A DNA stretch of 63,375 nt, filler included, from Craspedostauros australis (lineage: Eukaryota), in assembly GCA_030167865.1 (NCBI GenBank). It is 5 parts of 5 records of this genome, joined end to end, with 100 filler letters (N's around TTAATTAATTAA, not from the genome) between each part and the next. Parts side by side here need not be neighbours in the genome. Positions count along the whole stretch, not along the records: positions 1 to 29,992 come from JALAGF010005837.1; 4 more parts are not named here. The stretch is one strand, 5' to 3'. The notes under the pieces were generated by a model. It saw only the letters and a list, made by a program, of their open reading frames with translations, had not been told where the DNA came from and ran no database searches. Position numbers and translations under genes: made by a program. Below are positions 1 through 63,375 of this stretch, in pieces (positions within the stretch are counted from its first letter, which is position 1; each line of letters starts with the position of its first letter).

Positions 1-1
1 C

Positions 2-3000
2 CCTCTCCTGCAACAACTTCGAACCAACATCAAGTCCAGCCTCCTCACGTCCCAACAAAGAAGCCTACTCCTCACCTTCGTGCCGGCATTGTCCATCCTC
101 TTCAGCGATGGTGACAGTGACAACGCTTCCCCAACCTCGCAACAAGCCAATTTCAGCCCCGGTGCACAATCCAAGGCGCCGCAGGTTTCATCCACGAATA
201 CATCATGGAATCGATTCCAATACACTTTCACACAGTTCTTGGGCGCTGTGTCATCGAAGAATTGTCCTGTCGTGATGGTGCTGGATGACTTGCAATGGGC
301 ATCCCAAGAGTGCATGGAGCTGATGTCGTCAATTGTACATCGCTCGCACTTTTTGTGGATCGGGACCATCCGGCAGGAAGTCAATCCTCATTCACCTGAT
401 GAGGTCCTGGAATTAGGAGGCAATGTGCCTTTTCGCATTCTCTTGGCGGACATTCAACAATCCAACAACAATCACATCAACAACACCAACAGCAGCAATG
501 GCAAGCAAACAACAGGAATACCTCCATACACCGACATCCACCTCAACAACTTCACCAAACAGCAGCTGCGTGATTGGGTGTCAGAGCTGTTTCAAGGAGA
601 TGATGATACTGTCGACGAAACAGCCGATCTACTTCACAAGCAAACCGAGGGCAACATCTTCCACACAGTCCAGCTTCTAGAAGACATGGAACGAAACAAG
701 GTCCTGGTGTACAGCCGTATCACCTTCCAGTGGGAGATGAATACTGCCGCTGGTGCCTCTTCCAACGCCCACATTGGAACCTACGGTGGTACTTTTGCAA
801 CAGATCCAAGAAGCTACGGTAGATCAAGCAACATCATCCAGCTCATCTCCTCGAAGCTGCGATCTTTGCCCACTCCGTTGCAAAAGGCACTTGTCTTGGC
901 ATCGTACATCCGATCCTCGTTCGAGTTGGAGCTGTTGCAAGTCGTGTGGGACTATGAACAGCGACACAATCCCACCAATGACGACATCCTCGGTGAGAAC
1001 AGCAACATGGACAATGTCGACCCAAGCAAGCCGCTTGTGGAATGGTTAGAGCAGGCTGTCCTCGAAGGACTGCTCGCCAACTCCATCGGAGGCACAAGCT
1101 ACCGTTTCACCCACGATCGCATCCAACAGGCTTCGCGTGAGCTGGTCCCATTTGGGGAGGTGCAAACGATGCTTCGGCTGCGCCTCGGCGAATGCCTGTG
1201 GGCTGTGTGCACAGGCAACACAAGCGGGCATTCGACGAACAAGGCAGCCGGTGACAAGGCAGTCAGCGACAAGGCAGTCAACGATGACAGCGGCCTGCTT
1301 TTCATCGCGGCCGACCATCTCAATTGCACCCCGAGCAAGGATCATCTATTATCGACACGGCGAAACCTCGTGGTCGGTGAGCACGCTCTGCACATGTCGG
1401 CAATGGCACCCGCCGCGATGTACCTCCAACTGGCGAACACATCGCTTCACAAGGTGCGAGGTGATCCATGGCAGGACCACTACAATCTGACCTTGCGGCT
1501 GCTCCGTGCTCGATGTGACGTTGAGCTCTCACTGAATCACTTTGATTTAGGCTACTCCTTGAGCGATGAGCTGCTGGAGCATGCACGGTCGCTGGATGAC
1601 AAGCTCCCGACATACGCAGCAGTGGCGAATGCTCTCGGGAAACAGAACGAGTACCGCAAGAGCTTGGAGCTGAATCAACGCTGCGCGTCACAGTGCGGGG
1701 CATATCCCAAGCGCAGGTACGCCTTCCATGCTGCCCGTGGGTTGATTTCCGCTCGATCCTACTTTCGACGAACAAGTAATGAGCAGTTCTTCCAGCAAAA
1801 TGCTGTGACCACAGACCCACGGGTGGCGCTGTCTATGTTGTTCTTGCGACAAGCCATCATTCGAGGATTCGGATGCAATGATGTGATTGCATGGATTCTT
1901 GCAACGGTGAAGATGGTCCATATCACAAGACAGCACGGCATTTGCGAAGAGACTTCCACTGCTCTCACCTGCTTTGCTTTGATTCATCAGGTTCTCGGTG
2001 ACTCAAAAAATGCGCGAAGGTTCATAGGACTTGCGAAGGAAACTCTTCAAAAGATGGGAAGTGATCAGCAGAGGGAAGGGTGGATACACTATGTCGCCAC
2101 AGCGTATGTCGACGCATACTTCAAACCACCTCACGAAGTAGCACAGGCGTATCAGCTCGCCTATGACTCTGCCATGATAGTAGGAGACTTCGAGCTTGGC
2201 TTCTTGGCGTGGCACGATTTTTTGGTGCATGCATTCTTTGTGGGGTATCCATTTGACGCACTGGTTGCAGCGTCGGACTCCCTGTTGGGACGAATGAAAG
2301 TCTTTAAGATTGCTGCACACAAAGCAATGATCATGGAAGTCAGCAAGCCATACAGATACTTGAGCGGCGCGCTTGCTCTGGATTGGGAGGAGCTGATGGA
2401 TCTGGACAAATGCGATGGCTTAGAACCATACACGCACAGTGGCAGGTGTTGGGCGAGACTTTACGTTACGGTGTACTTCGGTAAGTACGAATACGCAGAA
2501 AAAGCGCACACCTCGTTGAAGAAGCACAGCACGGATGACCCCAGCTACTCCTTCACAACATCAATAGCAACGCTTGGCGGCCTCATGGCATCGAACCGAT
2601 ACAGGCAAACCAAAAAGAGAAAGTTCCTCAGGATGCTCGCACAACACAAGCGAGATCTAAAGCACATCTGCGAAACCAAAGGCAACAATGGATACCATCG
2701 GTACTTGATTCTTCGGGCAGAGACGAAATCAATCAAGGTGGGAACAGCAGATCATGATGCTGTTGCATCGTACTACGATGAGGCCATCGCCCGAGCCAAC
2801 GCCGGGAATCATCTTCATGAGGCAGGGTATGCCTGTGAACTTGCAGGCAACCACTTTCTGAGAATAGGCAGCGACTCTCGAGAGAACCACCACGCGCGTA
2901 CGGTTATTCGTCAATACTTCACGAAGGCTTTGGGCTTCTACGAGTCCTGTTGCGCGACAGCCAAGTGCACAGATGTCCGTGCAAGGCATGCAGCATTGAT

Positions 3001-3313
3001 CGATGAGAACGAGGTGCTCAAAGCCAAGCAAAAGAGAAGCGCTGTCAGCCAAGCGAGGACCATCTCATTCGGGGATCACTCTGGACAGCACTCGAGTGCA
3101 AGTGGCGACCTTGCATCGGTGAGTACTCCGATGAGTCGGAATACGATGTCTCATACTCTCTCGCACATGGTGTCAGGAGCAGCTACCAACAAGTCCTTGG
3201 CTGCGAGAGAATCGATGATGGGCGAACATGGAAGCGGCGACAGAAGTAGAGCTGAGGGCGCAGACTCAAGTATCGATGACGACAACTTGTCGATCTTGAC
3301 TGATATGAGTTAG
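2..3313 (+). CDS. STAND-class (AAA_16/COG3899-like) P-loop ATPase with helical/TPR-like C-terminal region; 5' end lies outside the window
   Basis: Frame is open from base 2 (PLLQQLRTNIKSSLLTSQQRSLLLTFVPALS matches the paralog's LLVQQLRSNIKSSLLTSEQKGLLLTFVPALS). Walker B VMVLDDLQW, T-GN-F and Y-F-HDRIQQA motifs, and C-terminal YYDEAI...HEAGYACELAG typical of COG3899 ATPases. Confidence 0.85.
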   Translation, partial: PLLQQLRTNIKSSLLTSQQRSLLLTFVPALSILFSDGDSDNASPTSQQANFSPGAQSKAPQVSSTNTSWNRFQYTFTQFLGAVSSKNCPVVMVLDDLQWASQECMELMSSIVHRSHFLWIGTIRQEVNPHSPDEVLELGGNVPFRILLADIQQSNNNHINNTNSSNGKQTTGIPPYTDIHLNNFTKQQLRDWVSELFQGDDDTVDETADLLHKQTEGNIFHTVQLLEDMERNKVLVYSRITFQWEMNTAAGASSNAHIGTYGGTFATDPRSYGRSSNIIQLISSKLRSLPTPLQKALVLASYIRSSFELELLQVVWDYEQRHNPTNDDILGENSNMDNVDPSKPLVEWLEQAVLEGLLANSIGGTSYRFTHDRIQQASRELVPFGEVQTMLRLRLGECLWAVCTGNTSGHSTNKAAGDKAVSDKAVNDDSGLLFIAADHLNCTPSKDHLLSTRRNLVVGEHALHMSAMAPAAMYLQLANTSLHKVRGDPWQDHYNLTLRLLRARCDVELSLNHFDLGYSLSDELLEHARSLDDKLPTYAAVANALGKQNEYRKSLELNQRCASQCGAYPKRRYAFHAARGLISARSYFRRTSNEQFFQQNAVTTDPRVALSMLFLRQAIIRGFGCNDVIAWILATVKMVHITRQHGICEETSTALTCFALIHQVLGDSKNARRFIGLAKETLQKMGSDQQREGWIHYVATAYVDAYFKPPHEVAQAYQLAYDSAMIVGDFELGFLAWHDFLVHAFFVGYPFDALVAASDSLLGRMKVFKIAAHKAMIMEVSKPYRYLSGALALDWEELMDLDKCDGLEPYTHSGRCWARLYVTVYFGKYEYAEKAHTSLKKHSTDDPSYSFTTSIATLGGLMASNRYRQTKKRKFLRMLAQHKRDLKHICETKGNNGYHRYLILRAETKSIKVGTADHDAVASYYDEAIARANAGNHLHEAGYACELAGNHFLRIGSDSRENHHARTVIRQYFTKALGFYESCCATAKCTDVRARHAALIDENEVLKAKQKRSAVSQARTISFGDHSGQHSSASGDLASVSTPMSRNTMSHTLSHMVSGAATNKSLAARESMMGEHGSGDRSRAEGADSSIDDDNLSILTDMS

Positions 3314-3744
3314 GACAGTAGTTACGTATGCAACAGTGGCGAGGATGGAGTGACGCCAACTTGATTTAGCTTTGTAGCATTATGAGGCGAGAACGTCGAT
3401 AGCGTGACAAGTCTCCAGTGCCGTCCAAGACTCCTCGGGTTTTGTCTCGAGGTTCGCCATTTTCCCTCACTTCTTTGACATTTCGCACAAATTTAGCGTT
3501 TTCGGCGCATTGGAACTGAAAATGCCAATTTGGAGGACTCTGTTGAGATCTCGTGGGGTTGCCTTCGTTCCATGCCGATCTTCGGACTACGAGGGGCTCT
3601 TCATGAATCTCGTACACTTCGCTTCAAGTCCGACTTGGCCTTATCCCACCAATGGCCACTTCATCATCGTGATGCCATCATACCTTCATATACCATTGCT
3701 CTGAGATTCCGCTATCCGGCGGTACGTCGTATCTACATGTACCC

Positions 3745-6700
3745 TTATGACATATCAGTCAAGACAGACAGATCGTCATCTGGTCCCTCTGTCGAGTTGT
3801 TGCGACTGTCGGCGCTGCTCCTATCTCCCAAAGGAGACTTGCCCGAGCTTTCAATCGAAACCATGCTGGCAACGGTGTGGGCCAATGTGTTGACCGGAGT
3901 GCTCGCGGACATCAAATCGTAACTCACACTTGATTGATAACCAGGTTGTTGCGATCGCATTTGATCACCAAATGTGATATTCTTGGCTTGGGCCACGATG
4001 CCGCTCTTCCTCTTGGTGGCGCGTACTAGTTCCTGGTTGATGAATTCTCCGCGGAGTTGAAGCAGTATTTTCGTTTTAGCAATTGAGCCCCAGGCCTCGT
4101 AAAATCCCATTGCCTTCGTGAAGTAGTTGTTGATCAGGCGATGGCGCTGCTCCTGCCTGATGCCATCGACTGCCAAGAAGTGCTCGCCAGCCAGCTCGCA
4201 TGCGAAACCTGCTTCATGTAAGCGATGTCCCTCTTCAGCTCTTGCGATGGCAGTGTTGTAGTACGACTCAGCCACGGCAAAGCATGCCCCACCAACCTTG
4301 ATGGCCTTCATTTCTGCACGCAGAATGAGATATCGATGGAGTGCGTTGTCTCCTCTTGTGTTGCAGATTCGTTTGAGCTGCTGTTTCTGCTGCCGTAGCG
4401 TCACGAGGTATCTTCGCTTCTTGCTTTGTCGGTATCGGTTCGATGCCATCAGACCGACCATGGTCACCAAGAAAGTGAGATGATTGTAGCCTTGGTCTTC
4501 GAATCCATCTTTGACTATGGTTTGATACAACACCTCTGCGTACTCGAATTTTCTGAAGTACACGGCTATGTGCAAGCGAACCCAATAGGCTGCATTTCGG
4601 TGGTACGGATCTTTCGTTTTGTACTTGTCGATGTCCATGATGCGATCCCATTCCAGTTCTCTTGTTCCTCGCATGTAGCAATACGCACTAGTGTGCTCAG
4701 AAATCATGTGCGTATGGGCATCAATCTTGAAGGCCTTGATTTGTTGGAAAAGGTCGTTCGTGGCGTGTATCAGGGCTGGAAGTGGATATCCTTCGAGGTA
4801 TGCGTGCAGCAAGCTTGCATTCCATGCCAGAAAGCCAACTTCGAAGTCTCCGACTGACATGGCGGCGGTGTAGGCATGCTGATAGTCATGTGCTATCTGG
4901 GCTGGCGACTTGAAGTAGGACTCAATATACATTGCGCCGCTGAAGTAGATCCATCCCTCCAGCCTTTTGTAGCTCTCGACTGCATGGAGAATCTTCTTTG
5001 CAAGTGTCGCATATCTGCGGGCGCCTGCCGCATCGCCGAGGACCACATGAAGCATCCCGAATGCGTTCATTGCGGACGCAGAGTCTTCACAGATTCCATC
5101 TCGTCTGGTGATGCGTACCATCAGCAATATCGCCAATACTCCCGACAAAGGATCCTGGCACAAAGATCCACGAATGATCACTTGTCGTAAGAAGTTCATC
5201 GATAGAAGCGTCCGGTGACCGTCTGTCACGGGGTTTCTGTGGAAGAATTTCTCGTCGTCGGTCTTTCGAAAGTATGCTCGCGCAGCAACTAATTCTCGTA
5301 CGATGCGGAAGGCGTATCCACGCTTGGGATATTCACCGCACAACTGGGCCCCACGTTGGCTCAGCTGCAAGCTGCTCTGATGCTTGTCTTCCTTTGCCAA
5401 CGCGTTCGCCATCACCGCGTAGGTCGGGAGCTTGTCGTCCAGTGATCGTGCGTGCTCCAGCAGGTCGTCTCCCACGGAGTAACCTAGATCAAAATGATTC
5501 AGCGAGAGCTCAATGTCGCACCGGGCGCGGAGTAGCCGCAGCGTCAGATCGTAGTGGTCCTGCCATGGATCACCCCGCAGCTTCCGAAGCGATGTGTTCG
5601 CCAACTGGAGGTACGTCGCGGCGGGAACTAGCGCCGACAAATGTAGAGCATGCTCACCGACCATGAGGTTTCGTTGTGTCGATAATAGATGATCCTTGCT
5701 CGGGGTGCAATTGAGATGGTCGGCCGCGATGAAGATCAGGCCGCTGTCATCACTGACTACGTTTCCATCGGATGACTCGTTCGCCAAGCCACCGTCGCTC
5801 TCTCTTGCATCGTCCAGCGTGCCCTTGGATGAATCATAGTCTGTGCATACATTCCATAGGCATTGCCCAATGCGCAGCCGAAGCATCGTGCGCACCTCCC
5901 CGAATGGAACCAGATCATGAGCTGCCTGCTGGATGCGATCGTGGCTGAAACGGTAACTTGTGCCTCCGATGGAGTTGGCGAGCAGACCTTCGAGGACGGC
6001 CTGCTCCAGCCATTCTACAAGTGGCGTGCTTGGATCGTTGTTGTGACCGGTGCTGTCGTTGTTGTTGCAGTCGCTACTAGAGATTGCACTTCCACCGAGG
6101 ATATCATCGTTCGTGGGATTGTGTTGCAGTTCATAGTCCCACACAACCTGCAACAGCTCCAACTCAAATGAGGATCGTATGTACGATGCCAGCACAAGTG
6201 CCTTTTGCAACTGGGTGGGCAAGCACCGCAGCTTCGAGGAGATGAGTTGGATGATGTGGCTGGATCCGCCAAGGCCACTGAGCTCCGTTGTAGAGGTGCC
6301 GCTGTTGATGCCACCTTGGACATAGGAAGAGGCACTAGCGGACGCACAAGCGGCGGTGTTCATCTCCCACTGGAAGGTGATACGGCTGTACACCAACACC
6401 TGACTTCGCTCCATGTCTTCCAGAAGCTGAACTGCGTGGAAGATGTTCCCATCCGTTTGTCTGAAAAGCAGATTGCTCGCCTCATCCACAACGTCGTCGT
6501 CTTGTTGGAAAAGTTCTGATACCCAGTCACGCAGCTGTTGCTGAGTGAAGTTGTTGAGATGGATGTCGGTGTATGGAGGTATGACTGTTGTTTGCTTGCC
6601 ATTGCTGCTGTTGGTGTTGTTGCCAGTGTTGCTAGCGGGGTTGTTCAGGTTGATATCCGCCAAGAGCATGCGGAACGGCACGTCGACTCCCAATTCCACC

Positions 6701-8088
6701 ACCTCATCCGGCGAATGAGGATTGACTTCTTGTCGGATGGTCCCGATCCATAGAAAGTGGGAGCGATGCATGGCTGTTGACATCAGCTCCATGCACTCTT
6801 GGGATGCCCATTGCAAGTCATCCAGCACCATCACGACCGGGCAATCCTTCGATGACACGGCACTCAAGAACTGCGCAAAGGTGTATTGAAATCGATTCCA
6901 CGATGTGTCTGTGGATGAGACCTTGGGTGCATTGGATTCTGCATTGGGGGTAGAGTTGATCTGATGCAAGCTTGAGGAGGCGAGGGACGTGTTGCCACTG
7001 TCGCCATCATCAAAAAGGATGGACAATGCCGGTACAAAGGTGAGGAGGAGACCTTTTTGCTCCGATGTGAGTAGGCTGGACTTAATGTTGGATCGCAGCT
7101 GCTGGACGAGAAGATTAGGTGCGATGCTCTGTGTCTCCTGCTGACTTGTCGTATCTTCGGTGATCTTGGCACCGACGTGGTCGAGACCACTTGGTTCCAC
7201 CGATGACAATGTCAATGGTGGCGACGACGGCATTGAATGCTTCGCTGTTGATGCTGCAGGCTTTCTGTGAGAAGCCAGTTGTTTGCACCAGTTCGAGATC
7301 GCCTGGGTGATGGCAGAGAAAGGATCACCCTGTTGATGCTCTTCGAACTTCCCCTTCAGGATGTGCACATCGCGGTGCGCGATGGCCTTTCTGCTCGTTT
7401 TCTTCCTATTCCTCTTCCTGTTCTCCTTTTGCAAATCGTCGCGCAATTGATTGCAAAAGGTATCCACCAGCTTGGACTTTCCTGTCCCGCTGATGCCCCA
7501 GACGAACGCTGCCGGCAGCAAGACTTCCCCGACAAATGGAGATGTTGGTGTTGGTGTGGATGCAGGCGCCGCCGACCCAACAGATGTCGTCGGTTGCGAT
7601 GCGGTCTTGTTTGGTCTGCCCCTTCTGCTCGCTTCGCCAGCTGCTACCATTTGGTCAAAAGCGGTACGCAGCAGCTTGAGCTCTTCGTCACGACCGAATA
7701 CTTCGGTTCCACCGCCGTTGAAGAGCGTGTGCGGGACATCGGTCTCGAGCTCGACTTCGTTGTATCCATCATCGTAGAAGTCATTGCCAGAGGTGAGGAC
7801 GGTTTCATGAAGCACCGATGAGGAGATCTTGGGGGGTGCGACGATGTTCTTGTTGCTGAGGTCATTCGGGTTATCCAACGGGCTCCTCTTGCTACCTTTT
7901 GTCGTGGCATTCGAGGCCCTGGTGGCGGATTCTTCAGGTGATGTTGTTGTTGTTTCTTCCGTCACTGGCGGCAAAGCTGTTGTTTGTCTGAGCGATCCGG
8001 CGAGCGAAGGCTGTGTGGTTGCATACTTCTTCCTGTCTACCGCTTCGGCCCTGTTGGTGTTCATACGAGTGTTGGGATAGGGCGCCAT
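3745..8088 (-). CDS. STAND-class (AAA_16/COG3899-like) P-loop ATPase, about 1447 aa, paralog of the upstream gene
   Basis: First ATG at 8088. VFGRDEEL pre-P-loop motif, Walker A GISGTGKS, GKFEE motif, Walker B VMVLDDLQW, TDGNIF, YRFSHDRIQQAA, HEAGFACELAG and YEAWG. No kinase or His-kinase domain recognisable. Confidence 0.88.
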   Translation of the reverse strand: MAPYPNTRMNTNRAEAVDRKKYATTQPSLAGSLRQTTALPPVTEETTTTSPEESATRASNATTKGSKRSPLDNPNDLSNKNIVAPPKISSSVLHETVLTSGNDFYDDGYNEVELETDVPHTLFNGGGTEVFGRDEELKLLRTAFDQMVAAGEASRRGRPNKTASQPTTSVGSAAPASTPTPTSPFVGEVLLPAAFVWGISGTGKSKLVDTFCNQLRDDLQKENRKRNRKKTSRKAIAHRDVHILKGKFEEHQQGDPFSAITQAISNWCKQLASHRKPAASTAKHSMPSSPPLTLSSVEPSGLDHVGAKITEDTTSQQETQSIAPNLLVQQLRSNIKSSLLTSEQKGLLLTFVPALSILFDDGDSGNTSLASSSLHQINSTPNAESNAPKVSSTDTSWNRFQYTFAQFLSAVSSKDCPVVMVLDDLQWASQECMELMSTAMHRSHFLWIGTIRQEVNPHSPDEVVELGVDVPFRMLLADINLNNPASNTGNNTNSSNGKQTTVIPPYTDIHLNNFTQQQLRDWVSELFQQDDDVVDEASNLLFRQTDGNIFHAVQLLEDMERSQVLVYSRITFQWEMNTAACASASASSYVQGGINSGTSTTELSGLGGSSHIIQLISSKLRCLPTQLQKALVLASYIRSSFELELLQVVWDYELQHNPTNDDILGGSAISSSDCNNNDSTGHNNDPSTPLVEWLEQAVLEGLLANSIGGTSYRFSHDRIQQAAHDLVPFGEVRTMLRLRIGQCLWNVCTDYDSSKGTLDDARESDGGLANESSDGNVVSDDSGLIFIAADHLNCTPSKDHLLSTQRNLMVGEHALHLSALVPAATYLQLANTSLRKLRGDPWQDHYDLTLRLLRARCDIELSLNHFDLGYSVGDDLLEHARSLDDKLPTYAVMANALAKEDKHQSSLQLSQRGAQLCGEYPKRGYAFRIVRELVAARAYFRKTDDEKFFHRNPVTDGHRTLLSMNFLRQVIIRGSLCQDPLSGVLAILLMVRITRRDGICEDSASAMNAFGMLHVVLGDAAGARRYATLAKKILHAVESYKRLEGWIYFSGAMYIESYFKSPAQIAHDYQHAYTAAMSVGDFEVGFLAWNASLLHAYLEGYPLPALIHATNDLFQQIKAFKIDAHTHMISEHTSAYCYMRGTRELEWDRIMDIDKYKTKDPYHRNAAYWVRLHIAVYFRKFEYAEVLYQTIVKDGFEDQGYNHLTFLVTMVGLMASNRYRQSKKRRYLVTLRQQKQQLKRICNTRGDNALHRYLILRAEMKAIKVGGACFAVAESYYNTAIARAEEGHRLHEAGFACELAGEHFLAVDGIRQEQRHRLINNYFTKAMGFYEAWGSIAKTKILLQLRGEFINQELVRATKRKSGIVAQAKNITFGDQMRSQQPGYQSSVSYDLMSASTPVNTLAHTVASMVSIESSGKSPLGDRSSADSRNNSTEGPDDDLSVLTDMS

Positions 8089-9994
8089 GAGCAAGTTGAT
8101 GTTCGTATCTGTTGGGGCTGCAGGTCGTCCCGATGCAGCGCAAAGATGGATGCGGATTGGCTTCGGCAGGGTACTGTTATTGTTGTTGGTCTTGGCCCTT
8201 GGCCCTTAGTCTTGGTGTTGCTGGTGGTGTTGCTGTTGTGACAAGTTTCAACGTTTGATGCAAAGTTATTGACGAAGTGCGATGAAGAACAGTCGTACGG
8301 CAGTCCTATTGGCAGCGGCCCCTGTGCGCCCAAGCGAAGACCTTCGCTCGTGCAGATTGACCAAACAGGTACGATGCTGTAAGCAGAACAGCTCGTACCA
8401 TTCTACGATGCTTTGTTCGCACTCCCACTTGGCAATAACCGGTACTGGAGATGGTTAGAACCGCCAAGGGTCACGCCATTGGAGTCACTAACAGTTGCTT
8501 GTGACTTTGACATTCGAACAGAGCAACGGATCGTGAAGCGTGCCGCTCGTACATGTGCGAAATTCGATCACTATCCACGAAGTAATGAAACAAAGAGAAG
8601 TATGGTGCGCTGCCATAGTAGTACGAGCTACTACTCTATTGTAACTATCGGAGCGGAAGAGAAGCTCAGCCTCATTCTGGGGGCGGAAGGCGCACGTCGT
8701 CAACGGATACCCATGTGGTCGCGACACGGATGCTTTGGCGTTTTTGCATCAAAACATGTGGCTTTTCTCTTCACCAACCCAAGGGTGCAACCAGTTCCCA
8801 CCATGTTTCCGCCGCTTGCTCTGTGCAGCATTGAAGACAGTTCTGGAGGTGCGGAGTCGCCTGAAGGGTCCAAGGGGAACACGGGACGCCTCGAAGGCTT
8901 CCGCTTCCGGAAGGGCTCGCGTTGGCATCCAATCGCCTGGCATCGCAGTGCTCTCAACGAGCCTTGAGATGCGAAAGTGATGAATAAGAGAATGCGACTC
9001 ACACCCAGAGGTGTCGCAGCGACATTTGATCCATCAATCACGTTGGTGAATTGACTCATTCGTGTTTCTACTATCCCATTATACTTCCAAGCCGCATCTC
9101 CCCAAAGGTGAGTTGCACCATCTCTTCAACACGCGCTGCACACATATGATACAAACAGAAACAAGGAAGAGATGATGTGGCGAATTCGATGATGTCGATG
9201 ATGGCTTATCGCCCCTACGAGTGCGTTGCGTTGCGTTGCGGGGTGGAGACTTCACCCTGTTCTGCCATACTTCCGTTTCTTGCACGTACAGTGAAGCTTC
9301 TCATTTTCCGAGGTGTGCAACACGGCATCGTGTTCGTGGCCGTGTTGGTGCTCGTGGAGGGGACATGGCGAGAGCCGACAGTCTGTATCCAGAAGTTCTC
9401 TCTCTCTCTCTCTCTCTCTCTGCGATCATCGATCATGTGTGCGTACGGTTCGGCCATCGCATGCTGGACAAATACATGAACGCAGCGACGGAAAATCGAT
9501 GCAACGCGGCAGACTTGCCCCAACCGACACACTGGTCGGAATGGAAGAGATTGGCTCGAGTGGGGGCGGGTTGGTTCGATTGCATTTCCAAGATGCTTCA
9601 TCGCCGTTTCTCGGGCATTCTCGTGCAGTAGAGCATTGCCATACTGGGCCTTGATTCAAATACGCCCACGTTGCTGTATTGACAGTGGACGCGCACATCC
9701 AGAACACAACTGCAGGTCCTGTTTGGATCAGCGCGCAAATCCTATTCCGGCCTTGCCTCTCATCCCTCTCCGCACAACGCGGAGTGAGACGACGGAGAAC
9801 GGTGTCGGCGACGCAAGTCTGATACGGGCATCGTCCAGTTCCGACCAATGCGATGTGACATGATGTACCGTGGTGGTTCTCGCGCATGCCCGATGGTTTG
9901 GTCCTTGCCGCCGCGCGTGTCGACCCATAGCGAGAGTCGGCCAACACGTCACAAGCCCGTTGATCGCGGTGCGTGTCCACGCCGCTCACTTCGT

Positions 9995-10432
9995 CTAATG
10001 CATGTGCACGCCGTGTAGTATCCTTGGATGGGAAACGTTGACCTTCGCCTGCTGCTGCTTGATGGATGCATGTATCTGCGATTTTATCACCGCATTGGCA
10101 ACGCCCGCCTGGGCACTTCCGCGCAGGTGTGCTTTGTACGATTGGTTGGCTTCATCGCTTTCCTCCGGTGCGCCGTTGGCGGCGGCTGCAGCGGCTTCGT
10201 TGGAGGTTGGTGTTTTGGCCATCTTCCGCTGCATGAGGTACACGATGATGGACGCGTTGATGAGCATCATGATGAAGACCAGAACGGCGATGAGCATGGT
10301 GATCCGCCTCGATCCCGATGTCTGCTTCGTTTTGGCGCCTTTCTGCTTCATCATTGATGTTCCGACCTTCTTGCGTCTGCCATGAGACGAGCCGGGCAGC
10401 AGGACTTCGATTCCTTTCGATTTGCGTGGCAT
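9995..10432 (-). CDS. Putative type II membrane protein (basic N-terminus plus one TM helix); possibly only a first exon
   Basis: ATG start, Lys/Arg-rich N-terminus, hydrophobic stretch ITMLIAVLVFIMMLINASIIVYLM, and a low-complexity CAA/CAT-rich upstream region resembling a 5' UTR. No downstream exon could be resolved. Confidence 0.45.
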   Translation of the reverse strand: MPRKSKGIEVLLPGSSHGRRKKVGTSMMKQKGAKTKQTSGSRRITMLIAVLVFIMMLINASIIVYLMQRKMAKTPTSNEAAAAAANGAPEESDEANQSYKAHLRGSAQAGVANAVIKSQIHASIKQQQAKVNVSHPRILHGVHMH

Positions 10433-13400
10433 GCTGTGATGGTTGACGGTGGTTGGCAGTTGACGTGGATGGCGGCAGTTGATGCCGATCGGAGAATGAT
10501 GGAACTTGGCGTTCAGCTGTCGTCACTTCGACGCGCACTGTTGTTGGGATGTGGGAGTACGACTGAAAGATCAGAGATACAACACGGTTGGCTGGACTGG
10601 AATGGAATGGAGATGATGAAGTTGAGCGATGGAACCTCGGCGTTGGCCCTTCTCTTGGCTTCGATGTTGATGTTGTTGATGTGATGTTGATGTCGATGTT
10701 GTTGATGTGATGTTGATGTTGAGGTTGTTGCTCTGTGATGCTGCAGTGATGATCGGTTGCTCGTCGCCGCAATTCGTCGATGCGGATTCTGTCGATGTTG
10801 TGCGTGTGGTCATTTTGTGATTTCTTGTGACTGGATTCGTTGAGTCGTCCGAATCAATTGTTGATTTCAGCTCCGTCTCCATTCTACACTCTTCATTTGT
10901 AGACTTTGATGATAACGGTTTTGGTGTCAGTGAAAATTGATCGTGATTTGGTGAAACAGAAAATGGTCCGTTTCTGTTTCAAGCGACTGAGTCGAAGCTT
11001 GGTCGTGATTCGACGAGGCGAAACAAGGTTTCTTCGCCATTCATCAGACATGATTTCTGCTTGTTTAGGGATTGAATGGTGGTCGCGATACTCCAACTCC
11101 GTCTTTGTCCGTGTCTTTGATGACCAGCCAAGAAACTGATTATGCCGTAAAACGTGTTAAGACACCCCAAAGAGAGTTCTCGGAAGTCATTGGGCATCTG
11201 TTAGGTACGACTACTTGTACAACAGACTATTTGTGTGCCATCGTGTGTCCGTGTCCGTAGCAGAAGAAATTGAGCGGATGAGAAACAAAGCGCACGACGA
11301 GTGAGGAAAAACGCCCATGACAAACACAACAATCCAACGCATCACGATGGCAAGATGTCAAAAACAGAATGGCGCGAGGCGGAGCGTCCGTGGCAACACA
11401 ACCCAAAACCACAGCAAGAACGTAAACTCGTCTCTGAGTTGGCTGGTTGATCGTTTGGCTGGTTGCGTTCGTTTGGTTTGGTTCGTTGGTACATGCGTTG
11501 GATGGATGAAACAGTGTCATTGATCCTTGTTGGAAGGTAAGCGGCGTACGGATCCGTACCAAAACAATACTATTCGTACCTCGTGGACGGCTTCGTTGCG
11601 TGTTACGCTTCTGTCTGTCTTCGCCCCTCTCTCTTCTTGCTGTTGATCTCTGAGACGTGGAATGGGTCGTAGCGTTGATCGGCGAATGGAGAGGGTGGTG
11701 TTGTCAACTTTTGGCACGGGAACCGCGGTAAATACGTCATCGGCGTCGTTTTCCGATGGGACTGCCTTAGTAGTCCATTTAGTCCGTGTGCTTGGCATCA
11801 CAACACGCAAAGGTACTACTGTAGACGTGTGATCGACGTGCCGTGGGCGAGGCTATGAACACTAGGAGCTACTTCTGTTGCCATTGATTGCCCAGTGCAG
11901 GACAGCTTGACGGGGCTTAGCCAGCGTCTGCACCATCAATTTTTGGCTGGGTGTCTTTGGACATGTTGCCACCATCGGTGTCGAGGCCAATCGCCCAGGT
12001 ACGCGCTTTCTGGGCTTGATCTTCGTTGTGCAGTCTTGCTTCAACAGCGGAAACAGTGAGCGCAACCACGAACGCAGGAAGAGGGCAACGCCTCGCGAGT
12101 AGCCTGTGGTACAGGAAGCACGTCTGTCCTGATCAGAATAGCCTGCGAGTGCGAGCAGGCACATCCCGCTTGCCGAATGTGACATGACATGTTACGTTTG
12201 CAAACTGAGGCAAGGGCGATAGGAAGAGAAGGTGGATGGAGTTGCGTGAACTTCGAAGCGGTATTCGCCAGTACGATGATTGATGTACGGGGCGGCTTGG
12301 CTGTCCAAATGTCCGAAAGCGATTTCTTCATCTTGATGAAAACGAGTGTTTTGTCCCACAGCAACAGGAGATGGCGGAACAACTATGCCTTCTGTGACGT
12401 CACAAAACATGAGGAGTGGTCATGGGAGACCGCACCACGATCCATACGATTAATTGTTTGATTGCGCAGATAACACGCGAGGTTAATGGCGTAACATGAC
12501 TCGAAATGACGCAGTGAGTGTCCACCTGGGCGAACGATGATGCAGATGCATCAGCCTTCACGTCGCTTTCGCAGTCACTGATGTGGGAGCAGGTCATTCC
12601 CGCACGTCTCCCGATCAGTTGTCATCTCGAGTCTGACTCACACGAATGGGGAGAAGTTCTCTTTTCGCTCAGCCTGGTTGGGGAAACGTTGGCACATCAT
12701 CTGGACCGAACAAGCACAGGAGGCTGCCAGCAATCGTTGTCCACAGAAGCATTGGGCCGCGGCTATGCGCCATGCGAGACAAGTTGAACTCGTGATCATT
12801 AATTATCAGGCATGATTGCGTCAACTTCTTGTTTGTGGTGCGCAATGTGAGCGACATGTCGGAAACGAGGGGCTCTCTTCCCTCACGCAGAACAGTTCAC
12901 CTCGGCATGGCCCCTCTCCCAGGATCACTTGTTTCGTTTTGGGTGTTCGAAGAGATGCGCAGAGTGCAATGGTTGTGTTCGAAGTACTGCTTCGCAAGAG
13001 ACACCAAGTCACTGCTTTCGCTCCTGCCAGTTTTCCTATCCGAGACACATGGCTTTGAGACACCAAGGTAGACATGCGATAGCACGTGTATGCAACCACA
13101 CAGATTGCGAGATAGATTGGCAACATGTTCATTTGCGCTCATTGAAATCGTTGCAAGACGGGAAGCGTTGAGCTTACACTTCTGATATCTGTACATGCAT
13201 GTTCATGTCTGACTATTCAAACAACGCTAGCCTATCCCGAACGTGGATTGGCCTGGCCGATGATGCACGTTTGATGGTCCTCGAATTGAGGGGTACCCGG
13301 TAGCAGACATCTTCGTGGTTGTTCTTCCGCTGGCGAGGTTGACCGCTGCATGATCGTGACGATCGGACGCGGTGTGGAGTGATACGACAGTCTATTATAG

Positions 13401-13867
13401 GTTATCCGCATCCCCCAGGCTGTGTTTGTCGGTTGAGTCGTTGAGAGCCATGCTCAGTACCTGGGAATGATAGCGCGTTCTTCGTCTCGGATTCCAGCGA
13501 ACACGAGCGCTTTCGGCACATGTGAGTATCATGATACTATGCCCCAACACACATGGGGAGCGGTGAAACTACAGTGACCGACGTGGCGAACGCACCCGCA
13601 CGTCGAAGAGGCAGGGGCAATACATGGGGGAGAACACGCTCCAATGTCCAAGCCCCGTCGAATCGGTGTTCTTCCGGAGTTTCGCACTCGCGAACGCGCA
13701 TTGGCACTCGCGTAACCGTCACTGAGTATGTGAAGTGAAATGCGTTGGTAGCGACATGGTCACGACACAGGATAGACGTGGGATCCCTATGAACACGCCT
13801 TGGACACGACATGGACGTGCGACAAACACGACATGGACATGCGACAGACACGACAGAGGACCGGATC

Positions 13868-13916
13868 GACGAGCAAGGGGACGCGCAAGTGACGAGCAAG
13901 GGGACGCGCAAGTGAC
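13868..13916. repeat. 23-bp tandem duplication (gacgagcaaggggacgcgcaagt x2) in a decayed repeat-like region
   Basis: Exact copies at 13868-13890 and 13891-13913; neighbouring gacacgac/cacgacgtg reiterations. Confidence 0.85.
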
Positions 13917-16900
13917 AACCAAATTTCTCGCAATTACCGCGGTTTTGTCGGTGCGACATGTCGCGAAAGCAGACCATACTACGATGTCTAATCTAGTTGT
14001 ATTTTAAAGGGCGGCAGAGTGCACTTTTCAAAAATAGAATGCATGAATGTAAGCGCACTATCAATATCATGCTAGCACACGTATTTGATCTTGATTGCAA
14101 CATCATTCTGAAACACAGTTGACAACAGAGTTTTGCATCGCAGCGTCNNNNNNNNNNNNNNNNNNNNNNNNNNNNNNNNNNNNNNNNNNNNNNNNNNNNN
14201 NNNNNNNNNNNNNNNNNNNNNNNNNNNNNNNNNNNNNNNNNNNNNNNNNNNNNNNNNNNNNNNNNNNNNNNNNNNNNNNNCATGAGCACGACGTGAGCAC
14301 GACGTGAACGCGACGTAGACGTGCCTTCGATGTGACATTGGTGCAATGGATGCACGACTTGGACACGACCCTGTCACGACTTGGACACGACATAGGTACG
14401 ACTTCGCACACTGGGCTGTACAAGGGGCGTTGCGAATGACAGTGACGCTCAACGCACGCGTGCGGAGAAACTAGTGTCCGTTCCGTTGGTCGGCCTGTTT
14501 CGACCCGATAAATAGGCGCCTGTGCTATCCGCAGGAAATACCCCGAGCACTGAACATCGTGACACAAAGAGCTGCAGGGGCATACATGTTGATCGTGCTT
14601 CGCTTCCATCGTTGGGTGTGTGGGGCTCGTGCGAACATCGTTCACATGTTGTGGAACCGCCTTTCGCGTGCTTGCTTCGTGAGGAGGTGCGCATCCAGGG
14701 AAACGTGTTCTCGCCACGCGCGGTACTACATTTTCGCATGGAGGAAACTGTTACCGTTATCGTCTGGATGTGTTCTACCGCGACTCCTCGCAGACGGACG
14801 CGCGTAATGACATCAGCAATCAACATTGCAGTGAATCACATGAACAGCGGAGAGTGAAGGTCGTGTTGCATGTGCTGTCCGACACCCAATTGCAACGCAC
14901 ACAGTCGCATCTGTTCTCTCCCACTACTCTGCGCAACCAATCATGACCAATTTTGTCACGGTGAACACAGCGGGCGTGCGCATCACTGAACCAAGACAAT
15001 TCTGCTCATCTCGTGTGCGTTGCAATGTTCGTGTTGCAGTTCCAACCACGGGGGATGATCGTGGCAGCCAGCTCGTTGCGGTGTGGTCTTTGGGGCGATT
15101 TCTCCGTCTTTCGCCAGTGACTGGAACCGAAGTGAGTGCGTCACGAAGTCGGATGCGCTGATGCTGGGCACTGTGGGGCGCCTTGTGTCTTTGCGCCAGC
15201 TTACTGTGCGGATGGAATCCTCCACCGCTGCCTCCAACTGACAACAGGCGAATCAAGCACTGTTAACGCACGCACCTGAAGCGCATTCAACACAGTAGCA
15301 ACACTGACTCGAATTGAACTCTGTGATGGCTTGCCCTCGTTTGATGTTGTTCCTGTGATGCAAGAGGCATGCGACGGGTAGGCTGCCCAAACAGATGCAC
15401 AGAACATTCGATAACCAGCCCATCTCTTGCACTAGTAACAAATAGCTCAACTGTCAAAACCACGAAACATGATGATCATCGATAGCTTCCTGTGTCTGTT
15501 GAGTCAGCGCGTGGTTGGTGTCCTGGTTTGAAAAGAGCAAGCAAACAATTGCACTGATGGGGCAATCGGGAAAGTGCCACGTTCCGTTGTTGGACGTTGC
15601 AAATACTATTTTCTGAGTTTGCATCTCGGACGCACTCGACAAGCATCGTGAGGAACGCAAAGCGAATTTCGTGCCCTCGTGGCAACACCCCCAAGGAAGA
15701 AGACCGCCAGACACCCACGCTTGCTGAAGAGAGTCCCACTTTGTCATACGAATAACTCAGAGAATCACCAACGAGCACCTGAGCCGCACAGCCAAACAAA
15801 CGTTGGACGGGGGCGGGCTCACCACCTTCGACAACGGACACGAGCACGACAGTGATCACCCAATAACGTAGTGCGCATTAATACAGGAACGTGGAGGAAT
15901 GGCGCTGCTCCCGGCGCAGAGCGCGACGGTTGATGACACGAAGTTCAGTAGGCTGGTAGGACAACGGACAGCTAGTAGTTGGAGGAGCGCTCTGCGGCAT
16001 CCAGCGACGGTGCGAAAAGGAACCGCTTGCACAAGTGAGGAGGTTGCCTGAGCGAGGAGAGGCGAACACGAATGATGATTGCAAATCAGCCACTTCTTTC
16101 CAAAGAGGGAAAGCAAATGTGTGACTGCGTCGATGCTGCGTCGTGTCGTGTCGTGGGTCTGGGATGGGGATGTGTTGGCACAGACACAACAGGGTGGACG
16201 AGAAAAGGGGAACATCATTGGCATGTGCGAACAGTGTGCGGCATCGCAACCACGAACGCAAATCAGCGCGACGTCCTGTCGACACGGGAAAGGCGTGCTC
16301 TAGTAGTCCCAGGAGCGCATGACTCGACAGACCCAAAAACCGCACAACACGCCCCAAGCGTGAACAAAGCAAAAATCGACGCAAAAAGAGACTTTACCGC
16401 GCTTCCCACGAACAATTGCCACATCGCAGCGACTGGAACTTTCGGCGGCGTCTCTTTGCGTTCCACATTCGTGTGTACGGCACCTCGCCTCGCGCCAACG
16501 GCAGCATCCATCTCCAAATCTAACGCGGTGGCATCATTCGTGTGTGGCATTCTCCTCCACTGCGCTCTTCTCGCGCCGTCTCCATCCACATTTTGTTGGT
16601 GCGGTTCCTTCCGTTTCCACTCCACAGAACGCATCAAAGGAGCACAAAAGGCAGCCGCAAGCAGACGATCAGCAACATCGGCGGCAACATTAACAGCAAC
16701 ACTGTGCATAGCGGCAGCACGAATCGCTTTGTGCAGGAGCCAAATCCTCTGCTTCGTATAGTCGTGCCAAACTCTGGCGAGCACAACAGCAACACTTTGG
16801 CGCGCAAAGAGAGAGACGGGCGAAAGCGTTGAGCGACTCGTTCATTCATTGATTGTTGGTTGGGATCGTCTCAATCATCTCCCACCACCCTTGGGCGTAT

Positions 16901-17020
16901 CGCGACACAAACGCAAATACTCCGTTGCACATGCAAGCACAATTGGATGCTGCGGAGCAATACCTTCCGTTGGATGGTCATAAATTGAACCACTCGCAAC
17001 AGACGCATCAACCGTCCATC

Positions 17021-20000
17021 ATGGCAAACACATCACATCATATCCGTACTACGAGTGGTGCTGCCACCAGCAGGGCGAGGCGAGCAACCCTGAGGCCATC
17101 ACCATGGACGATGATCCTCCTGTGGATGAGCATCATGAGCATCGCAATCGACCTCGGCATGCCATCATCAACGACCACAGTGTTCTGCCATGCATCCACT
17201 CCATCCGCGGCGATGAATGCAGCAGCAGATGAAGCCACGATGCATCACGCAGAGACGCCCAACATCCGAGGCGGTTTGCGTGCGCCACTGGACATCATCG
17301 ACACGCACTTGCTGGATTCGCGACTGTGCCGTCACACGACCGCAGAACATTGCGCGATGGTCGATCATCGATTCACGCTGCAGGCGCAGAACAATCAGCG
17401 ATGGATTCAGCACCAAATGGAGCAGCTGCACGAACGGCAACGGCAACGCAAGCTGCAGCGAAATCCGGATAACGGTGGTCCTGGCAATGGTGATGGCAAC
17501 GGTCCAGGCAATGGCAACGGGCCGGGCAACGGAAACGGTGACAGCGACGAAGACGGCGACGAAGGCAACGATGACGTTGTGGAGCTTAACGTTCTCGTGC
17601 TGCTCGTGAGATGGAAGGACCATGAGGGCCGAACCGTCATCAACCGCGACGTCATCGACGAGCTGTTCAATGCACCTGTGGGTGAAAAGGACACCAGCAG
17701 CTTCCCAACAGGCAGCATCCAGGGATACTTCATGGAGAATTCATACAACAAGTTCAAGGTCAAGGCCACCGTCTTGGATTGGGAAACCACGCAGAATGAC
17801 GAAGCCTACTACGCCAACGGACAGTCGGGATTGCTGCAGCCGTTCGCCACAGGCCCGGATGTCTCCGAGGCCATCCTGCCGATCCTCGATCAGATGGAGG
17901 CCGACGATTTCGATTTCACCATCTTCGATGCCGACAGCGACGGCGCCATCGACGCGACCGTCCTGATGCATTCGGGATACTCGGCCGAACGCGGCGGCGC
18001 CGATTGCGACACGGGCAACGAATATCTCGATCGCATCGAATCCAGCACGCGCGCCTTCGATCCCAACCTGTGGCTGTCGGTCAAGAGCCAGGTTAGCCTG
18101 GGTCCCTTCGTCGTCAGCTCTGCCTTCCGCGGTACGTGCGGCGACAAGATCGCGCGGCTCGGCGTCACGGCGCATGAATTGACGCGCGCGATGGGCATTC
18201 CCGATCTGCTCGACAATCAAGGATACCCGCCGGGCACAGTCATCGACGGCGTAGAAAGCCGATCGGTGGGCGGTATCAGCGGATACGATATCATGGCCAA
18301 TCCAGGCGGACAGTCGGGGCGGCAAGCGTGAGTGTTTGTGTTGTGTACCGTTGTTGTTATTTGGTTGCATTGAATTGAATTGAATTGAATTCCATTGGGG
18401 CTTGTTTTTCATTTCATGCAACAACCAACAGGCAGACTGACACAACTCTAGCATGCCAACCTCACCATCTCCGTTTCGCTCCATCTCCAACTCCGTAGTT
18501 ACCCAGGTTTCATGTCGGCATGGACCAAGCTCAAGCTGGGATTTATCCAACCCATCGAGATTGACGACGACGGGACATTCACCGCGCGGGCAGCTGAGAC
18601 GCATCCAGACATCTACATGATCTCCAAGCCCTACACGGACGCAGAGTACCTGCTCATTGAGAATCGACAGCCGCTGTCGTTCGACAACTTCATGTACGCA
18701 CCTGGTGGCATCCTGATCTATCACATTGATGACAACGCCAACGCAGCGCTGGGGAAGTTCAAGGAGGGCAACCTCCACCGCGGGTATCCCGGATTGGAGG
18801 GATGGCCCGGCAACTTCGCGCACTACCAAGTGGCGTTGCTGCAGGCGGACGGCGCGTACGAGCAGGAGAAGGGACACAACAACGGCCACGCAGCCGATTT
18901 TTGGACGCCAGGCAAGTCCTTGGCGCCCAACCCAGTGCAGGAGGAGGTGGCATCGGCAGCCGGTGTGTATCCCAACACGGACGGGTACAGCGCGCTGTCC
19001 GGTATCGTCAGCACCGGTCTCACGATCGAGAACTTCCAATCGACGTCGAATGGGGTGTGGAGCTTTGACGTGATCGGGCTGATGGACACCGATGCACCCA
19101 CACATCAACCCACAACTTCACCAACGAGTGGACCAACGGGTGGACCGACGCAACTCCCAACGCAAGCACCGACGCTATCGCCCACGGAAACACCCACTGT
19201 GACGCCAACGCAAAATCCAACGGCAGCAATTGTCACCGAGTCTCCGTCAGTTACGCCAACCACCGATTCACCGTCTATATTACCATCAGGAGTGCCGACG
19301 AAAGATCCCCAATCGCAAAGCCCAACGGTAGCTCCAACGGAGGCCACGGCCATGCCAACATCAGCGCCGACAGCACCAGTTGGCAGCACAGATGCTCCCA
19401 CGAGCATGTCGGCGACCGATGCACCGACCACAGCTCCATCGACAGTTCCATCGCAGGGTCCAACGCCGGCGCTCTCCGACGTGCCGAGTCATTCACCGAC
19501 GATCGATGCGGCAACGTCATCGCCAACAACGGTCTCGGAGGAAGCTGGGGGCTCGAATGCACCAAGTGCGATTCCCACGGACGCGTCACAGTCGCCAACC
19601 ACGCAGCCGACAATTCCGAACATCTTCGATCACGGAGATGGTTCTAAGAACAGCACATCGAGTTCGTACCCATCGGGCGCACCGACGTCGATGGAGGAGA
19701 TGTCAGCAGAGCCGACTCCAATGGCATCGGAACGGGACCTGAACATCACCTTTCCTCCGAACGGTATGGATAACACAACCAGCTCCGCCCCAACGATGAT
19801 GCCCAACATTTTCACTCCAGGCACGTCCAGTCCAACCGGGGGCGAGAACGTTACGACAGGTTGCTGCTCTCTGAACCATCGCGACTGCGACGCCATCAGC
19901 TGCGGCACAACAGAACAGGAATGCGAGGCATGCTCCGATCCATTCTCCGTCTGGTTGGCCGACGGCGAGCTGGCCTCCGATTTCTGCATTGCCCGATTCG

Positions 20001-20434
20001 AGGATTGCAGCACCGATGCCACGGGATGCTGCGGTGACAACGCGATGGGGTGCTTCATGCGACCATCGGGAAAGAGCCTGTGCCTGTTCCCGTTGGATCT
20101 GGCAGTCACCGCCGCTCCGGTCGAACCCTCCATGGACCCGACCAGCATGCCAAGTCCGATGCCGTCGGAGACACCATCTGGCCAGCCGACGGAGACTCAA
20201 ACCAGCGCGCCCACGCAGCAGCCAACCGTGGCCTCCAGTGCGCTACCGACTGCGGCGAATGTCACGGAAGTGCAGACGTCCAGTGATCCAAGCGACAGTG
20301 GCACCAATGGCGACACCGATGGTGACAACAACGACGACAACAACGACGATAGCGGTGGCGGGCATCGCTTGGGATTCGTCTCTGTTGTTACGTCGGCCGT
20401 TGCAACCGTTGGGATTTGTGTTTATTTGATGTAA
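17021..20434 (+). CDS. Secreted/surface M6 (immune inhibitor A-like) metallopeptidase homologue with Pro/Thr/Ser stalk, Cys-rich module and hydrophobic C-terminus; exons 17021-18327 and 18499-20434 (about 1080 aa)
   Basis: Intron GTGAGT(18328)...CGTAG(18498) restores the frame GGQSGRQA|YPGFMSAWTKLKLG. M6 motifs VLLVRW, GSIQGYFMENSY, FDADSDGAID..HSG, HELTRAMGIPDL, DIMAN, EYLLIENRQ, GILIYHIDD and LLQADG. Start codon uncertain (17021 or 17111). Confidence 0.85.
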
Positions 20435-21329
20435 GAGTGGATGTGAACACGACGATGACGATGACGATGACGATGATCAGAATGCTGATCGAGAAACATC
20501 AGCAAAGCACAGGGCAACGCTGGACTAACAGCGGTTGCTGTCTCGTCTCATCGCAACGAAGGGGAGAGTGAAGGAAGGTCGAGCACAAGCAAGTTACAAA
20601 TGTATTATATTATAGTAGTATGTAAGACGAAGGAATGAGGGAAGTAGTTCCTCATGGTAGCATGGTATCTGTCCATTGCTCTCTCTCTCTCTCTCTCTGG
20701 CATAGTGTACATGCCAAGCACTTGCGAAGCAAGGCATTGCAGGTCTCGATTGCGAGTAATTCAGTCTGTTCTGTTCTATCCTTGTAACTCAGTCTACTCT
20801 ACAACCCTTTATGGTTTCCAGAATCAAAGGAAACCGAAAAAGAGACGAAAACGAAGCAGAAAAAACAATCCGTGTTACCGGACTGACCGAATCTCTGATG
20901 AGTATATTCAGTTAGTCTGTTGAGTCGCTAGGATTACCCTATCTCGAACGTTGATTGGTGGATAGGGTTGCACCAATCAGCTGGTTTTGCGGTTTCCCAA
21001 ACGAGACAAGGCACGAAGATCTTGGAGGGCAACAGATGTCCGACCATGACGACACTAGTTTGCTGCCGTTGATTTTGCGAAATCCAAGAGCAACCAAACA
21101 AGACACGCGTCTTCCGTTTGCAACGCATCGCGTCGCCTAACACAACCTCACCATCGGCACATCTTCATCCTTCACTTCATTGATACGTTTGGGCTCATTG
21201 GATTGCTGCCTATTCGACAGAACAGCGACGATTGCAATTGAATAGTCGCATACGTTGACATATCAGTGTTTTACCAACAACCTAGTCGTAACAATACTCC
21301 AACAGAAGACCCATTGAGCCGTAATCACC

Positions 21330-23590
21330 ATGAAGACCATCAGCTTGGCCGCATCCGCGGTGGTTCTTGCCAGCTGCATGACGAGCGCATCGGTGGCATT
21401 TGCATTCCAATCGGCAGCACCTTCGCTCTCCAACACCCATGCTTTCAGGTGAGTCCATCGTTCGGTTCGATTGTGTTGCCTTGTGGCTACAAGTACTTGC
21501 ATCGTTGTGTTCTAGTGGCAGACCATCGTCCGTCCAACAAAGATGAGGTGTTGTGCAGTAGCATGCCCATGTCAGACTTCTTGAGAACCTCCCATTCCCT
21601 CATCTTTTTCACCATTATCATCACTACAATTGCACCCATGATTGCAACTATGATTGAAACTATTCTAATATGATTACTAATCTTTCGAAAACTCTGCCAT
21701 GCCACGTTCATGCATTGCACTACATTATATAATATAATATTATACAACAGCAGACAGAATGAAGCATTCTCTGGAGCACGCATGTTCTCTGCGCCAACGA
21801 TGCCAACGATGCCAACGATGCCAACCACCGCGCTGAACCTCTCCATCGCGAAGAACCTTCCCTTCCTTGCCTCCAACAATGATGACGGCGACAACAAGAA
21901 GACCACCATCAACAAGAAGAACGTCGCCAAATCGCTGATCAAGTCCACCGCCATGGCGCTCGTCACGTTGACCTTCTTCACGTCGACACCCGCCTTCGCC
22001 GCCGCCGCCAAGCAAGCCGAGGAGACCGTCGAACATTTGCACACGGGACAGAAGATCGCCAACTTCTTCATGAACTTCGGACTGCCGAAGTGGGCCGTGC
22101 TGGCCACCATCTCCGCCATGCCGGTCGTGGAGCTGCGCGGCGCCATCCCCGTGGGTATCTGGCTGGGCATGCCCATCATGAAGGTCCTTCCCATCTGCGT
22201 CCTGGGCAACATGGCGCCCATCATCCCGCTGCTCTTCCTGTTGCGCAATGACAGACTCAAGCAGCTCATGTCGCCCATCCTCAAGCGCGCCGAGAAGAAG
22301 GCGTCGGGTTTGGGCGTCGGATCGGTCGAGAAGCAGTGGGCCTCGTTGGCGGCCTTCGTCGGTATTCCGCTGCCAGGAACAGGCGCGTGGACGGGTGCCA
22401 TGGGCGCCTTCCTGCTGGGCATGCCCACCGCGCTGGCCATCTCCAGTATCTTGACTGGCGTCATCTCGGCTGGTTGCATCATGTCCGCCATCACGTTGGC
22501 GGGACGCAAGGGTGGTATCGCGGCGCTTGCGGTACTGCTGGCCGTCACCGGTAAGGAACTTCTGTCCGGCAGCAGCGAAAGTGAGGAGGTTGCTTCCACT
22601 GATGCCGACGATAGTGTTGCGGCCGAAGCGGCACCAGCTCCAGTTGCGGCGGCAGCGCCGAAGCAGGATTTCCTGGAGGCCGAGCCGTACTATGACCAGT
22701 CCGCCGTCCCGGTCAACGTCTACAAGAACAAGTCGCCATTCACTGGAAAGGTCGTCTCGACGAAGCGCATCGTCGGACCGAAGGCCACCGGGGAGACCTG
22801 CCACATCGTCATCGATCACAACGGCGACTTCCCGTACTGGGAGGGACAGTCCTGGGGTGTCATCCCGCCTGGAACCCGCGAGAAGGACGGCAAGCCACAT
22901 AACGTGCGTCTCTACTCCATCGCCTCCACCCGTTACGGTGACGACATGACCGGAAAGACGGGATCCCTGTGCGTGCGCCGTGCCACGTACTGGTGCCCCG
23001 AGCTCCAGGCCGACGATCCAGCTAAGAAGGGCATCTGCTCCAACTTCCTGTGCGACACGCAGCCAGGTGACGAGGTCAAGATGACGGGACCAGCCGGAAA
23101 GGTCATGCTGATGCCGGAGCAGGACCCAACCACCGATTACATCATGGTCGCCACCGGAACCGGAATCGCACCATACCGCGGATTCATCCGCCGTCTCTTC
23201 ACCGAGGACACGCCAGCCGGCAACGCCTACAAGGGCGAGGCCTGGTTGTTCCTGGGGGTTGCCAACAGCGACGCCCTCCTTTACGATGACGAGTGGCAGG
23301 AGGCGAAGAAGAACTATCCCAACAACTTTCGATTGGATTACGCTTTGTCGCGTGAGCAGACGAACAAGTCCGGCGGCAAGATGTACATCCAGGACAAGGT
23401 GGAGGAGTACGCCGACGAGATCTTCACCAAGCTGGAGAACGGTGCCCACATTTACTTTTGCGGATTGAAGGGCATGATGCCCGGCATCCAGGACATGCTG
23501 AAGGGAGTCGCCGAGAAGAAGGGACTCGAGTACACGGACTGGCTCAAGGGCCTCAAGGCCAAGAAGCAATGGCATGTCGAGGTGTACTAA
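21330..23590 (+). CDS. petH: Plastid-targeted fusion of a putative small multi-drug export family membrane domain (PF06695/COG2426) and ferredoxin-NADP+ reductase; exons 21330-21448 and 21751-23590 (about 652 aa)
   Basis: Exon 1 [27 protein letters not shown] is a signal peptide with an ASAFAP-like cleavage motif. Intron GTGAGT(21449)...AACAG(21750) is in phase. PF06695 signatures [16 protein letters not shown] and [17 protein letters not shown] motifs [39 protein letters not shown] and terminal WHVEVY. Confidence 0.92.
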
Positions 23591-23944
23591 AGTATTCTGA
23601 ATGCATTGGATTGCATCGCATTGCAAGAAGCAAAGAAAATGAGAACCAGCTATTTCGTAAAATAGAAATTGCATGCCCTAACTTGTCAATAACAATCGTC
23701 TACTCGCACGTGTGGACAAGGAAGGCGATGAATGTTGGCTGTGAAACAGAGGACATATCAAGTGATTGTGTTGTATGTGTGGTATGTAGTTGTACTCGTA
23801 GCTTGGGATTGTCTATTTGTATTTGTATGGCATTTACATAGAACATGAGCGGACCACGATAGTAGCATTCGTGGTCATGCGTGCACATGACTTCCACAAG
23901 TATGTACATCAACACAACACTCCCACATGAGAGAACACGCCACA

Positions 23945-25096
23945 TCACTTCAACTGCCGCGGCCGCAGCTGCTCCGCCGTCTTGCCGCGCAGATAATCAT
24001 TCCATTGATCCCAATGCTGCCGCCTCGTGTAATCCAACGGCACATGCCCCCTGACATCGGCCACGAATAGCAGATCGGGACAGGCCTCGATGAGGACGTC
24101 CATGAGCTCGAAGTTGGGCGCGCACGTCCAGCACGCATCATGCAACGGCGTGCGGCCAAAGTCGTCCTTGATCTGCATCGGCACCTCCTGCAGCAGGTAG
24201 GTCGCGACGTCGACGAATCCCTTGCGACATGCCAGATGCAGCAGGCTCTCACCGAAGCGGTTGGAGCATTTGAGAGGTCGCTTGCGCACCGTGTGGTACT
24301 CGCGCAGTCGGTCCATATCGCGCGTGCGGACGATGGCCAGGATCTCCGTGTCGTAGGCGTCGATCTCGGCTTGGGTGGGGTCGTGGAAGAAGTCCGGGAT
24401 GGTGGTGCAGGAATGCGTCTTGGGTTTGTCGGGCGTGAGGAGCTGCATGAGGACCTGCTGCGGTTTCGTGGCTGGTTTGATTCGTTTGGAGTCGAGGAGC
24501 CTGGCGGGTAGTTCGGAGACGATTTGCAGCACCTTCTTTCGTTTGCGGGGGGTGTTGGCGATCGTTGGTGCAGTTGGAGTGGCCGTAGTTGGAGCAGCTG
24601 TGGTTGAGACTGCTGCAGCACTCACTGCAGGCATGGATGGTGCATTGACTGGGATGCTTTCCGTGGAAGAGTACGCAACGACAGATGGTGGCATGGCAAG
24701 TGCAGCCGTCGCAGGCAACAGCTGGTGATGCTGTGGTTGCAGCATACCAACGTGAGCTGCTGACGTGCTGGTTGTCATGGCAGTGGGCACCGCTGAGGTC
24801 GACTGCGGCTTCGCCATCATCTGTTGCTGCGCCATGTGGAACTGCTGCTGTGCCTGCTGGTATGCATGCGAGAGCTGTATCGTTCCGTTTGGCATCATGT
24901 AGTACATTGGAGCCGCATTTGTGGAAGCAGACGCTTGGATTGCTGCATGCGGAACTGCTGTAGGTGGTTGAGACAACTTGGCAGGAGCCAATGGTGCTGG
25001 TGCGATGCAGATGTTCCTGCTTGCAGCTGGTTGCAACGGCATCAGCAGTGCATGCTGCGGAGTTGATGCTGATTGTTGCTGCGTTCTGACGTCCAT
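23945..25096 (-). CDS. Ankyrin-repeat protein with Q/A/P-rich N-terminus (383 aa)
   Basis: Ankyrin motifs NRFGESLLHLACRKG, DDFGRTPLHDACW and DVRGHVPLDY; basic PRKRKK putative NLS. Confidence 0.85.
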   Translation of the reverse strand: MDVRTQQQSASTPQHALLMPLQPAASRNICIAPAPLAPAKLSQPPTAVPHAAIQASASTNAAPMYYMMPNGTIQLSHAYQQAQQQFHMAQQQMMAKPQSTSAVPTAMTTSTSAAHVGMLQPQHHQLLPATAALAMPPSVVAYSSTESIPVNAPSMPAVSAAAVSTTAAPTTATPTAPTIANTPRKRKKVLQIVSELPARLLDSKRIKPATKPQQVLMQLLTPDKPKTHSCTTIPDFFHDPTQAEIDAYDTEILAIVRTRDMDRLREYHTVRKRPLKCSNRFGESLLHLACRKGFVDVATYLLQEVPMQIKDDFGRTPLHDACWTCAPNFELMDVLIEACPDLLFVADVRGHVPLDYTRRQHWDQWNDYLRGKTAEQLRPRQLK

Positions 25097-26831
25097 GGTG
25101 ATGGTCTGTTGCTGCTTTGCTATGCACTCCCAATGGCTCTATGGCTCTATGGCTCTGTGCAATGCAATGTGATACGATACGACGGTTCTGAGTGCATGGG
25201 GCTCGTGTTACTCGTTGCACTTCTGCTCTGCTTGACTCTGCTTGACTCTGTTGCGGTAATGATAATGATGATGATGATGATGATGTCAGCCTCAAGTCAG
25301 CCTCAACTCCAGACAGATGGCCTTCCTGGGACTCTTCTTCTAACCAACAACTGCACCACCGAGCTCTTTGCTTCGAGAGCTAGGACCAGCAGTTGGATGG
25401 ATGGATGGATGGTTGGCTGGAGGATGAAGACTTCTGTCTGCGGATGAACTCTCGGCAATCACCTCACCTCACCACATCCGTGAGTGATTGTTAGCTCAAC
25501 GTCCTGCTCCACCACCACTCTGCGAGCACTACTATTCGTGTAGTGTGCGCACCAAGGCAGTCGTCACCATTACACTGTTCTGCGAGGTTCTGTAGCGTCT
25601 GACGTGACGTTGGCACACTTGACGCCCCCTCACCTCGTACAACATGGCAACGGTTGGGCACAAGAGGCTGTGGTTGCCACAGGATGAGCGAACAACTGGT
25701 GGACGTCGTCAAACTTCATCGCGATGAGAGTGCAGCAGTGTACTTTCCACTACAAATATTAACCCCACTTCTATCCTGCGACTGCGTCAACGTGGTAGTT
25801 GTTCCTCCTTCTCTGGGCAACAGCAATTCTGCACACCAATGCCATCCCACAGTGAACCCTTTTTCTCATTGGCCGTCATCCAAACAACAACAACACCTGA
25901 AATCATGTCCGTGGTGCTATGTTCAACTGAAGACGACGTACGTGGCCAACTGGCCACGTGGTCCCTCATTTCCATGACACTTCCAGAATTCTTCCGCGAA
26001 GAACCTCCGTGCACTAACACTGCAATCACGAACACCACTGTTTTCAGGTACTGGAGTTTGTTGTGGACGAATTCGTAGAATGCAATCTAATGTAGACCAT
26101 ATGAAGAAACAATTGGCTTGCTGCTGCTCCTCTTCTTGCTCCCTGTCGTTTGGCCACATTCTAAGGCTGCTCGTAGAGTGTTTGAGAGCATGCTGCAATT
26201 ATCACAATCTATGCCATCCCAGAATGCATCCACATGCAGCCACCGTGCGTCCGAAGTCAAGCAATACTATTCGTCTACACTATCTACATTTCATCAACGA
26301 GAAGTTGAAATGTCGCGCGCCTGATGTTCTCTTGTCATCAATTGGGACAGCCCCCCTGCACTAATAACGCATAATTAACGGTGCGTCGGGCGGCCACATC
26401 AAAATTCTGTTTTCATAATGGCACAACCAGTGATCACCACAACGATCATCAACAGAAGGCGGCGTTGTCACAGGAGCACTGCAAGTGAAGAGCAACAGTC
26501 ATTCCATCGCAGCGACCACATGCCGCACTCTCTGGCAGCAGTGGACAACGCTGGTACGTCTGTTACTATTCTCCCGTGTGATGGAAACGATGATTGCCCA
26601 TCCCGCCCTCTCCAAAGCGGATGCGCCCGATAGATCCAAAGAGCTACGCCACCTTCATCGTTTCTGCTTCCGTCATTTTCCTCTTCATCTCGCCTCTTGG
26701 CACCATGTTGACAACGGCAAGGGTTCGGTTGAACCATCCCTTCACTAATGAGGTCACAATGTGGCGTAGTTTGCAGAACGGGCAGTTCAAGCAGCCAGTC
26801 GCAACAAACCTGCGGGCTTACACTTTCAAGC

Positions 26832-26873
<42 letters not shown>

Positions 26874-27418
26874 CTCTTGATCACAACGCATTCTCGCCGA
26901 ATCACTATTACAGAAAGTTGCTGCACTGGTCGAAACAACCACTGCGGCGTACATCATGAAGCTCTGTGCGGCAACGGCAACGGCAACGACAATGGAATGA
27001 TACCATCGCAGCAACAACGCAAAACGCTGCGCGCAAACTGCCGTCACGCTCACAGAATACAAGTAGACGAGAACAGTGCTCCTTTTCACGTTCAAGAGGA
27101 AGCGGGCAAGGGGCCTTGCATTAACAGATGCTGGTGGGCATGTGTTCAGTTGTGATCACGCGGCGTGAGTACAAGCATGGTGGTGTTGGCGGCTGCGATA
27201 CATCAATTTGAATTATCCGAGACTCTCTCTACGTACACACAACGCGGAGAAACCAAACCATCGCATGCATTCCTTCGCTGATTGTTCGACTCTTCAAACT
27301 TGTGGCATCCCGTATCTGCGCAATTGGTAATCTGAGCATTGCTCTACTCTACTCTACTCTGTTCTGTTCCACTCTGTGACTATGAGGGAATATGGCGTCG
27401 TCGCCTCGCCACTCATAC

Positions 27419-28405
27419 TCATGCGGCCGCTGCTATGACGGCCATTTCCTGCTCGATCCAACAAATGGCATTCTGATGAAATAGTGTCGTGTACGGTGTC
27501 ATAGTGAGGATTGGATTGAAGTCATGCAGCTGCGACAGCTGTGCCGGCATCGATGGCAAGGGCGTTGACGTCGGCGTCACGACGATGCTCGTAGAACACG
27601 TCCATCGCAGAATGCGCTGGAAGCAGTGGCATGCCAATCCCTCCCTGCCCGTCATGATGTAGAGATTGGCCAAGTTGTTCTCGACCGCGAGATGCAGCAG
27701 CATATTCGGGCTGCTGCTTTGCTTGGACCGCATCGATGCGTGCTTGGAGGAAACCGAATCTTCGAAGGATGACAGTAGGATGTGGTAGTGTAATTCGGCA
27801 TTCGCCAGCAACTTCTGAATCTGCACCTGCTTCTGATCGTCGAATTGCGGCCATTCGTCCTGTTGCCGCGCGATGGTTCTGGCGCGCAAATGATGTGCCA
27901 ACGCATTGTTGAACATGATGATGCGTAGAGCTTCGAAGCATTGCTGCTGTTTCACTTGCGAGGATGAAGATGTCGACGTCGACATGGATGGCAGATACGA
28001 ATGCGGCTGCGACGGCGCTGGCATTGTTGCATTAGGGTCTTGAAAACATGATTCGTGATCGAATGAAAACATGTGCATTGGGATTGTGATCGGGTGACAG
28101 TAGAACAGCGATTCTCCACCAGGTTGCTGTCGCGAGAAAAAGTCATCTGGAGCATGTGTCACCATGTGATACTGGTGGCAAGGCGCGTTGTAGTGGTGGC
28201 TGCGCTGGTGCTGTCGCGGCCACTGCTGCTCAGGACGTTTCTGACGATGATGCATCGTTGAAGGGGCTTGGTGCAGGAGAAATTGAGCCTGCTCTTCGCA
28301 CATCTTCACAGCTTCATTGAGGTATTCGATTGCAGTTTCGTACCGCCCCTCCTTGATCCACATCGAACCCAGGTTGTTCTTGTGAACGATTCGTTTGGTC
28401 GACAT
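27419..28405 (-). CDS. Hypothetical TPR-like helical protein (328 aa)
   Basis: Intact ATG-to-stop ORF; TPR-like segments NNLGSMWIKEGRYETAIEYL, IIMFNNALAHH and LAVENNLANLY; ends in AAAA. Confidence 0.7.
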   Translation of the reverse strand: MSTKRIVHKNNLGSMWIKEGRYETAIEYLNEAVKMCEEQAQFLLHQAPSTMHHRQKRPEQQWPRQHQRSHHYNAPCHQYHMVTHAPDDFFSRQQPGGESLFYCHPITIPMHMFSFDHESCFQDPNATMPAPSQPHSYLPSMSTSTSSSSQVKQQQCFEALRIIMFNNALAHHLRARTIARQQDEWPQFDDQKQVQIQKLLANAELHYHILLSSFEDSVSSKHASMRSKQSSSPNMLLHLAVENNLANLYIMTGREGLACHCFQRILRWTCSTSIVVTPTSTPLPSMPAQLSQLHDFNPILTMTPYTTLFHQNAICWIEQEMAVIAAAA

Positions 28406-30036
28406 GGTGGCTCAGAGCTTGTGGTGTGTCGTGGTTTGTTGTGGAGGATTGTGTTGTGGAATGCACTTGTTATTGTCGTTCTTGGTGTTGACGTTGTGGA
28501 TGTTCGCTGCGTCGAGATCAATTCCAAAGTGTGCGAGTCTTTGCAAGTCGGAGATGGATCACTTTCTGTGGAGTCCGCCGTTTCGTTTTCGCCTTGCCGA
28601 GTCGGATTGCACGACTGCTTTGTTAGTGATACGAATGTTGCGGAGGCCTGGTGAATGTGGAAGGGCAGAATGAGCGTTGGAGCAACGCGAGCACGAGTGA
28701 TGGAAACGGCGACTGGGAAGCGAAGGGAAGCCAAGTCGCGACCTCTCTCGTTCGTGGGTATGTACTGGGAGGCAATGCGATTTCGTGGGCCTTGGACGGA
28801 GGAAGCGGATGGACGGTTCCTGTGAGGATGGCTTGGAAGTTCTGAACGGTTTCGATTTGAGGTGATGGTGTGGGCCTTGATTTGCGCAGTGCGTGGTGTG
28901 GTGTGGTGTGGTGTGCGCGGTGTTGAAGTATGACCTGGATTGCTGTGCACGCTTCGTCGATTTGTGATCTTTGTAATTTGTGGGCAAACAAGTTCGCAAA
29001 TGAGAGGGTGTGGCCTCCTGTGCTGGTGTTGGCCGCGATAGTTGGTACGTACATAATTGTGATTGATGTCGTGCGAGCCGTCGCTGTTGGCGTTTCCTTC
29101 TCAATGCTCCGGTTCTTGTCACCACTACGGTTATGCTGGGTGGAGTGTTGTCTGGTACGAGGGAGTGCGGACAGTCTGGAGGCGGTCGAGTTCGACTTTG
29201 TTGCGGCACCTGATGCTTTGTTCGTGGGGATGGCACGGATGCGTTTGCCTTGGATGAGTCGGCATGGTTGTTCCGCGCGCGAGGTTGCGTTGCATTTTCC
29301 TCACGTCTTTCTTTCCTTCCTCGCCAGAACTTTGTGTGTGGACTTGGCACAACTCAGTCCTCCAGCAACACCGCTGAGCGAGTTTCGCGCAGGTGGTCAA
29401 CCTCAAAAAATGGACCGAATCGGCAGTCGTGATGTCGTCATGTAGATGCAAATCACTTCAAGGACAGCGAATACAACGAGACTGCCCGGTCATCGAAGCA
29501 GTGCTGCACCCTGGCTTAATTGATAATAACATTCGCTCAAACGGATATCGCAGTGTTAGCACGGCGAAGCCGGAAGCCTTTCTTGTGTGGCCTTCTCTCC
29601 TCATGGTGGCGACTTCGTTGTGATGGGGGCACTCAGAAGTTGCGTGGTGCGACTATGAGCCCGGATAGCGAGTCGACCTGCACTTTGAAATGGACATTCT
29701 AACTTTTCATCTGCGATATCCAAACCAAGCACATATTCGTAATCCTTATAATCTCATTATACATAATTAACCGTTACATTNNNNNNNNNNNNNNNNNNNN
29801 NNNNNNNNNNNNNNNNNNNNNNNNNNNNNNGCAGTCACGTGGGTCCAACAGCACAAAACCCGTTGTTGTTGGCAGAAGGTTCTATGATGTTCTCATGTAT
29901 TTATCGTGAGGTGGTCAGTCACGGACTAGACTCCGAAGGTGTCAGTCGTTTGGTACGCGTTAATTACACGTTAGCATGTGGCGCATGATTCCNNNNNNNN
30001 NNNNNNNNNNNNNNNNNNNNNNNNNNNNNNNNNNNN

Positions 30037-30048
30037 TTAATTAATTAA
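30037..30048. other. Artificial contig-join linker TTAATTAATTAA inside an N run (also at 46020-46031, 48362-48373, 50234-50245)
   Basis: Identical 12-mer with stops in all six frames, centred in N runs four times; an assembly spacer. Confidence 0.95.
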
Positions 30049-30392
30049 NNNNNNNNNNNNNNNNNNNNNNNNNNNNNNNNNNNNNNNNNNNNCCAGGGAC
30101 TAGAACAACTCAGAAAGGGCATCATCCATGACACCAAACATGACACCAATCGTAAAGTTCGGTGTCAAGAGATCAAGAGCGAAACGCAAGACTGTGGAAT
30201 CGTACCGCAGGGAATGTAGAATAAGGATATGCACGACNNNNNNNNNNNNNNNNNNNNNNNNNNNNNNNNNNNNNNNNNNNNNNNNNNNNNNNNNNNNNNN
30301 NNNNNNNNNNNNNNNNNNNNNNNNNNNNNNNNNNNNNNNNNNNNNNNNNNNNNNNNNNNNNNNNNNNNNNNNNNNNNNNNNNNNNNNNNNNN

Positions 30393-30498
30393 TGAGAAAC
30401 GAAAGGCAAAGGAGCTGAAGAGAATGAGCTCACAGTTCTGAATAGTACGGTCTAACAACGAATTAGGTCTTACTAACACTAACCCCGGATTTCCAACA
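30393..30498 (+). mobile_element. Copia LTR 3'-end fragment
   Basis: Contains gagctcacagttct...aaccccggatttccaaca, the family 3' terminus also at 44872 and 45478; begins at an N gap. Confidence 0.75.
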
Positions 30499-30919
30499 AG
30501 GGCCCCCTCCCATGGTACTTGGGCTACGCAAACCCTACCACCCTTTTCCAGAGCAACCCACACAGGGCGTCACACCAACAAGAATCATTGCACTAATCTC
30601 ATAATCCGCACGTTTCTTCACCCATCATTAATATTCTCAATTGACTACTTGTGATCCTGAAGACTCACGTTCGGACCGCTTGCCAATCAAGCCTCTGCCC
30701 AAAGCTATCAACAGCCAACAAGACAACAGCCATTACGTTTGGGCTCTATTAGTCTAAGCCAACAAAACTATTGGTGGAAAGACAACGTGATGAGTGCACG
30801 GACATGGGGAACTTGGTGGTGCATGCATGTCCATGGTGAATTCAAGATAAATGCAAGATGAATGTATGCTAGACCAATGGATGGACCCATGGAGATCTCA
30901 GGAGGAGATCAAACTTTGG

Positions 30920-31012
30920 AAGTTGAGAGCAATGAAGAGCTCACAGTTCAGATAAGTAGATGCTAACAAACGATTAGCTTTCTACTATCACCACCACCCC
31001 AGATTTTCAACA
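30920..31012 (+). mobile_element. Diverged Copia LTR 3'-end fragment
   Basis: gagctcacagttc...ccccagattttcaaca matches the family terminus; 5' boundary not determined. Confidence 0.6.
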
Positions 31013-31168
31013 TTCAGCATTGGTAAGTTGACATGCGTGCAGCTTCTGTGGGCTGATTCTGTATGTGATCATCTGCACGTGGCATGGTAATGTCACACTC
31101 ATTCACTCATTCATTCACTCACTGGACGCATCATTCATGACAACAAAACAAACAACAATACAAACAGG

Positions 31169-31436
31169 CTTCCTACCGGACCTGTGGGATCACCTTTCGA
31201 ACATGTGGAACATGAGCTCCGCCAAGTACCTCATCTGCTACTTGAATCCACACGATCTCATCGAAACCTACAACTTTGACGTCGAGCTGGTGTCCCGCAT
31301 GCCAACCTCCATACATGGATGGAAGGAGGGACATCTGGGATACGTCTACAAGCGCATCCGTGCTAGGGAAGAAGGCAACAAATTCCACGGCTGTCGATGT
31401 GCCAACGCAAACAGCAACAGCCGCAACCGCAACTGA
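31169..31436 (+). pseudogene. Orphan exon-like remnant, possibly the C-terminus of a SAM-dependent methyltransferase-like protein
   Basis: Acceptor-like caaacag followed by FLPDLWDHLSNMWNMSSAKYLICYLNPHDLIETYNFDVELV...HGWKEGHLGYVYKR. Upstream sequence is an LTR fragment. Family assignment is from recollection only. Confidence 0.3.
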
Positions 31437-32810
31437 CAAGTCAAGTGCGACCCCATCTTCCAAGAGGCCTACGACCTGGTCTGCGATGGTTCGGAGCCTT
31501 TGCACAAGATGGTGACACAGCAAGCTATCTCGACCATGAACTCGGAATGTATGACTCGTTCACGCGGAATGAAGCTGACGCGATGAGCGTGATTGATCAC
31601 GGCACTCATTCCGGGGAGACGAGAGAAAGGAGAAACACACCCATTACAGAGTAAGTGCACGAGCATGTCACCAGGCCATGCCGTGCGTAAGTGTTGGACG
31701 ATGTCGCGATGACAGTGGCTGTGACGACGGCAGCAATCATAGCTGTGACCGTGAATGATAGCACGAGTACGGCAGTGCAATAGAGCCGCAAAGGGAGTTA
31801 CACGTATTATAGATAGTGCAAGATGCACCATAACACGAAAAGCAACACAACAGGCTGCAGCATGACGACGCATGGGATGTAGCAAGCGGCATAGGCCACA
31901 ACGAGGACTGCAACACTGCAAATCCAACTCGATTTCTCCTTTTGTACTTTGGGATACCATGTTCTGGTATGAGCATGCAGTCAGTTAGAGAGACTCTGGA
32001 TAGTAAAGAGAGAGCACTTCGACTTGATTCTCTTGTCTTCCCTTCTGGACGTGTTGACTCTCCCGGGTGAGTATGGCCGCCTGTGCCGTTCCATTTTTCG
32101 CGCATCACACTCATTCGGACGATCCAGGCATACCCCAACCACAAGATAACTCCTCGCATGGTGCCCAGCAACCGCCAACCCTGGATTGAGATAACCGCTC
32201 TGAGGTCTCCTCGTATCTCCGCTTGTGCAAACACCAATGCCTGCAGTGGGATTCAGGGTTGATAGAAACACAGACTCAAGCATGCGATCAAAGGTCTGGC
32301 ATCCATGACATCTTCGAAAATGGGAGTTCACAGGTGTTCTCACTTTTCGATCACACGCAGATGGGAGCGACCAAAAGAGTTCCGTCTCATGGCTCCTGCA
32401 TCGCAGTGTCGATGGTGGCGAAGGAGGTCGCACCCTCATTGGGAATTGCTTCTCCGTCTTGGTGTCAACGACTGCCAGAGATCGTCACTTCCGATCTGTG
32501 GAACCGAAGCATCGAACAGAATCGAACACCATCCCAAGATTCTGCATCAACGCAGCACTGTGTTGCAAACTCGGAGCATGTGCGATCTGATGCGATCTTG
32601 TGCGTGTTCGAATTGGCGTGCGACCATGTCTCGAAGGTGTACCGGAGTGCAACAGGAGTGCAGCAATGTGCTCCACACATTCCCCAACCATCCTCTCACA
32701 AAACCCCGAAACTCAAACAAGTTGTGAAGCTGGGAAAGACACAAGCTCACATCCTCAAGCAAACATAATTTCAATCAGCTCTTGACAAGCAATTCGAACA
32801 CATAGGCACA

Positions 32811-34733
32811 ATGTGGCCAAAAAAGAATAAAAAGCTCGTGAGTCTCGGCGGTGGTGGAGCTGTTCTCGAGGAGATCGAAGGGGAGGAAGAGGATGACAGC
32901 GATGATGAGGAGGATATCCAACAACAGATCAGCGATGCGAAGAAGAAGGAGGCCAAAGTAAGAGTGGACCTCGACGAAAGCATGAAGGCAGCCCAACAGC
33001 TGATGGAGAAAAGTAAGTCAGACACAACCAACAATCTACCTACTGAACTACTTTCTCAATGCAACACTGAGATCAGCAATTTTGGTGAACAACTCGACAA
33101 TGCCACCAAATCCCGCGAGGAACTTGCCACAAAGTTGCATCGATGCCGACTGAAGCGTCGCATGAGAGAATCTAGTATCAAGAAGGTGCTGGACAAACTC
33201 GACGCTGTGGAGAACAAAATTGATGTCATGTTCATCATGGACGCTTCTAGTTCAATGAGGTCATACATCCGCAGTGCCAAGAAGACTATCCGCAAGATTG
33301 TCGAGAAGATCAAGGCCGATGGAAAGGGGAAGGATCTACGGTTGGGGTTCGTGGCCTACCGAGATATTTACAATGGATCTGATCGATACCAAGTCCTTGA
33401 TTTCGTGGACGACGTCAGTGTCTTCGAACGCTTCCTGGAGGGAGTCAAGTCCATTCGCAACAACGACGAGCCAGAAGACATGGCGGTTGGCATCCAAAAG
33501 GCCAATGAGCTCTCCTGGATGCACCCCACCAGAGTTGCCTTCATCGTCGGTGATGAAGCATGTCATGGAACCGAATTCCACGATCACGGCGAGTCTGGCG
33601 ACAACTACCCGACCGGCACTCCAGGCATCAACATCGTCTCGGAGCTGTCCAAACTCAGGACCAATCCATGGGGTGGAACCATGAACGTCTTCTTTGGTCG
33701 CATCACCAAGAAAACGGACAAGATGATTGAGCGGTTTGCGTCCGTCCACAACATTGATCTCAAGGTTGTGGACTTCTCTTCTCCCGAAATGGTTGAGAAC
33801 GTCGTGGTCAAGAGCGCCCGCCACTCCGTCTTCAACTCGGTGTCGTTGATCGACTCTCAGATCAAGTTAGTGGAGTACGAAGCAGACAGAGGGAAGATGA
33901 AGAAGGCCAAGATGAAACCATACACAATCTCCAAAGATTTTCCAACATACTTTGGATGGAAAGCAACGGTGCCCGTCAACGTGTACTGCAACACCCGCAA
34001 CATCTCCGTCCAGTCTTTGCGAACGCCTCTCTCGGTCAACAAGTTGGCCCAGACCTACATTTCTCGGTTCCGTTGCATGAAACGTGTCAACCTCAAGTTC
34101 CGGCTCCAACTGGCGAGATCACCGTTTGCTGAGGGGTCATGCCGCATTGCATTCCATGCAAAGTTGGCGCGTCACAATTCCGAGCTCAACCTCGACAAGA
34201 GCGCCATGGTGCTCAAGACCAACAAGCACCATGGACCAGGAATCAATGATAGACAACGATACTTCCAACAGATGGAGATATCATCCATCGTGTGCTTCCT
34301 TGCCAACGAATACAACAATTCAGTCTTCCGTCCTTCGCACTGTGCCATGATCAAGGTTTTGCAAGCGTGCGTGGTGGAGGTCAGCGACAGAAATGAAGCA
34401 GACGGAAACGGTTTCTACTGCGGCGAAGACGTGCTGCCAACCACCGGAACGCCATTCACCAAGTACTGCAGCAACACGGGAGCCTGGAATCCCGACCACA
34501 TCGATGAGTCGCTCCTTCGCTTCGTGGAGTTCTCGTATGTCTTCTCCAAGGAGTACTTGATTGTGGCGGATCTTCAAGGTGTCAAGGCCAATGGCAAGTA
34601 CTACTTGACCGACCCTGCGATCTTGTGCACCGACATGAGACGCTTCGGCTGCACCAACATGTGTACACCGGGAATCATACGTCACTTGGCATCAGTTCGA
34701 GACAAGCTCAAGATGTTCACGACGAAGGAGTGA
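32811..34733 (+). CDS. Coiled-coil + vWA + alpha-kinase (eEF2K/MHCK family; VwkA-like architecture), 640 aa
   Basis: vWA IDVMFIMDASSSM (MIDAS), LGFVAYRD and DEPED; alpha-kinase PFAEGSCRIAF, VLK, KYCSNTG, IVADLQGV, YLTDPAI and FGCTNM. Confidence 0.9.
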   Translation: MWPKKNKKLVSLGGGGAVLEEIEGEEEDDSDDEEDIQQQISDAKKKEAKVRVDLDESMKAAQQLMEKSKSDTTNNLPTELLSQCNTEISNFGEQLDNATKSREELATKLHRCRLKRRMRESSIKKVLDKLDAVENKIDVMFIMDASSSMRSYIRSAKKTIRKIVEKIKADGKGKDLRLGFVAYRDIYNGSDRYQVLDFVDDVSVFERFLEGVKSIRNNDEPEDMAVGIQKANELSWMHPTRVAFIVGDEACHGTEFHDHGESGDNYPTGTPGINIVSELSKLRTNPWGGTMNVFFGRITKKTDKMIERFASVHNIDLKVVDFSSPEMVENVVVKSARHSVFNSVSLIDSQIKLVEYEADRGKMKKAKMKPYTISKDFPTYFGWKATVPVNVYCNTRNISVQSLRTPLSVNKLAQTYISRFRCMKRVNLKFRLQLARSPFAEGSCRIAFHAKLARHNSELNLDKSAMVLKTNKHHGPGINDRQRYFQQMEISSIVCFLANEYNNSVFRPSHCAMIKVLQACVVEVSDRNEADGNGFYCGEDVLPTTGTPFTKYCSNTGAWNPDHIDESLLRFVEFSYVFSKEYLIVADLQGVKANGKYYLTDPAILCTDMRRFGCTNMCTPGIIRHLASVRDKLKMFTTKE

Positions 34734-35322
34734 GGCAGTTCTGTCTGTTCCAAGTGCAGAAGAGGAGGGCAGGCGCATGGTGCCCATTCGTACTCGTGCA
34801 GCATCCAACGACATCCGACGAAGCTTCCATCTCCATGCACAACAAAAGAGAACTTGTTGGTGGCACACCTCTTATGACATCTAACACTTCACTACATACG
34901 TTACATGACTATTATACATGACAACATGACGTCAATACACATGATGGAAAAGGCGATGTCTCTTAGTTTGCCTTTCATGCCCACCATAACGATTCTACAA
35001 ACCGTAGATATACTTAGTACAACGATAATCAACTAGCCACTCAACGAAATAGCTTCTATTCAACAGAGTACATGGAGAGCAACTACGATTGAGTCAAATG
35101 AACCAACCGTGCTTGCACAAATGCGCATGTAGGTGCGATTATCCATTCACGCTAGTGCCTCAAACAAACGGACCCCAACAATTGGCGATTATTGGCTACA
35201 GTTGGCTACAGATTTTGGATCAGTTTTTCCCAAACTCCGCCTTCGTTTTATAGACACTCAATCCAACATCTCTTCACATCTACGTAAACTTAAGAGCCAG
35301 GGCTATCCAGGCAAGTGATAAC

Positions 35323-36114
35323 TGTTGGAAATCTGGGGTATAGATACTGTAGTTTAATGCTTATCAAACTGTACCGTTTTAGAACTGTGAGAACAACACA
35401 TTCATTTCTCAAATTCTCGACTCGTTTGCCCATGATGACGCTGATGGCCTCCTGTAGTTGCCCCTCACAATCATCATTACAAACCCTCTCTGTCATGCGC
35501 ATCTCATTGCTCATGGCAAGTGCATCTCACCATGCTCGTCTGTTGAGGTATCCTTCTACACTCCTGAGATGCATGCATGCCGATGCTTGATTCACTCTCT
35601 TCTCATCAGGCATCCATCACTCATTCAGTGCACTCTTCCGTGTTGTTCACTCACTCTTCTCACTTGTTCACTGACAATCACACTTGGTGAGAACATGGAG
35701 TTCTGGCACGATCAATCCAGTCCTTCGATGTTGTTCCAGTCCGCGCTTTGTTCTCCTTCGGCAGTTCTCTGTCAGTCACGTAATCATGTTCTGGGTTCCG
35801 AGCGACTCAACTGTGATAGCGCATTTGCATAGATGTTTCAGGTCAACTGGTCAACCCTCATGCTTGGAACACTTTGGTGTTCCAGTCTCCCTTTCACATC
35901 CATCGTTCGCCATGCCAGTTCGTCAACCCCCTCAAAACATGTCACATCATTAGTCTGTCCGTCATCCATCATACTCTTGACACACAGAGGAGGAGGTCCA
36001 CAATCGACTTGGGAGTGTGTCCGACTTTGGTAGATTGGTCAGTCTATTTTTGGTATTATGGGAGGTGCGGCAATCTAGGATAACACGACATAGTCGCACC
36101 CTCGATTCCTGACA
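35323..36114 (-). mobile_element. Solo Copia LTR (subfamily A, 792 bp) with 6-bp TSD GATAAC
   Basis: TG...CA termini (tgttggaaat...ttcctgaca); gataac at 35317-35322 and 36115-36120; inverted homologue of 44083-44872. Confidence 0.9.
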
Positions 36115-36908
36115 GATAACATTATAATGTTATTACTACCATCTCGTCGATCTTTTTGTGTTTGTTGACCCCCTTGGTGTGGTTTCGCCTTCGGACGAAG
36201 GACGGACCGGGTTTTCATTGGCTACAATTGGCTACAAGTAGGATTCTACAGGGGTCTGGTAGGATCTGGCCTCTTTTTTCGAGAAATTCGACCCTCCATC
36301 TTTGAAGTCTCCGCGCTGAGCATTCTTTGGCTCAATCTGTACAATAGATATCATTTCAGAATNCTCTCTCCGAGGCGGTCACAACTATATGATCTATATT
36401 ATGTTTGAGTGCGATGGTATGGAGGTATGCTTGCGTTTAGTGCTCCCATGGAGGTCGGAATGATATATGACCACTCGGATCCCCAATTTCGGTGGCAAGT
36501 TTGGAGAATTCTGGTTCCAACGCTTGCGTCATCGTGACGTCATGGACGGTTGGGACACTCGTTCGGAACAACTTGACCAAGAAAACACGCCAACCAGAAG
36601 ACAAAAACGTCCGTGAATGATGGGGGTGCTTGATGGATCACATTAGAACTCACCGAGAAAGAGAGAAACAAACACCAAACTTCAGGACGGTATATATAAA
36701 CACTATGCGATACTATAACTGAAATACGAGTACAAGATGGCCCATACGAGCTGAGTGCGGAGAGTTGGACTACGGTTGATGCTGTTTCTGGCCTGTTTTC
36801 GTTCGGGACTTACGTAGAAAATGTACTAGATTCTACAGACCATTTTTCGTGATCCAAAAATCGCCAAAAATCGCCAATGGCGTTGGCTACAGCCGTTTGT
36901 TTGAGGCA

Positions 36909-37100
36909 CTAGTGACACACACAACCCCGCGATTCCCTGTCGTTCAAAACCCTGCCTCGCAGCTTGTCGTAGTCCACGGACTTCATGAACAGCGTCACCC
37001 TCTGCTGCAGCGCATTCATGGACGGACTCGTTAATCGCTCCACGAACATCCCATCTGCGCTGAGCAGATACATTGTCACCCAATCCAGATCGAGGTTCGA
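36909..37100 (-). pseudogene. 3'-terminal coding fragment truncated by an LTR insertion
   Basis: Open 63-codon frame SNLDLDWVTMYLLSADGMFVERLTSPSMNALQQRVTLFMKSVDYDKLRGRVLNDRESRGCVCH* starting exactly at the LTR boundary 37101; no family recognised. Confidence 0.35.
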
Positions 37101-37177
37101 TGTTGGAAAATCCGGGGTTGTAGTTAGTATGAACCTAATCTGTTACTAGATCGTACTGTCTTAGAACTGTGAGCTCA
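37101..37177 (-). mobile_element. LTR terminal fragment (77 bp) interrupted by a second LTR
   Basis: tgttggaaaatccggggttgtagttag...agaactgtgagctca immediately followed by a new tgttggaaatccgggg. Confidence 0.8.
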
Positions 37178-37941
37178 TGTTGGAAATCCGGGGTTATAGT
37201 TAGTACTGCAATCTAATTCGCTGTTAGAAACTGTACCGTTTTAGAACTGTGAGCACAATCTCACTTTCTCTTCCGATTTCATTTTTCATAGGCATCTGCC
37301 GCGGTGGCGACACAGGGCGTCCTGTTGTTCTTAGGTGCTTCTCTCCCCATTCATCATGCTCTGCTCTTGCTTCCTTGTCTTGGCATAGATGTTGCTTGCC
37401 TCTGCATCGTCGTAGCTGTCTACGCTCGCATGGTAGGAATCTGCAGTCCTGAGCACTTGCCTATCACATGTTTCCGTTATTGATCTCATGACACCATCGT
37501 CTCATGATCGATGTCAACCTTGGTGATGTTCCAAACCTGCGGATGTTCTGATCCTTTCTGATGTTCCAAACCTGCAGATATTTTTGTCCGCAGGAAGGGC
37601 GCGTGCTGTCCTCTGAAGGGGGTGCGTCACTTGCCCATCGGCCTGCTGTTCTGATTGACGTCGTCGTCTGCATAGTTGCCATGGTTGGTTTGGTATCAGG
37701 ACCTCCTGATCCGCAATAGGTGTTGTTCTTACATTACCAGAGGACAGACTACCCTCCTCGCGGTAGTGCAGGTATCAATCACGTCCATGTCCTTAGTCAT
37801 AGTCATAATGACATGGTATTCAAAGGTGTGACGAATAGTCTCCGAACATGTGACGAATAATGTTCAAAGTTGTGACGAATAATGTTGGGAGGTGCGGCAA
37901 TCATGGGTATTCCAACAAAGTCGTACCCTCGATTCCTAACA
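37178..37941 (-). mobile_element. Copia LTR (subfamily B, 764 bp)
   Basis: tgttggaaatccgggg...gtcgtaccctcgattcctaaca; collinear with 40275-41016; flanks (agctca/acggtt) do not form a TSD. Confidence 0.88.
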
Positions 37942-38206
37942 ACGGTTCGGCATCAAGGTGGAGGAAGATCTCGAAGACTATCTGAGCTGCAAGATCATAT
38001 TCAACCACGACAAGACAAACTGCTGGGTGAACCAACCACACATCCTCAAGAACATCATCGATACGTTCGGAAGCAATGTGCTGAACCTACAACGATACGG
38101 AACACCAGGAACACCAGGGCAGGGCATCCAAAGGAACAGCGATGCACCCAAGGTGGACGAACAGCGACACAGCCGATACCGAAGTGGAGTAGGCATGCTG
38201 CTATAC
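37942..38206 (+). mobile_element. Copia reverse-transcriptase C-terminal fragment
   Basis: EEDLEDYLSCKI...VNQPHILK...YGTPGTPG...HSRYRSGVGMLLY, homologous to the minus-strand pol at about 42100-42340; breaks off abruptly after MLLY. Confidence 0.85.
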
Positions 38207-38305
38207 AGTCTCGTGACCCTTCCCCTGTCGAAGACGTACGTAGAACTGGTACAAAAATTCTTACGTAGAACACGTTAAACCAGTACTGGAAGTGAAGCCA
38301 CGACA

Positions 38306-40081
38306 ATGGCGAAACAAAAACGTAGTGACCGAGAGCATAAAGCCGACACCATGACCCCGATTCCCCCGCCGCCGCCAGGCAAGCCTCCAGCAAAGGCCTA
38401 CCCGGCACCTGTCCAAATCCCGGCTTCGAACGACCCCCATGGCGACGAGGAAGCCACAATGACTGACGAGCAGGCTCCTACGCCCAAAAGTTCCAGCACC
38501 ACGAAAAAAGACGGCTGGATTTGGAGCCACGCACTGGAGCAACAATGGCGAAAAATGCTCAAGGAGCGAAACTTCGCGACGCGCCTGGTCCAACCCTTCA
38601 AGGAGCTCTTCGGAGAAGGCGACACCATTCACGATGCCACAAGATACATCAAGGGTCTGGCTGGCAACCCTCCATTCGTCAAACTTGAGCAGTGCACAGA
38701 CCTCTTCGGAAAAGCCATCCAACACAAGCTGGGGCCAAGCGACAATGCCTGCACCATCGACCTCTACCTCCGTCTCATCAAAACGGACAGTCTCTTCACC
38801 TCCATGTGGGAGAGCGGGAGGTTGAGAGAGACTCACGAATCCGCAGGATGGATCGCAGCGCGCCTGGTCTTCATGAAAGACAAGCAAATTGACGTCGACA
38901 ACCTGGGAAGGGAAAAAGCAATTTCCCCCAATCCGTCAGAAAAGAAGAAACAGAAGAAAACGGAGATGCTCTACCTTCGCAGAGAGTCGACGGAGAAAAC
39001 CCGCGACTCGGTTAACAACGCTCTGTCGGACTTCCATCGGACCTTTGTCGACCTGAGACTTCCCGCTCCAAGAGACAGAGACAAGACTGCCCCCGCGCAA
39101 GCCATCGAAAGTCTCAATGTTGTTGTGGACTTTGTCTTCCAAAACGACGTAAACGCCAAGTTCATGTCCTGGCACCATGGCGCCACAAGACCTTGGTCCA
39201 AGCGCGACGGTAAATGGGAGCCCCGAGAGACAGTGAAACTGTTCATCGAGAATCTCTACGCAAGGACGGGCAACACCATCTTCACACGCATCCTCCTCGC
39301 CCACAAGAAGGACTTCGACTCGTTCAAGGACGACGGCACACTGATCGACGAAGGTATTCATATGAAACCATCGGCAATCCAAGAGAAGAACATTGTCTCG
39401 GCAGGCTGGCTCTTTGGCAGCCACAGCACCACCAACAACAAAGACTTGGCAGAAGTCATCGGCGGACACAGCAAAGTTTCAGGGGTGATGGAAATCGAAA
39501 TTCTCCTCAAGGAAATCCGTCTGCGATCCGGCCGGCAAGTGAAAAGCAAGGAGTTCAAAGACAGGCAGCGTGCAGCACACATCATGTGCGGCCACTCCAA
39601 AGCCAAGGAGTGCCGGGCCGCCATGAAACGCATTTTCAACGACAAAGGCGCCAGTCTGGTCCTCGGCAAGCAACTTCGGTTCATGCCAGATGCGCTTGAC
39701 CCGCGTTTTGTTCCATCTCCAAGGAAACTCCTCGGCCTCGAGTACATGGCGAAGGCCCAACACCGATTTGAACTGAAGATGCTCACTCAAGGCGTCGAAT
39801 CAATCCAGGAGCTGGACGTTCCAATGTCGGTCTACCTGGTCTCTCTTCGCGAGGTGATCATGAATTTCCGATCATTCGAGAACCCAGAATACGCTCTCTT
39901 TGTGTCTGTGGATACCGACAGAGCAGATCCCTTTCGAACCAATTTCGTGTACCATGAAGACCGCCAAGTTGAAGCCCAAGAGGTGATCTCCAAGCTCCCA
40001 TTCCTGTGCCTTAAGCTTCTCGGAGGCAACTGCCACCACTGGTTTACTCCTTCTGGTTGGGCTGATACCGACAACTGTTGA
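38306..40081 (+). CDS. Probable ORF1 of a non-LTR (LINE-like) retrotransposon, C-terminally truncated by an LTR insertion (591 aa)
   Basis: Long intact intronless ORF starting about 100 bp after an abrupt break in Copia RT. Pro-rich N-terminus and motifs AGWLFGSH, LRFMP, SLREVIM..LFVSVD and HWFT resemble (from recollection) diatom LINE ORF1 proteins. The stop is supplied by the LTR beginning at 40076. Confidence 0.55.
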   Translation: MAKQKRSDREHKADTMTPIPPPPPGKPPAKAYPAPVQIPASNDPHGDEEATMTDEQAPTPKSSSTTKKDGWIWSHALEQQWRKMLKERNFATRLVQPFKELFGEGDTIHDATRYIKGLAGNPPFVKLEQCTDLFGKAIQHKLGPSDNACTIDLYLRLIKTDSLFTSMWESGRLRETHESAGWIAARLVFMKDKQIDVDNLGREKAISPNPSEKKKQKKTEMLYLRRESTEKTRDSVNNALSDFHRTFVDLRLPAPRDRDKTAPAQAIESLNVVVDFVFQNDVNAKFMSWHHGATRPWSKRDGKWEPRETVKLFIENLYARTGNTIFTRILLAHKKDFDSFKDDGTLIDEGIHMKPSAIQEKNIVSAGWLFGSHSTTNNKDLAEVIGGHSKVSGVMEIEILLKEIRLRSGRQVKSKEFKDRQRAAHIMCGHSKAKECRAAMKRIFNDKGASLVLGKQLRFMPDALDPRFVPSPRKLLGLEYMAKAQHRFELKMLTQGVESIQELDVPMSVYLVSLREVIMNFRSFENPEYALFVSVDTDRADPFRTNFVYHEDRQVEAQEVISKLPFLCLKLLGGNCHHWFTPSGWADTDNC

Positions 40082-40274
40082 GAAATCCGGGTAACCCAGT
40101 CTCTATTAGTAGTATCTGATTACCTATTCCTGTTGTTGCATTCTCAGAACTGTGAGCACAACATCTTCATCTCTTTCAATTTCATTTGCCATAGCATGCA
40201 TAATCCACAGTAGCATCATGAGATACTGCTGTAATCATCATGTCATGCAGCATGTACTTCATGTACATCTCATC

Positions 40275-41016
40275 TGTTGGAAATCCGGGGTTGTAGTTAG
40301 TACTAAGTTCTAATCTGCTGTTAGAAACTGTACCGTTTTAGAACTGTGAGCACAATCTCACTTTCTCTTCTGATTTCGTTTTCTTGACAGGCATCTGTCG
40401 CGGTAACGACACGGGGCATCCTGTTGTCTCTTAGGTGCTTCCCTCTTCGTTCATCATGCTCTGTTCTTGCTTCCTTGTCTCTGCATCGTCGTAGCTGTCT
40501 ACGCTTGCATGGTAGGGATCTGCGGTCTTGAGCACTTGCCTATCTCATGTTTCCGTCGTTGATTCTCATGACACCGTCGTCTTATGATCGATGTCACCTT
40601 TGGTGATGTTCCAAACCTGCGGATATTCTGATCCTTTCTGATGTTCCAAACCTGCAGATGTTCTTGTNNNNNNNNNNNNNNNNNNNNNNNNNNNNNNNNN
40701 NNNNNNNNNNNNNNNNNATGCTGTTCTGATCGACGTCGTCGTCTGGATGGTTGCCATGGTTGGCGTGGTATCGGGACCTCCTGGTCCGCCGTGGGTGTCT
40801 TCCTTACGTTACCAGAGGACAGGCTATCCTCCTCGCCGTTATACAGGTATCAATCGCGTCCGTATGCTTAGTCATAGTCATAATGACATGGTATACAAAG
40901 GTGTGACAAATAGTCTCTGAACATGTGATGAATAATATTCAAAGCTGTGACGAACAATGTTGGGAGGTGCGGCAATTACGGGTATTCCGACAAAGTCGTA
41001 CCCTCAATTCCTAACA
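40275..41016 (-). mobile_element. Solo Copia LTR (subfamily B) nested in LTR C, 6-bp TSD CTCATC
   Basis: TG...CA termini; ctcatc at 40269-40274 and 41017-41022. Confidence 0.9.
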
Positions 41017-41088
41017 CTCATCATGCATCTCATCATGCATCTCATCATGCATCTCATCATGCATCTCATCATGCATCTCATCATGCAC
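41017..41088. repeat. 12-bp tandem repeat (ctcatcatgcat) x6 within LTR C
   Basis: Directly visible; gives the HHAS/IMHL repeats in the ORF track. Confidence 0.9.
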
Positions 41089-41541
41089 TCCATCGTGCAT
41101 TTCATCGTGCATTTCATTTTGCTCTACATTCTTGCGGCAGGAGTCCACAGTCGTGCATCCATCTTGTCACAGGTTTCGTCTTGAAACCCGCGACACTTCT
41201 GAATCTTTCTGATGGTCCAAACCTGCGGCTTTTCTTGTCCGCAAGAGGGCACATGCTTCGTTTCTCTTGATGGGGTGATCACAGACCTGCTGGTCATCGA
41301 TGTTTCTCCCATGACGTCGTCGTCTGATCTGTCTTGCGTTGTCATGGTTTTTCTTGTTAGAGGAGGACAGGCTTGTTGTCTTGTTACGACTGAGACCAGT
41401 CACGTTTGTCTTGAGTCACGGGTCGAGTCACGTATATGACGAGTCTCGGGTTTGAGTCACGGATGTGAGTCACGGATGGTGTTATTGGGAGGTGCGGCAA
41501 TCATGGGTATCTTGGAAAAAGCGTACCCTCGATTCCTGACA

Positions 41542-44082
41542 CCCTTCCATTGTCGCATCGACAATACAGCATTCTGACTTCATACTCCCTTGACTCTCAT
41601 CACCACTCCTTCCTCTTTCTTTACCTTTCTTTGACTCTCATCACCATCACCATTCTCATTCTCATCATTAATCCATTGCGGATCGCAATTGGATGATGTG
41701 GCCCTTGTGTCCTCAACCCGATGTTGTTCATCAGTTGAGTCTGGAAGCGGATCTCATTTCCGGCCTCCAATAGTGCAACGTGCTCAGCCTCCATTGAGCT
41801 CAGTGTCACACTGTGCTGTGTCCTTCGATCTCCAGATGATCGGCACTCCTTGTAGTAGGACGATGTGTCCTCCCATACTAATGCGATTGTCCTTGTCACC
41901 ACCGAACTCGTTGTCGGTGCAGATCACAATCTTCCATGCATCGTTCTCCAATGGACTTGACTTCATCCGTGGTCCATAGTCTCTCGTGTCCGACATGCAC
42001 TTCATGATCCCCAGCATTTCCTTGTATGCTGCGGCCGTTGGTCCATCCAACACCTTGGTCAGTTCGCGTGTTGCGTTGGCGATGTCGGGTTGCGAGTGCT
42101 TCATTTGATATAGCAGCATACCTACTCCACTTCGGTATCTGCTGTGTCGGTCTCTGTCCACCTTGGGCGAATCACTATCCCTTTTGGATGCCTTGCCCTG
42201 GTGTTCCTGGTGTACCATACTGTTGCAGCTTCATCACGTTGTCCTTGAATGTGATGATGACGTTTTTGATGATGTGCGGTTGGATACGATCTTGCAGCTG
42301 AAGTAGTCTTCCAAATCATCCTCCATCTTGGTATCAAACCACTCTGCTTTGATATCTTCCTTGAGTTTCTTCAATTCCTGTTCATCCTTGATGCATAGGC
42401 AGTCGTCGACATGGGTTCTGATCAATAGCAGTCTCCCTTCCTGATTCCGAATCAGAAGGCATGGATCAACTTGGCTTGGTCCGAATCCCAATTTGAGTAG
42501 GATGTCGACCAGCTTCTTCTTCCATTGTCTTGCCCTTTGCATGAGCCCGTTGATCATCTTTTTGAGCAACAGTCATTCACTCTCACCATGCTCCATGCCC
42601 TTCTGGCAAAGCATGTAGACCTCCTCTTTGAGATCTCCATGTAGAAATGCTGTCTCAAGGTTGATAGTGATGCTGTCCAATGTTCAGTAGCATCTTCATT
42701 GTGAGCATTCCGCGGTCGGTTGCGTCATGCATCACGGGTTAGTTGCGTTGAGAAGTCCACTCCTGCAGTCTGTGAGTACCGCATGCAACAAGTCTGGTGC
42801 GGAACATGCCATTCCTCTTCTCCTTGAAGGCCCACTTGGTCTTCACGCATCGCCGATCCTTCGGCATCTGGTCCTTCTTGATCTTCTGCCAGACTCCTCG
42901 TCTGACCATGTCGTAGAATTCGTGTTTGATGGCATCTCGCCATTCCTTTCGCTTTGCTGGACCCGCATGATCCCAGCATTCTTCAAAGGTGGTTGGATCC
43001 AGCATCATAGTTGTATATGCATGCTCGGACGTCTCATCCCTTCTCTTGTGGTTGCTGGGGTCTTCTCAGATACCTCAGCCGACTCACCACCTCCACTTCT
43101 TGAATCTGTGTCGGAGTGGTGTTCTGGCATGTTGTTGTGCGGTGCCAAGCCGCGTGGCATCCGTGGCATCCTTGCCACTGGTCTCATGGGAGAGTATGTG
43201 AGGTCCTTGCCTTCAGCAGCTTGCCTCCGAGTCACTCGTACTCCGTCCCTTCCGCTAGTCAGGATCCACATGATCCTATCATTCCTTAGGCGCATATACA
43301 CTCGGCATCATTCCAGTGTTGGTGTGCACGAATCTCTCTCGCCATCGCATTCTCTCTCAACATCCTGACTCGCAGCAATGAAGTCGATCACTCTCATCCT
43401 TCATTCGGTAGCACCGATCCTCATACCTGCGACGTTGTTGTTGATGATTGACCCGTCTGTGTCGAAGTTGGGTCCGTCTCTTGCCATTGGAGCAGTCATC
43501 GCCTCCTGTGCAATTGCGTAGCCATCGTCATCTCCTGATTCTGATGCTTCGTTCGTCACCCTTGTTGGGTGTTGGTATATTGTGATAAGCTGCCAGCTCT
43601 GTTGTCGTGTTGCATTGCAACCATGTTGTCGATCGCCTTCATCCTCTTCTGGATAGCATCGATTCTGTATGCTGCAGCTTCTTCGTCCTGGGAGTTATTG
43701 GCGGCATCCTGCCACTCCCCCTCTATTCATCTGAGGTTTCTCCCTTCCAGCTCTGTCATTGGATTCTTCATCCGACATGTCCGCGTTTCTCATTGCTCTT
43801 GTATCGACGTATCTTGGCTCACTGTATCTGGAATCTGCCCTTCATGGCTCTTGCTCTCATAGCTGTGTCATATCCAGATTTGAAGCTTTCTCTCTCGTCG
43901 ATTTCATTCTCATCGCACATCGATCTCAAATCTGTGCTTGTGGTATCTCGCCAATCATTTGGCGTCCAGTTCCTCTTGATCTTCTACCATGCTCATAGTG
44001 TGGCCTTATCACTGAACCGTTCCATCATGGCCTCCCGCCATTCATTGCTCTTCTTGGGATCCACATGACCCCGTCATTCGTC
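41542..44082 (-). mobile_element. Degenerate Copia internal region (RT + RNase H pseudogene with frameshifts and deletions)
   Basis: DPTTFEECW..EWRDAIKHEF..KTKWAFKEKRNGMFRTRLVACG; ETAFLHGDL; GLMQRARQW; SQVDPCL; HVDD (YVDD); YRSGVGMLLY..PDIANATREL; RNase H TDNEFGGDKDNRIS and VTLSSMEAEH. A second, more decayed RT-start-like segment lies near 43950-44082. Confidence 0.9.
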
Positions 44083-44872
44083 TGTCAGGAATCGAGGGTG
44101 CGACTATGTCGTATTATCCTAGATTGCCGCACCTCCCATAATACCAAAATTAGACTGACCGATCTATCAAAGTCGGACACGCTCCCAAGTCTATTGTGGA
44201 CCTCCTCCTCTGTGTGTCAAGAGTATGACGGACGACGGACAGACTAATCGAGAGACATGGTTTGAGTGGATTGACGAGCTGGCATGGCGAACAATGGATG
44301 TGAAAGGGAGACCGAAACACCGAAGTGTTCCAAGCATGAGGGTTGACCGGTTAACCTGAAACAACTATGCGAAAACGCTATCACAGTTGAGTCGCTCGGA
44401 ACCCAGAACATGATTACGTGACTGACAGAGAACCAGCGAAGGAGAACAAAGCGCGGACTGGAACAGCATCGAAAGACTGGACTGATCGTGCCAGAACTCC
44501 ATGTTCTGAGCAAGTGTGAATGTTGGTGAACACGTGAGAAGAGTGAGTGAACAACATGAAAGAGTGCACTGAATGAGTGATGGATGTCTGATGAGAAGAG
44601 AGTGAATCGAGCATCGGCATGCATGCGCCTCAGGAGTGTAGACCGATCGCTCAACAGCTGAGCATGATGAAATGCACTTGTCATGAGCAATGAAATGGAC
44701 ATGACGGAGAGAGATTGCAATGATGATCATGAGGGGCAACCACAGGAGGCCATCAGCATCATCATGGGCAAACGAGTTGACGATTTGAGATATGAATGTA
44801 TTGTTCTCACAGTTCTAAAACGGTACAGTTTAATAAGCATTAGACTATATCTATAACCCCGGATTTCCAACA
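44083..44872 (+). mobile_element. Copia LTR (subfamily A, 790 bp), probable 5' LTR of a plus-strand element
   Basis: tgtcaggaatcgaggg...ccccggatttccaaca, followed by cgtttcgaaacgt, an N gap and gag sequence. Confidence 0.9.
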
Positions 44873-44971
44873 CGTTTCGAAACGTNNNNNNNNNNNNNNN
44901 NNNNNNNNNNNNNNNNNNNNNNNNNNNNNNNNNNNNNNNNNNNNNNNNNNNNNNNNNNNNNNNNNNNNNNN

Positions 44972-45169
44972 TTTGGCAAGTCCGATCGTTACCCCATCGT
45001 GTTCGACGGAAAGAAGTCCAACTGGAACGCATGGAGCGCTAAGTTCCTCACCCGCGCTGAACGCAAGGGCTACGGGAACTTTTATCTCCAAGCTGCGGAT
45101 GCCGTGGTGGTGAAGGATGAACCTCTCGGACCATCCGGTCTTGCCCCGACGACGGGCGGAGACTCGGGT
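44972..45169 (+). mobile_element. Copia gag N-terminal fragment (copy 1, between N gaps)
   Basis: FGKSDRYPIVFDGKKSNWNAWSAKFLTRAERKGY; near-identical to 45578-45775. Confidence 0.85.
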
Positions 45170-45219
45170 NNNNNNNNNNNNNNNNNNNNNNNNNNNNNNN
45201 NNNNNNNNNNNNNNNNNNN

Positions 45220-45478
45220 CAGCATGCATGCACCTCAGGAGTGTAGACGGATATCTCAACAGATGAGCATGGTGAAATGCACTTGTCATGAGCTATGAAA
45301 TGGGGATGACAGAGAGAGATTGTAATGATGATTATGAGGGGCAACTACAGGAGGGCCACCAGCATCATCATGGGCAAACGAGTTGACGGTTTGAGAAATG
45401 AGTGTGTTGTTCTCACAGTTCTAAAACGGTACAGTTTAATAAGCATTAGACTATATCTATAACCCCGGATTTCCAACA
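45220..45478 (+). mobile_element. Copia LTR subfamily A 3' part (second copy)
   Basis: Collinear with about 44613-44872 and ends in ccccggatttccaaca. Confidence 0.85.
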
Positions 45479-45565
45479 CGTTTCGAAACGTTACGATTGA
45501 AATCCTACGTTTCTACCACCATCAGCACAGCAACACTCGCCATCACCCTTACCACCACCATCATC

Positions 45566-45975
45566 ATGAGCTCCCTTTTTGGCAAGTCCGATCGTTACCC
45601 CATCGTGTTCGACGGAAAGAAGTCCAACTGGAACGCATGGAGCGCTAAGTTCCTCACCCGCGCTGAACGCAAAGGCTACGGGAACTTTTACCTCCAAGCT
45701 GCGGATGCCGTGGTGGTGAAGGATGAACCTCTCGGACCATCTGGTCTTGCCCCAACGACGGGCGGAGACTCGGGTACGGGGGAACCTAAGAAGGTATCAG
45801 TCATGTCCTACAAGGAGAAGGCTGAGTACCGAAAGGCGTTGGCGAAGTACGCGTTTGAAGAACTGACCATGGCGATCAACCATGAAACTCTGGAAGGCAA
45901 TGTTGCCTTCATGGCTGTGCTGGGATGCAAGAGCGGTACCTACAAAGGTGGTGATCCACGCAAGGCGTGGAAGGC
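45566..45975 (+). mobile_element. Copia gag N-terminus (copy 2), truncated by assembly gap
   Basis: ATG 88 bp after the LTR; MSSLFG..VFDGKKSNWNAWSAKFLTRAERKGY...AFEELTMAI..EGNVAF..GDPRKAWK, typical of diatom Copia gag. Confidence 0.85.
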
Positions 45976-46611
45976 NNNNNNNNNNNNNNNNNNNNNNNNN
46001 NNNNNNNNNNNNNNNNNNNTTAATTAATTAANNNNNNNNNNNNNNNNNNNNNNNNNNNNNNNNNNNNNNNNNNNNGAACACATCGGTTGGCACCACAATG
46101 TTTTGTGATCATTTCCACCGCGTGTTAACACGCGGTGGGGCACACAGAAATTCGCCACGATACAGCGCGGTGATTGGCATTCGTGAATGACAATATCGAG
46201 TGGTGGCCCCAGAGAAACGAGCAGATCTCGACAACCACCCAACCAATCACCACCAAAGTTAGAGAGGGTGATGAAAAGCCACACTTGAGAGTGATCACGA
46301 AAGGAGAGCTCAAACGGACGGAGCGGAATGGACTTGCCGAGGAGGTTCGTGGCAGAAAAGATGGTTTTGGGCTGCTACACGCGGGACTGACGTACAAAAT
46401 GGAACAGCGTCTACAGAGAAAATGACTCATACAACTAAATATAATACCAAATGTTACCAATGGTCACCAAAAATGGCCTCCCTTCAAGCCATGAGACACT
46501 AGAGTTAATGTTTCCACGCCTCTTGATGCCATCGACATCCCCACTGATTGCCGCGCCGCAGCAATCGCAAACATGCTCTGCTCTTGCATCCGCCCTTGCG
46601 CTGATTGGAAT

Positions 46612-48258
46612 CTACTCCTCCAACATCTCAGGCAAAACGCTGCAGGTGTAGTACTTCTTGGCCAGACTGAATCCATTGAAGGTGCACGCCGAGCTGCTAG
46701 TGTAGGCTCCCAGGNNNNNNNNNNNNNNNNNNNNNNNNNNNNNNNNNNNNNNNNNNNNNNNNNNNNNNNNNNNNNNNNNNNNNNNNNNNNNNNNNNNNNN
46801 NNNNNNNNNNNNNNNNNNNNNNNNNNNNNNNNNNNNNNNNNNNNNNNNNNNNNNNNNCACGTGGAGGGTGTCGTCCCAAATTAGATTGTTGAATGGACCA
46901 TACACGCCTTCGTTGAGGTAGTAGGCGAAGTCGTCGCGGGCGGCGACAGCCGTCTCCTCTGAGCCCTCGGCGTTGTCTTTGTTGGCAAGGTTGCTGCGGA
47001 CGCTGGTGACAGAAACAACGACAGCAGAGCAGGCAGACACCAGGTATCGTCCTGGCTCGCCCATGACTCGGACGCTGTCCTCAGGGAAGATCTCGTCGAT
47101 GAGGGGCGAGATCTGATCGGCCATGCCGGGGAACGACATGAGGGACATCGCCCTCTCAAGCGCCTCTTCATCTTCCTCCAATTCCTTGGGATGATCCTCA
47201 TTGGGGACCTTGGAGAGGTTGGCCGGATTCCAAGGGGAGATCGTGTCGCCAGGGAAGCCACCGCCGATGTCCAAGAGGTTCATATCGAAGCCGAACTCGT
47301 TCTTGCCCATATCGAAGATTTCGCGGGAATCGTTCAGCGCCGTCTTGTAAGTGGATGCAGTGCGGCAGTTGGAACCAACGTGGAAGGCAACACCAATGAC
47401 GGGCAAGCCGCATTCCTTGGCGGTGCTCAGCAGATCCCTCCAGTGCGCGCGCGTCGCACCAAACTTGGTGGAGAGTGGGTATTCCGAGCCGGAGTCATCC
47501 GTGACGATGCGCAGCACAAGCTCGATGTCCTTGGATATCTCCGCGCACTTCCGGATCTCGTCAGCATTGTCGAATGTGACCCTGCATACATTCTTTTTGA
47601 CGGCGGCCTGGATGTGCGAGCGCTGCTTGCAGGGGTTGGCGAAGATGATGTCGGGGCGCTGCGGCAGATCCGCGGAGCATTCTTCCACGAGAGTAATCTC
47701 GCCCAGCGACGCGCAGTCGAAACCAGCCCCAAGTCTTGCCAGCATCTTGACGATGACGGGATCTGGGTTGGACTTCACAGCAAAGTACGGCGCAACGCGG
47801 GGTAAGCGATGCTTCCATTGCATGTACTGCTGCACAATGCTGCCCAGATCGCACACGTAGAATGCCTCGTCGGTGATGTCGGACCCGTTCGTCTTGGCAA
47901 TGGCCTGCTCCCTGCGGAGGAAATGGCGAGTGGCGTGGCGCAGACCCTTGCCGATGGCCGAGCCTTCCATGAACACCTCGTTGTCCTGGAGAATGTCAGC
48001 AATCACACTGTGTTCGGGTGAGGCCAGCGAAGGGCGGGCGCTGTCTGTCTGCGTTTGCATTGTTTCTTTGTTGTCTCTCACTGAGTCATAATCGGTACTT
48101 GTCGGCATGATGCTCATCGACATGCCCAGTTGTTGGCGAGGCGTCATTGACGGTCGATGGATCGACACTTGCATTCGTCCTGTCCTGATACGTGTGGGCG
48201 GTGTCAGTCCACAACGGAGTGATCTGCGTGTGACGACACGTACTGTGGCAGAAATCAT
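46612..48258 (-). CDS. ODC: Ornithine decarboxylase-like fold-type III PLP decarboxylase (N gap at 46715-46857)
   Basis: PYFAVKSNP (PLP Lys), FDCAS, FANPCK, TFDN, KFGA, VAFHVGS, LDIGGGF, EPGRY, NEGVYG, GAYT and TFNGF. The GPTCD region falls in the gap, so substrate specificity is not fully established. Confidence 0.85.
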   Translation of the reverse strand: MISATVRVVTRRSLRCGLTPPTRIRTGRMQVSIHRPSMTPRQQLGMSMSIMPTSTDYDSVRDNKETMQTQTDSARPSLASPEHSVIADILQDNEVFMEGSAIGKGLRHATRHFLRREQAIAKTNGSDITDEAFYVCDLGSIVQQYMQWKHRLPRVAPYFAVKSNPDPVIVKMLARLGAGFDCASLGEITLVEECSADLPQRPDIIFANPCKQRSHIQAAVKKNVCRVTFDNADEIRKCAEISKDIELVLRIVTDDSGSEYPLSTKFGATRAHWRDLLSTAKECGLPVIGVAFHVGSNCRTASTYKTALNDSREIFDMGKNEFGFDMNLLDIGGGFPGDTISPWNPANLSKVPNEDHPKELEEDEEALERAMSLMSFPGMADQISPLIDEIFPEDSVRVMGEPGRYLVSACSAVVVSVTSVRSNLANKDNAEGSEETAVAARDDFAYYLNEGVYGPFNNLIWDDTLHVXXXXXXXXXXXXXXXXXXXXXXXXXXXXXXXXXXXXXXXXXXXXXXXXLGAYTSSSACTFNGFSLAKKYYTCSVLPEMLEE

Positions 48259-48417
48259 CTTGATGTGTCTGATGTGGTGTTGTATCGGACGGTATGTCTG
48301 TGGTGGATTGTTGTAATNNNNNNNNNNNNNNNNNNNNNNNNNNNNNNNNNNNNNNNNNNNNTTAATTAATTAANNNNNNNNNNNNNNNNNNNNNNNNNNN
48401 NNNNNNNNNNNNNNNNN

Positions 48418-49911
48418 TGTTGTGCTGTAGCCAGCAGCATTTCCTGTGGTGTCCACTGTCTTGCTCACCGTGCTCGTCATTGTGTTGTTGATATTGTGGG
48501 TAGTGATGTCAGTGGTGCAACTTTGTGTGTTAGTGACTTCACCACGGACACCCGGATGGCTTCCATCATCTGCAAAGCCGAGACCATGGCATACAGAAAA
48601 GTGCCGGGTCACACCCACGTTGGTTGCTTCCTTCAAACGTACCGTTATTGTGAGGATGTTGTGAGTGGCGCCATCATTGTCCTTCACAGCATGACGTAGC
48701 CAGACCACTCCTCCTAATCTTCGGCATGGTGTGTCACAGAAGATGGTGTCAATAGGAAATGGCATGGGCACAAGCATTTCTGATCGGAATGACTCTGCAA
48801 AGTCTTCATTCCGAAACTGCTGCACATGGGCAGCACGTTTCTGTCCTGCATCAGAGAATGGATGGCCCAACTTGTCGATTAGAATGTCCACGATGCTTCC
48901 ATCTTGACCGAAAGCTGATGGTGGCTTGTACAGCAGCACCAGGAACATCCGAGGTACTCCGCCCACCTTCCGACTTTCAATGGTCACTGTTGCGTCATTC
49001 CTTGTAGTACATGCAGGCAGGTGGAAATCCACCCCAACCATGCGATATCGTTCACCACGAGGTCTCCACACTTGAGTTGTGTGAAAGACCTCGATGGTGC
49101 GGCTCAGCTTCCGAAACTTGGCAACTCGTTGGGGCTCTGATAGCTCAAAAAAGGTGCCAAATCTTGCAGTGATGGGGTCCAGAGGGCGGCTTGAAGCTTG
49201 GTTTTGGACTGCTGTGTTGCCCATCCCAAGGTAGTCGATGTCATCCTCAGAATCGGTTGCTTCAACATCATCGGATGCATCGTCGTCTTCAGCCCATGCA
49301 CTGTTGTTGCTCCCATCTGTGTCATTGGTTTGACTGGGGGTAGTGGTGCCATGTTTGTCGGATCTGTCATGTGTGCTTCTCCGTGTGATTCGTCTGCTCA
49401 CAGCTGACCTGCTGTTGTTGATGGTGTTGGCGTTGTTCTGGTTGGCGGTGTTGGAGTTATGGTTGGAGGTTTCCAGCACAGAGTCATCAGCCGCAGGTTC
49501 ATCAAGAGGACGGAGGTTGGCACCTAGCTTCTGGATTGAAACCTTGTGTGGTGTGCCATCCTCTGGATGAAACGACGAAGAGATGAAGGCCAAAGGTTGG
49601 TGTCATAGGAAAGAGATAAGAACACGGATGAGAAGTAACCTGGTTGAAAGCAGAGATGCTCAGGATGAAAAGTTGGCAATGTCACTGGGCATGTGATACT
49701 CACGATGAAACAAAGACTTCTTCACCAGTGCGCGTTTGAATTCGCGTAGCGTCCGAACAAACTTCTTTGCATCGTACTTGACCAAGAAAGGGTGATGAAG
49801 ACGCAGAGGCGTTGACTCCCAGTGCCATTTTGTTGGCTCGGCCAAGAACGCCTTGATCAGCTCCTTAGCATCGGGGCCATTTTTGTAGAAACGGACTTCT
49901 GAGCCAACCAT
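48418..49911 (-). CDS. Hypothetical two-exon protein (exons 49911-49704 and 49562 to <48418), 3' end lost in gap; possibly repeat-associated
   Basis: ATG at 49911 (MVGSEVRFYKNGPDAKELI...). GTGAGT donor at 49703 and pyrimidine-rich CATCCAG acceptor at 49563 join in phase to a long open frame. Confidence 0.6.
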
Positions 49912-49925
49912 TGTTGTGTGTGTGC

Positions 49926-50189
49926 AAATGTGCTGATGTGCAAGTGTCTTGATGTGCGAGTGCAAGGATGTGGTGATGTCCAAATGTGAGAGTGTCTTGA
50001 TGTGCAAGTGTGAGGATGTGCTGATGTACAAATGTGAGAGTGTCTTGATGTGCAAGTGCAAGGATGTGGTGATGCCTGAGTGTGAGAGTCCGTTGATGTG
50101 GGAATGTGCAAATGTGCAAGGATGTGCTGATGTGGTGATGTCCAAATGTGAGAGTGTCTTGATGTGCGAGTGCGAGGATGTGCTGATGT
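49926..50189. repeat. Degenerate 48-bp minisatellite (gtgtcttgatgtgcragtgcraggatgtgstgatgtccaaatgtgaga), about 5 copies, running into a gap
   Basis: Repeat units directly visible; gives MCKCEDVL/MSKCESVL repeats in the ORF track. Confidence 0.85.
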
Positions 50190-51467
50190 NNNNNNNNNNN
50201 NNNNNNNNNNNNNNNNNNNNNNNNNNNNNNNNNTTAATTAATTAANNNNNNNNNNNNNNNNNNNNNNNNNNNNNNNNNNNNNNNNNNNNTGCATCGCGAT
50301 GGCCAACGGTGCGCGCATTCATGACTGTGTACGCACAAGGAGGAAGAAGCAGGTTTCTCACAGAAAGTTCCACGCAATACGTATTTTTGGAGAAGTGAGG
50401 CACGGTGATGACATCGCTGGTTGCAAGAGTTAGATGGCATCATCAGCAGCAGCGACGGCGGTGAAATATCCGATGACTGTTGGTGCACATTGACTCGCGG
50501 ATTTGCTGCTGTGAAGGGTGTGAGCGCGACTGTAGAGGTGGCCGCTTCTCCTTCTTCTCTACCATTGGTGGGGCCCACTGTTCTTCAATCACGACCGATG
50601 CATCAACACTGGATGGGTGATGGAGTGACGGAGTATCGGCATGTGGAAACGGGAGTCATCCTCACCAATCCCTCCATCATCAGGAGCGTCGATGACTCGC
50701 TGGCCGAACTTGTTGGGACCATGATCGTCCAACCCATTGCCTTGGTTCGTACAGTGTGTCGCGCATCGCGTATCGTGAGTAATCCAGGTGCGGTGCTCAG
50801 CAAGTCATGGTGCCGATTGGACTTCCCGTGGGGTACCTCATTGTTTGCGATGATTGTGAATGTACTTGCGTTTGTGATTGTGATTGTGATTGTGGCAGTC
50901 TTGGTGCTCTCTCCTTGGCTTGGCCTCGGCTGCCATCATCGCAACTGCATCTGTTTCTGCACCGTCAGTTGATGCGCAAAGATCTTGTTCTTCTCTGCCG
51001 GCGCAACGCGTTGTTCTCACAGAAGAAGCGGAGTTGGCAATCACTTGATACCATCAAATTGGACCAATGAAAACACTACACGAACAGTTCGAATCAATGG
51101 CTTGAGTCGCGGCTATTGATCGATCGCATTCGATGTGCTTCTTATTGATGACCAGACTCATTCGTCAACTACAATGGTCGCACTAGTCGAAGATTCCCTT
51201 TCTGGTGTTGTTGCGGAGAGAGTGGGCTTGCGGAGCGTTTCCTCGTTCTCGTTGGTGGGAGAGATCACAAGGGACGGACACAAGAAGAGAAGGAGGGGAG
51301 CCAGAGGCAGCACACGAACCACATGTCATCCAATGCGAAAAGGGCAGCAACACACAACTTCTGAACCCTTCCCTTGAGCACGTCAGCAGCAGACATCAAT
51401 CTGCTGTTCGATACATATTAGTGCACAGCGTCTGCACACCAGAAAGACATCCAGCAGTCATCACAAG

Positions 51468-52694
51468 ATGCCAGGCGTTACGAAGCAACAGGTCCTTGAT
51501 GCTGCCGAGGCAGGCGATTTGTCGGTGTTGAAAGAATGGGAGACGCAGAATGCAGGAGGCGGCATGAACGTCCGGGACGCGCATGGCTCCACTCTCCTCC
51601 ATCTAGCATGTCTTGGCGGCCATCTGGAGTGTGCCAAGTACCTTATTCAATCATGCGGGGCCGACGCCAGCTCCAAAGCCAACAGTGGTCTCACTTCCCT
51701 TCATATGGCATGCACCAACGGGTATCCGGAGTGTGTCAAGTACCTTGTCGAATCATGCAACGTCGACGCCGGCTGCAAAATCGACGATGGTCTCACTCCC
51801 CTTCATATGGCATGCCAATTCGGCCGTCTTGAGTGTGCCAAGTACCTCATTGAATCATCCAAGGTTGATATCAACTGCAAAGCCAACGATTATACCACTC
51901 CCCTTCATGCGGCATGCCTTGGCGGCCACCTGGAGTGTATCAAATACCTCATTGAATCAGCAAAGGCTGATGTCAACTGCAGACCAAAAGACAATTCCAC
52001 TCATCTTCATCAGGTATGCCTCAATGGCCACCTGGATTGTGTCAAGTACCTCATCGAATCATGCGAGGTCGACGTCAGCTCCAAAGCCAACGCGAATGCC
52101 ACTCCCCTTCATATGGCATGCCTCAACGGGCATCTGGAGTGTGTCAAGTACCTCATCGAATCATGGAACGTCGACGTCAGCTGCAAAATAGACGATGGTC
52201 TCACTCCCCTCCATGTGGCATGCCAAGCCGGGCACTTGGAGTGTGTCACGTACTTCATTGAATCATGTAAGATCGACGTAGGCTCCAAAACCGACGATGA
52301 TCTTAATCTCCTTCATCTGGCATGCTTCAATGGCCATCTGGAGTGTGCCAAGTATCTCATTCAATCATGCAAGGTCGACGTCAGTTCCAAAGCCATCGGT
52401 GGTCTCACTTCCCTTCATATGGCATGCCTTACCGCCCGTCTGGAATGTGTCAAGTATCTCATTGAAGCAGGCAAGGCCGACGTTGGCTGCAAAGCCGACG
52501 ATGGTTCCACTCCCCTTCATCTAGCATGTCAATTCGCGCATCTGAAGTGCATCAAGTATCTTATTGAATCAAGCAATGCTGACACCACCATAAAAAACAA
52601 CGACAACAAGACACCCCTCGATATGATCCCAGCTACGCACAAGATGAGCGTGATGACATCAATCATGAAGCTTCTCAATCTCCGCAACTCATAA
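51468..52694 (+). CDS. Ankyrin-repeat protein with 10 homogeneous 34-aa repeats plus caps (408 aa)
   Basis: Consensus xGxTPLHxACxxGHLECVKYLIESCxVDVxxK repeated at a 102-bp period. Confidence 0.93.
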   Translation: MPGVTKQQVLDAAEAGDLSVLKEWETQNAGGGMNVRDAHGSTLLHLACLGGHLECAKYLIQSCGADASSKANSGLTSLHMACTNGYPECVKYLVESCNVDAGCKIDDGLTPLHMACQFGRLECAKYLIESSKVDINCKANDYTTPLHAACLGGHLECIKYLIESAKADVNCRPKDNSTHLHQVCLNGHLDCVKYLIESCEVDVSSKANANATPLHMACLNGHLECVKYLIESWNVDVSCKIDDGLTPLHVACQAGHLECVTYFIESCKIDVGSKTDDDLNLLHLACFNGHLECAKYLIQSCKVDVSSKAIGGLTSLHMACLTARLECVKYLIEAGKADVGCKADDGSTPLHLACQFAHLKCIKYLIESSNADTTIKNNDNKTPLDMIPATHKMSVMTSIMKLLNLRNS

Positions 52695-52798
52695 CCGTGG
52701 ATACAGATGCACAAACACAACCGCACAATTACCACCCAAGCACAACAACCAACATCAGCATCGGCCAAGATCGTCGCAGCACTGTTCATACCGAAACC

Positions 52799-53038
52799 AT
52801 GGCAGACACCACATTCCTGTGCGGACAACGCGAATGACAACAACCAATCAAGGCAAACAACCGAGTCCTTGCGGTAGCCATTCCATCTATTCAGACGTTG
52901 ATCGACTCCGGAATCCAACATCAGCACGCTACGAACGGCACCGATGACGGTGCCGTCCCCATCTACAAAACCATCCCTCTTCTCAACCTTCAACCCAAGC
53001 ATGTCCAATGTGCCCTCCAATGCACATACACAGGTGAG
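52799..53038 (+). pseudogene. Disrupted BTB/POZ domain remnant downstream of the ankyrin gene
   Basis: MADTTFLCGQRE*QQPIKANNRVLAVAIPSIQTLIDSGI...IPLLNLQPKHVQCALQCTYTGE fits the BTB pattern (D-T-F...IKAH..VLA..SP..F..SG...I.L....P..F..LL.Y.YTG). In-frame TGA at 52835; out of frame with the ankyrin ORF. Confidence 0.65.
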
Positions 53039-54702
53039 ACATCATTCGATGACAACGCTCATAACGATTCTGATATCGATGGAACCGACTACCCAACTTG
53101 CACCCTCAGTGGAAAAATCATCCACAGTAGCTGGTACTTGGATCGTGGCACGTCCGCGGATTTTGTGCGTTCCATCAGATCATCGGAGACAAATGAGACC
53201 CAGCGACACTGTCAAGAAAGAAGATCGAAGCACCGCAACAGCAGCCTTTCAGAAGCTAACGTGCTATGGAGTTGAGGACTGTGCTCTCTCTCTCTCTCTC
53301 TCCAGATGCATACAATTCGCCAACGAAATAGTCGTCAGAGGGGTAATTCGAGTAGTCGTGCACGCAAACTCAATCATCAGTATGACGCGGTTGCGTGCAT
53401 TCCACATAAAGACGATGACTGATGTGCACGGCGTGCTCCCTTTGCATCTATTACGCGAAGTCCTGCGTGTAGCACTGGAGAACACAATCGCCAGAGTTTA
53501 TGCTTTTAGTTCGGTTGCGTGACGTTTCCATTCTTGGGACATCCAAGTAAGAAAGAGATGCGTCAAATGTGGGTGTGATGATGAACGAGTGATGATAATA
53601 GAACGCCAGCACAGCCGAGCCTTGAGCAGATCCATTGCCAATGTCTCTGGCTGCCGTATCGCAACTGGTGCAGCAGACATCCATATCAATCCCCATGTTT
53701 CGCTCGGAATCAAGTTCATCGTTCTTCTCTGACACCACTGCAGCGCAGTTTCTGTTGGAGCCGTCCGGGAACGAAAGGACTGCGTGCGGAAGAATGTGAA
53801 GCGCGACGCATGTCTTCGAAGGGAGGGCAGCAGCATTCATTCCAATCCCCCATGGTTCGTGCGGCGCGTTGGAATTCGTGCCACTAGCTATCGAACGTGT
53901 TGACGGCTGCACTCCCCTCTCGCGATGCTGTGTCTTTCACTTGAGGCGCTGTATCGAGGATGACTTGCTGGGTATGTTGTGCGGTACCCACGGCATCGGT
54001 TGCCTGTAGCACTCTTTTCCATCGGAGCCGAGTGTGAATGCTGACGTTGGCAACTGCGGGCTGACCATGTGTAAGCATCCTTTGTTCATGGATGATCACC
54101 ATGGATGCTCACCATGCATGCCGACTTGCAGCGCTTTTCCGTGTCGCACACATGCGCAGTGCTCTGCTCCGAAGAATGACGAGTAACCGCGGTTACACCT
54201 GTTTCGCCAATGACCAACACATCTGGTATCATATGCGTTTGCGCAGGCGCGGTCCTCCTGCGGCTTGCGATATCGGTTGTTGAGCGCATCCCGCGATGCC
54301 ACCTCAACCATCGACCCACATGGTGTCGAAGATGACATTGATGATCCTGAGGATCATGGTGGCATGAGCTTCATCTGTGGATGTCCACTTGGTGATCAAC
54401 ACGAATGAAGCCATGATGACGGAGTCGTCATGAGATTGCTGAATGGTTTGTTGGCATGCTTGGAGGAGCAACGCTAAGCTTCATGCCTCTCCATTGCTCC
54501 ATCTCCCTATGACCTTCCTTTGATCATGGCCGTTGCTTGGCGCCGCGTCACGTCCCGTCATGCCTCATCTCTTCTCTCTTCACTGCACGGATGGATCTCT
54601 GTCAACGCGATTGTCATGTGGTCATCATTGGCAACGCCTCGCTTCATCGGCGCTCATCAATAGCAGTGGCGCTTCATTCCACCTTCATCTGCCATCCTCG
54701 TC

Positions 54703-54868
54703 CCACACCACACCACACCACACCACACCACACCACACCACACCANNNNNNNNNNNNNNNNNNNNNNNNNNNNNNNNNNNNNNNNNNNNNNNNNNCACCA
54801 CACCACACCACACCACACCACACCACACCACACCACACCACACCACACCACACCACACCACACCACAC
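54703..54868. repeat. (CACAC)n pentanucleotide microsatellite spanning an N gap
   Basis: Directly visible; a shorter inverse tract (GTGGT)n lies at about 28893-28914. Confidence 0.95.
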
Positions 54869-56032
54869 TCCACGACCATGTTCCATTCCTTTTCATGCCG
54901 TCTCCACCGCTCCAGCCTTTGTCTCGTGTCGTGTCGGCCATTCTGGCGAACAAGAAGAGAAGCCACAAATTCGGTGATGTTGCGCGCCATTTTTGTTCTT
55001 GTTTGGTCGTGTCCAAATGAGTCCCCAGCTTCCACGATCGAAGTGCGTGATCCATTCGCACGAGTCCATAAGGTATCCACAAAGATCCGTCACAACCACC
55101 AAACCGCGTCTCCAACTCCTCTCTCTTGTGCACATCTCATCCGAGCAACATCATTGAACCACTGGATGAAGCAGGTCCGAAGGCATCAATCAAACTGAAG
55201 TATTATGCGCCATCAATACAGCAAGCGAGGCAGCATCCAGCTTCGAATCAACGGATGCAACGATGGAGTTGGATTGAGTTGGGCATTCCTGCGTGTTCAC
55301 GGAGTTGTCCAAAAACCAAGCGGCGCCAAATTAGGATCTGTGCCGTGCACATACCGACTCAGACGCGTATGGTATGTGTACGTATAGTAGGTATGGGAGC
55401 CCGCGTGCGGACGGGCTGTGTGATGCAGGATGGTACCTATTCATGGGTTGCGTCCACGATCGGTGGGCTCCTTCAAGTCCACGCTGGAGATCAATACGCG
55501 GAGTGTTCTTCGATACTCGTTCGACTGCGAGCGACAGCTTTCGGGCTTTCGCAAAGCTCCGCGTTGCATCCCGTGTCTTCTCACCACATACATGAGTACT
55601 TGAGCACTTTGACGATTCTCACCAACAACATCGTGAACCAAAGCGATCTCAAAAGTCGGACTTTCCGGGAACTGTATGGCATCACGTTTGGAAGAGTATC
55701 TGTACTCTCCAGAGAGAGAGTGCAAAGACGAGCACGATCACTCGTACGAGTAGCTCGTACATCACCGAAAGCAAGGAGAGCGCAGAGGTTGCTTCATAAA
55801 ATTCAGTTGGGCTCACAACCAACATCAGCTGCCATCAACAACACATTGAGTACTCCTCTCGCCATCAGCTCATTCAGTTCATTCGTTGCTCTTCCTTCCC
55901 CGTCTTTGTCGCGTTGGATTCATCGAATCTTCCCGCAATCGAATACCCGTCACCAGAGGCATCAGTAGGGTCACGCCACAGCCGAACGCTCAACGTTTCC
56001 TCGTTCGTACGAGCCACTGCAACACGAACAGC

Positions 56033-56875
56033 ATGAACGAAGATGGTAATCCTGACGACATCGGCACCTCCGTTCCCGAAGTCACCCTGGAAGGTCTCAG
56101 GACTGCAGCGAAAGGTGGGGATCTGCGAACTGTCCAACGATGGAAACAGCAGAATCCAATACGCAATGATGTCTGGGCCAAGCACAAGGATGGCGAGATC
56201 CTTCTACGCGATGCATGCAACAATGGGCATCTGGATCTTGTCAAATACTTGCTTGATGACTTCATACCGAACGTGGAGGACAATGACAAGACGATGTGCA
56301 AGGCACTGAGGTATGCTAGCAACGGAGATCAAATCGACATTGCGAAGTACTTGATCGAATCGCGCGGAGTTGATGTGAACGCTCAAGATGAATGGGGTGA
56401 GTCTGCTCTTCTTACCGCATGCTGCAGAAATAGCGTACGCACCGTGAAGTTCTTGGTAGAGTCACATGGTGCGGACATTCGCATTGAAGACCAACACGGT
56501 TACCTTCCCATTCACATTGCATACTGGCGTAAGTCGGAGGATGTCATGAAATACTTCATGGAGTCACACGGCATGGATGTTAATGTTCAAAACAAGAACG
56601 GTGACACTTTAGTCCATTTGGCATTCAAGAATCCTGATGGTGTCTGTACCAAGCAGGTGAAGCGTCTGATCGAATCATGCGAGCTGGATCTCGGCGTCAA
56701 GAACAATGATGGCAACACTCCATTTGAGTGTCTCCACCAGTGCTTGTATACCTTTGACTACGATCTCGGAGACTTCCGAGATCTAAGCGAAACATATTAC
56801 GAGTTTGCCGTCATCTTCTACAACGAAGTTATCAGGCAGAGAGCAAAGGATCGGAAACGCAAAAATAGACCTTGA
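56033..56875 (+). CDS. Ankyrin-repeat protein (about 280 aa, about 5 repeats)
   Basis: ATG at 56033; LRDACNNGHLDLVKYLL, DEWGESALLTAC, DQHGYLPIHIA, NKNGDTLVHLA and NNDGNTPF. Confidence 0.85.
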   Translation: MNEDGNPDDIGTSVPEVTLEGLRTAAKGGDLRTVQRWKQQNPIRNDVWAKHKDGEILLRDACNNGHLDLVKYLLDDFIPNVEDNDKTMCKALRYASNGDQIDIAKYLIESRGVDVNAQDEWGESALLTACCRNSVRTVKFLVESHGADIRIEDQHGYLPIHIAYWRKSEDVMKYFMESHGMDVNVQNKNGDTLVHLAFKNPDGVCTKQVKRLIESCELDLGVKNNDGNTPFECLHQCLYTFDYDLGDFRDLSETYYEFAVIFYNEVIRQRAKDRKRKNRP

Positions 56876-56967
56876 TCCAATACCCCTGTGAAGAAGCTCC
56901 CAAACAACCAAATACCAGCGACGGCACAAGCGACAAGGACAACCCCCAAGAATCCAGCGACGAGGTC

Positions 56968-57139
56968 ATGACCAGCGTCACCTTGTTTGGATCCGGCGAC
57001 GCACTGCAAGCGATCAAGGCAAAGAGCGTCGTCATTCATCCAGTTCGGTGAGCTGGCCAGCGACAGCAGACACCTAGAATTCTTGCTGGCGGCAGGACAA
57101 TTTGGATGTCCGAAGCTCAAGGTGGCGATTGAAGAAGAG
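56968..57139 (+). pseudogene. Internally deleted, frameshifted BTB/POZ remnant downstream of the second ankyrin gene
   Basis: MTSVTLFGSGDALQAIKAKSVVI (BTB start) then, in another frame, GELASDSRHLEFLLAAGQFGCPKLKVAIEE (BTB end pattern LL.AA..F....LK...E). Confidence 0.5.
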
Positions 57140-58216
57140 CCTGGAGACAAAGTGGATGGAGTCTGTGTGAACTTAACATAAAGAAGAGTTGAATTCTTTT
57201 CATGACGACTTGTCTGTCCCATCCGCGAATGTCACAAGCGAAGATTCATGGACGCGAAATCAGGCTTGGCTCTCGCTGTCGGTGCCATGAACAACTTTCG
57301 TCCTCGAGGTGGTTGTGCTTCTCGCTCGTGAACGGACGGTGGAAATTACTGCGCACTTGCTGTTGTCGATGCGAATATCGATGCCGCCTGCCTGCTTGGT
57401 GGCTGCGCCTTGCGTTTGTTTGGCATCTCCTTGGGTGGAGCATGTATGGTTGTGCTTGAGTCGGTGGTCTTCTTTTCCACTGCTGTTGAGTTGAACGCCA
57501 ACAGTGCTCAGCTCGGGATGGTTGAACAGGCCACAACCCGATCTGATCCGATCCGATCCCAGTCTCACTCATGAGGAGCGATATCTTAATATGCGTGCTT
57601 ATGAGCACTGGCGCAGCCTGGATGGAAAGGCAAGACACGGGAAGGCCAGATCCAATTCACCCATTTCGTATCCAGTATCCACTCCTCCCGCTGTTGCAGA
57701 ATCGGAGGCCATGAGGAACGGATGCTCCTTTCAGACGTTGCATCGGCGAAGAATGGTGAACATTAGTGTTCTGATCAAGAGGGAGAGCCCTCTGCTTCAC
57801 AAGAGCCAGGACGGAGCAACTCGAGACGCAGCAATCGTCAGCAGTGCTGCGGATGATGGGTGGGTCATAGCCAACAGGGTCCACGAATTGCGAGCGTGGT
57901 TTGCAACACTGTGTTGATCTATCGTGGGCGATCATTTGCACGCCACGAATTCGCATCATTATTGTTTCGTAAATACAGTTGTATTTGTAAGTTACCGCAA
58001 CCCCACGTGAATATTGTTCTCATTGAATCAAACTAGGACTGCCTATTCCGTTGCCGGTGTCAAAGATCTTCCCTTGGCGTCCAATTCTCGCTTCCTGCTC
58101 TCGCACCTCAACACATCAGCATGTTGGCACATCCACCAAAATCATTCATCGGAAAGAACCACACAAGGCCGCCGAACACACCAGCGATTGCACCATCATC
58201 AGTTTCAAGACCCAGC

Positions 58217-60421
58217 ATGTCAGCTTGGGGCAAGGGCGGAACCGCTCGCTCCTGCGATGCGTTGCTGCGCAAGGTGGAGCAGGATGACCCTCGATTGCAG
58301 GAGTTGGTGATTCTGTCGAGCAAGACGTTCAGCGCCACCGATGTGGAGCGTCTCTGCAAGGTGATTGGTGCGTCAGCGTGCTGCTCACGTCTGTTGCTCT
58401 GTCGACTGTTCTGCTGTGTGAGCTGTTTTGTTGATCTGATGATTTGTTCCATGAGGATTGTTGTCGCGTGCTACAATGGGATATCGTCTCCATTCTCCAC
58501 AATCCGCTCCAATCGAGGGCGCTTGTTTTTTATTTTGCAACATCAGCAACACCTGCAACAAAACCAATCTCATCATCTCTTCTCTATTGCCCTGATCCAT
58601 CATCTTTTTTGCCGAACCTTACTCGTGCACATTTCCCTTTTGGCGCACGTCGCTTGCGTGTCGGTCATTGCGCTGTTCTTGGCTACATCCCGCATACGAT
58701 GCTGCATGAAATCTTCCGTACTCTCCCGCAACCTGCGTCTGTGACGATACGTAGAAAACGGGACAAACGCGCATCTCATCAGCCTCAGCGCATCTGGCCA
58801 TACCATCTCGCCTCCAATGCTGCAGCGCCTTGGAACCGCTCTATCCCGGGGGAAGTCCAAGATCACATCACTGGCGATTGGCGACAAGGACATGGGCGAT
58901 GATGGCGTCTGCGCGCTGTGTGATGGCCTTGCTGGAAATTGCGGGGAGAGTGCATGTGACGACGGCAAGCATACCTTGGAGAACGTGGATCTGAGTTGGA
59001 AAGGATTGTGAGTGCTTCTGCGGTAATGTCATTGGGAACGGTAGAGCAAGTCTGCGCTGAGTCCGTTCCTGCGTCGTTGCGCCGGCTCTACGTCATGGCA
59101 GACGATGTCACAATGTGGTTCGGTGTGATACGCTGCATTGTGCTACCATTGGAAGTGTGACGCCATCGGTTGACTATTTTGACAATTGCCAATGTGCCGC
59201 ATATACCATTGCTGACGAAGCATTTCAACTGCGGAACTGTCGATGTGCGGTTCGCAACTGCCACCGCCGCGTTCCATCTTTCACAACGTATCACTCCATC
59301 CCGCATCAACGCCCAGCGGCGCAAAGGGCATGCAACGCATCATTGCGACATTGGGCAAAAGCAGCAGCCTGAAAGCACTCAACCTTTCCAGGAATGAAGG
59401 GATCGGTGCCAGAGGTTCCTTTGCTTCGATCGCAGATGTCCATGCCGTTGGTTGCTTTGGCAATTTGCAGGAACTAGATTTGTCGGAATGCAATTTGAAT
59501 GTCAAATCATGCGCCGGTCTCGCATCCATCATGCAGTCACAGCCATCGTCATCATCGTCGTTGTCGCAGCGATCGCTCAAGCTGCGGCTGGACAACAACC
59601 CCTCGATACAGAGCGACGGCATGGATAGCATCGCGTCGTTGATTCCGACTTCCTCAATCACCGAGCTTCATCTGGAGAATTGCCAAATCGGAGATGAAGG
59701 GCTGCGATCGCTGGCGGATCGCTGCTTCGCCGACGCATCCGCAAAATGCATCTCCAGCTTGCGGGTGCTGCATGTCGGCAGCAACAACATCACTTCGGCT
59801 GGACTGGAATCGTTCATCGACAAGCTGGAGACCATCGCGGGGCATTGCCATCAGCTCGATGATCTCATTCTGTCCAACAACGCTTTCGACGAGCAGAGTG
59901 TGCAGCGTCTTGCGACAACACTGAACAAGCTGCGGGGCGAAGACAGATTGAAGCTTTCCAAGTTGGATCTGACCGGCACGCAGTGCGGTGTCACCGGCGC
60001 ACGTGACATGATTGAGCACGGCCAGCTGCGGGAGCTCGTGCTGTTCAATAATCAGCTCGGATCGGACGGGTTGGCACAGCTCGCGCCGATGCTGCGTGGC
60101 GGCCATCGCACGTTGGAAGTGTTGGACGTTGGTGGGAATGATGCGGATGAGAGTGGGGTCGTGAGATTGTTGGAGGGCATGATGCAGGATGCCGACGAAG
60201 CCTTCGAGTCGAAGCTGCGATTACTGGTCGTCGGTGGTAACAAGAGCGGTTTGGACGTGGAAGATGCTGCGAAACGATTGAAGGCCAAGCTACCGGGCAT
60301 CGACGTCGCACGTGACAAGCCGAAGAAGGATGGAGACGAGGGTGGCGGTGGCCGCGGCGGTGCTGGTGGTGGCATGCAATTTCCTCCAGGTTTTACTCAG
60401 CAAAGGATGATGAGCGAATGA
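58217..60421 (+). CDS. RNI-like leucine-rich-repeat protein; exons 58217-58367, 58755-59007, 59317-60421 (about 502 aa)
   Basis: GT-AG introns 58368-58754 and 59008-59316 join in phase. LRR units LKALNLSRNEGIG, LQELDLSECNL, ITELHLENCQIGDEG, LRVLHVGSNNIT and LRELVLFNNQLGSDG. Confidence 0.85.
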
Positions 60422-61881
60422 GAGGATGAGTGAATGGGTGAGAATGGTTTGGTGGAACCGACAACACACACTTGTAATGTGCTCCAAAGTGCACTTGTTG
60501 ATAAACCACCGGCAACGCCGAATGGTGCCCCGCTGTATCTACTCTACTTGCACTCTGTCCAGTATCATGTTGCTATCCTAGGTGTACTCTCTGCAACCAG
60601 CAGAGCAAGTCGTCGCGTTCTTTCAATGCGACAGTCTATGCTCACGAGGACAGAGGAAAGGTGGGTGATGGTGAATCGTGCCTGACTCAGGGACGCCCAA
60701 TAACTTGTCCAGATTTGTCCTGGGTTGTCTGGGATTGTTCGGCTTCGTGTTTCTTGTCCGTTAAAGAAAATCGGGTCTCGGACTAGTGTCCGAATTTGTC
60801 ATTAACTCAAAGCAAATTTGACGAATTTGATTTCAGCTCCTTTCTTGTCTTTGGTCATGTCGCGCAATATTATTGTTGTATCTTAACCAGAAATGTGGAC
60901 AAATTGTTGGATGTTCCAGGTCGTCTGTTGCCAGCCCTCCGGGAGCGATCGCAGGTCTCGTCACTCAACCGGGTCACAAGTGGATTTGTGAGTCCACTTC
61001 CGAGAACACTGCACAGCAATTTCCTGACAGATATCATGATACGTTGTGTCTTAACCTTAGATCGGTTGTGGTGAACCCCAACTTTCTGGTGAGTGTTCGA
61101 GGCGGCCCTAGAGAAAGAAAGACGCACTCTGCGACGTCCACGCTTCTTTCTTGTGGGATGAAGAAGTGATTTTGGCGAATGGTGTGTGGAAGTATCAAAA
61201 GAATGCTCCTGTAGCATACTACTACTAATGCAATCACACACGCACAAAACGAAGATCAGCATCGTTCCTTCTCGTCCCCCCAGTTTCTCTGTCCCTGTTT
61301 GTGCAACCAGTTTCGGCGATGACAACTAGGCAGGTGCGAACGTGATTCCTGTATGCGCCGCGCCGATCATCGCAACAGTGTGGCTCGTCAACCGGCGAAA
61401 CCAAACAGTCAGCACAGAGAGAAAGAATTTCTGGTTTGTTCTGTTGTGGCACGATGCGGCGCTCACTGAACGTGGATCTCATTTGCGCACCAACAAGTGT
61501 TGTACGACTATGACAAAAATGCACACAACGGGTTTGGTGTCGACTTGAAGCGGTTTGGCGTCAGCCACTGATGCGAGAATAGGAGTTTGGTTCTGACTGA
61601 TACGCAAAAGCGTTGGTTGCGCAATTTTCGAATCACAACTTCTGACAACAAAACAGATTGCTCGGTTGCTAATCCTGCTTCTTCCTTTCTTGGCTGCAAT
61701 CAAGGCCATACCAGCAGGGACGATACATTGAACACTCCAAACACTCGTTCATTTGTGGAATACTCTGTTCCACTCAACTCGACTCTCATTGCACCAGCAC
61801 AATCTATTATCATTATATATACTATTCTATTATAATAGAGTATAATATTATATTCCCACAACACAAACCAAGGCTCCATCC

Positions 61882-63375
61882 ATGCCAATATCCAACAACC
61901 CAACTGATCCGCCAATACTCGCAACCAAGACGCATCAAGTGCAACACAGCACCAACAATAGCACCAACAGTAGCACCAACAGTAGCACCAACAGTAGCAC
62001 CAACAGTAGCATCAACAGTAGCAACGGCAGAAGCAGAAGCAGTCACAGCAGCAACATGGACGAAGATCGTTCCGAGTCCACCGAGCGTGTCAACATTGAC
62101 GCTGCGGAGACAACAGACGCCGGCCAAAGAATCAACAACAGCGACAACAACAGCGACAACAATAGCAGCAACAGTACGACTATGGATAGCAACAACAATC
62201 GCACCTTCCTGCAAAAGTACGCCAGAACGGTGCAACATCTAAGTCACAAGATCAACCGCAGCCTGCTGGTCCCACTCGTTCGCATCTCGGCTGCCAACCC
62301 CTGGCGCTGCATCTGGCTGACCATCCTCATCAGCCTGTGCACGCCCATCATCGGCTTCGTGTCGGGATCCCTCTTCATCGAGAGCGACAACACGGTCCTG
62401 TGGGCACCGCTCAGCAGCGCGGCCGTCCGTCACAGGGATTGGATCGAGGGCGACTCCGGCTTTGATGAGGACGAAATCCGTCTGCTGTCCTTCATCGTCC
62501 ATCGCAACGACGTCGACATCCTGCATCAGGACGGCATAAGTCACGTCTTTGAGGCGCTCGAAACGCTGCGCGCGTCGCCGGCCTACCACAAGGTCTGCCT
62601 CGAGATTCCCAAGCAATACGGCTTCACATCCAAGATCAAGTTCAACAAGACCAGCCCCGACGAATGCGAGATCATGGGCGTCACGGAGTTCTGGTACGAC
62701 AGCCAGCTTCACGCCTTTGACGAGTTCGTGGATCAGTACGACGCCAGCGAGATCGATGGTCAGATCGCGTTACGCATCTCAGACGACACGCTGGTGGATG
62801 GTCAGCCGGCACCCAGAGAACGAATCTACTCTCCCACGACCAAATTCGAGGACGTACCCGTCCTGCAATCGATGGTGGCCTACAAGATGGAGGTCTACAT
62901 TCCCAGTCCGGACAATCGCAACGATTATGGTGATTACGAGACCGAAATGACGCAGGCCGTGCTCCTTCTCAATCAGCGGTGGGAGGAGGAAGCCGGTGGC
63001 GACGAGCCGTACCGCGTCGAAGTCTTGGCGATGTCCAGCATCAGCAGGGAGACCGCCAAGGCCGTCATCGCGGATCTGCCGCTGGCCGTTGCCACCTTCC
63101 TCATCATGGGCATCTTCTCAGCCTTGGTCTTCACCACCTTCTCCAAGGACGCCAACGGCAATCGCTTCGTCCATTCCAGCGCGATCCTCGGAGCCGGCGC
63201 CATGGTCACCATCATGCTCAGTCTCTTCTTCGGTTACGGCGTCTGTATCCTCGGCAAGGTCCCCTTCACGATTCTGAATCAGATCCTGCCGTTCATCATC
63301 TTTGGTATCGGCCTCGACGATTCCTTCATCATCTGGGGATCGTACGGCCGCATCCGCGATCAGTCGCTGCCCATC
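61882..63375 (+). CDS. Patched/NPC1-like sterol-sensing-domain (RND) membrane protein, 3' end outside the window
   Basis: Open frame from ATG 61882 (or 62056) to the window end, absent from the ORF track because it has no stop. First TM NPWRCIWLTILISL, luminal LW.P..S, and SSD motif ILPFIIFGIGLDDSFII. N-terminal 12-bp (STNS) repeat at about 61948-62020. An upstream exon is possible. Confidence 0.85.
   Translation, partial: MPISNNPTDPPILATKTHQVQHSTNNSTNSSTNSSTNSSTNSSINSSNGRSRSSHSSNMDEDRSESTERVNIDAAETTDAGQRINNSDNNSDNNSSNSTTMDSNNNRTFLQKYARTVQHLSHKINRSLLVPLVRISAANPWRCIWLTILISLCTPIIGFVSGSLFIESDNTVLWAPLSSAAVRHRDWIEGDSGFDEDEIRLLSFIVHRNDVDILHQDGISHVFEALETLRASPAYHKVCLEIPKQYGFTSKIKFNKTSPDECEIMGVTEFWYDSQLHAFDEFVDQYDASEIDGQIALRISDDTLVDGQPAPRERIYSPTTKFEDVPVLQSMVAYKMEVYIPSPDNRNDYGDYETEMTQAVLLLNQRWEEEAGGDEPYRVEVLAMSSISRETAKAVIADLPLAVATFLIMGIFSALVFTTFSKDANGNRFVHSSAILGAGAMVTIMLSLFFGYGVCILGKVPFTILNQILPFIIFGIGLDDSFIIWGSYGRIRDQSLPI

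What the first reader, a model, noticed from the sequence alone, without database searches (positions are those of the whole stretch)
21330..23590. Plastid FNR fused in frame to a PF06695/COG2426 membrane domain: a covalently membrane-tethered ferredoxin-NADP+ reductase
Seen: one uninterrupted exon encodes a multi-pass membrane domain (about 22090-22560), an acidic Ala/Pro linker with no second signal peptide, and a complete FNR ending WHVEVY, behind a single bipartite plastid presequence. Known: plant-type FNR is soluble and is tethered via TROL/Tic62 in plants or an N-terminal CpcD domain in cyanobacteria; PF06695 proteins have no established function. The [14 protein letters not shown] insert resembles root-type/green-algal FNRs. 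Inference: a Rosetta-stone link between this uncharacterised family and plastid redox, either a built-in membrane anchor or a redox-coupled transporter. I cannot tell whether this fusion has been reported before.
Basis: partly seen in the sequence, partly recalled or inferred. Interest (0 to 1): 0.82.

Follow-up and report, generated by a model that had tools for sequence, protein, structure and literature searches.

The report
Diatom FNR fused to membrane domain
This diatom gene makes the enzyme that produces photosynthetic NADPH as one chain with a multi-pass membrane domain of unknown function, a fusion shared by diatoms and their sister algae that I did not find described in print.

Summary
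One ORF (21710-23590, +) carries a complete PF06695 membrane domain and a complete plant-type FNR. The start at 21330 lies in a 119-nt first exon that must be spliced to this ORF.

The fusion is not an artefact. All 120 best homologues carry both Pfam domains, including MMETSP transcripts and genome models from many diatom genera. Triparma strigata (Parmales) is also fused. A brown alga, a raphidophyte, a dictyochophyte, a dinoflagellate and a land plant have the membrane protein alone.

The membrane core is 77-79% identical among 14 diatoms, against 87% for FNR and 37-50% for the flanking hydrophobic segments. It keeps all family-invariant residues, so it is more than a greasy anchor. A signal-type hydrophobic segment ending A-x-A precedes it, and an extra helix follows it. 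That inferred topology puts FNR on the side of the basic loop, read as stroma.

My best reading is a membrane-integral plastid FNR. Which membrane, whether the chain is later cleaved, and what the domain does are all untested. Ten literature searches found no description. No RNA run or genome was available.

The parts
21330..21448 (+). Exon 1. It holds the ER-type signal peptide (about 23 residues, SVA|F cleavage motif) and the start of the transit-peptide-like region. It ends at the donor CAG|GTGAGT.
   Evidence: Read-through hits a stop at once. The splice is inferred; no RNA was available.
21449..21750 (+). Inferred intron, 302 nt. An alternative tandem acceptor 3 nt downstream would end it at 21753.
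   Evidence: the GT donor at 21449 leaves phase 2. From the sequence, the acceptors at 21750 and 21753 restore the frame of the main ORF. The last in-frame stop upstream of the ORF is at 21671.
21751..21916 (+). Rest of the transit-peptide-like region. It is poorly conserved and contains about four copies of a 9-nt repeat that encodes PTMPTMPTM.
   Evidence: Mean pairwise identity over ORF residues 1-69 is 0.21 among 14 diatoms.
21917..22000 (+). Signal-type segment: a basic n-region, a hydrophobic helix (residues 79-93), Pro94 and A95-F96-A97. I read it as a cleavable thylakoid-type signal or a signal anchor.
   Evidence: AF2 predicts a helix at model residues 2-21. Cleavage itself is inferred.
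22025..22501 (+). PF06695 core, residues 106-264. Order of elements: conserved EHLHxGQK, amphipathic helix, helical hairpin 1, TM1, basic loop with amphipathic helix, hairpin 2 ([10 protein letters not shown]), TM2.
   Evidence: Pfam. AF2 domain model with pLDDT 92.9 and pTM 0.86. Mean pairwise identity 77-79%. Family-invariant E141, R143, P147, G166, N167 and P220 are kept.
22505..22567 (+). Extra C-terminal hydrophobic helix (residues 266-286). It is predicted to carry the chain back across the membrane.
   Evidence: separate helix 166-186 in the domain model. One search modelled it as continuous with TM2, so this is uncertain. The stand-alone ochrophyte orthologues also have it.
22568..22660 (+). 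Variable acidic Ala/Pro linker.
   Evidence: the measured stretch is 38 residues here, with a median of 13 and a range of 9-51 across 32 fused proteins. pLDDT is below 50.
22661..22702 (+). Conserved junction segment KQDFLEA(E/D)PY(Y/W)DQS. It lies ahead of the part that aligns to solved FNRs.
   Evidence: Mean pairwise identity 0.83. The same segment is present in the Parmales-type fused protein P0277. The PDB alignment starts only after it.
22703..23590 (+). FNR catalytic module (FAD and NADP(H) domains), ending WHVEVY, plus the stop codon.
   Evidence: Mean pairwise identity 0.87.

Best explanation
This is a nuclear diatom gene for a plastid ferredoxin-NADP+ reductase that is made as one polypeptide with a polytopic PF06695 membrane module. 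It is an orthologous, ancient fusion shared by diatoms and Parmales/bolidophytes. An FNR was appended to the C-terminal tail of a plastid membrane protein that other plastid lineages keep as a separate protein. Proposed working, all inferred: the ER signal and the transit-like region bring the precursor into the plastid. The signal-type segment ending A-x-A inserts it with the start of the core on the trans (lumenal) side. The core returns to that side, and the extra last helix crosses back. The FNR and the Lys/Arg-rich loop then face the stroma, held close to the membrane surface, where the FNR exchanges electrons between ferredoxin and NADP(H). This would be a built-in substitute for the Tic62/TROL, CpcD or FNR-N tethers of other lineages. 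The membrane module is conserved far more than an anchor needs, so it most likely keeps its own ancestral, unknown activity or a specific docking role. I favour the thylakoid membrane, at roughly 55:45 over the inner envelope.
For: A single open frame holds both complete domains. All 120 listed best homologues carry PF00175 and PF06695, among them MMETSP transcript ORFs and genome models from Chaetoceros, Nitzschia, Seminavis, Ditylum, Fistulifera, Epithemia, Corethron, Leptocylindrus and Pseudo-nitzschia. Triparma strigata is fused too. Stand-alone orthologues of 272-411 aa occur in Choristocarpus, Fibrocapsa, Octactis, Symbiodinium and Acer. In a tree of the membrane domain the fused diatoms form one clade. 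Its sister group holds the Parmales-type fused protein P0277 together with P0142, a 257-aa unnamed protein of unknown completeness. Among the best 150 of 2225 representatives, only 1 is longer than 450 aa. The FNR part aligns over its full length to solved FNRs. Core conservation is 77-79%, against 37-50% for the flanking helices, and the family-invariant residues are kept. A-x-A follows a hydrophobic segment in 31 of 32 fused proteins by script. The loop after TM1 carries 8 Lys/Arg and 3 Asp/Glu (my count from the sequence). The tether is short, with a median of 13 residues.
Against: There is no transcript, protein or localisation data for this gene: no RNA run was listed and no genome is held. 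The topology rests on the last hydrophobic segment being a true membrane span. The full-length AF2 model drew it as one continuous helix with TM2, while the domain model broke it. By the stricter hydrophobicity test only 23 of 32 fused proteins pass. The FNR is closest to the solved FNRs that I recall as the root (heterotrophic) type. The Arabidopsis orthologue At2g02590 appears in a list of plastid transporters (one passage of PMC2246286). I recall that list as drawn from envelope proteins; the passage itself does not say so. Both points fit an envelope location equally well. A Bacillariophyta-rich Atlas cluster of FNR without PF06695 (a lead only) suggests this may not be the only plastid FNR in diatoms.
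Confidence: 0.7

Rival explanations
1. Envelope-bound, heterotrophic-direction FNR. The fusion sits in the plastid inner envelope and uses NADPH to keep ferredoxin reduced for envelope enzymes, rather than serving photosynthetic NADP+ reduction at the thylakoid.
For: The best PDB matches score about 460 bits, against about 295 bits for chains labelled leaf isozyme; that the best matches are root FNR is recalled. At2g02590 is listed among plastid transporters (one passage of PMC2246286); that the list derives from envelope proteins is recalled, not in the passage. A possible second, non-fused diatom FNR cluster exists (lead only).
Against: The conserved hydrophobic segment with A-x-A resembles a thylakoid-transfer signal. 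Similarity to root-type FNR may simply reflect ancestry. No localisation data exist either way.
Confidence: 0.2
2. Redox-coupled membrane activity. The PF06695 module is an active transporter or lipid-scramblase-like unit whose function is driven or gated by the attached FNR, and anchoring is secondary.
For: The core is conserved almost as strongly as FNR and keeps the invariant hairpin-tip residues shared with stand-alone forms in plants, dinoflagellates and prokaryotes. Papers relate PF06695 to DedA/TMEM41B/VMP1 proteins (passages). Weak fold resemblance to hairpin-containing ion transporters: ArsB Z 5.7, VcINDY Z 5.0, TRAP Z 5.0 and 4.7. These values are below the tool's own noise level for helical proteins.
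Against: No cofactor or redox motif is evident in the membrane part. Prokaryotic neighbours give no redox link: the commonest neighbour clusters are RecD2-like helicase in 17 of 80 loci and UvrA in 14 of 80. My profile tests did not recover the DedA link.
Confidence: 0.15
3. Polyprotein precursor. The fusion is translated as one chain but is cleaved in the linker after import, giving a separate membrane protein and an ordinary soluble FNR.
For: The linker is variable in length (9-51 residues) and sequence and is predicted to be disordered. The two halves are separate proteins in related algae. The junction motif KQDFLEAxPYW is conserved and could be a processing site.
Against: Most species have only 9-15 linker residues, with no shared cleavage motif in the linker itself. 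Persistence of the fusion across all sampled diatom lineages and Parmales is easier to explain if linkage matters.
Confidence: 0.1
4. Assembly or gene-model artefact that joins two neighbouring genes.
For: None was found. Some public gene calls do split or truncate orthologues: P0128 and P0272 at an intron, P0125 at a contig end.
Against: The frame is uninterrupted here, and the same architecture appears in all 120 best hits from independent assemblies and transcriptomes.
Confidence: 0.01

Closest known systems
Plant-type ferredoxin-NADP+ reductase, closest to the solved chains 3lo8, 1jb9 and 5h59
   Same: The FAD and NADP(H) domains align over their full length with almost no gaps, including the YWCPE...[10 protein letters not shown] segment and the C-terminal VEVY. 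PF00175 scores above its cut-off.
   Different: Solved and textbook FNRs are soluble proteins. This one follows about 330 residues of targeting sequence and polytopic membrane domain, and it has a conserved 14-residue junction segment that is absent from the solved chains.
Cyanobacterial CpcD-FNR (PetH with an N-terminal phycobilisome-linker domain)
   Same: A localisation module is covalently fused to the N-terminus of FNR through a flexible linker. NCBIfam models for PetH match the FNR part.
   Different: There is no CpcD domain (no PF01383). The module here is an integral membrane domain, not a soluble linker domain. The scores lie below the equivalog cut-offs (372 against 600).
Eustigmatophyte FNR-N, an N-terminal extension of FNR that docks on the stromal face of PSI (bioRxiv 10.64898/2026.08.10.743057; abstract and passages read)
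   Same: It is a lineage-specific N-terminal tethering device on FNR within the ochrophytes.
   Different: FNR-N is a 43-residue peptide bound to PsaB, PsaD and PsaL, and that paper says it occurs only in eustigmatophytes. The diatom module is a multi-pass membrane domain. The passages I read do not mention a diatom FNR membrane domain.
Tic62 and TROL tethers of vascular plants
   Same: They hold FNR at a plastid membrane.
   Different: Their binding is non-covalent and goes through a Pro-rich repeat. For Tic62 that repeat is reported only in vascular plants, and the Tic62 subfamily was not found in Thalassiosira (PMC1847441; abstract and passages read). What I say about TROL is recalled.
PF06695 (Sm_multidrug_ex) within the DedA superfamily (DedA, TMEM41B, VMP1)
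   Same: The Pfam match covers the whole profile. The AF2 model shows the published pattern twice: amphipathic helix, helical hairpin, TM helix (compare the passages).
   Different: No member of PF06695 has a known function. Here the domain has an added N-terminal signal-type segment, an extra C-terminal helix and an enzyme fused to it. I could not reproduce the DedA link statistically.

Membership tests
Plant-type FNR (ferredoxin-NADP+ reductase) | Full-length similarity to solved FNRs across both the FAD-binding and the NADP(H)-binding domains | tested here: met
   residues 332-626 align to 3lo8 residues 17-311 of 311, at 462 bits and E about 1e-137.
Plant-type FNR (ferredoxin-NADP+ reductase) | PF00175 NAD-binding domain above Pfam's gathering score | tested here: met
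   92.7 bits against a cut-off of 22.
Plant-type FNR (ferredoxin-NADP+ reductase) | C-terminal aromatic residue as the last residue (its role of stacking on the flavin is recalled) | tested here: met
   The sequence ends WHVEVY, aligned to the last residues of 3lo8. The Tyr is invariant in 14 of 14 diatom sequences.
Plant-type FNR (ferredoxin-NADP+ reductase) | NCBIfam equivalog cut-off for cyanobacterial PetH | tested here: not met
   372.1 bits against a cut-off of 600. The model is built for cyanobacterial PetH, so this argues only against that equivalog, not against FNR.
Plant-type FNR (ferredoxin-NADP+ reductase) | Ferredoxin:NADP+ oxidoreductase activity | not testable with these tools
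   This needs an enzyme assay.
PF06695 (Sm_multidrug_ex) | HMM match above the gathering score over the whole profile | tested here: met
   103.7 bits against a cut-off of 30.7, profile positions 1-121 of 121.
PF06695 (Sm_multidrug_ex) | Retention of residues that are invariant across fused and stand-alone members | tested here: met
   118 sequences: E141, R143, P147, G166, N167 and P220 are invariant, and the [10 protein letters not shown] block is nearly invariant.
DedA superfamily | Two repeats of amphipathic helix, re-entrant helical hairpin and TM helix | tested here: met
   DSSP: helices 12-22, 27-36/41-51, 56-77, then 88-101, 106-118/126-135, 140-164. Only the order of elements was checked; I did not inspect the 3D geometry. 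The pattern is the one described in the passages of PMC7818093.
DedA superfamily | Significant profile similarity to PF09335/DedA proteins | tested here: inconclusive
   No PF09335 hit at E up to 10. hhalign of A3 against E. coli DedA alone, and against a shallow alignment of 14 sequences, gave probabilities of 0.08% and 0.07%. The papers report HHpred probabilities of 98-99%.
DedA superfamily | A solved structure of a relative | tested here: inconclusive
   No PDB sequence match with E below 0.3. No Foldseek match with E of 0.001 or lower. Best VIA Z is 6.0.
CpcD-FNR | N-terminal CpcD (PF01383) domain | tested here: not met
   One search lists only PF06695 and PF00175.
Tic62/TROL-type tethering | Non-covalent binding through the Ser/Pro-rich FNR-binding repeat | not tested
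   The Tic62 repeat is reported only in vascular plants (PMC1847441). I did not search the window's genome for it, since no genome is held.

The most novel reading that the evidence does not exclude
PF06695 proteins are the ancestral, so far unrecognised membrane partner of FNR (or of a ferredoxin/NADPH-dependent membrane process) in plastids generally. Diatoms and Parmales merely made covalent an interaction that also operates between the stand-alone protein (At2g02590 in Arabidopsis) and FNR in plants and other algae. This would give the first function to a whole branch of the DedA superfamily.
Probability: 0.15. Interest if true: 0.85.

Novelty: new variant of a known kind. Interest (0 to 1): 0.62.

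Why it matters
How FNR is held at the membrane is thought to influence how electrons are shared between linear and cyclic flow, and each lineage studied so far uses a different tether. Diatoms are major marine primary producers. If their FNR is an integral membrane protein, models of their acceptor-side electron transport, their proteomic fractionation and their PSI or cytochrome b6f preparations need to take that into account. The fusion is also the only functional clue I found for PF06695, a family with plastid members in plants and algae and wide spread in prokaryotes. It makes two questions directly testable in transformable diatoms: whether the membrane domain matters, and for what.

Tried and rejected
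RNA evidence: no RNA holder was listed for 21250-23750. No whole genome is held, so I could not look for a second FNR or for tether proteins in this organism.

Complex prediction of the FNR part against the membrane part returned no verdict (score 0.00). It is not used either way.

Fold searches of the membrane-domain model gave nothing clear. Foldseek's best E was 0.34, for NHA2. VIA-align's best Z was 6.0, and the hairpin-type transporters ArsB, VcINDY and TRAP scored Z 4.7-5.7, within the tool's stated noise for helical proteins. A PDB profile search gave nothing below E 0.3.

The DedA link could not be shown with my own profiles. The DedA homologues I fetched were 79-94% identical to E. 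coli DedA, too shallow to make a useful profile.

Gene neighbourhoods were examined for the 80 best prokaryotic PF06695 loci, kept from at least 599 pattern matches. Most are Clostridia, with WOR-3 and Thermoplasmata also present, and none is titled as a cyanobacterium. The commonest neighbour clusters were RecD2-like helicase (17 of 80 loci), UvrA (14 of 80) and an aminotransferase (10 of 80). I saw no redox or photosynthesis link and take this as lineage synteny.

A third cluster look-up named only one 'bacterium'. The search of earlier findings returned nothing.

My first splice model (exon 1 ending at 21449) was wrong by one base and was replaced. The two 'solo' proteins inside the diatom clade look like contig-end fragments. 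P0125 ends in KKQNF, which is the start of the junction motif. P0123 comes from a 1022-nt contig.

Whether diatoms also have a non-fused plastid FNR could not be settled. The Atlas shows a Bacillariophyta-rich cluster with PF00175 only (lead only). A T. oceanica proteome paper lists two petH loci without giving their architecture (PMC5570362, passages; supplements not seen).

For most papers I saw only the listing, and no title or abstract start describes a diatom FNR with a membrane domain. This is no proof that it is not in print, because subscription journals are largely missing from the library.
Full report
**What is in the sequence.** On the + strand an ORF of 626 codons runs from 21710 to 23590 without a stop.
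- Pfam finds a complete PF06695 'Sm_multidrug_ex' domain at residues 141-257 (E 1.3e-29, 103.7 bits, cut-off 30.7, whole profile).
- Pfam also finds the NAD-binding domain PF00175 at residues 479-594.
- NCBIfam's PetH models match residues 307-626 at 3e-111, below their equivalog cut-offs.
- Residues 332-626 align almost without gaps to solved plant-type FNRs. The best are 3lo8, 1jb9 and 5h59, at about 460 bits.
- Chains labelled leaf isozyme and the cyanobacterial FNRs score about 280-305 bits.
That 3lo8 and 1jb9 are maize root FNR is my recollection.
- Nothing in the PDB matches residues 1-300 by sequence.
- The two long antisense ORFs have no Pfam match.

**Gene model.**
- The ATG at 21330 opens [24 protein letters not shown]..., a signal peptide followed by Phe.
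- That reading frame cannot reach the main ORF directly. It meets a stop straight after the canonical donor CAG|GTGAGT at 21448/21449.
- Two adjacent acceptors (CAG|CAG, giving exon starts 21751 or 21754) restore the frame. The last in-frame stop upstream of the ORF is at 21671.
- The predicted protein therefore has about 651-652 residues.
- My first model was one base off, and one search corrected it.
- The splice is inferred. No RNA run was listed and no genome is held.

**Is the fusion real?** Yes, as far as comparison can show.
- All 120 best homologues listed, out of 4620 hits, carry both Pfam domains at 71-84% identity.
- They include genome models of Chaetoceros tenuissimus, Nitzschia inconspicua (two), Seminavis robusta, Fistulifera solaris and Epithemia.
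- They also include transcriptome ORFs from Ditylum, Leptocylindrus, Pseudo-nitzschia, Dactyliosolen and Corethron.
- Transcript-derived ORFs with both domains show that orthologues are expressed as a single mRNA.
- No listed protein is identical to the window's, so this species' own model is not among the rows listed.

**Range of the fusion.**
- I searched 1.84 billion cluster representatives with the membrane part alone (2225 hits).
- Among the best 150, only one protein longer than 450 aa appears, the diatom cluster representative P0042.
- The others are mostly 200-330 aa, with an N-terminal extension.
- Named stand-alone members are Choristocarpus tenellus (brown alga, 282 aa), Fibrocapsa japonica (raphidophyte, 302 aa), Octactis speculum (dictyochophyte, 272 aa), Symbiodinium natans (400 aa) and Acer negundo (411 aa). 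All that I scanned carry PF06695 only.
- One further cluster holds a 590-aa fused protein, P0277. Its closest named relative is a fused protein of Triparma strigata (574 aa, 75% identical).
- In a FastTree of the membrane domain the fused diatom sequences form one clade. Its sister group contains P0277 and P0142 (257 aa, unnamed, completeness unknown). The other ochrophyte stand-alone proteins lie outside. The tree was midpoint-rooted and I did not examine support values. No row was dropped, since all 118 passed the length filter.
- The simplest reading is a single fusion event in the common ancestor of diatoms and Parmales/bolidophytes. That placement relies on the named rows only.

**Anatomy of the membrane part.**
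- AlphaFold2 with an 86-sequence alignment gives a confident model: pLDDT 92.9, pTM 0.86.
- The order of elements is amphipathic helix, helical hairpin, TM helix, basic amphipathic loop, second hairpin (with the turn at PLPGTG), TM helix, and then a further helix.
- This is the pseudo-repeat pattern described for PF06695 and DedA proteins (passages of PMC7818093 and bioRxiv 10.1101/2020.12.18.423352).
- I could not confirm the DedA relationship myself. There was no PF09335 hit, and hhalign gave a probability below 0.1% against a shallow enterobacterial DedA profile.
- No solved structure resembles the model convincingly.

**Conservation among 14 diatoms.**

| Region | Mean pairwise identity |
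|---|---|
| PF06695 core | 77-79% |
| FNR domain | 87% |
| Hydrophobic segment before the core | 37% |
| Last helix | 50% |
| Linker | 39% |

Six residues are invariant across 118 fused and stand-alone sequences, and the [10 protein letters not shown] block is nearly so. A simple anchor would not be held this tightly, so the module probably retains its ancestral role.

**Targeting and topology (inferred).**
- Ahead of the core lies a basic stretch, a hydrophobic helix, Pro, and A-x-A (A95-F96-A97 in ORF numbering).
- By script, 31 of 32 fused proteins have such an A-x-A 3-30 residues before the conserved HxGQK motif. Of these, 23 pass a stricter hydrophobicity and charge test. The remaining sequence (P0070) has AHA by eye.
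- Stand-alone ochrophyte orthologues show the same layout.
- This looks like a signal-peptidase-type signal, which makes the presequence tripartite, as in lumen-directed proteins. That comparison is recalled, not tested.
- The published DedA-type core starts and ends on one side of the membrane. If so, a cleaved signal puts the start of the core on the trans side.
- The loop after TM1 then lies on the cis side. It carries 8 Lys/Arg against 3 Asp/Glu (my count).
- The extra last helix returns the chain to the cis side, where FNR sits. This is what ferredoxin and NADP+ chemistry in the stroma requires.
- The weak point is that last helix. The full-length model merged it with TM2, while the domain model separated it.

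**Linker and junction.**
- The stretch between the last helix and the conserved junction motif is 38 residues here. Its median is 13 and its range 9-51 in 32 fused proteins, and the longer versions are acidic.
- The acidic Ala/Pro linker is therefore one of the longer versions of a variable tether.
- The following 14 residues (KQDFLEAxPYWDQS) are 83% conserved and are also present in the Parmales-type protein. They lie outside the region covered by solved FNRs. Their role is unexplained.

**Comparison with known systems.**
- Cyanobacteria fuse CpcD to FNR. No CpcD domain is present here.
- Vascular plants use Tic62 and TROL. The Tic62 FNR-binding repeat is reported only in vascular plants, and that subfamily was not found in Thalassiosira (PMC1847441).
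- Eustigmatophytes carry an N-terminal FNR peptide that docks on PSI. A 2026 preprint says this peptide is confined to that class, and in the passages I read it does not mention any diatom membrane domain.
- The diatom solution, covalent fusion to a polytopic domain, is a further variant of the same theme.
- Ten literature searches found no description of it.
- The architecture is visible in public automatic annotation, where these proteins are simply named ferredoxin-NADP reductase.

**Open points.**
- Thylakoid or envelope location is undecided.
- It is unknown whether the precursor is cleaved in the linker.
- Diatoms may also keep a non-fused FNR. The Atlas shows a Bacillariophyta-rich cluster without PF06695, and a T. 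oceanica proteome paper lists two petH loci.
- What PF06695 does is unknown. Prokaryotic gene neighbourhoods gave no clue.

**Verdict.** This is a real, ancient and apparently undescribed domain fusion that most likely makes diatom FNR an integral membrane protein. I rate it moderately high in interest, as a new variant of a known kind.

Noticed in passing
window 21791-21827: About four tandem copies of a 9-nt unit encode PTMPTMPTM inside the poorly conserved transit-peptide-like region.
   Followed up: no
window 22031-22054 (ORF residues 108-115): The motif E-H-L-H-x-G-Q-K lies just ahead of the first amphipathic helix. It is conserved in the fused proteins, and an HxGQK-type motif was found by script in 27 of 86 stand-alone sequences, including the named ochrophyte ones (P0127, P0129); the Symbiodinium (P0159) and Acer (P0244) rows lacked it under the looser pattern. 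By the inferred topology it faces the trans (lumenal) side. The paired His and Glu might bind a metal, but this is unexplained.
   Followed up: partly
window 22661-22702: A strongly conserved junction segment, KQDFLEAxPY(W/Y)DQS, sits between the linker and the FNR core. It is also present in the Parmales-type fused protein and is not covered by any solved FNR chain.
   Followed up: partly
window 21740-23674 (-) and 21487-22491 (-): Long antisense ORFs of 644 and 334 aa overlap the gene. Neither has a Pfam match, so they are probably a by-product of codon composition.
   Followed up: partly
window 23945-25096 (-), 32811-34733 (+), 46612-48258 (-), 51468-52694 (+), 59243-60421 (+), 3745-8088 (-), 16931-18331 (+): Neighbouring ORFs have Pfam hits: ankyrin repeats; VWA plus alpha-kinase; Orn/Arg decarboxylase; a dense ankyrin-repeat protein; LRR; AAA_16 ATPase; M6-peptidase-like. 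None has an evident link to the FNR gene.
   Followed up: no
P0128, P0272 and P0277: In a Parmales-like organism, gene callers split the fused gene at an intron inside the FNR domain, giving a 375-aa protein and a 260-aa protein, while another source has the intact 590-aa protein. Fused genes may therefore be under-counted in automatic annotation.
   Followed up: partly
L002-L081: The closest prokaryotic relatives of the plastid PF06695 domain among the 80 loci kept are mostly anaerobic Clostridia, plus WOR-3, Cloacimonadota and Thermoplasmata. None is titled as a cyanobacterium, so a cyanobacterial origin of the plastid family is not evident from this sample.
   Followed up: partly
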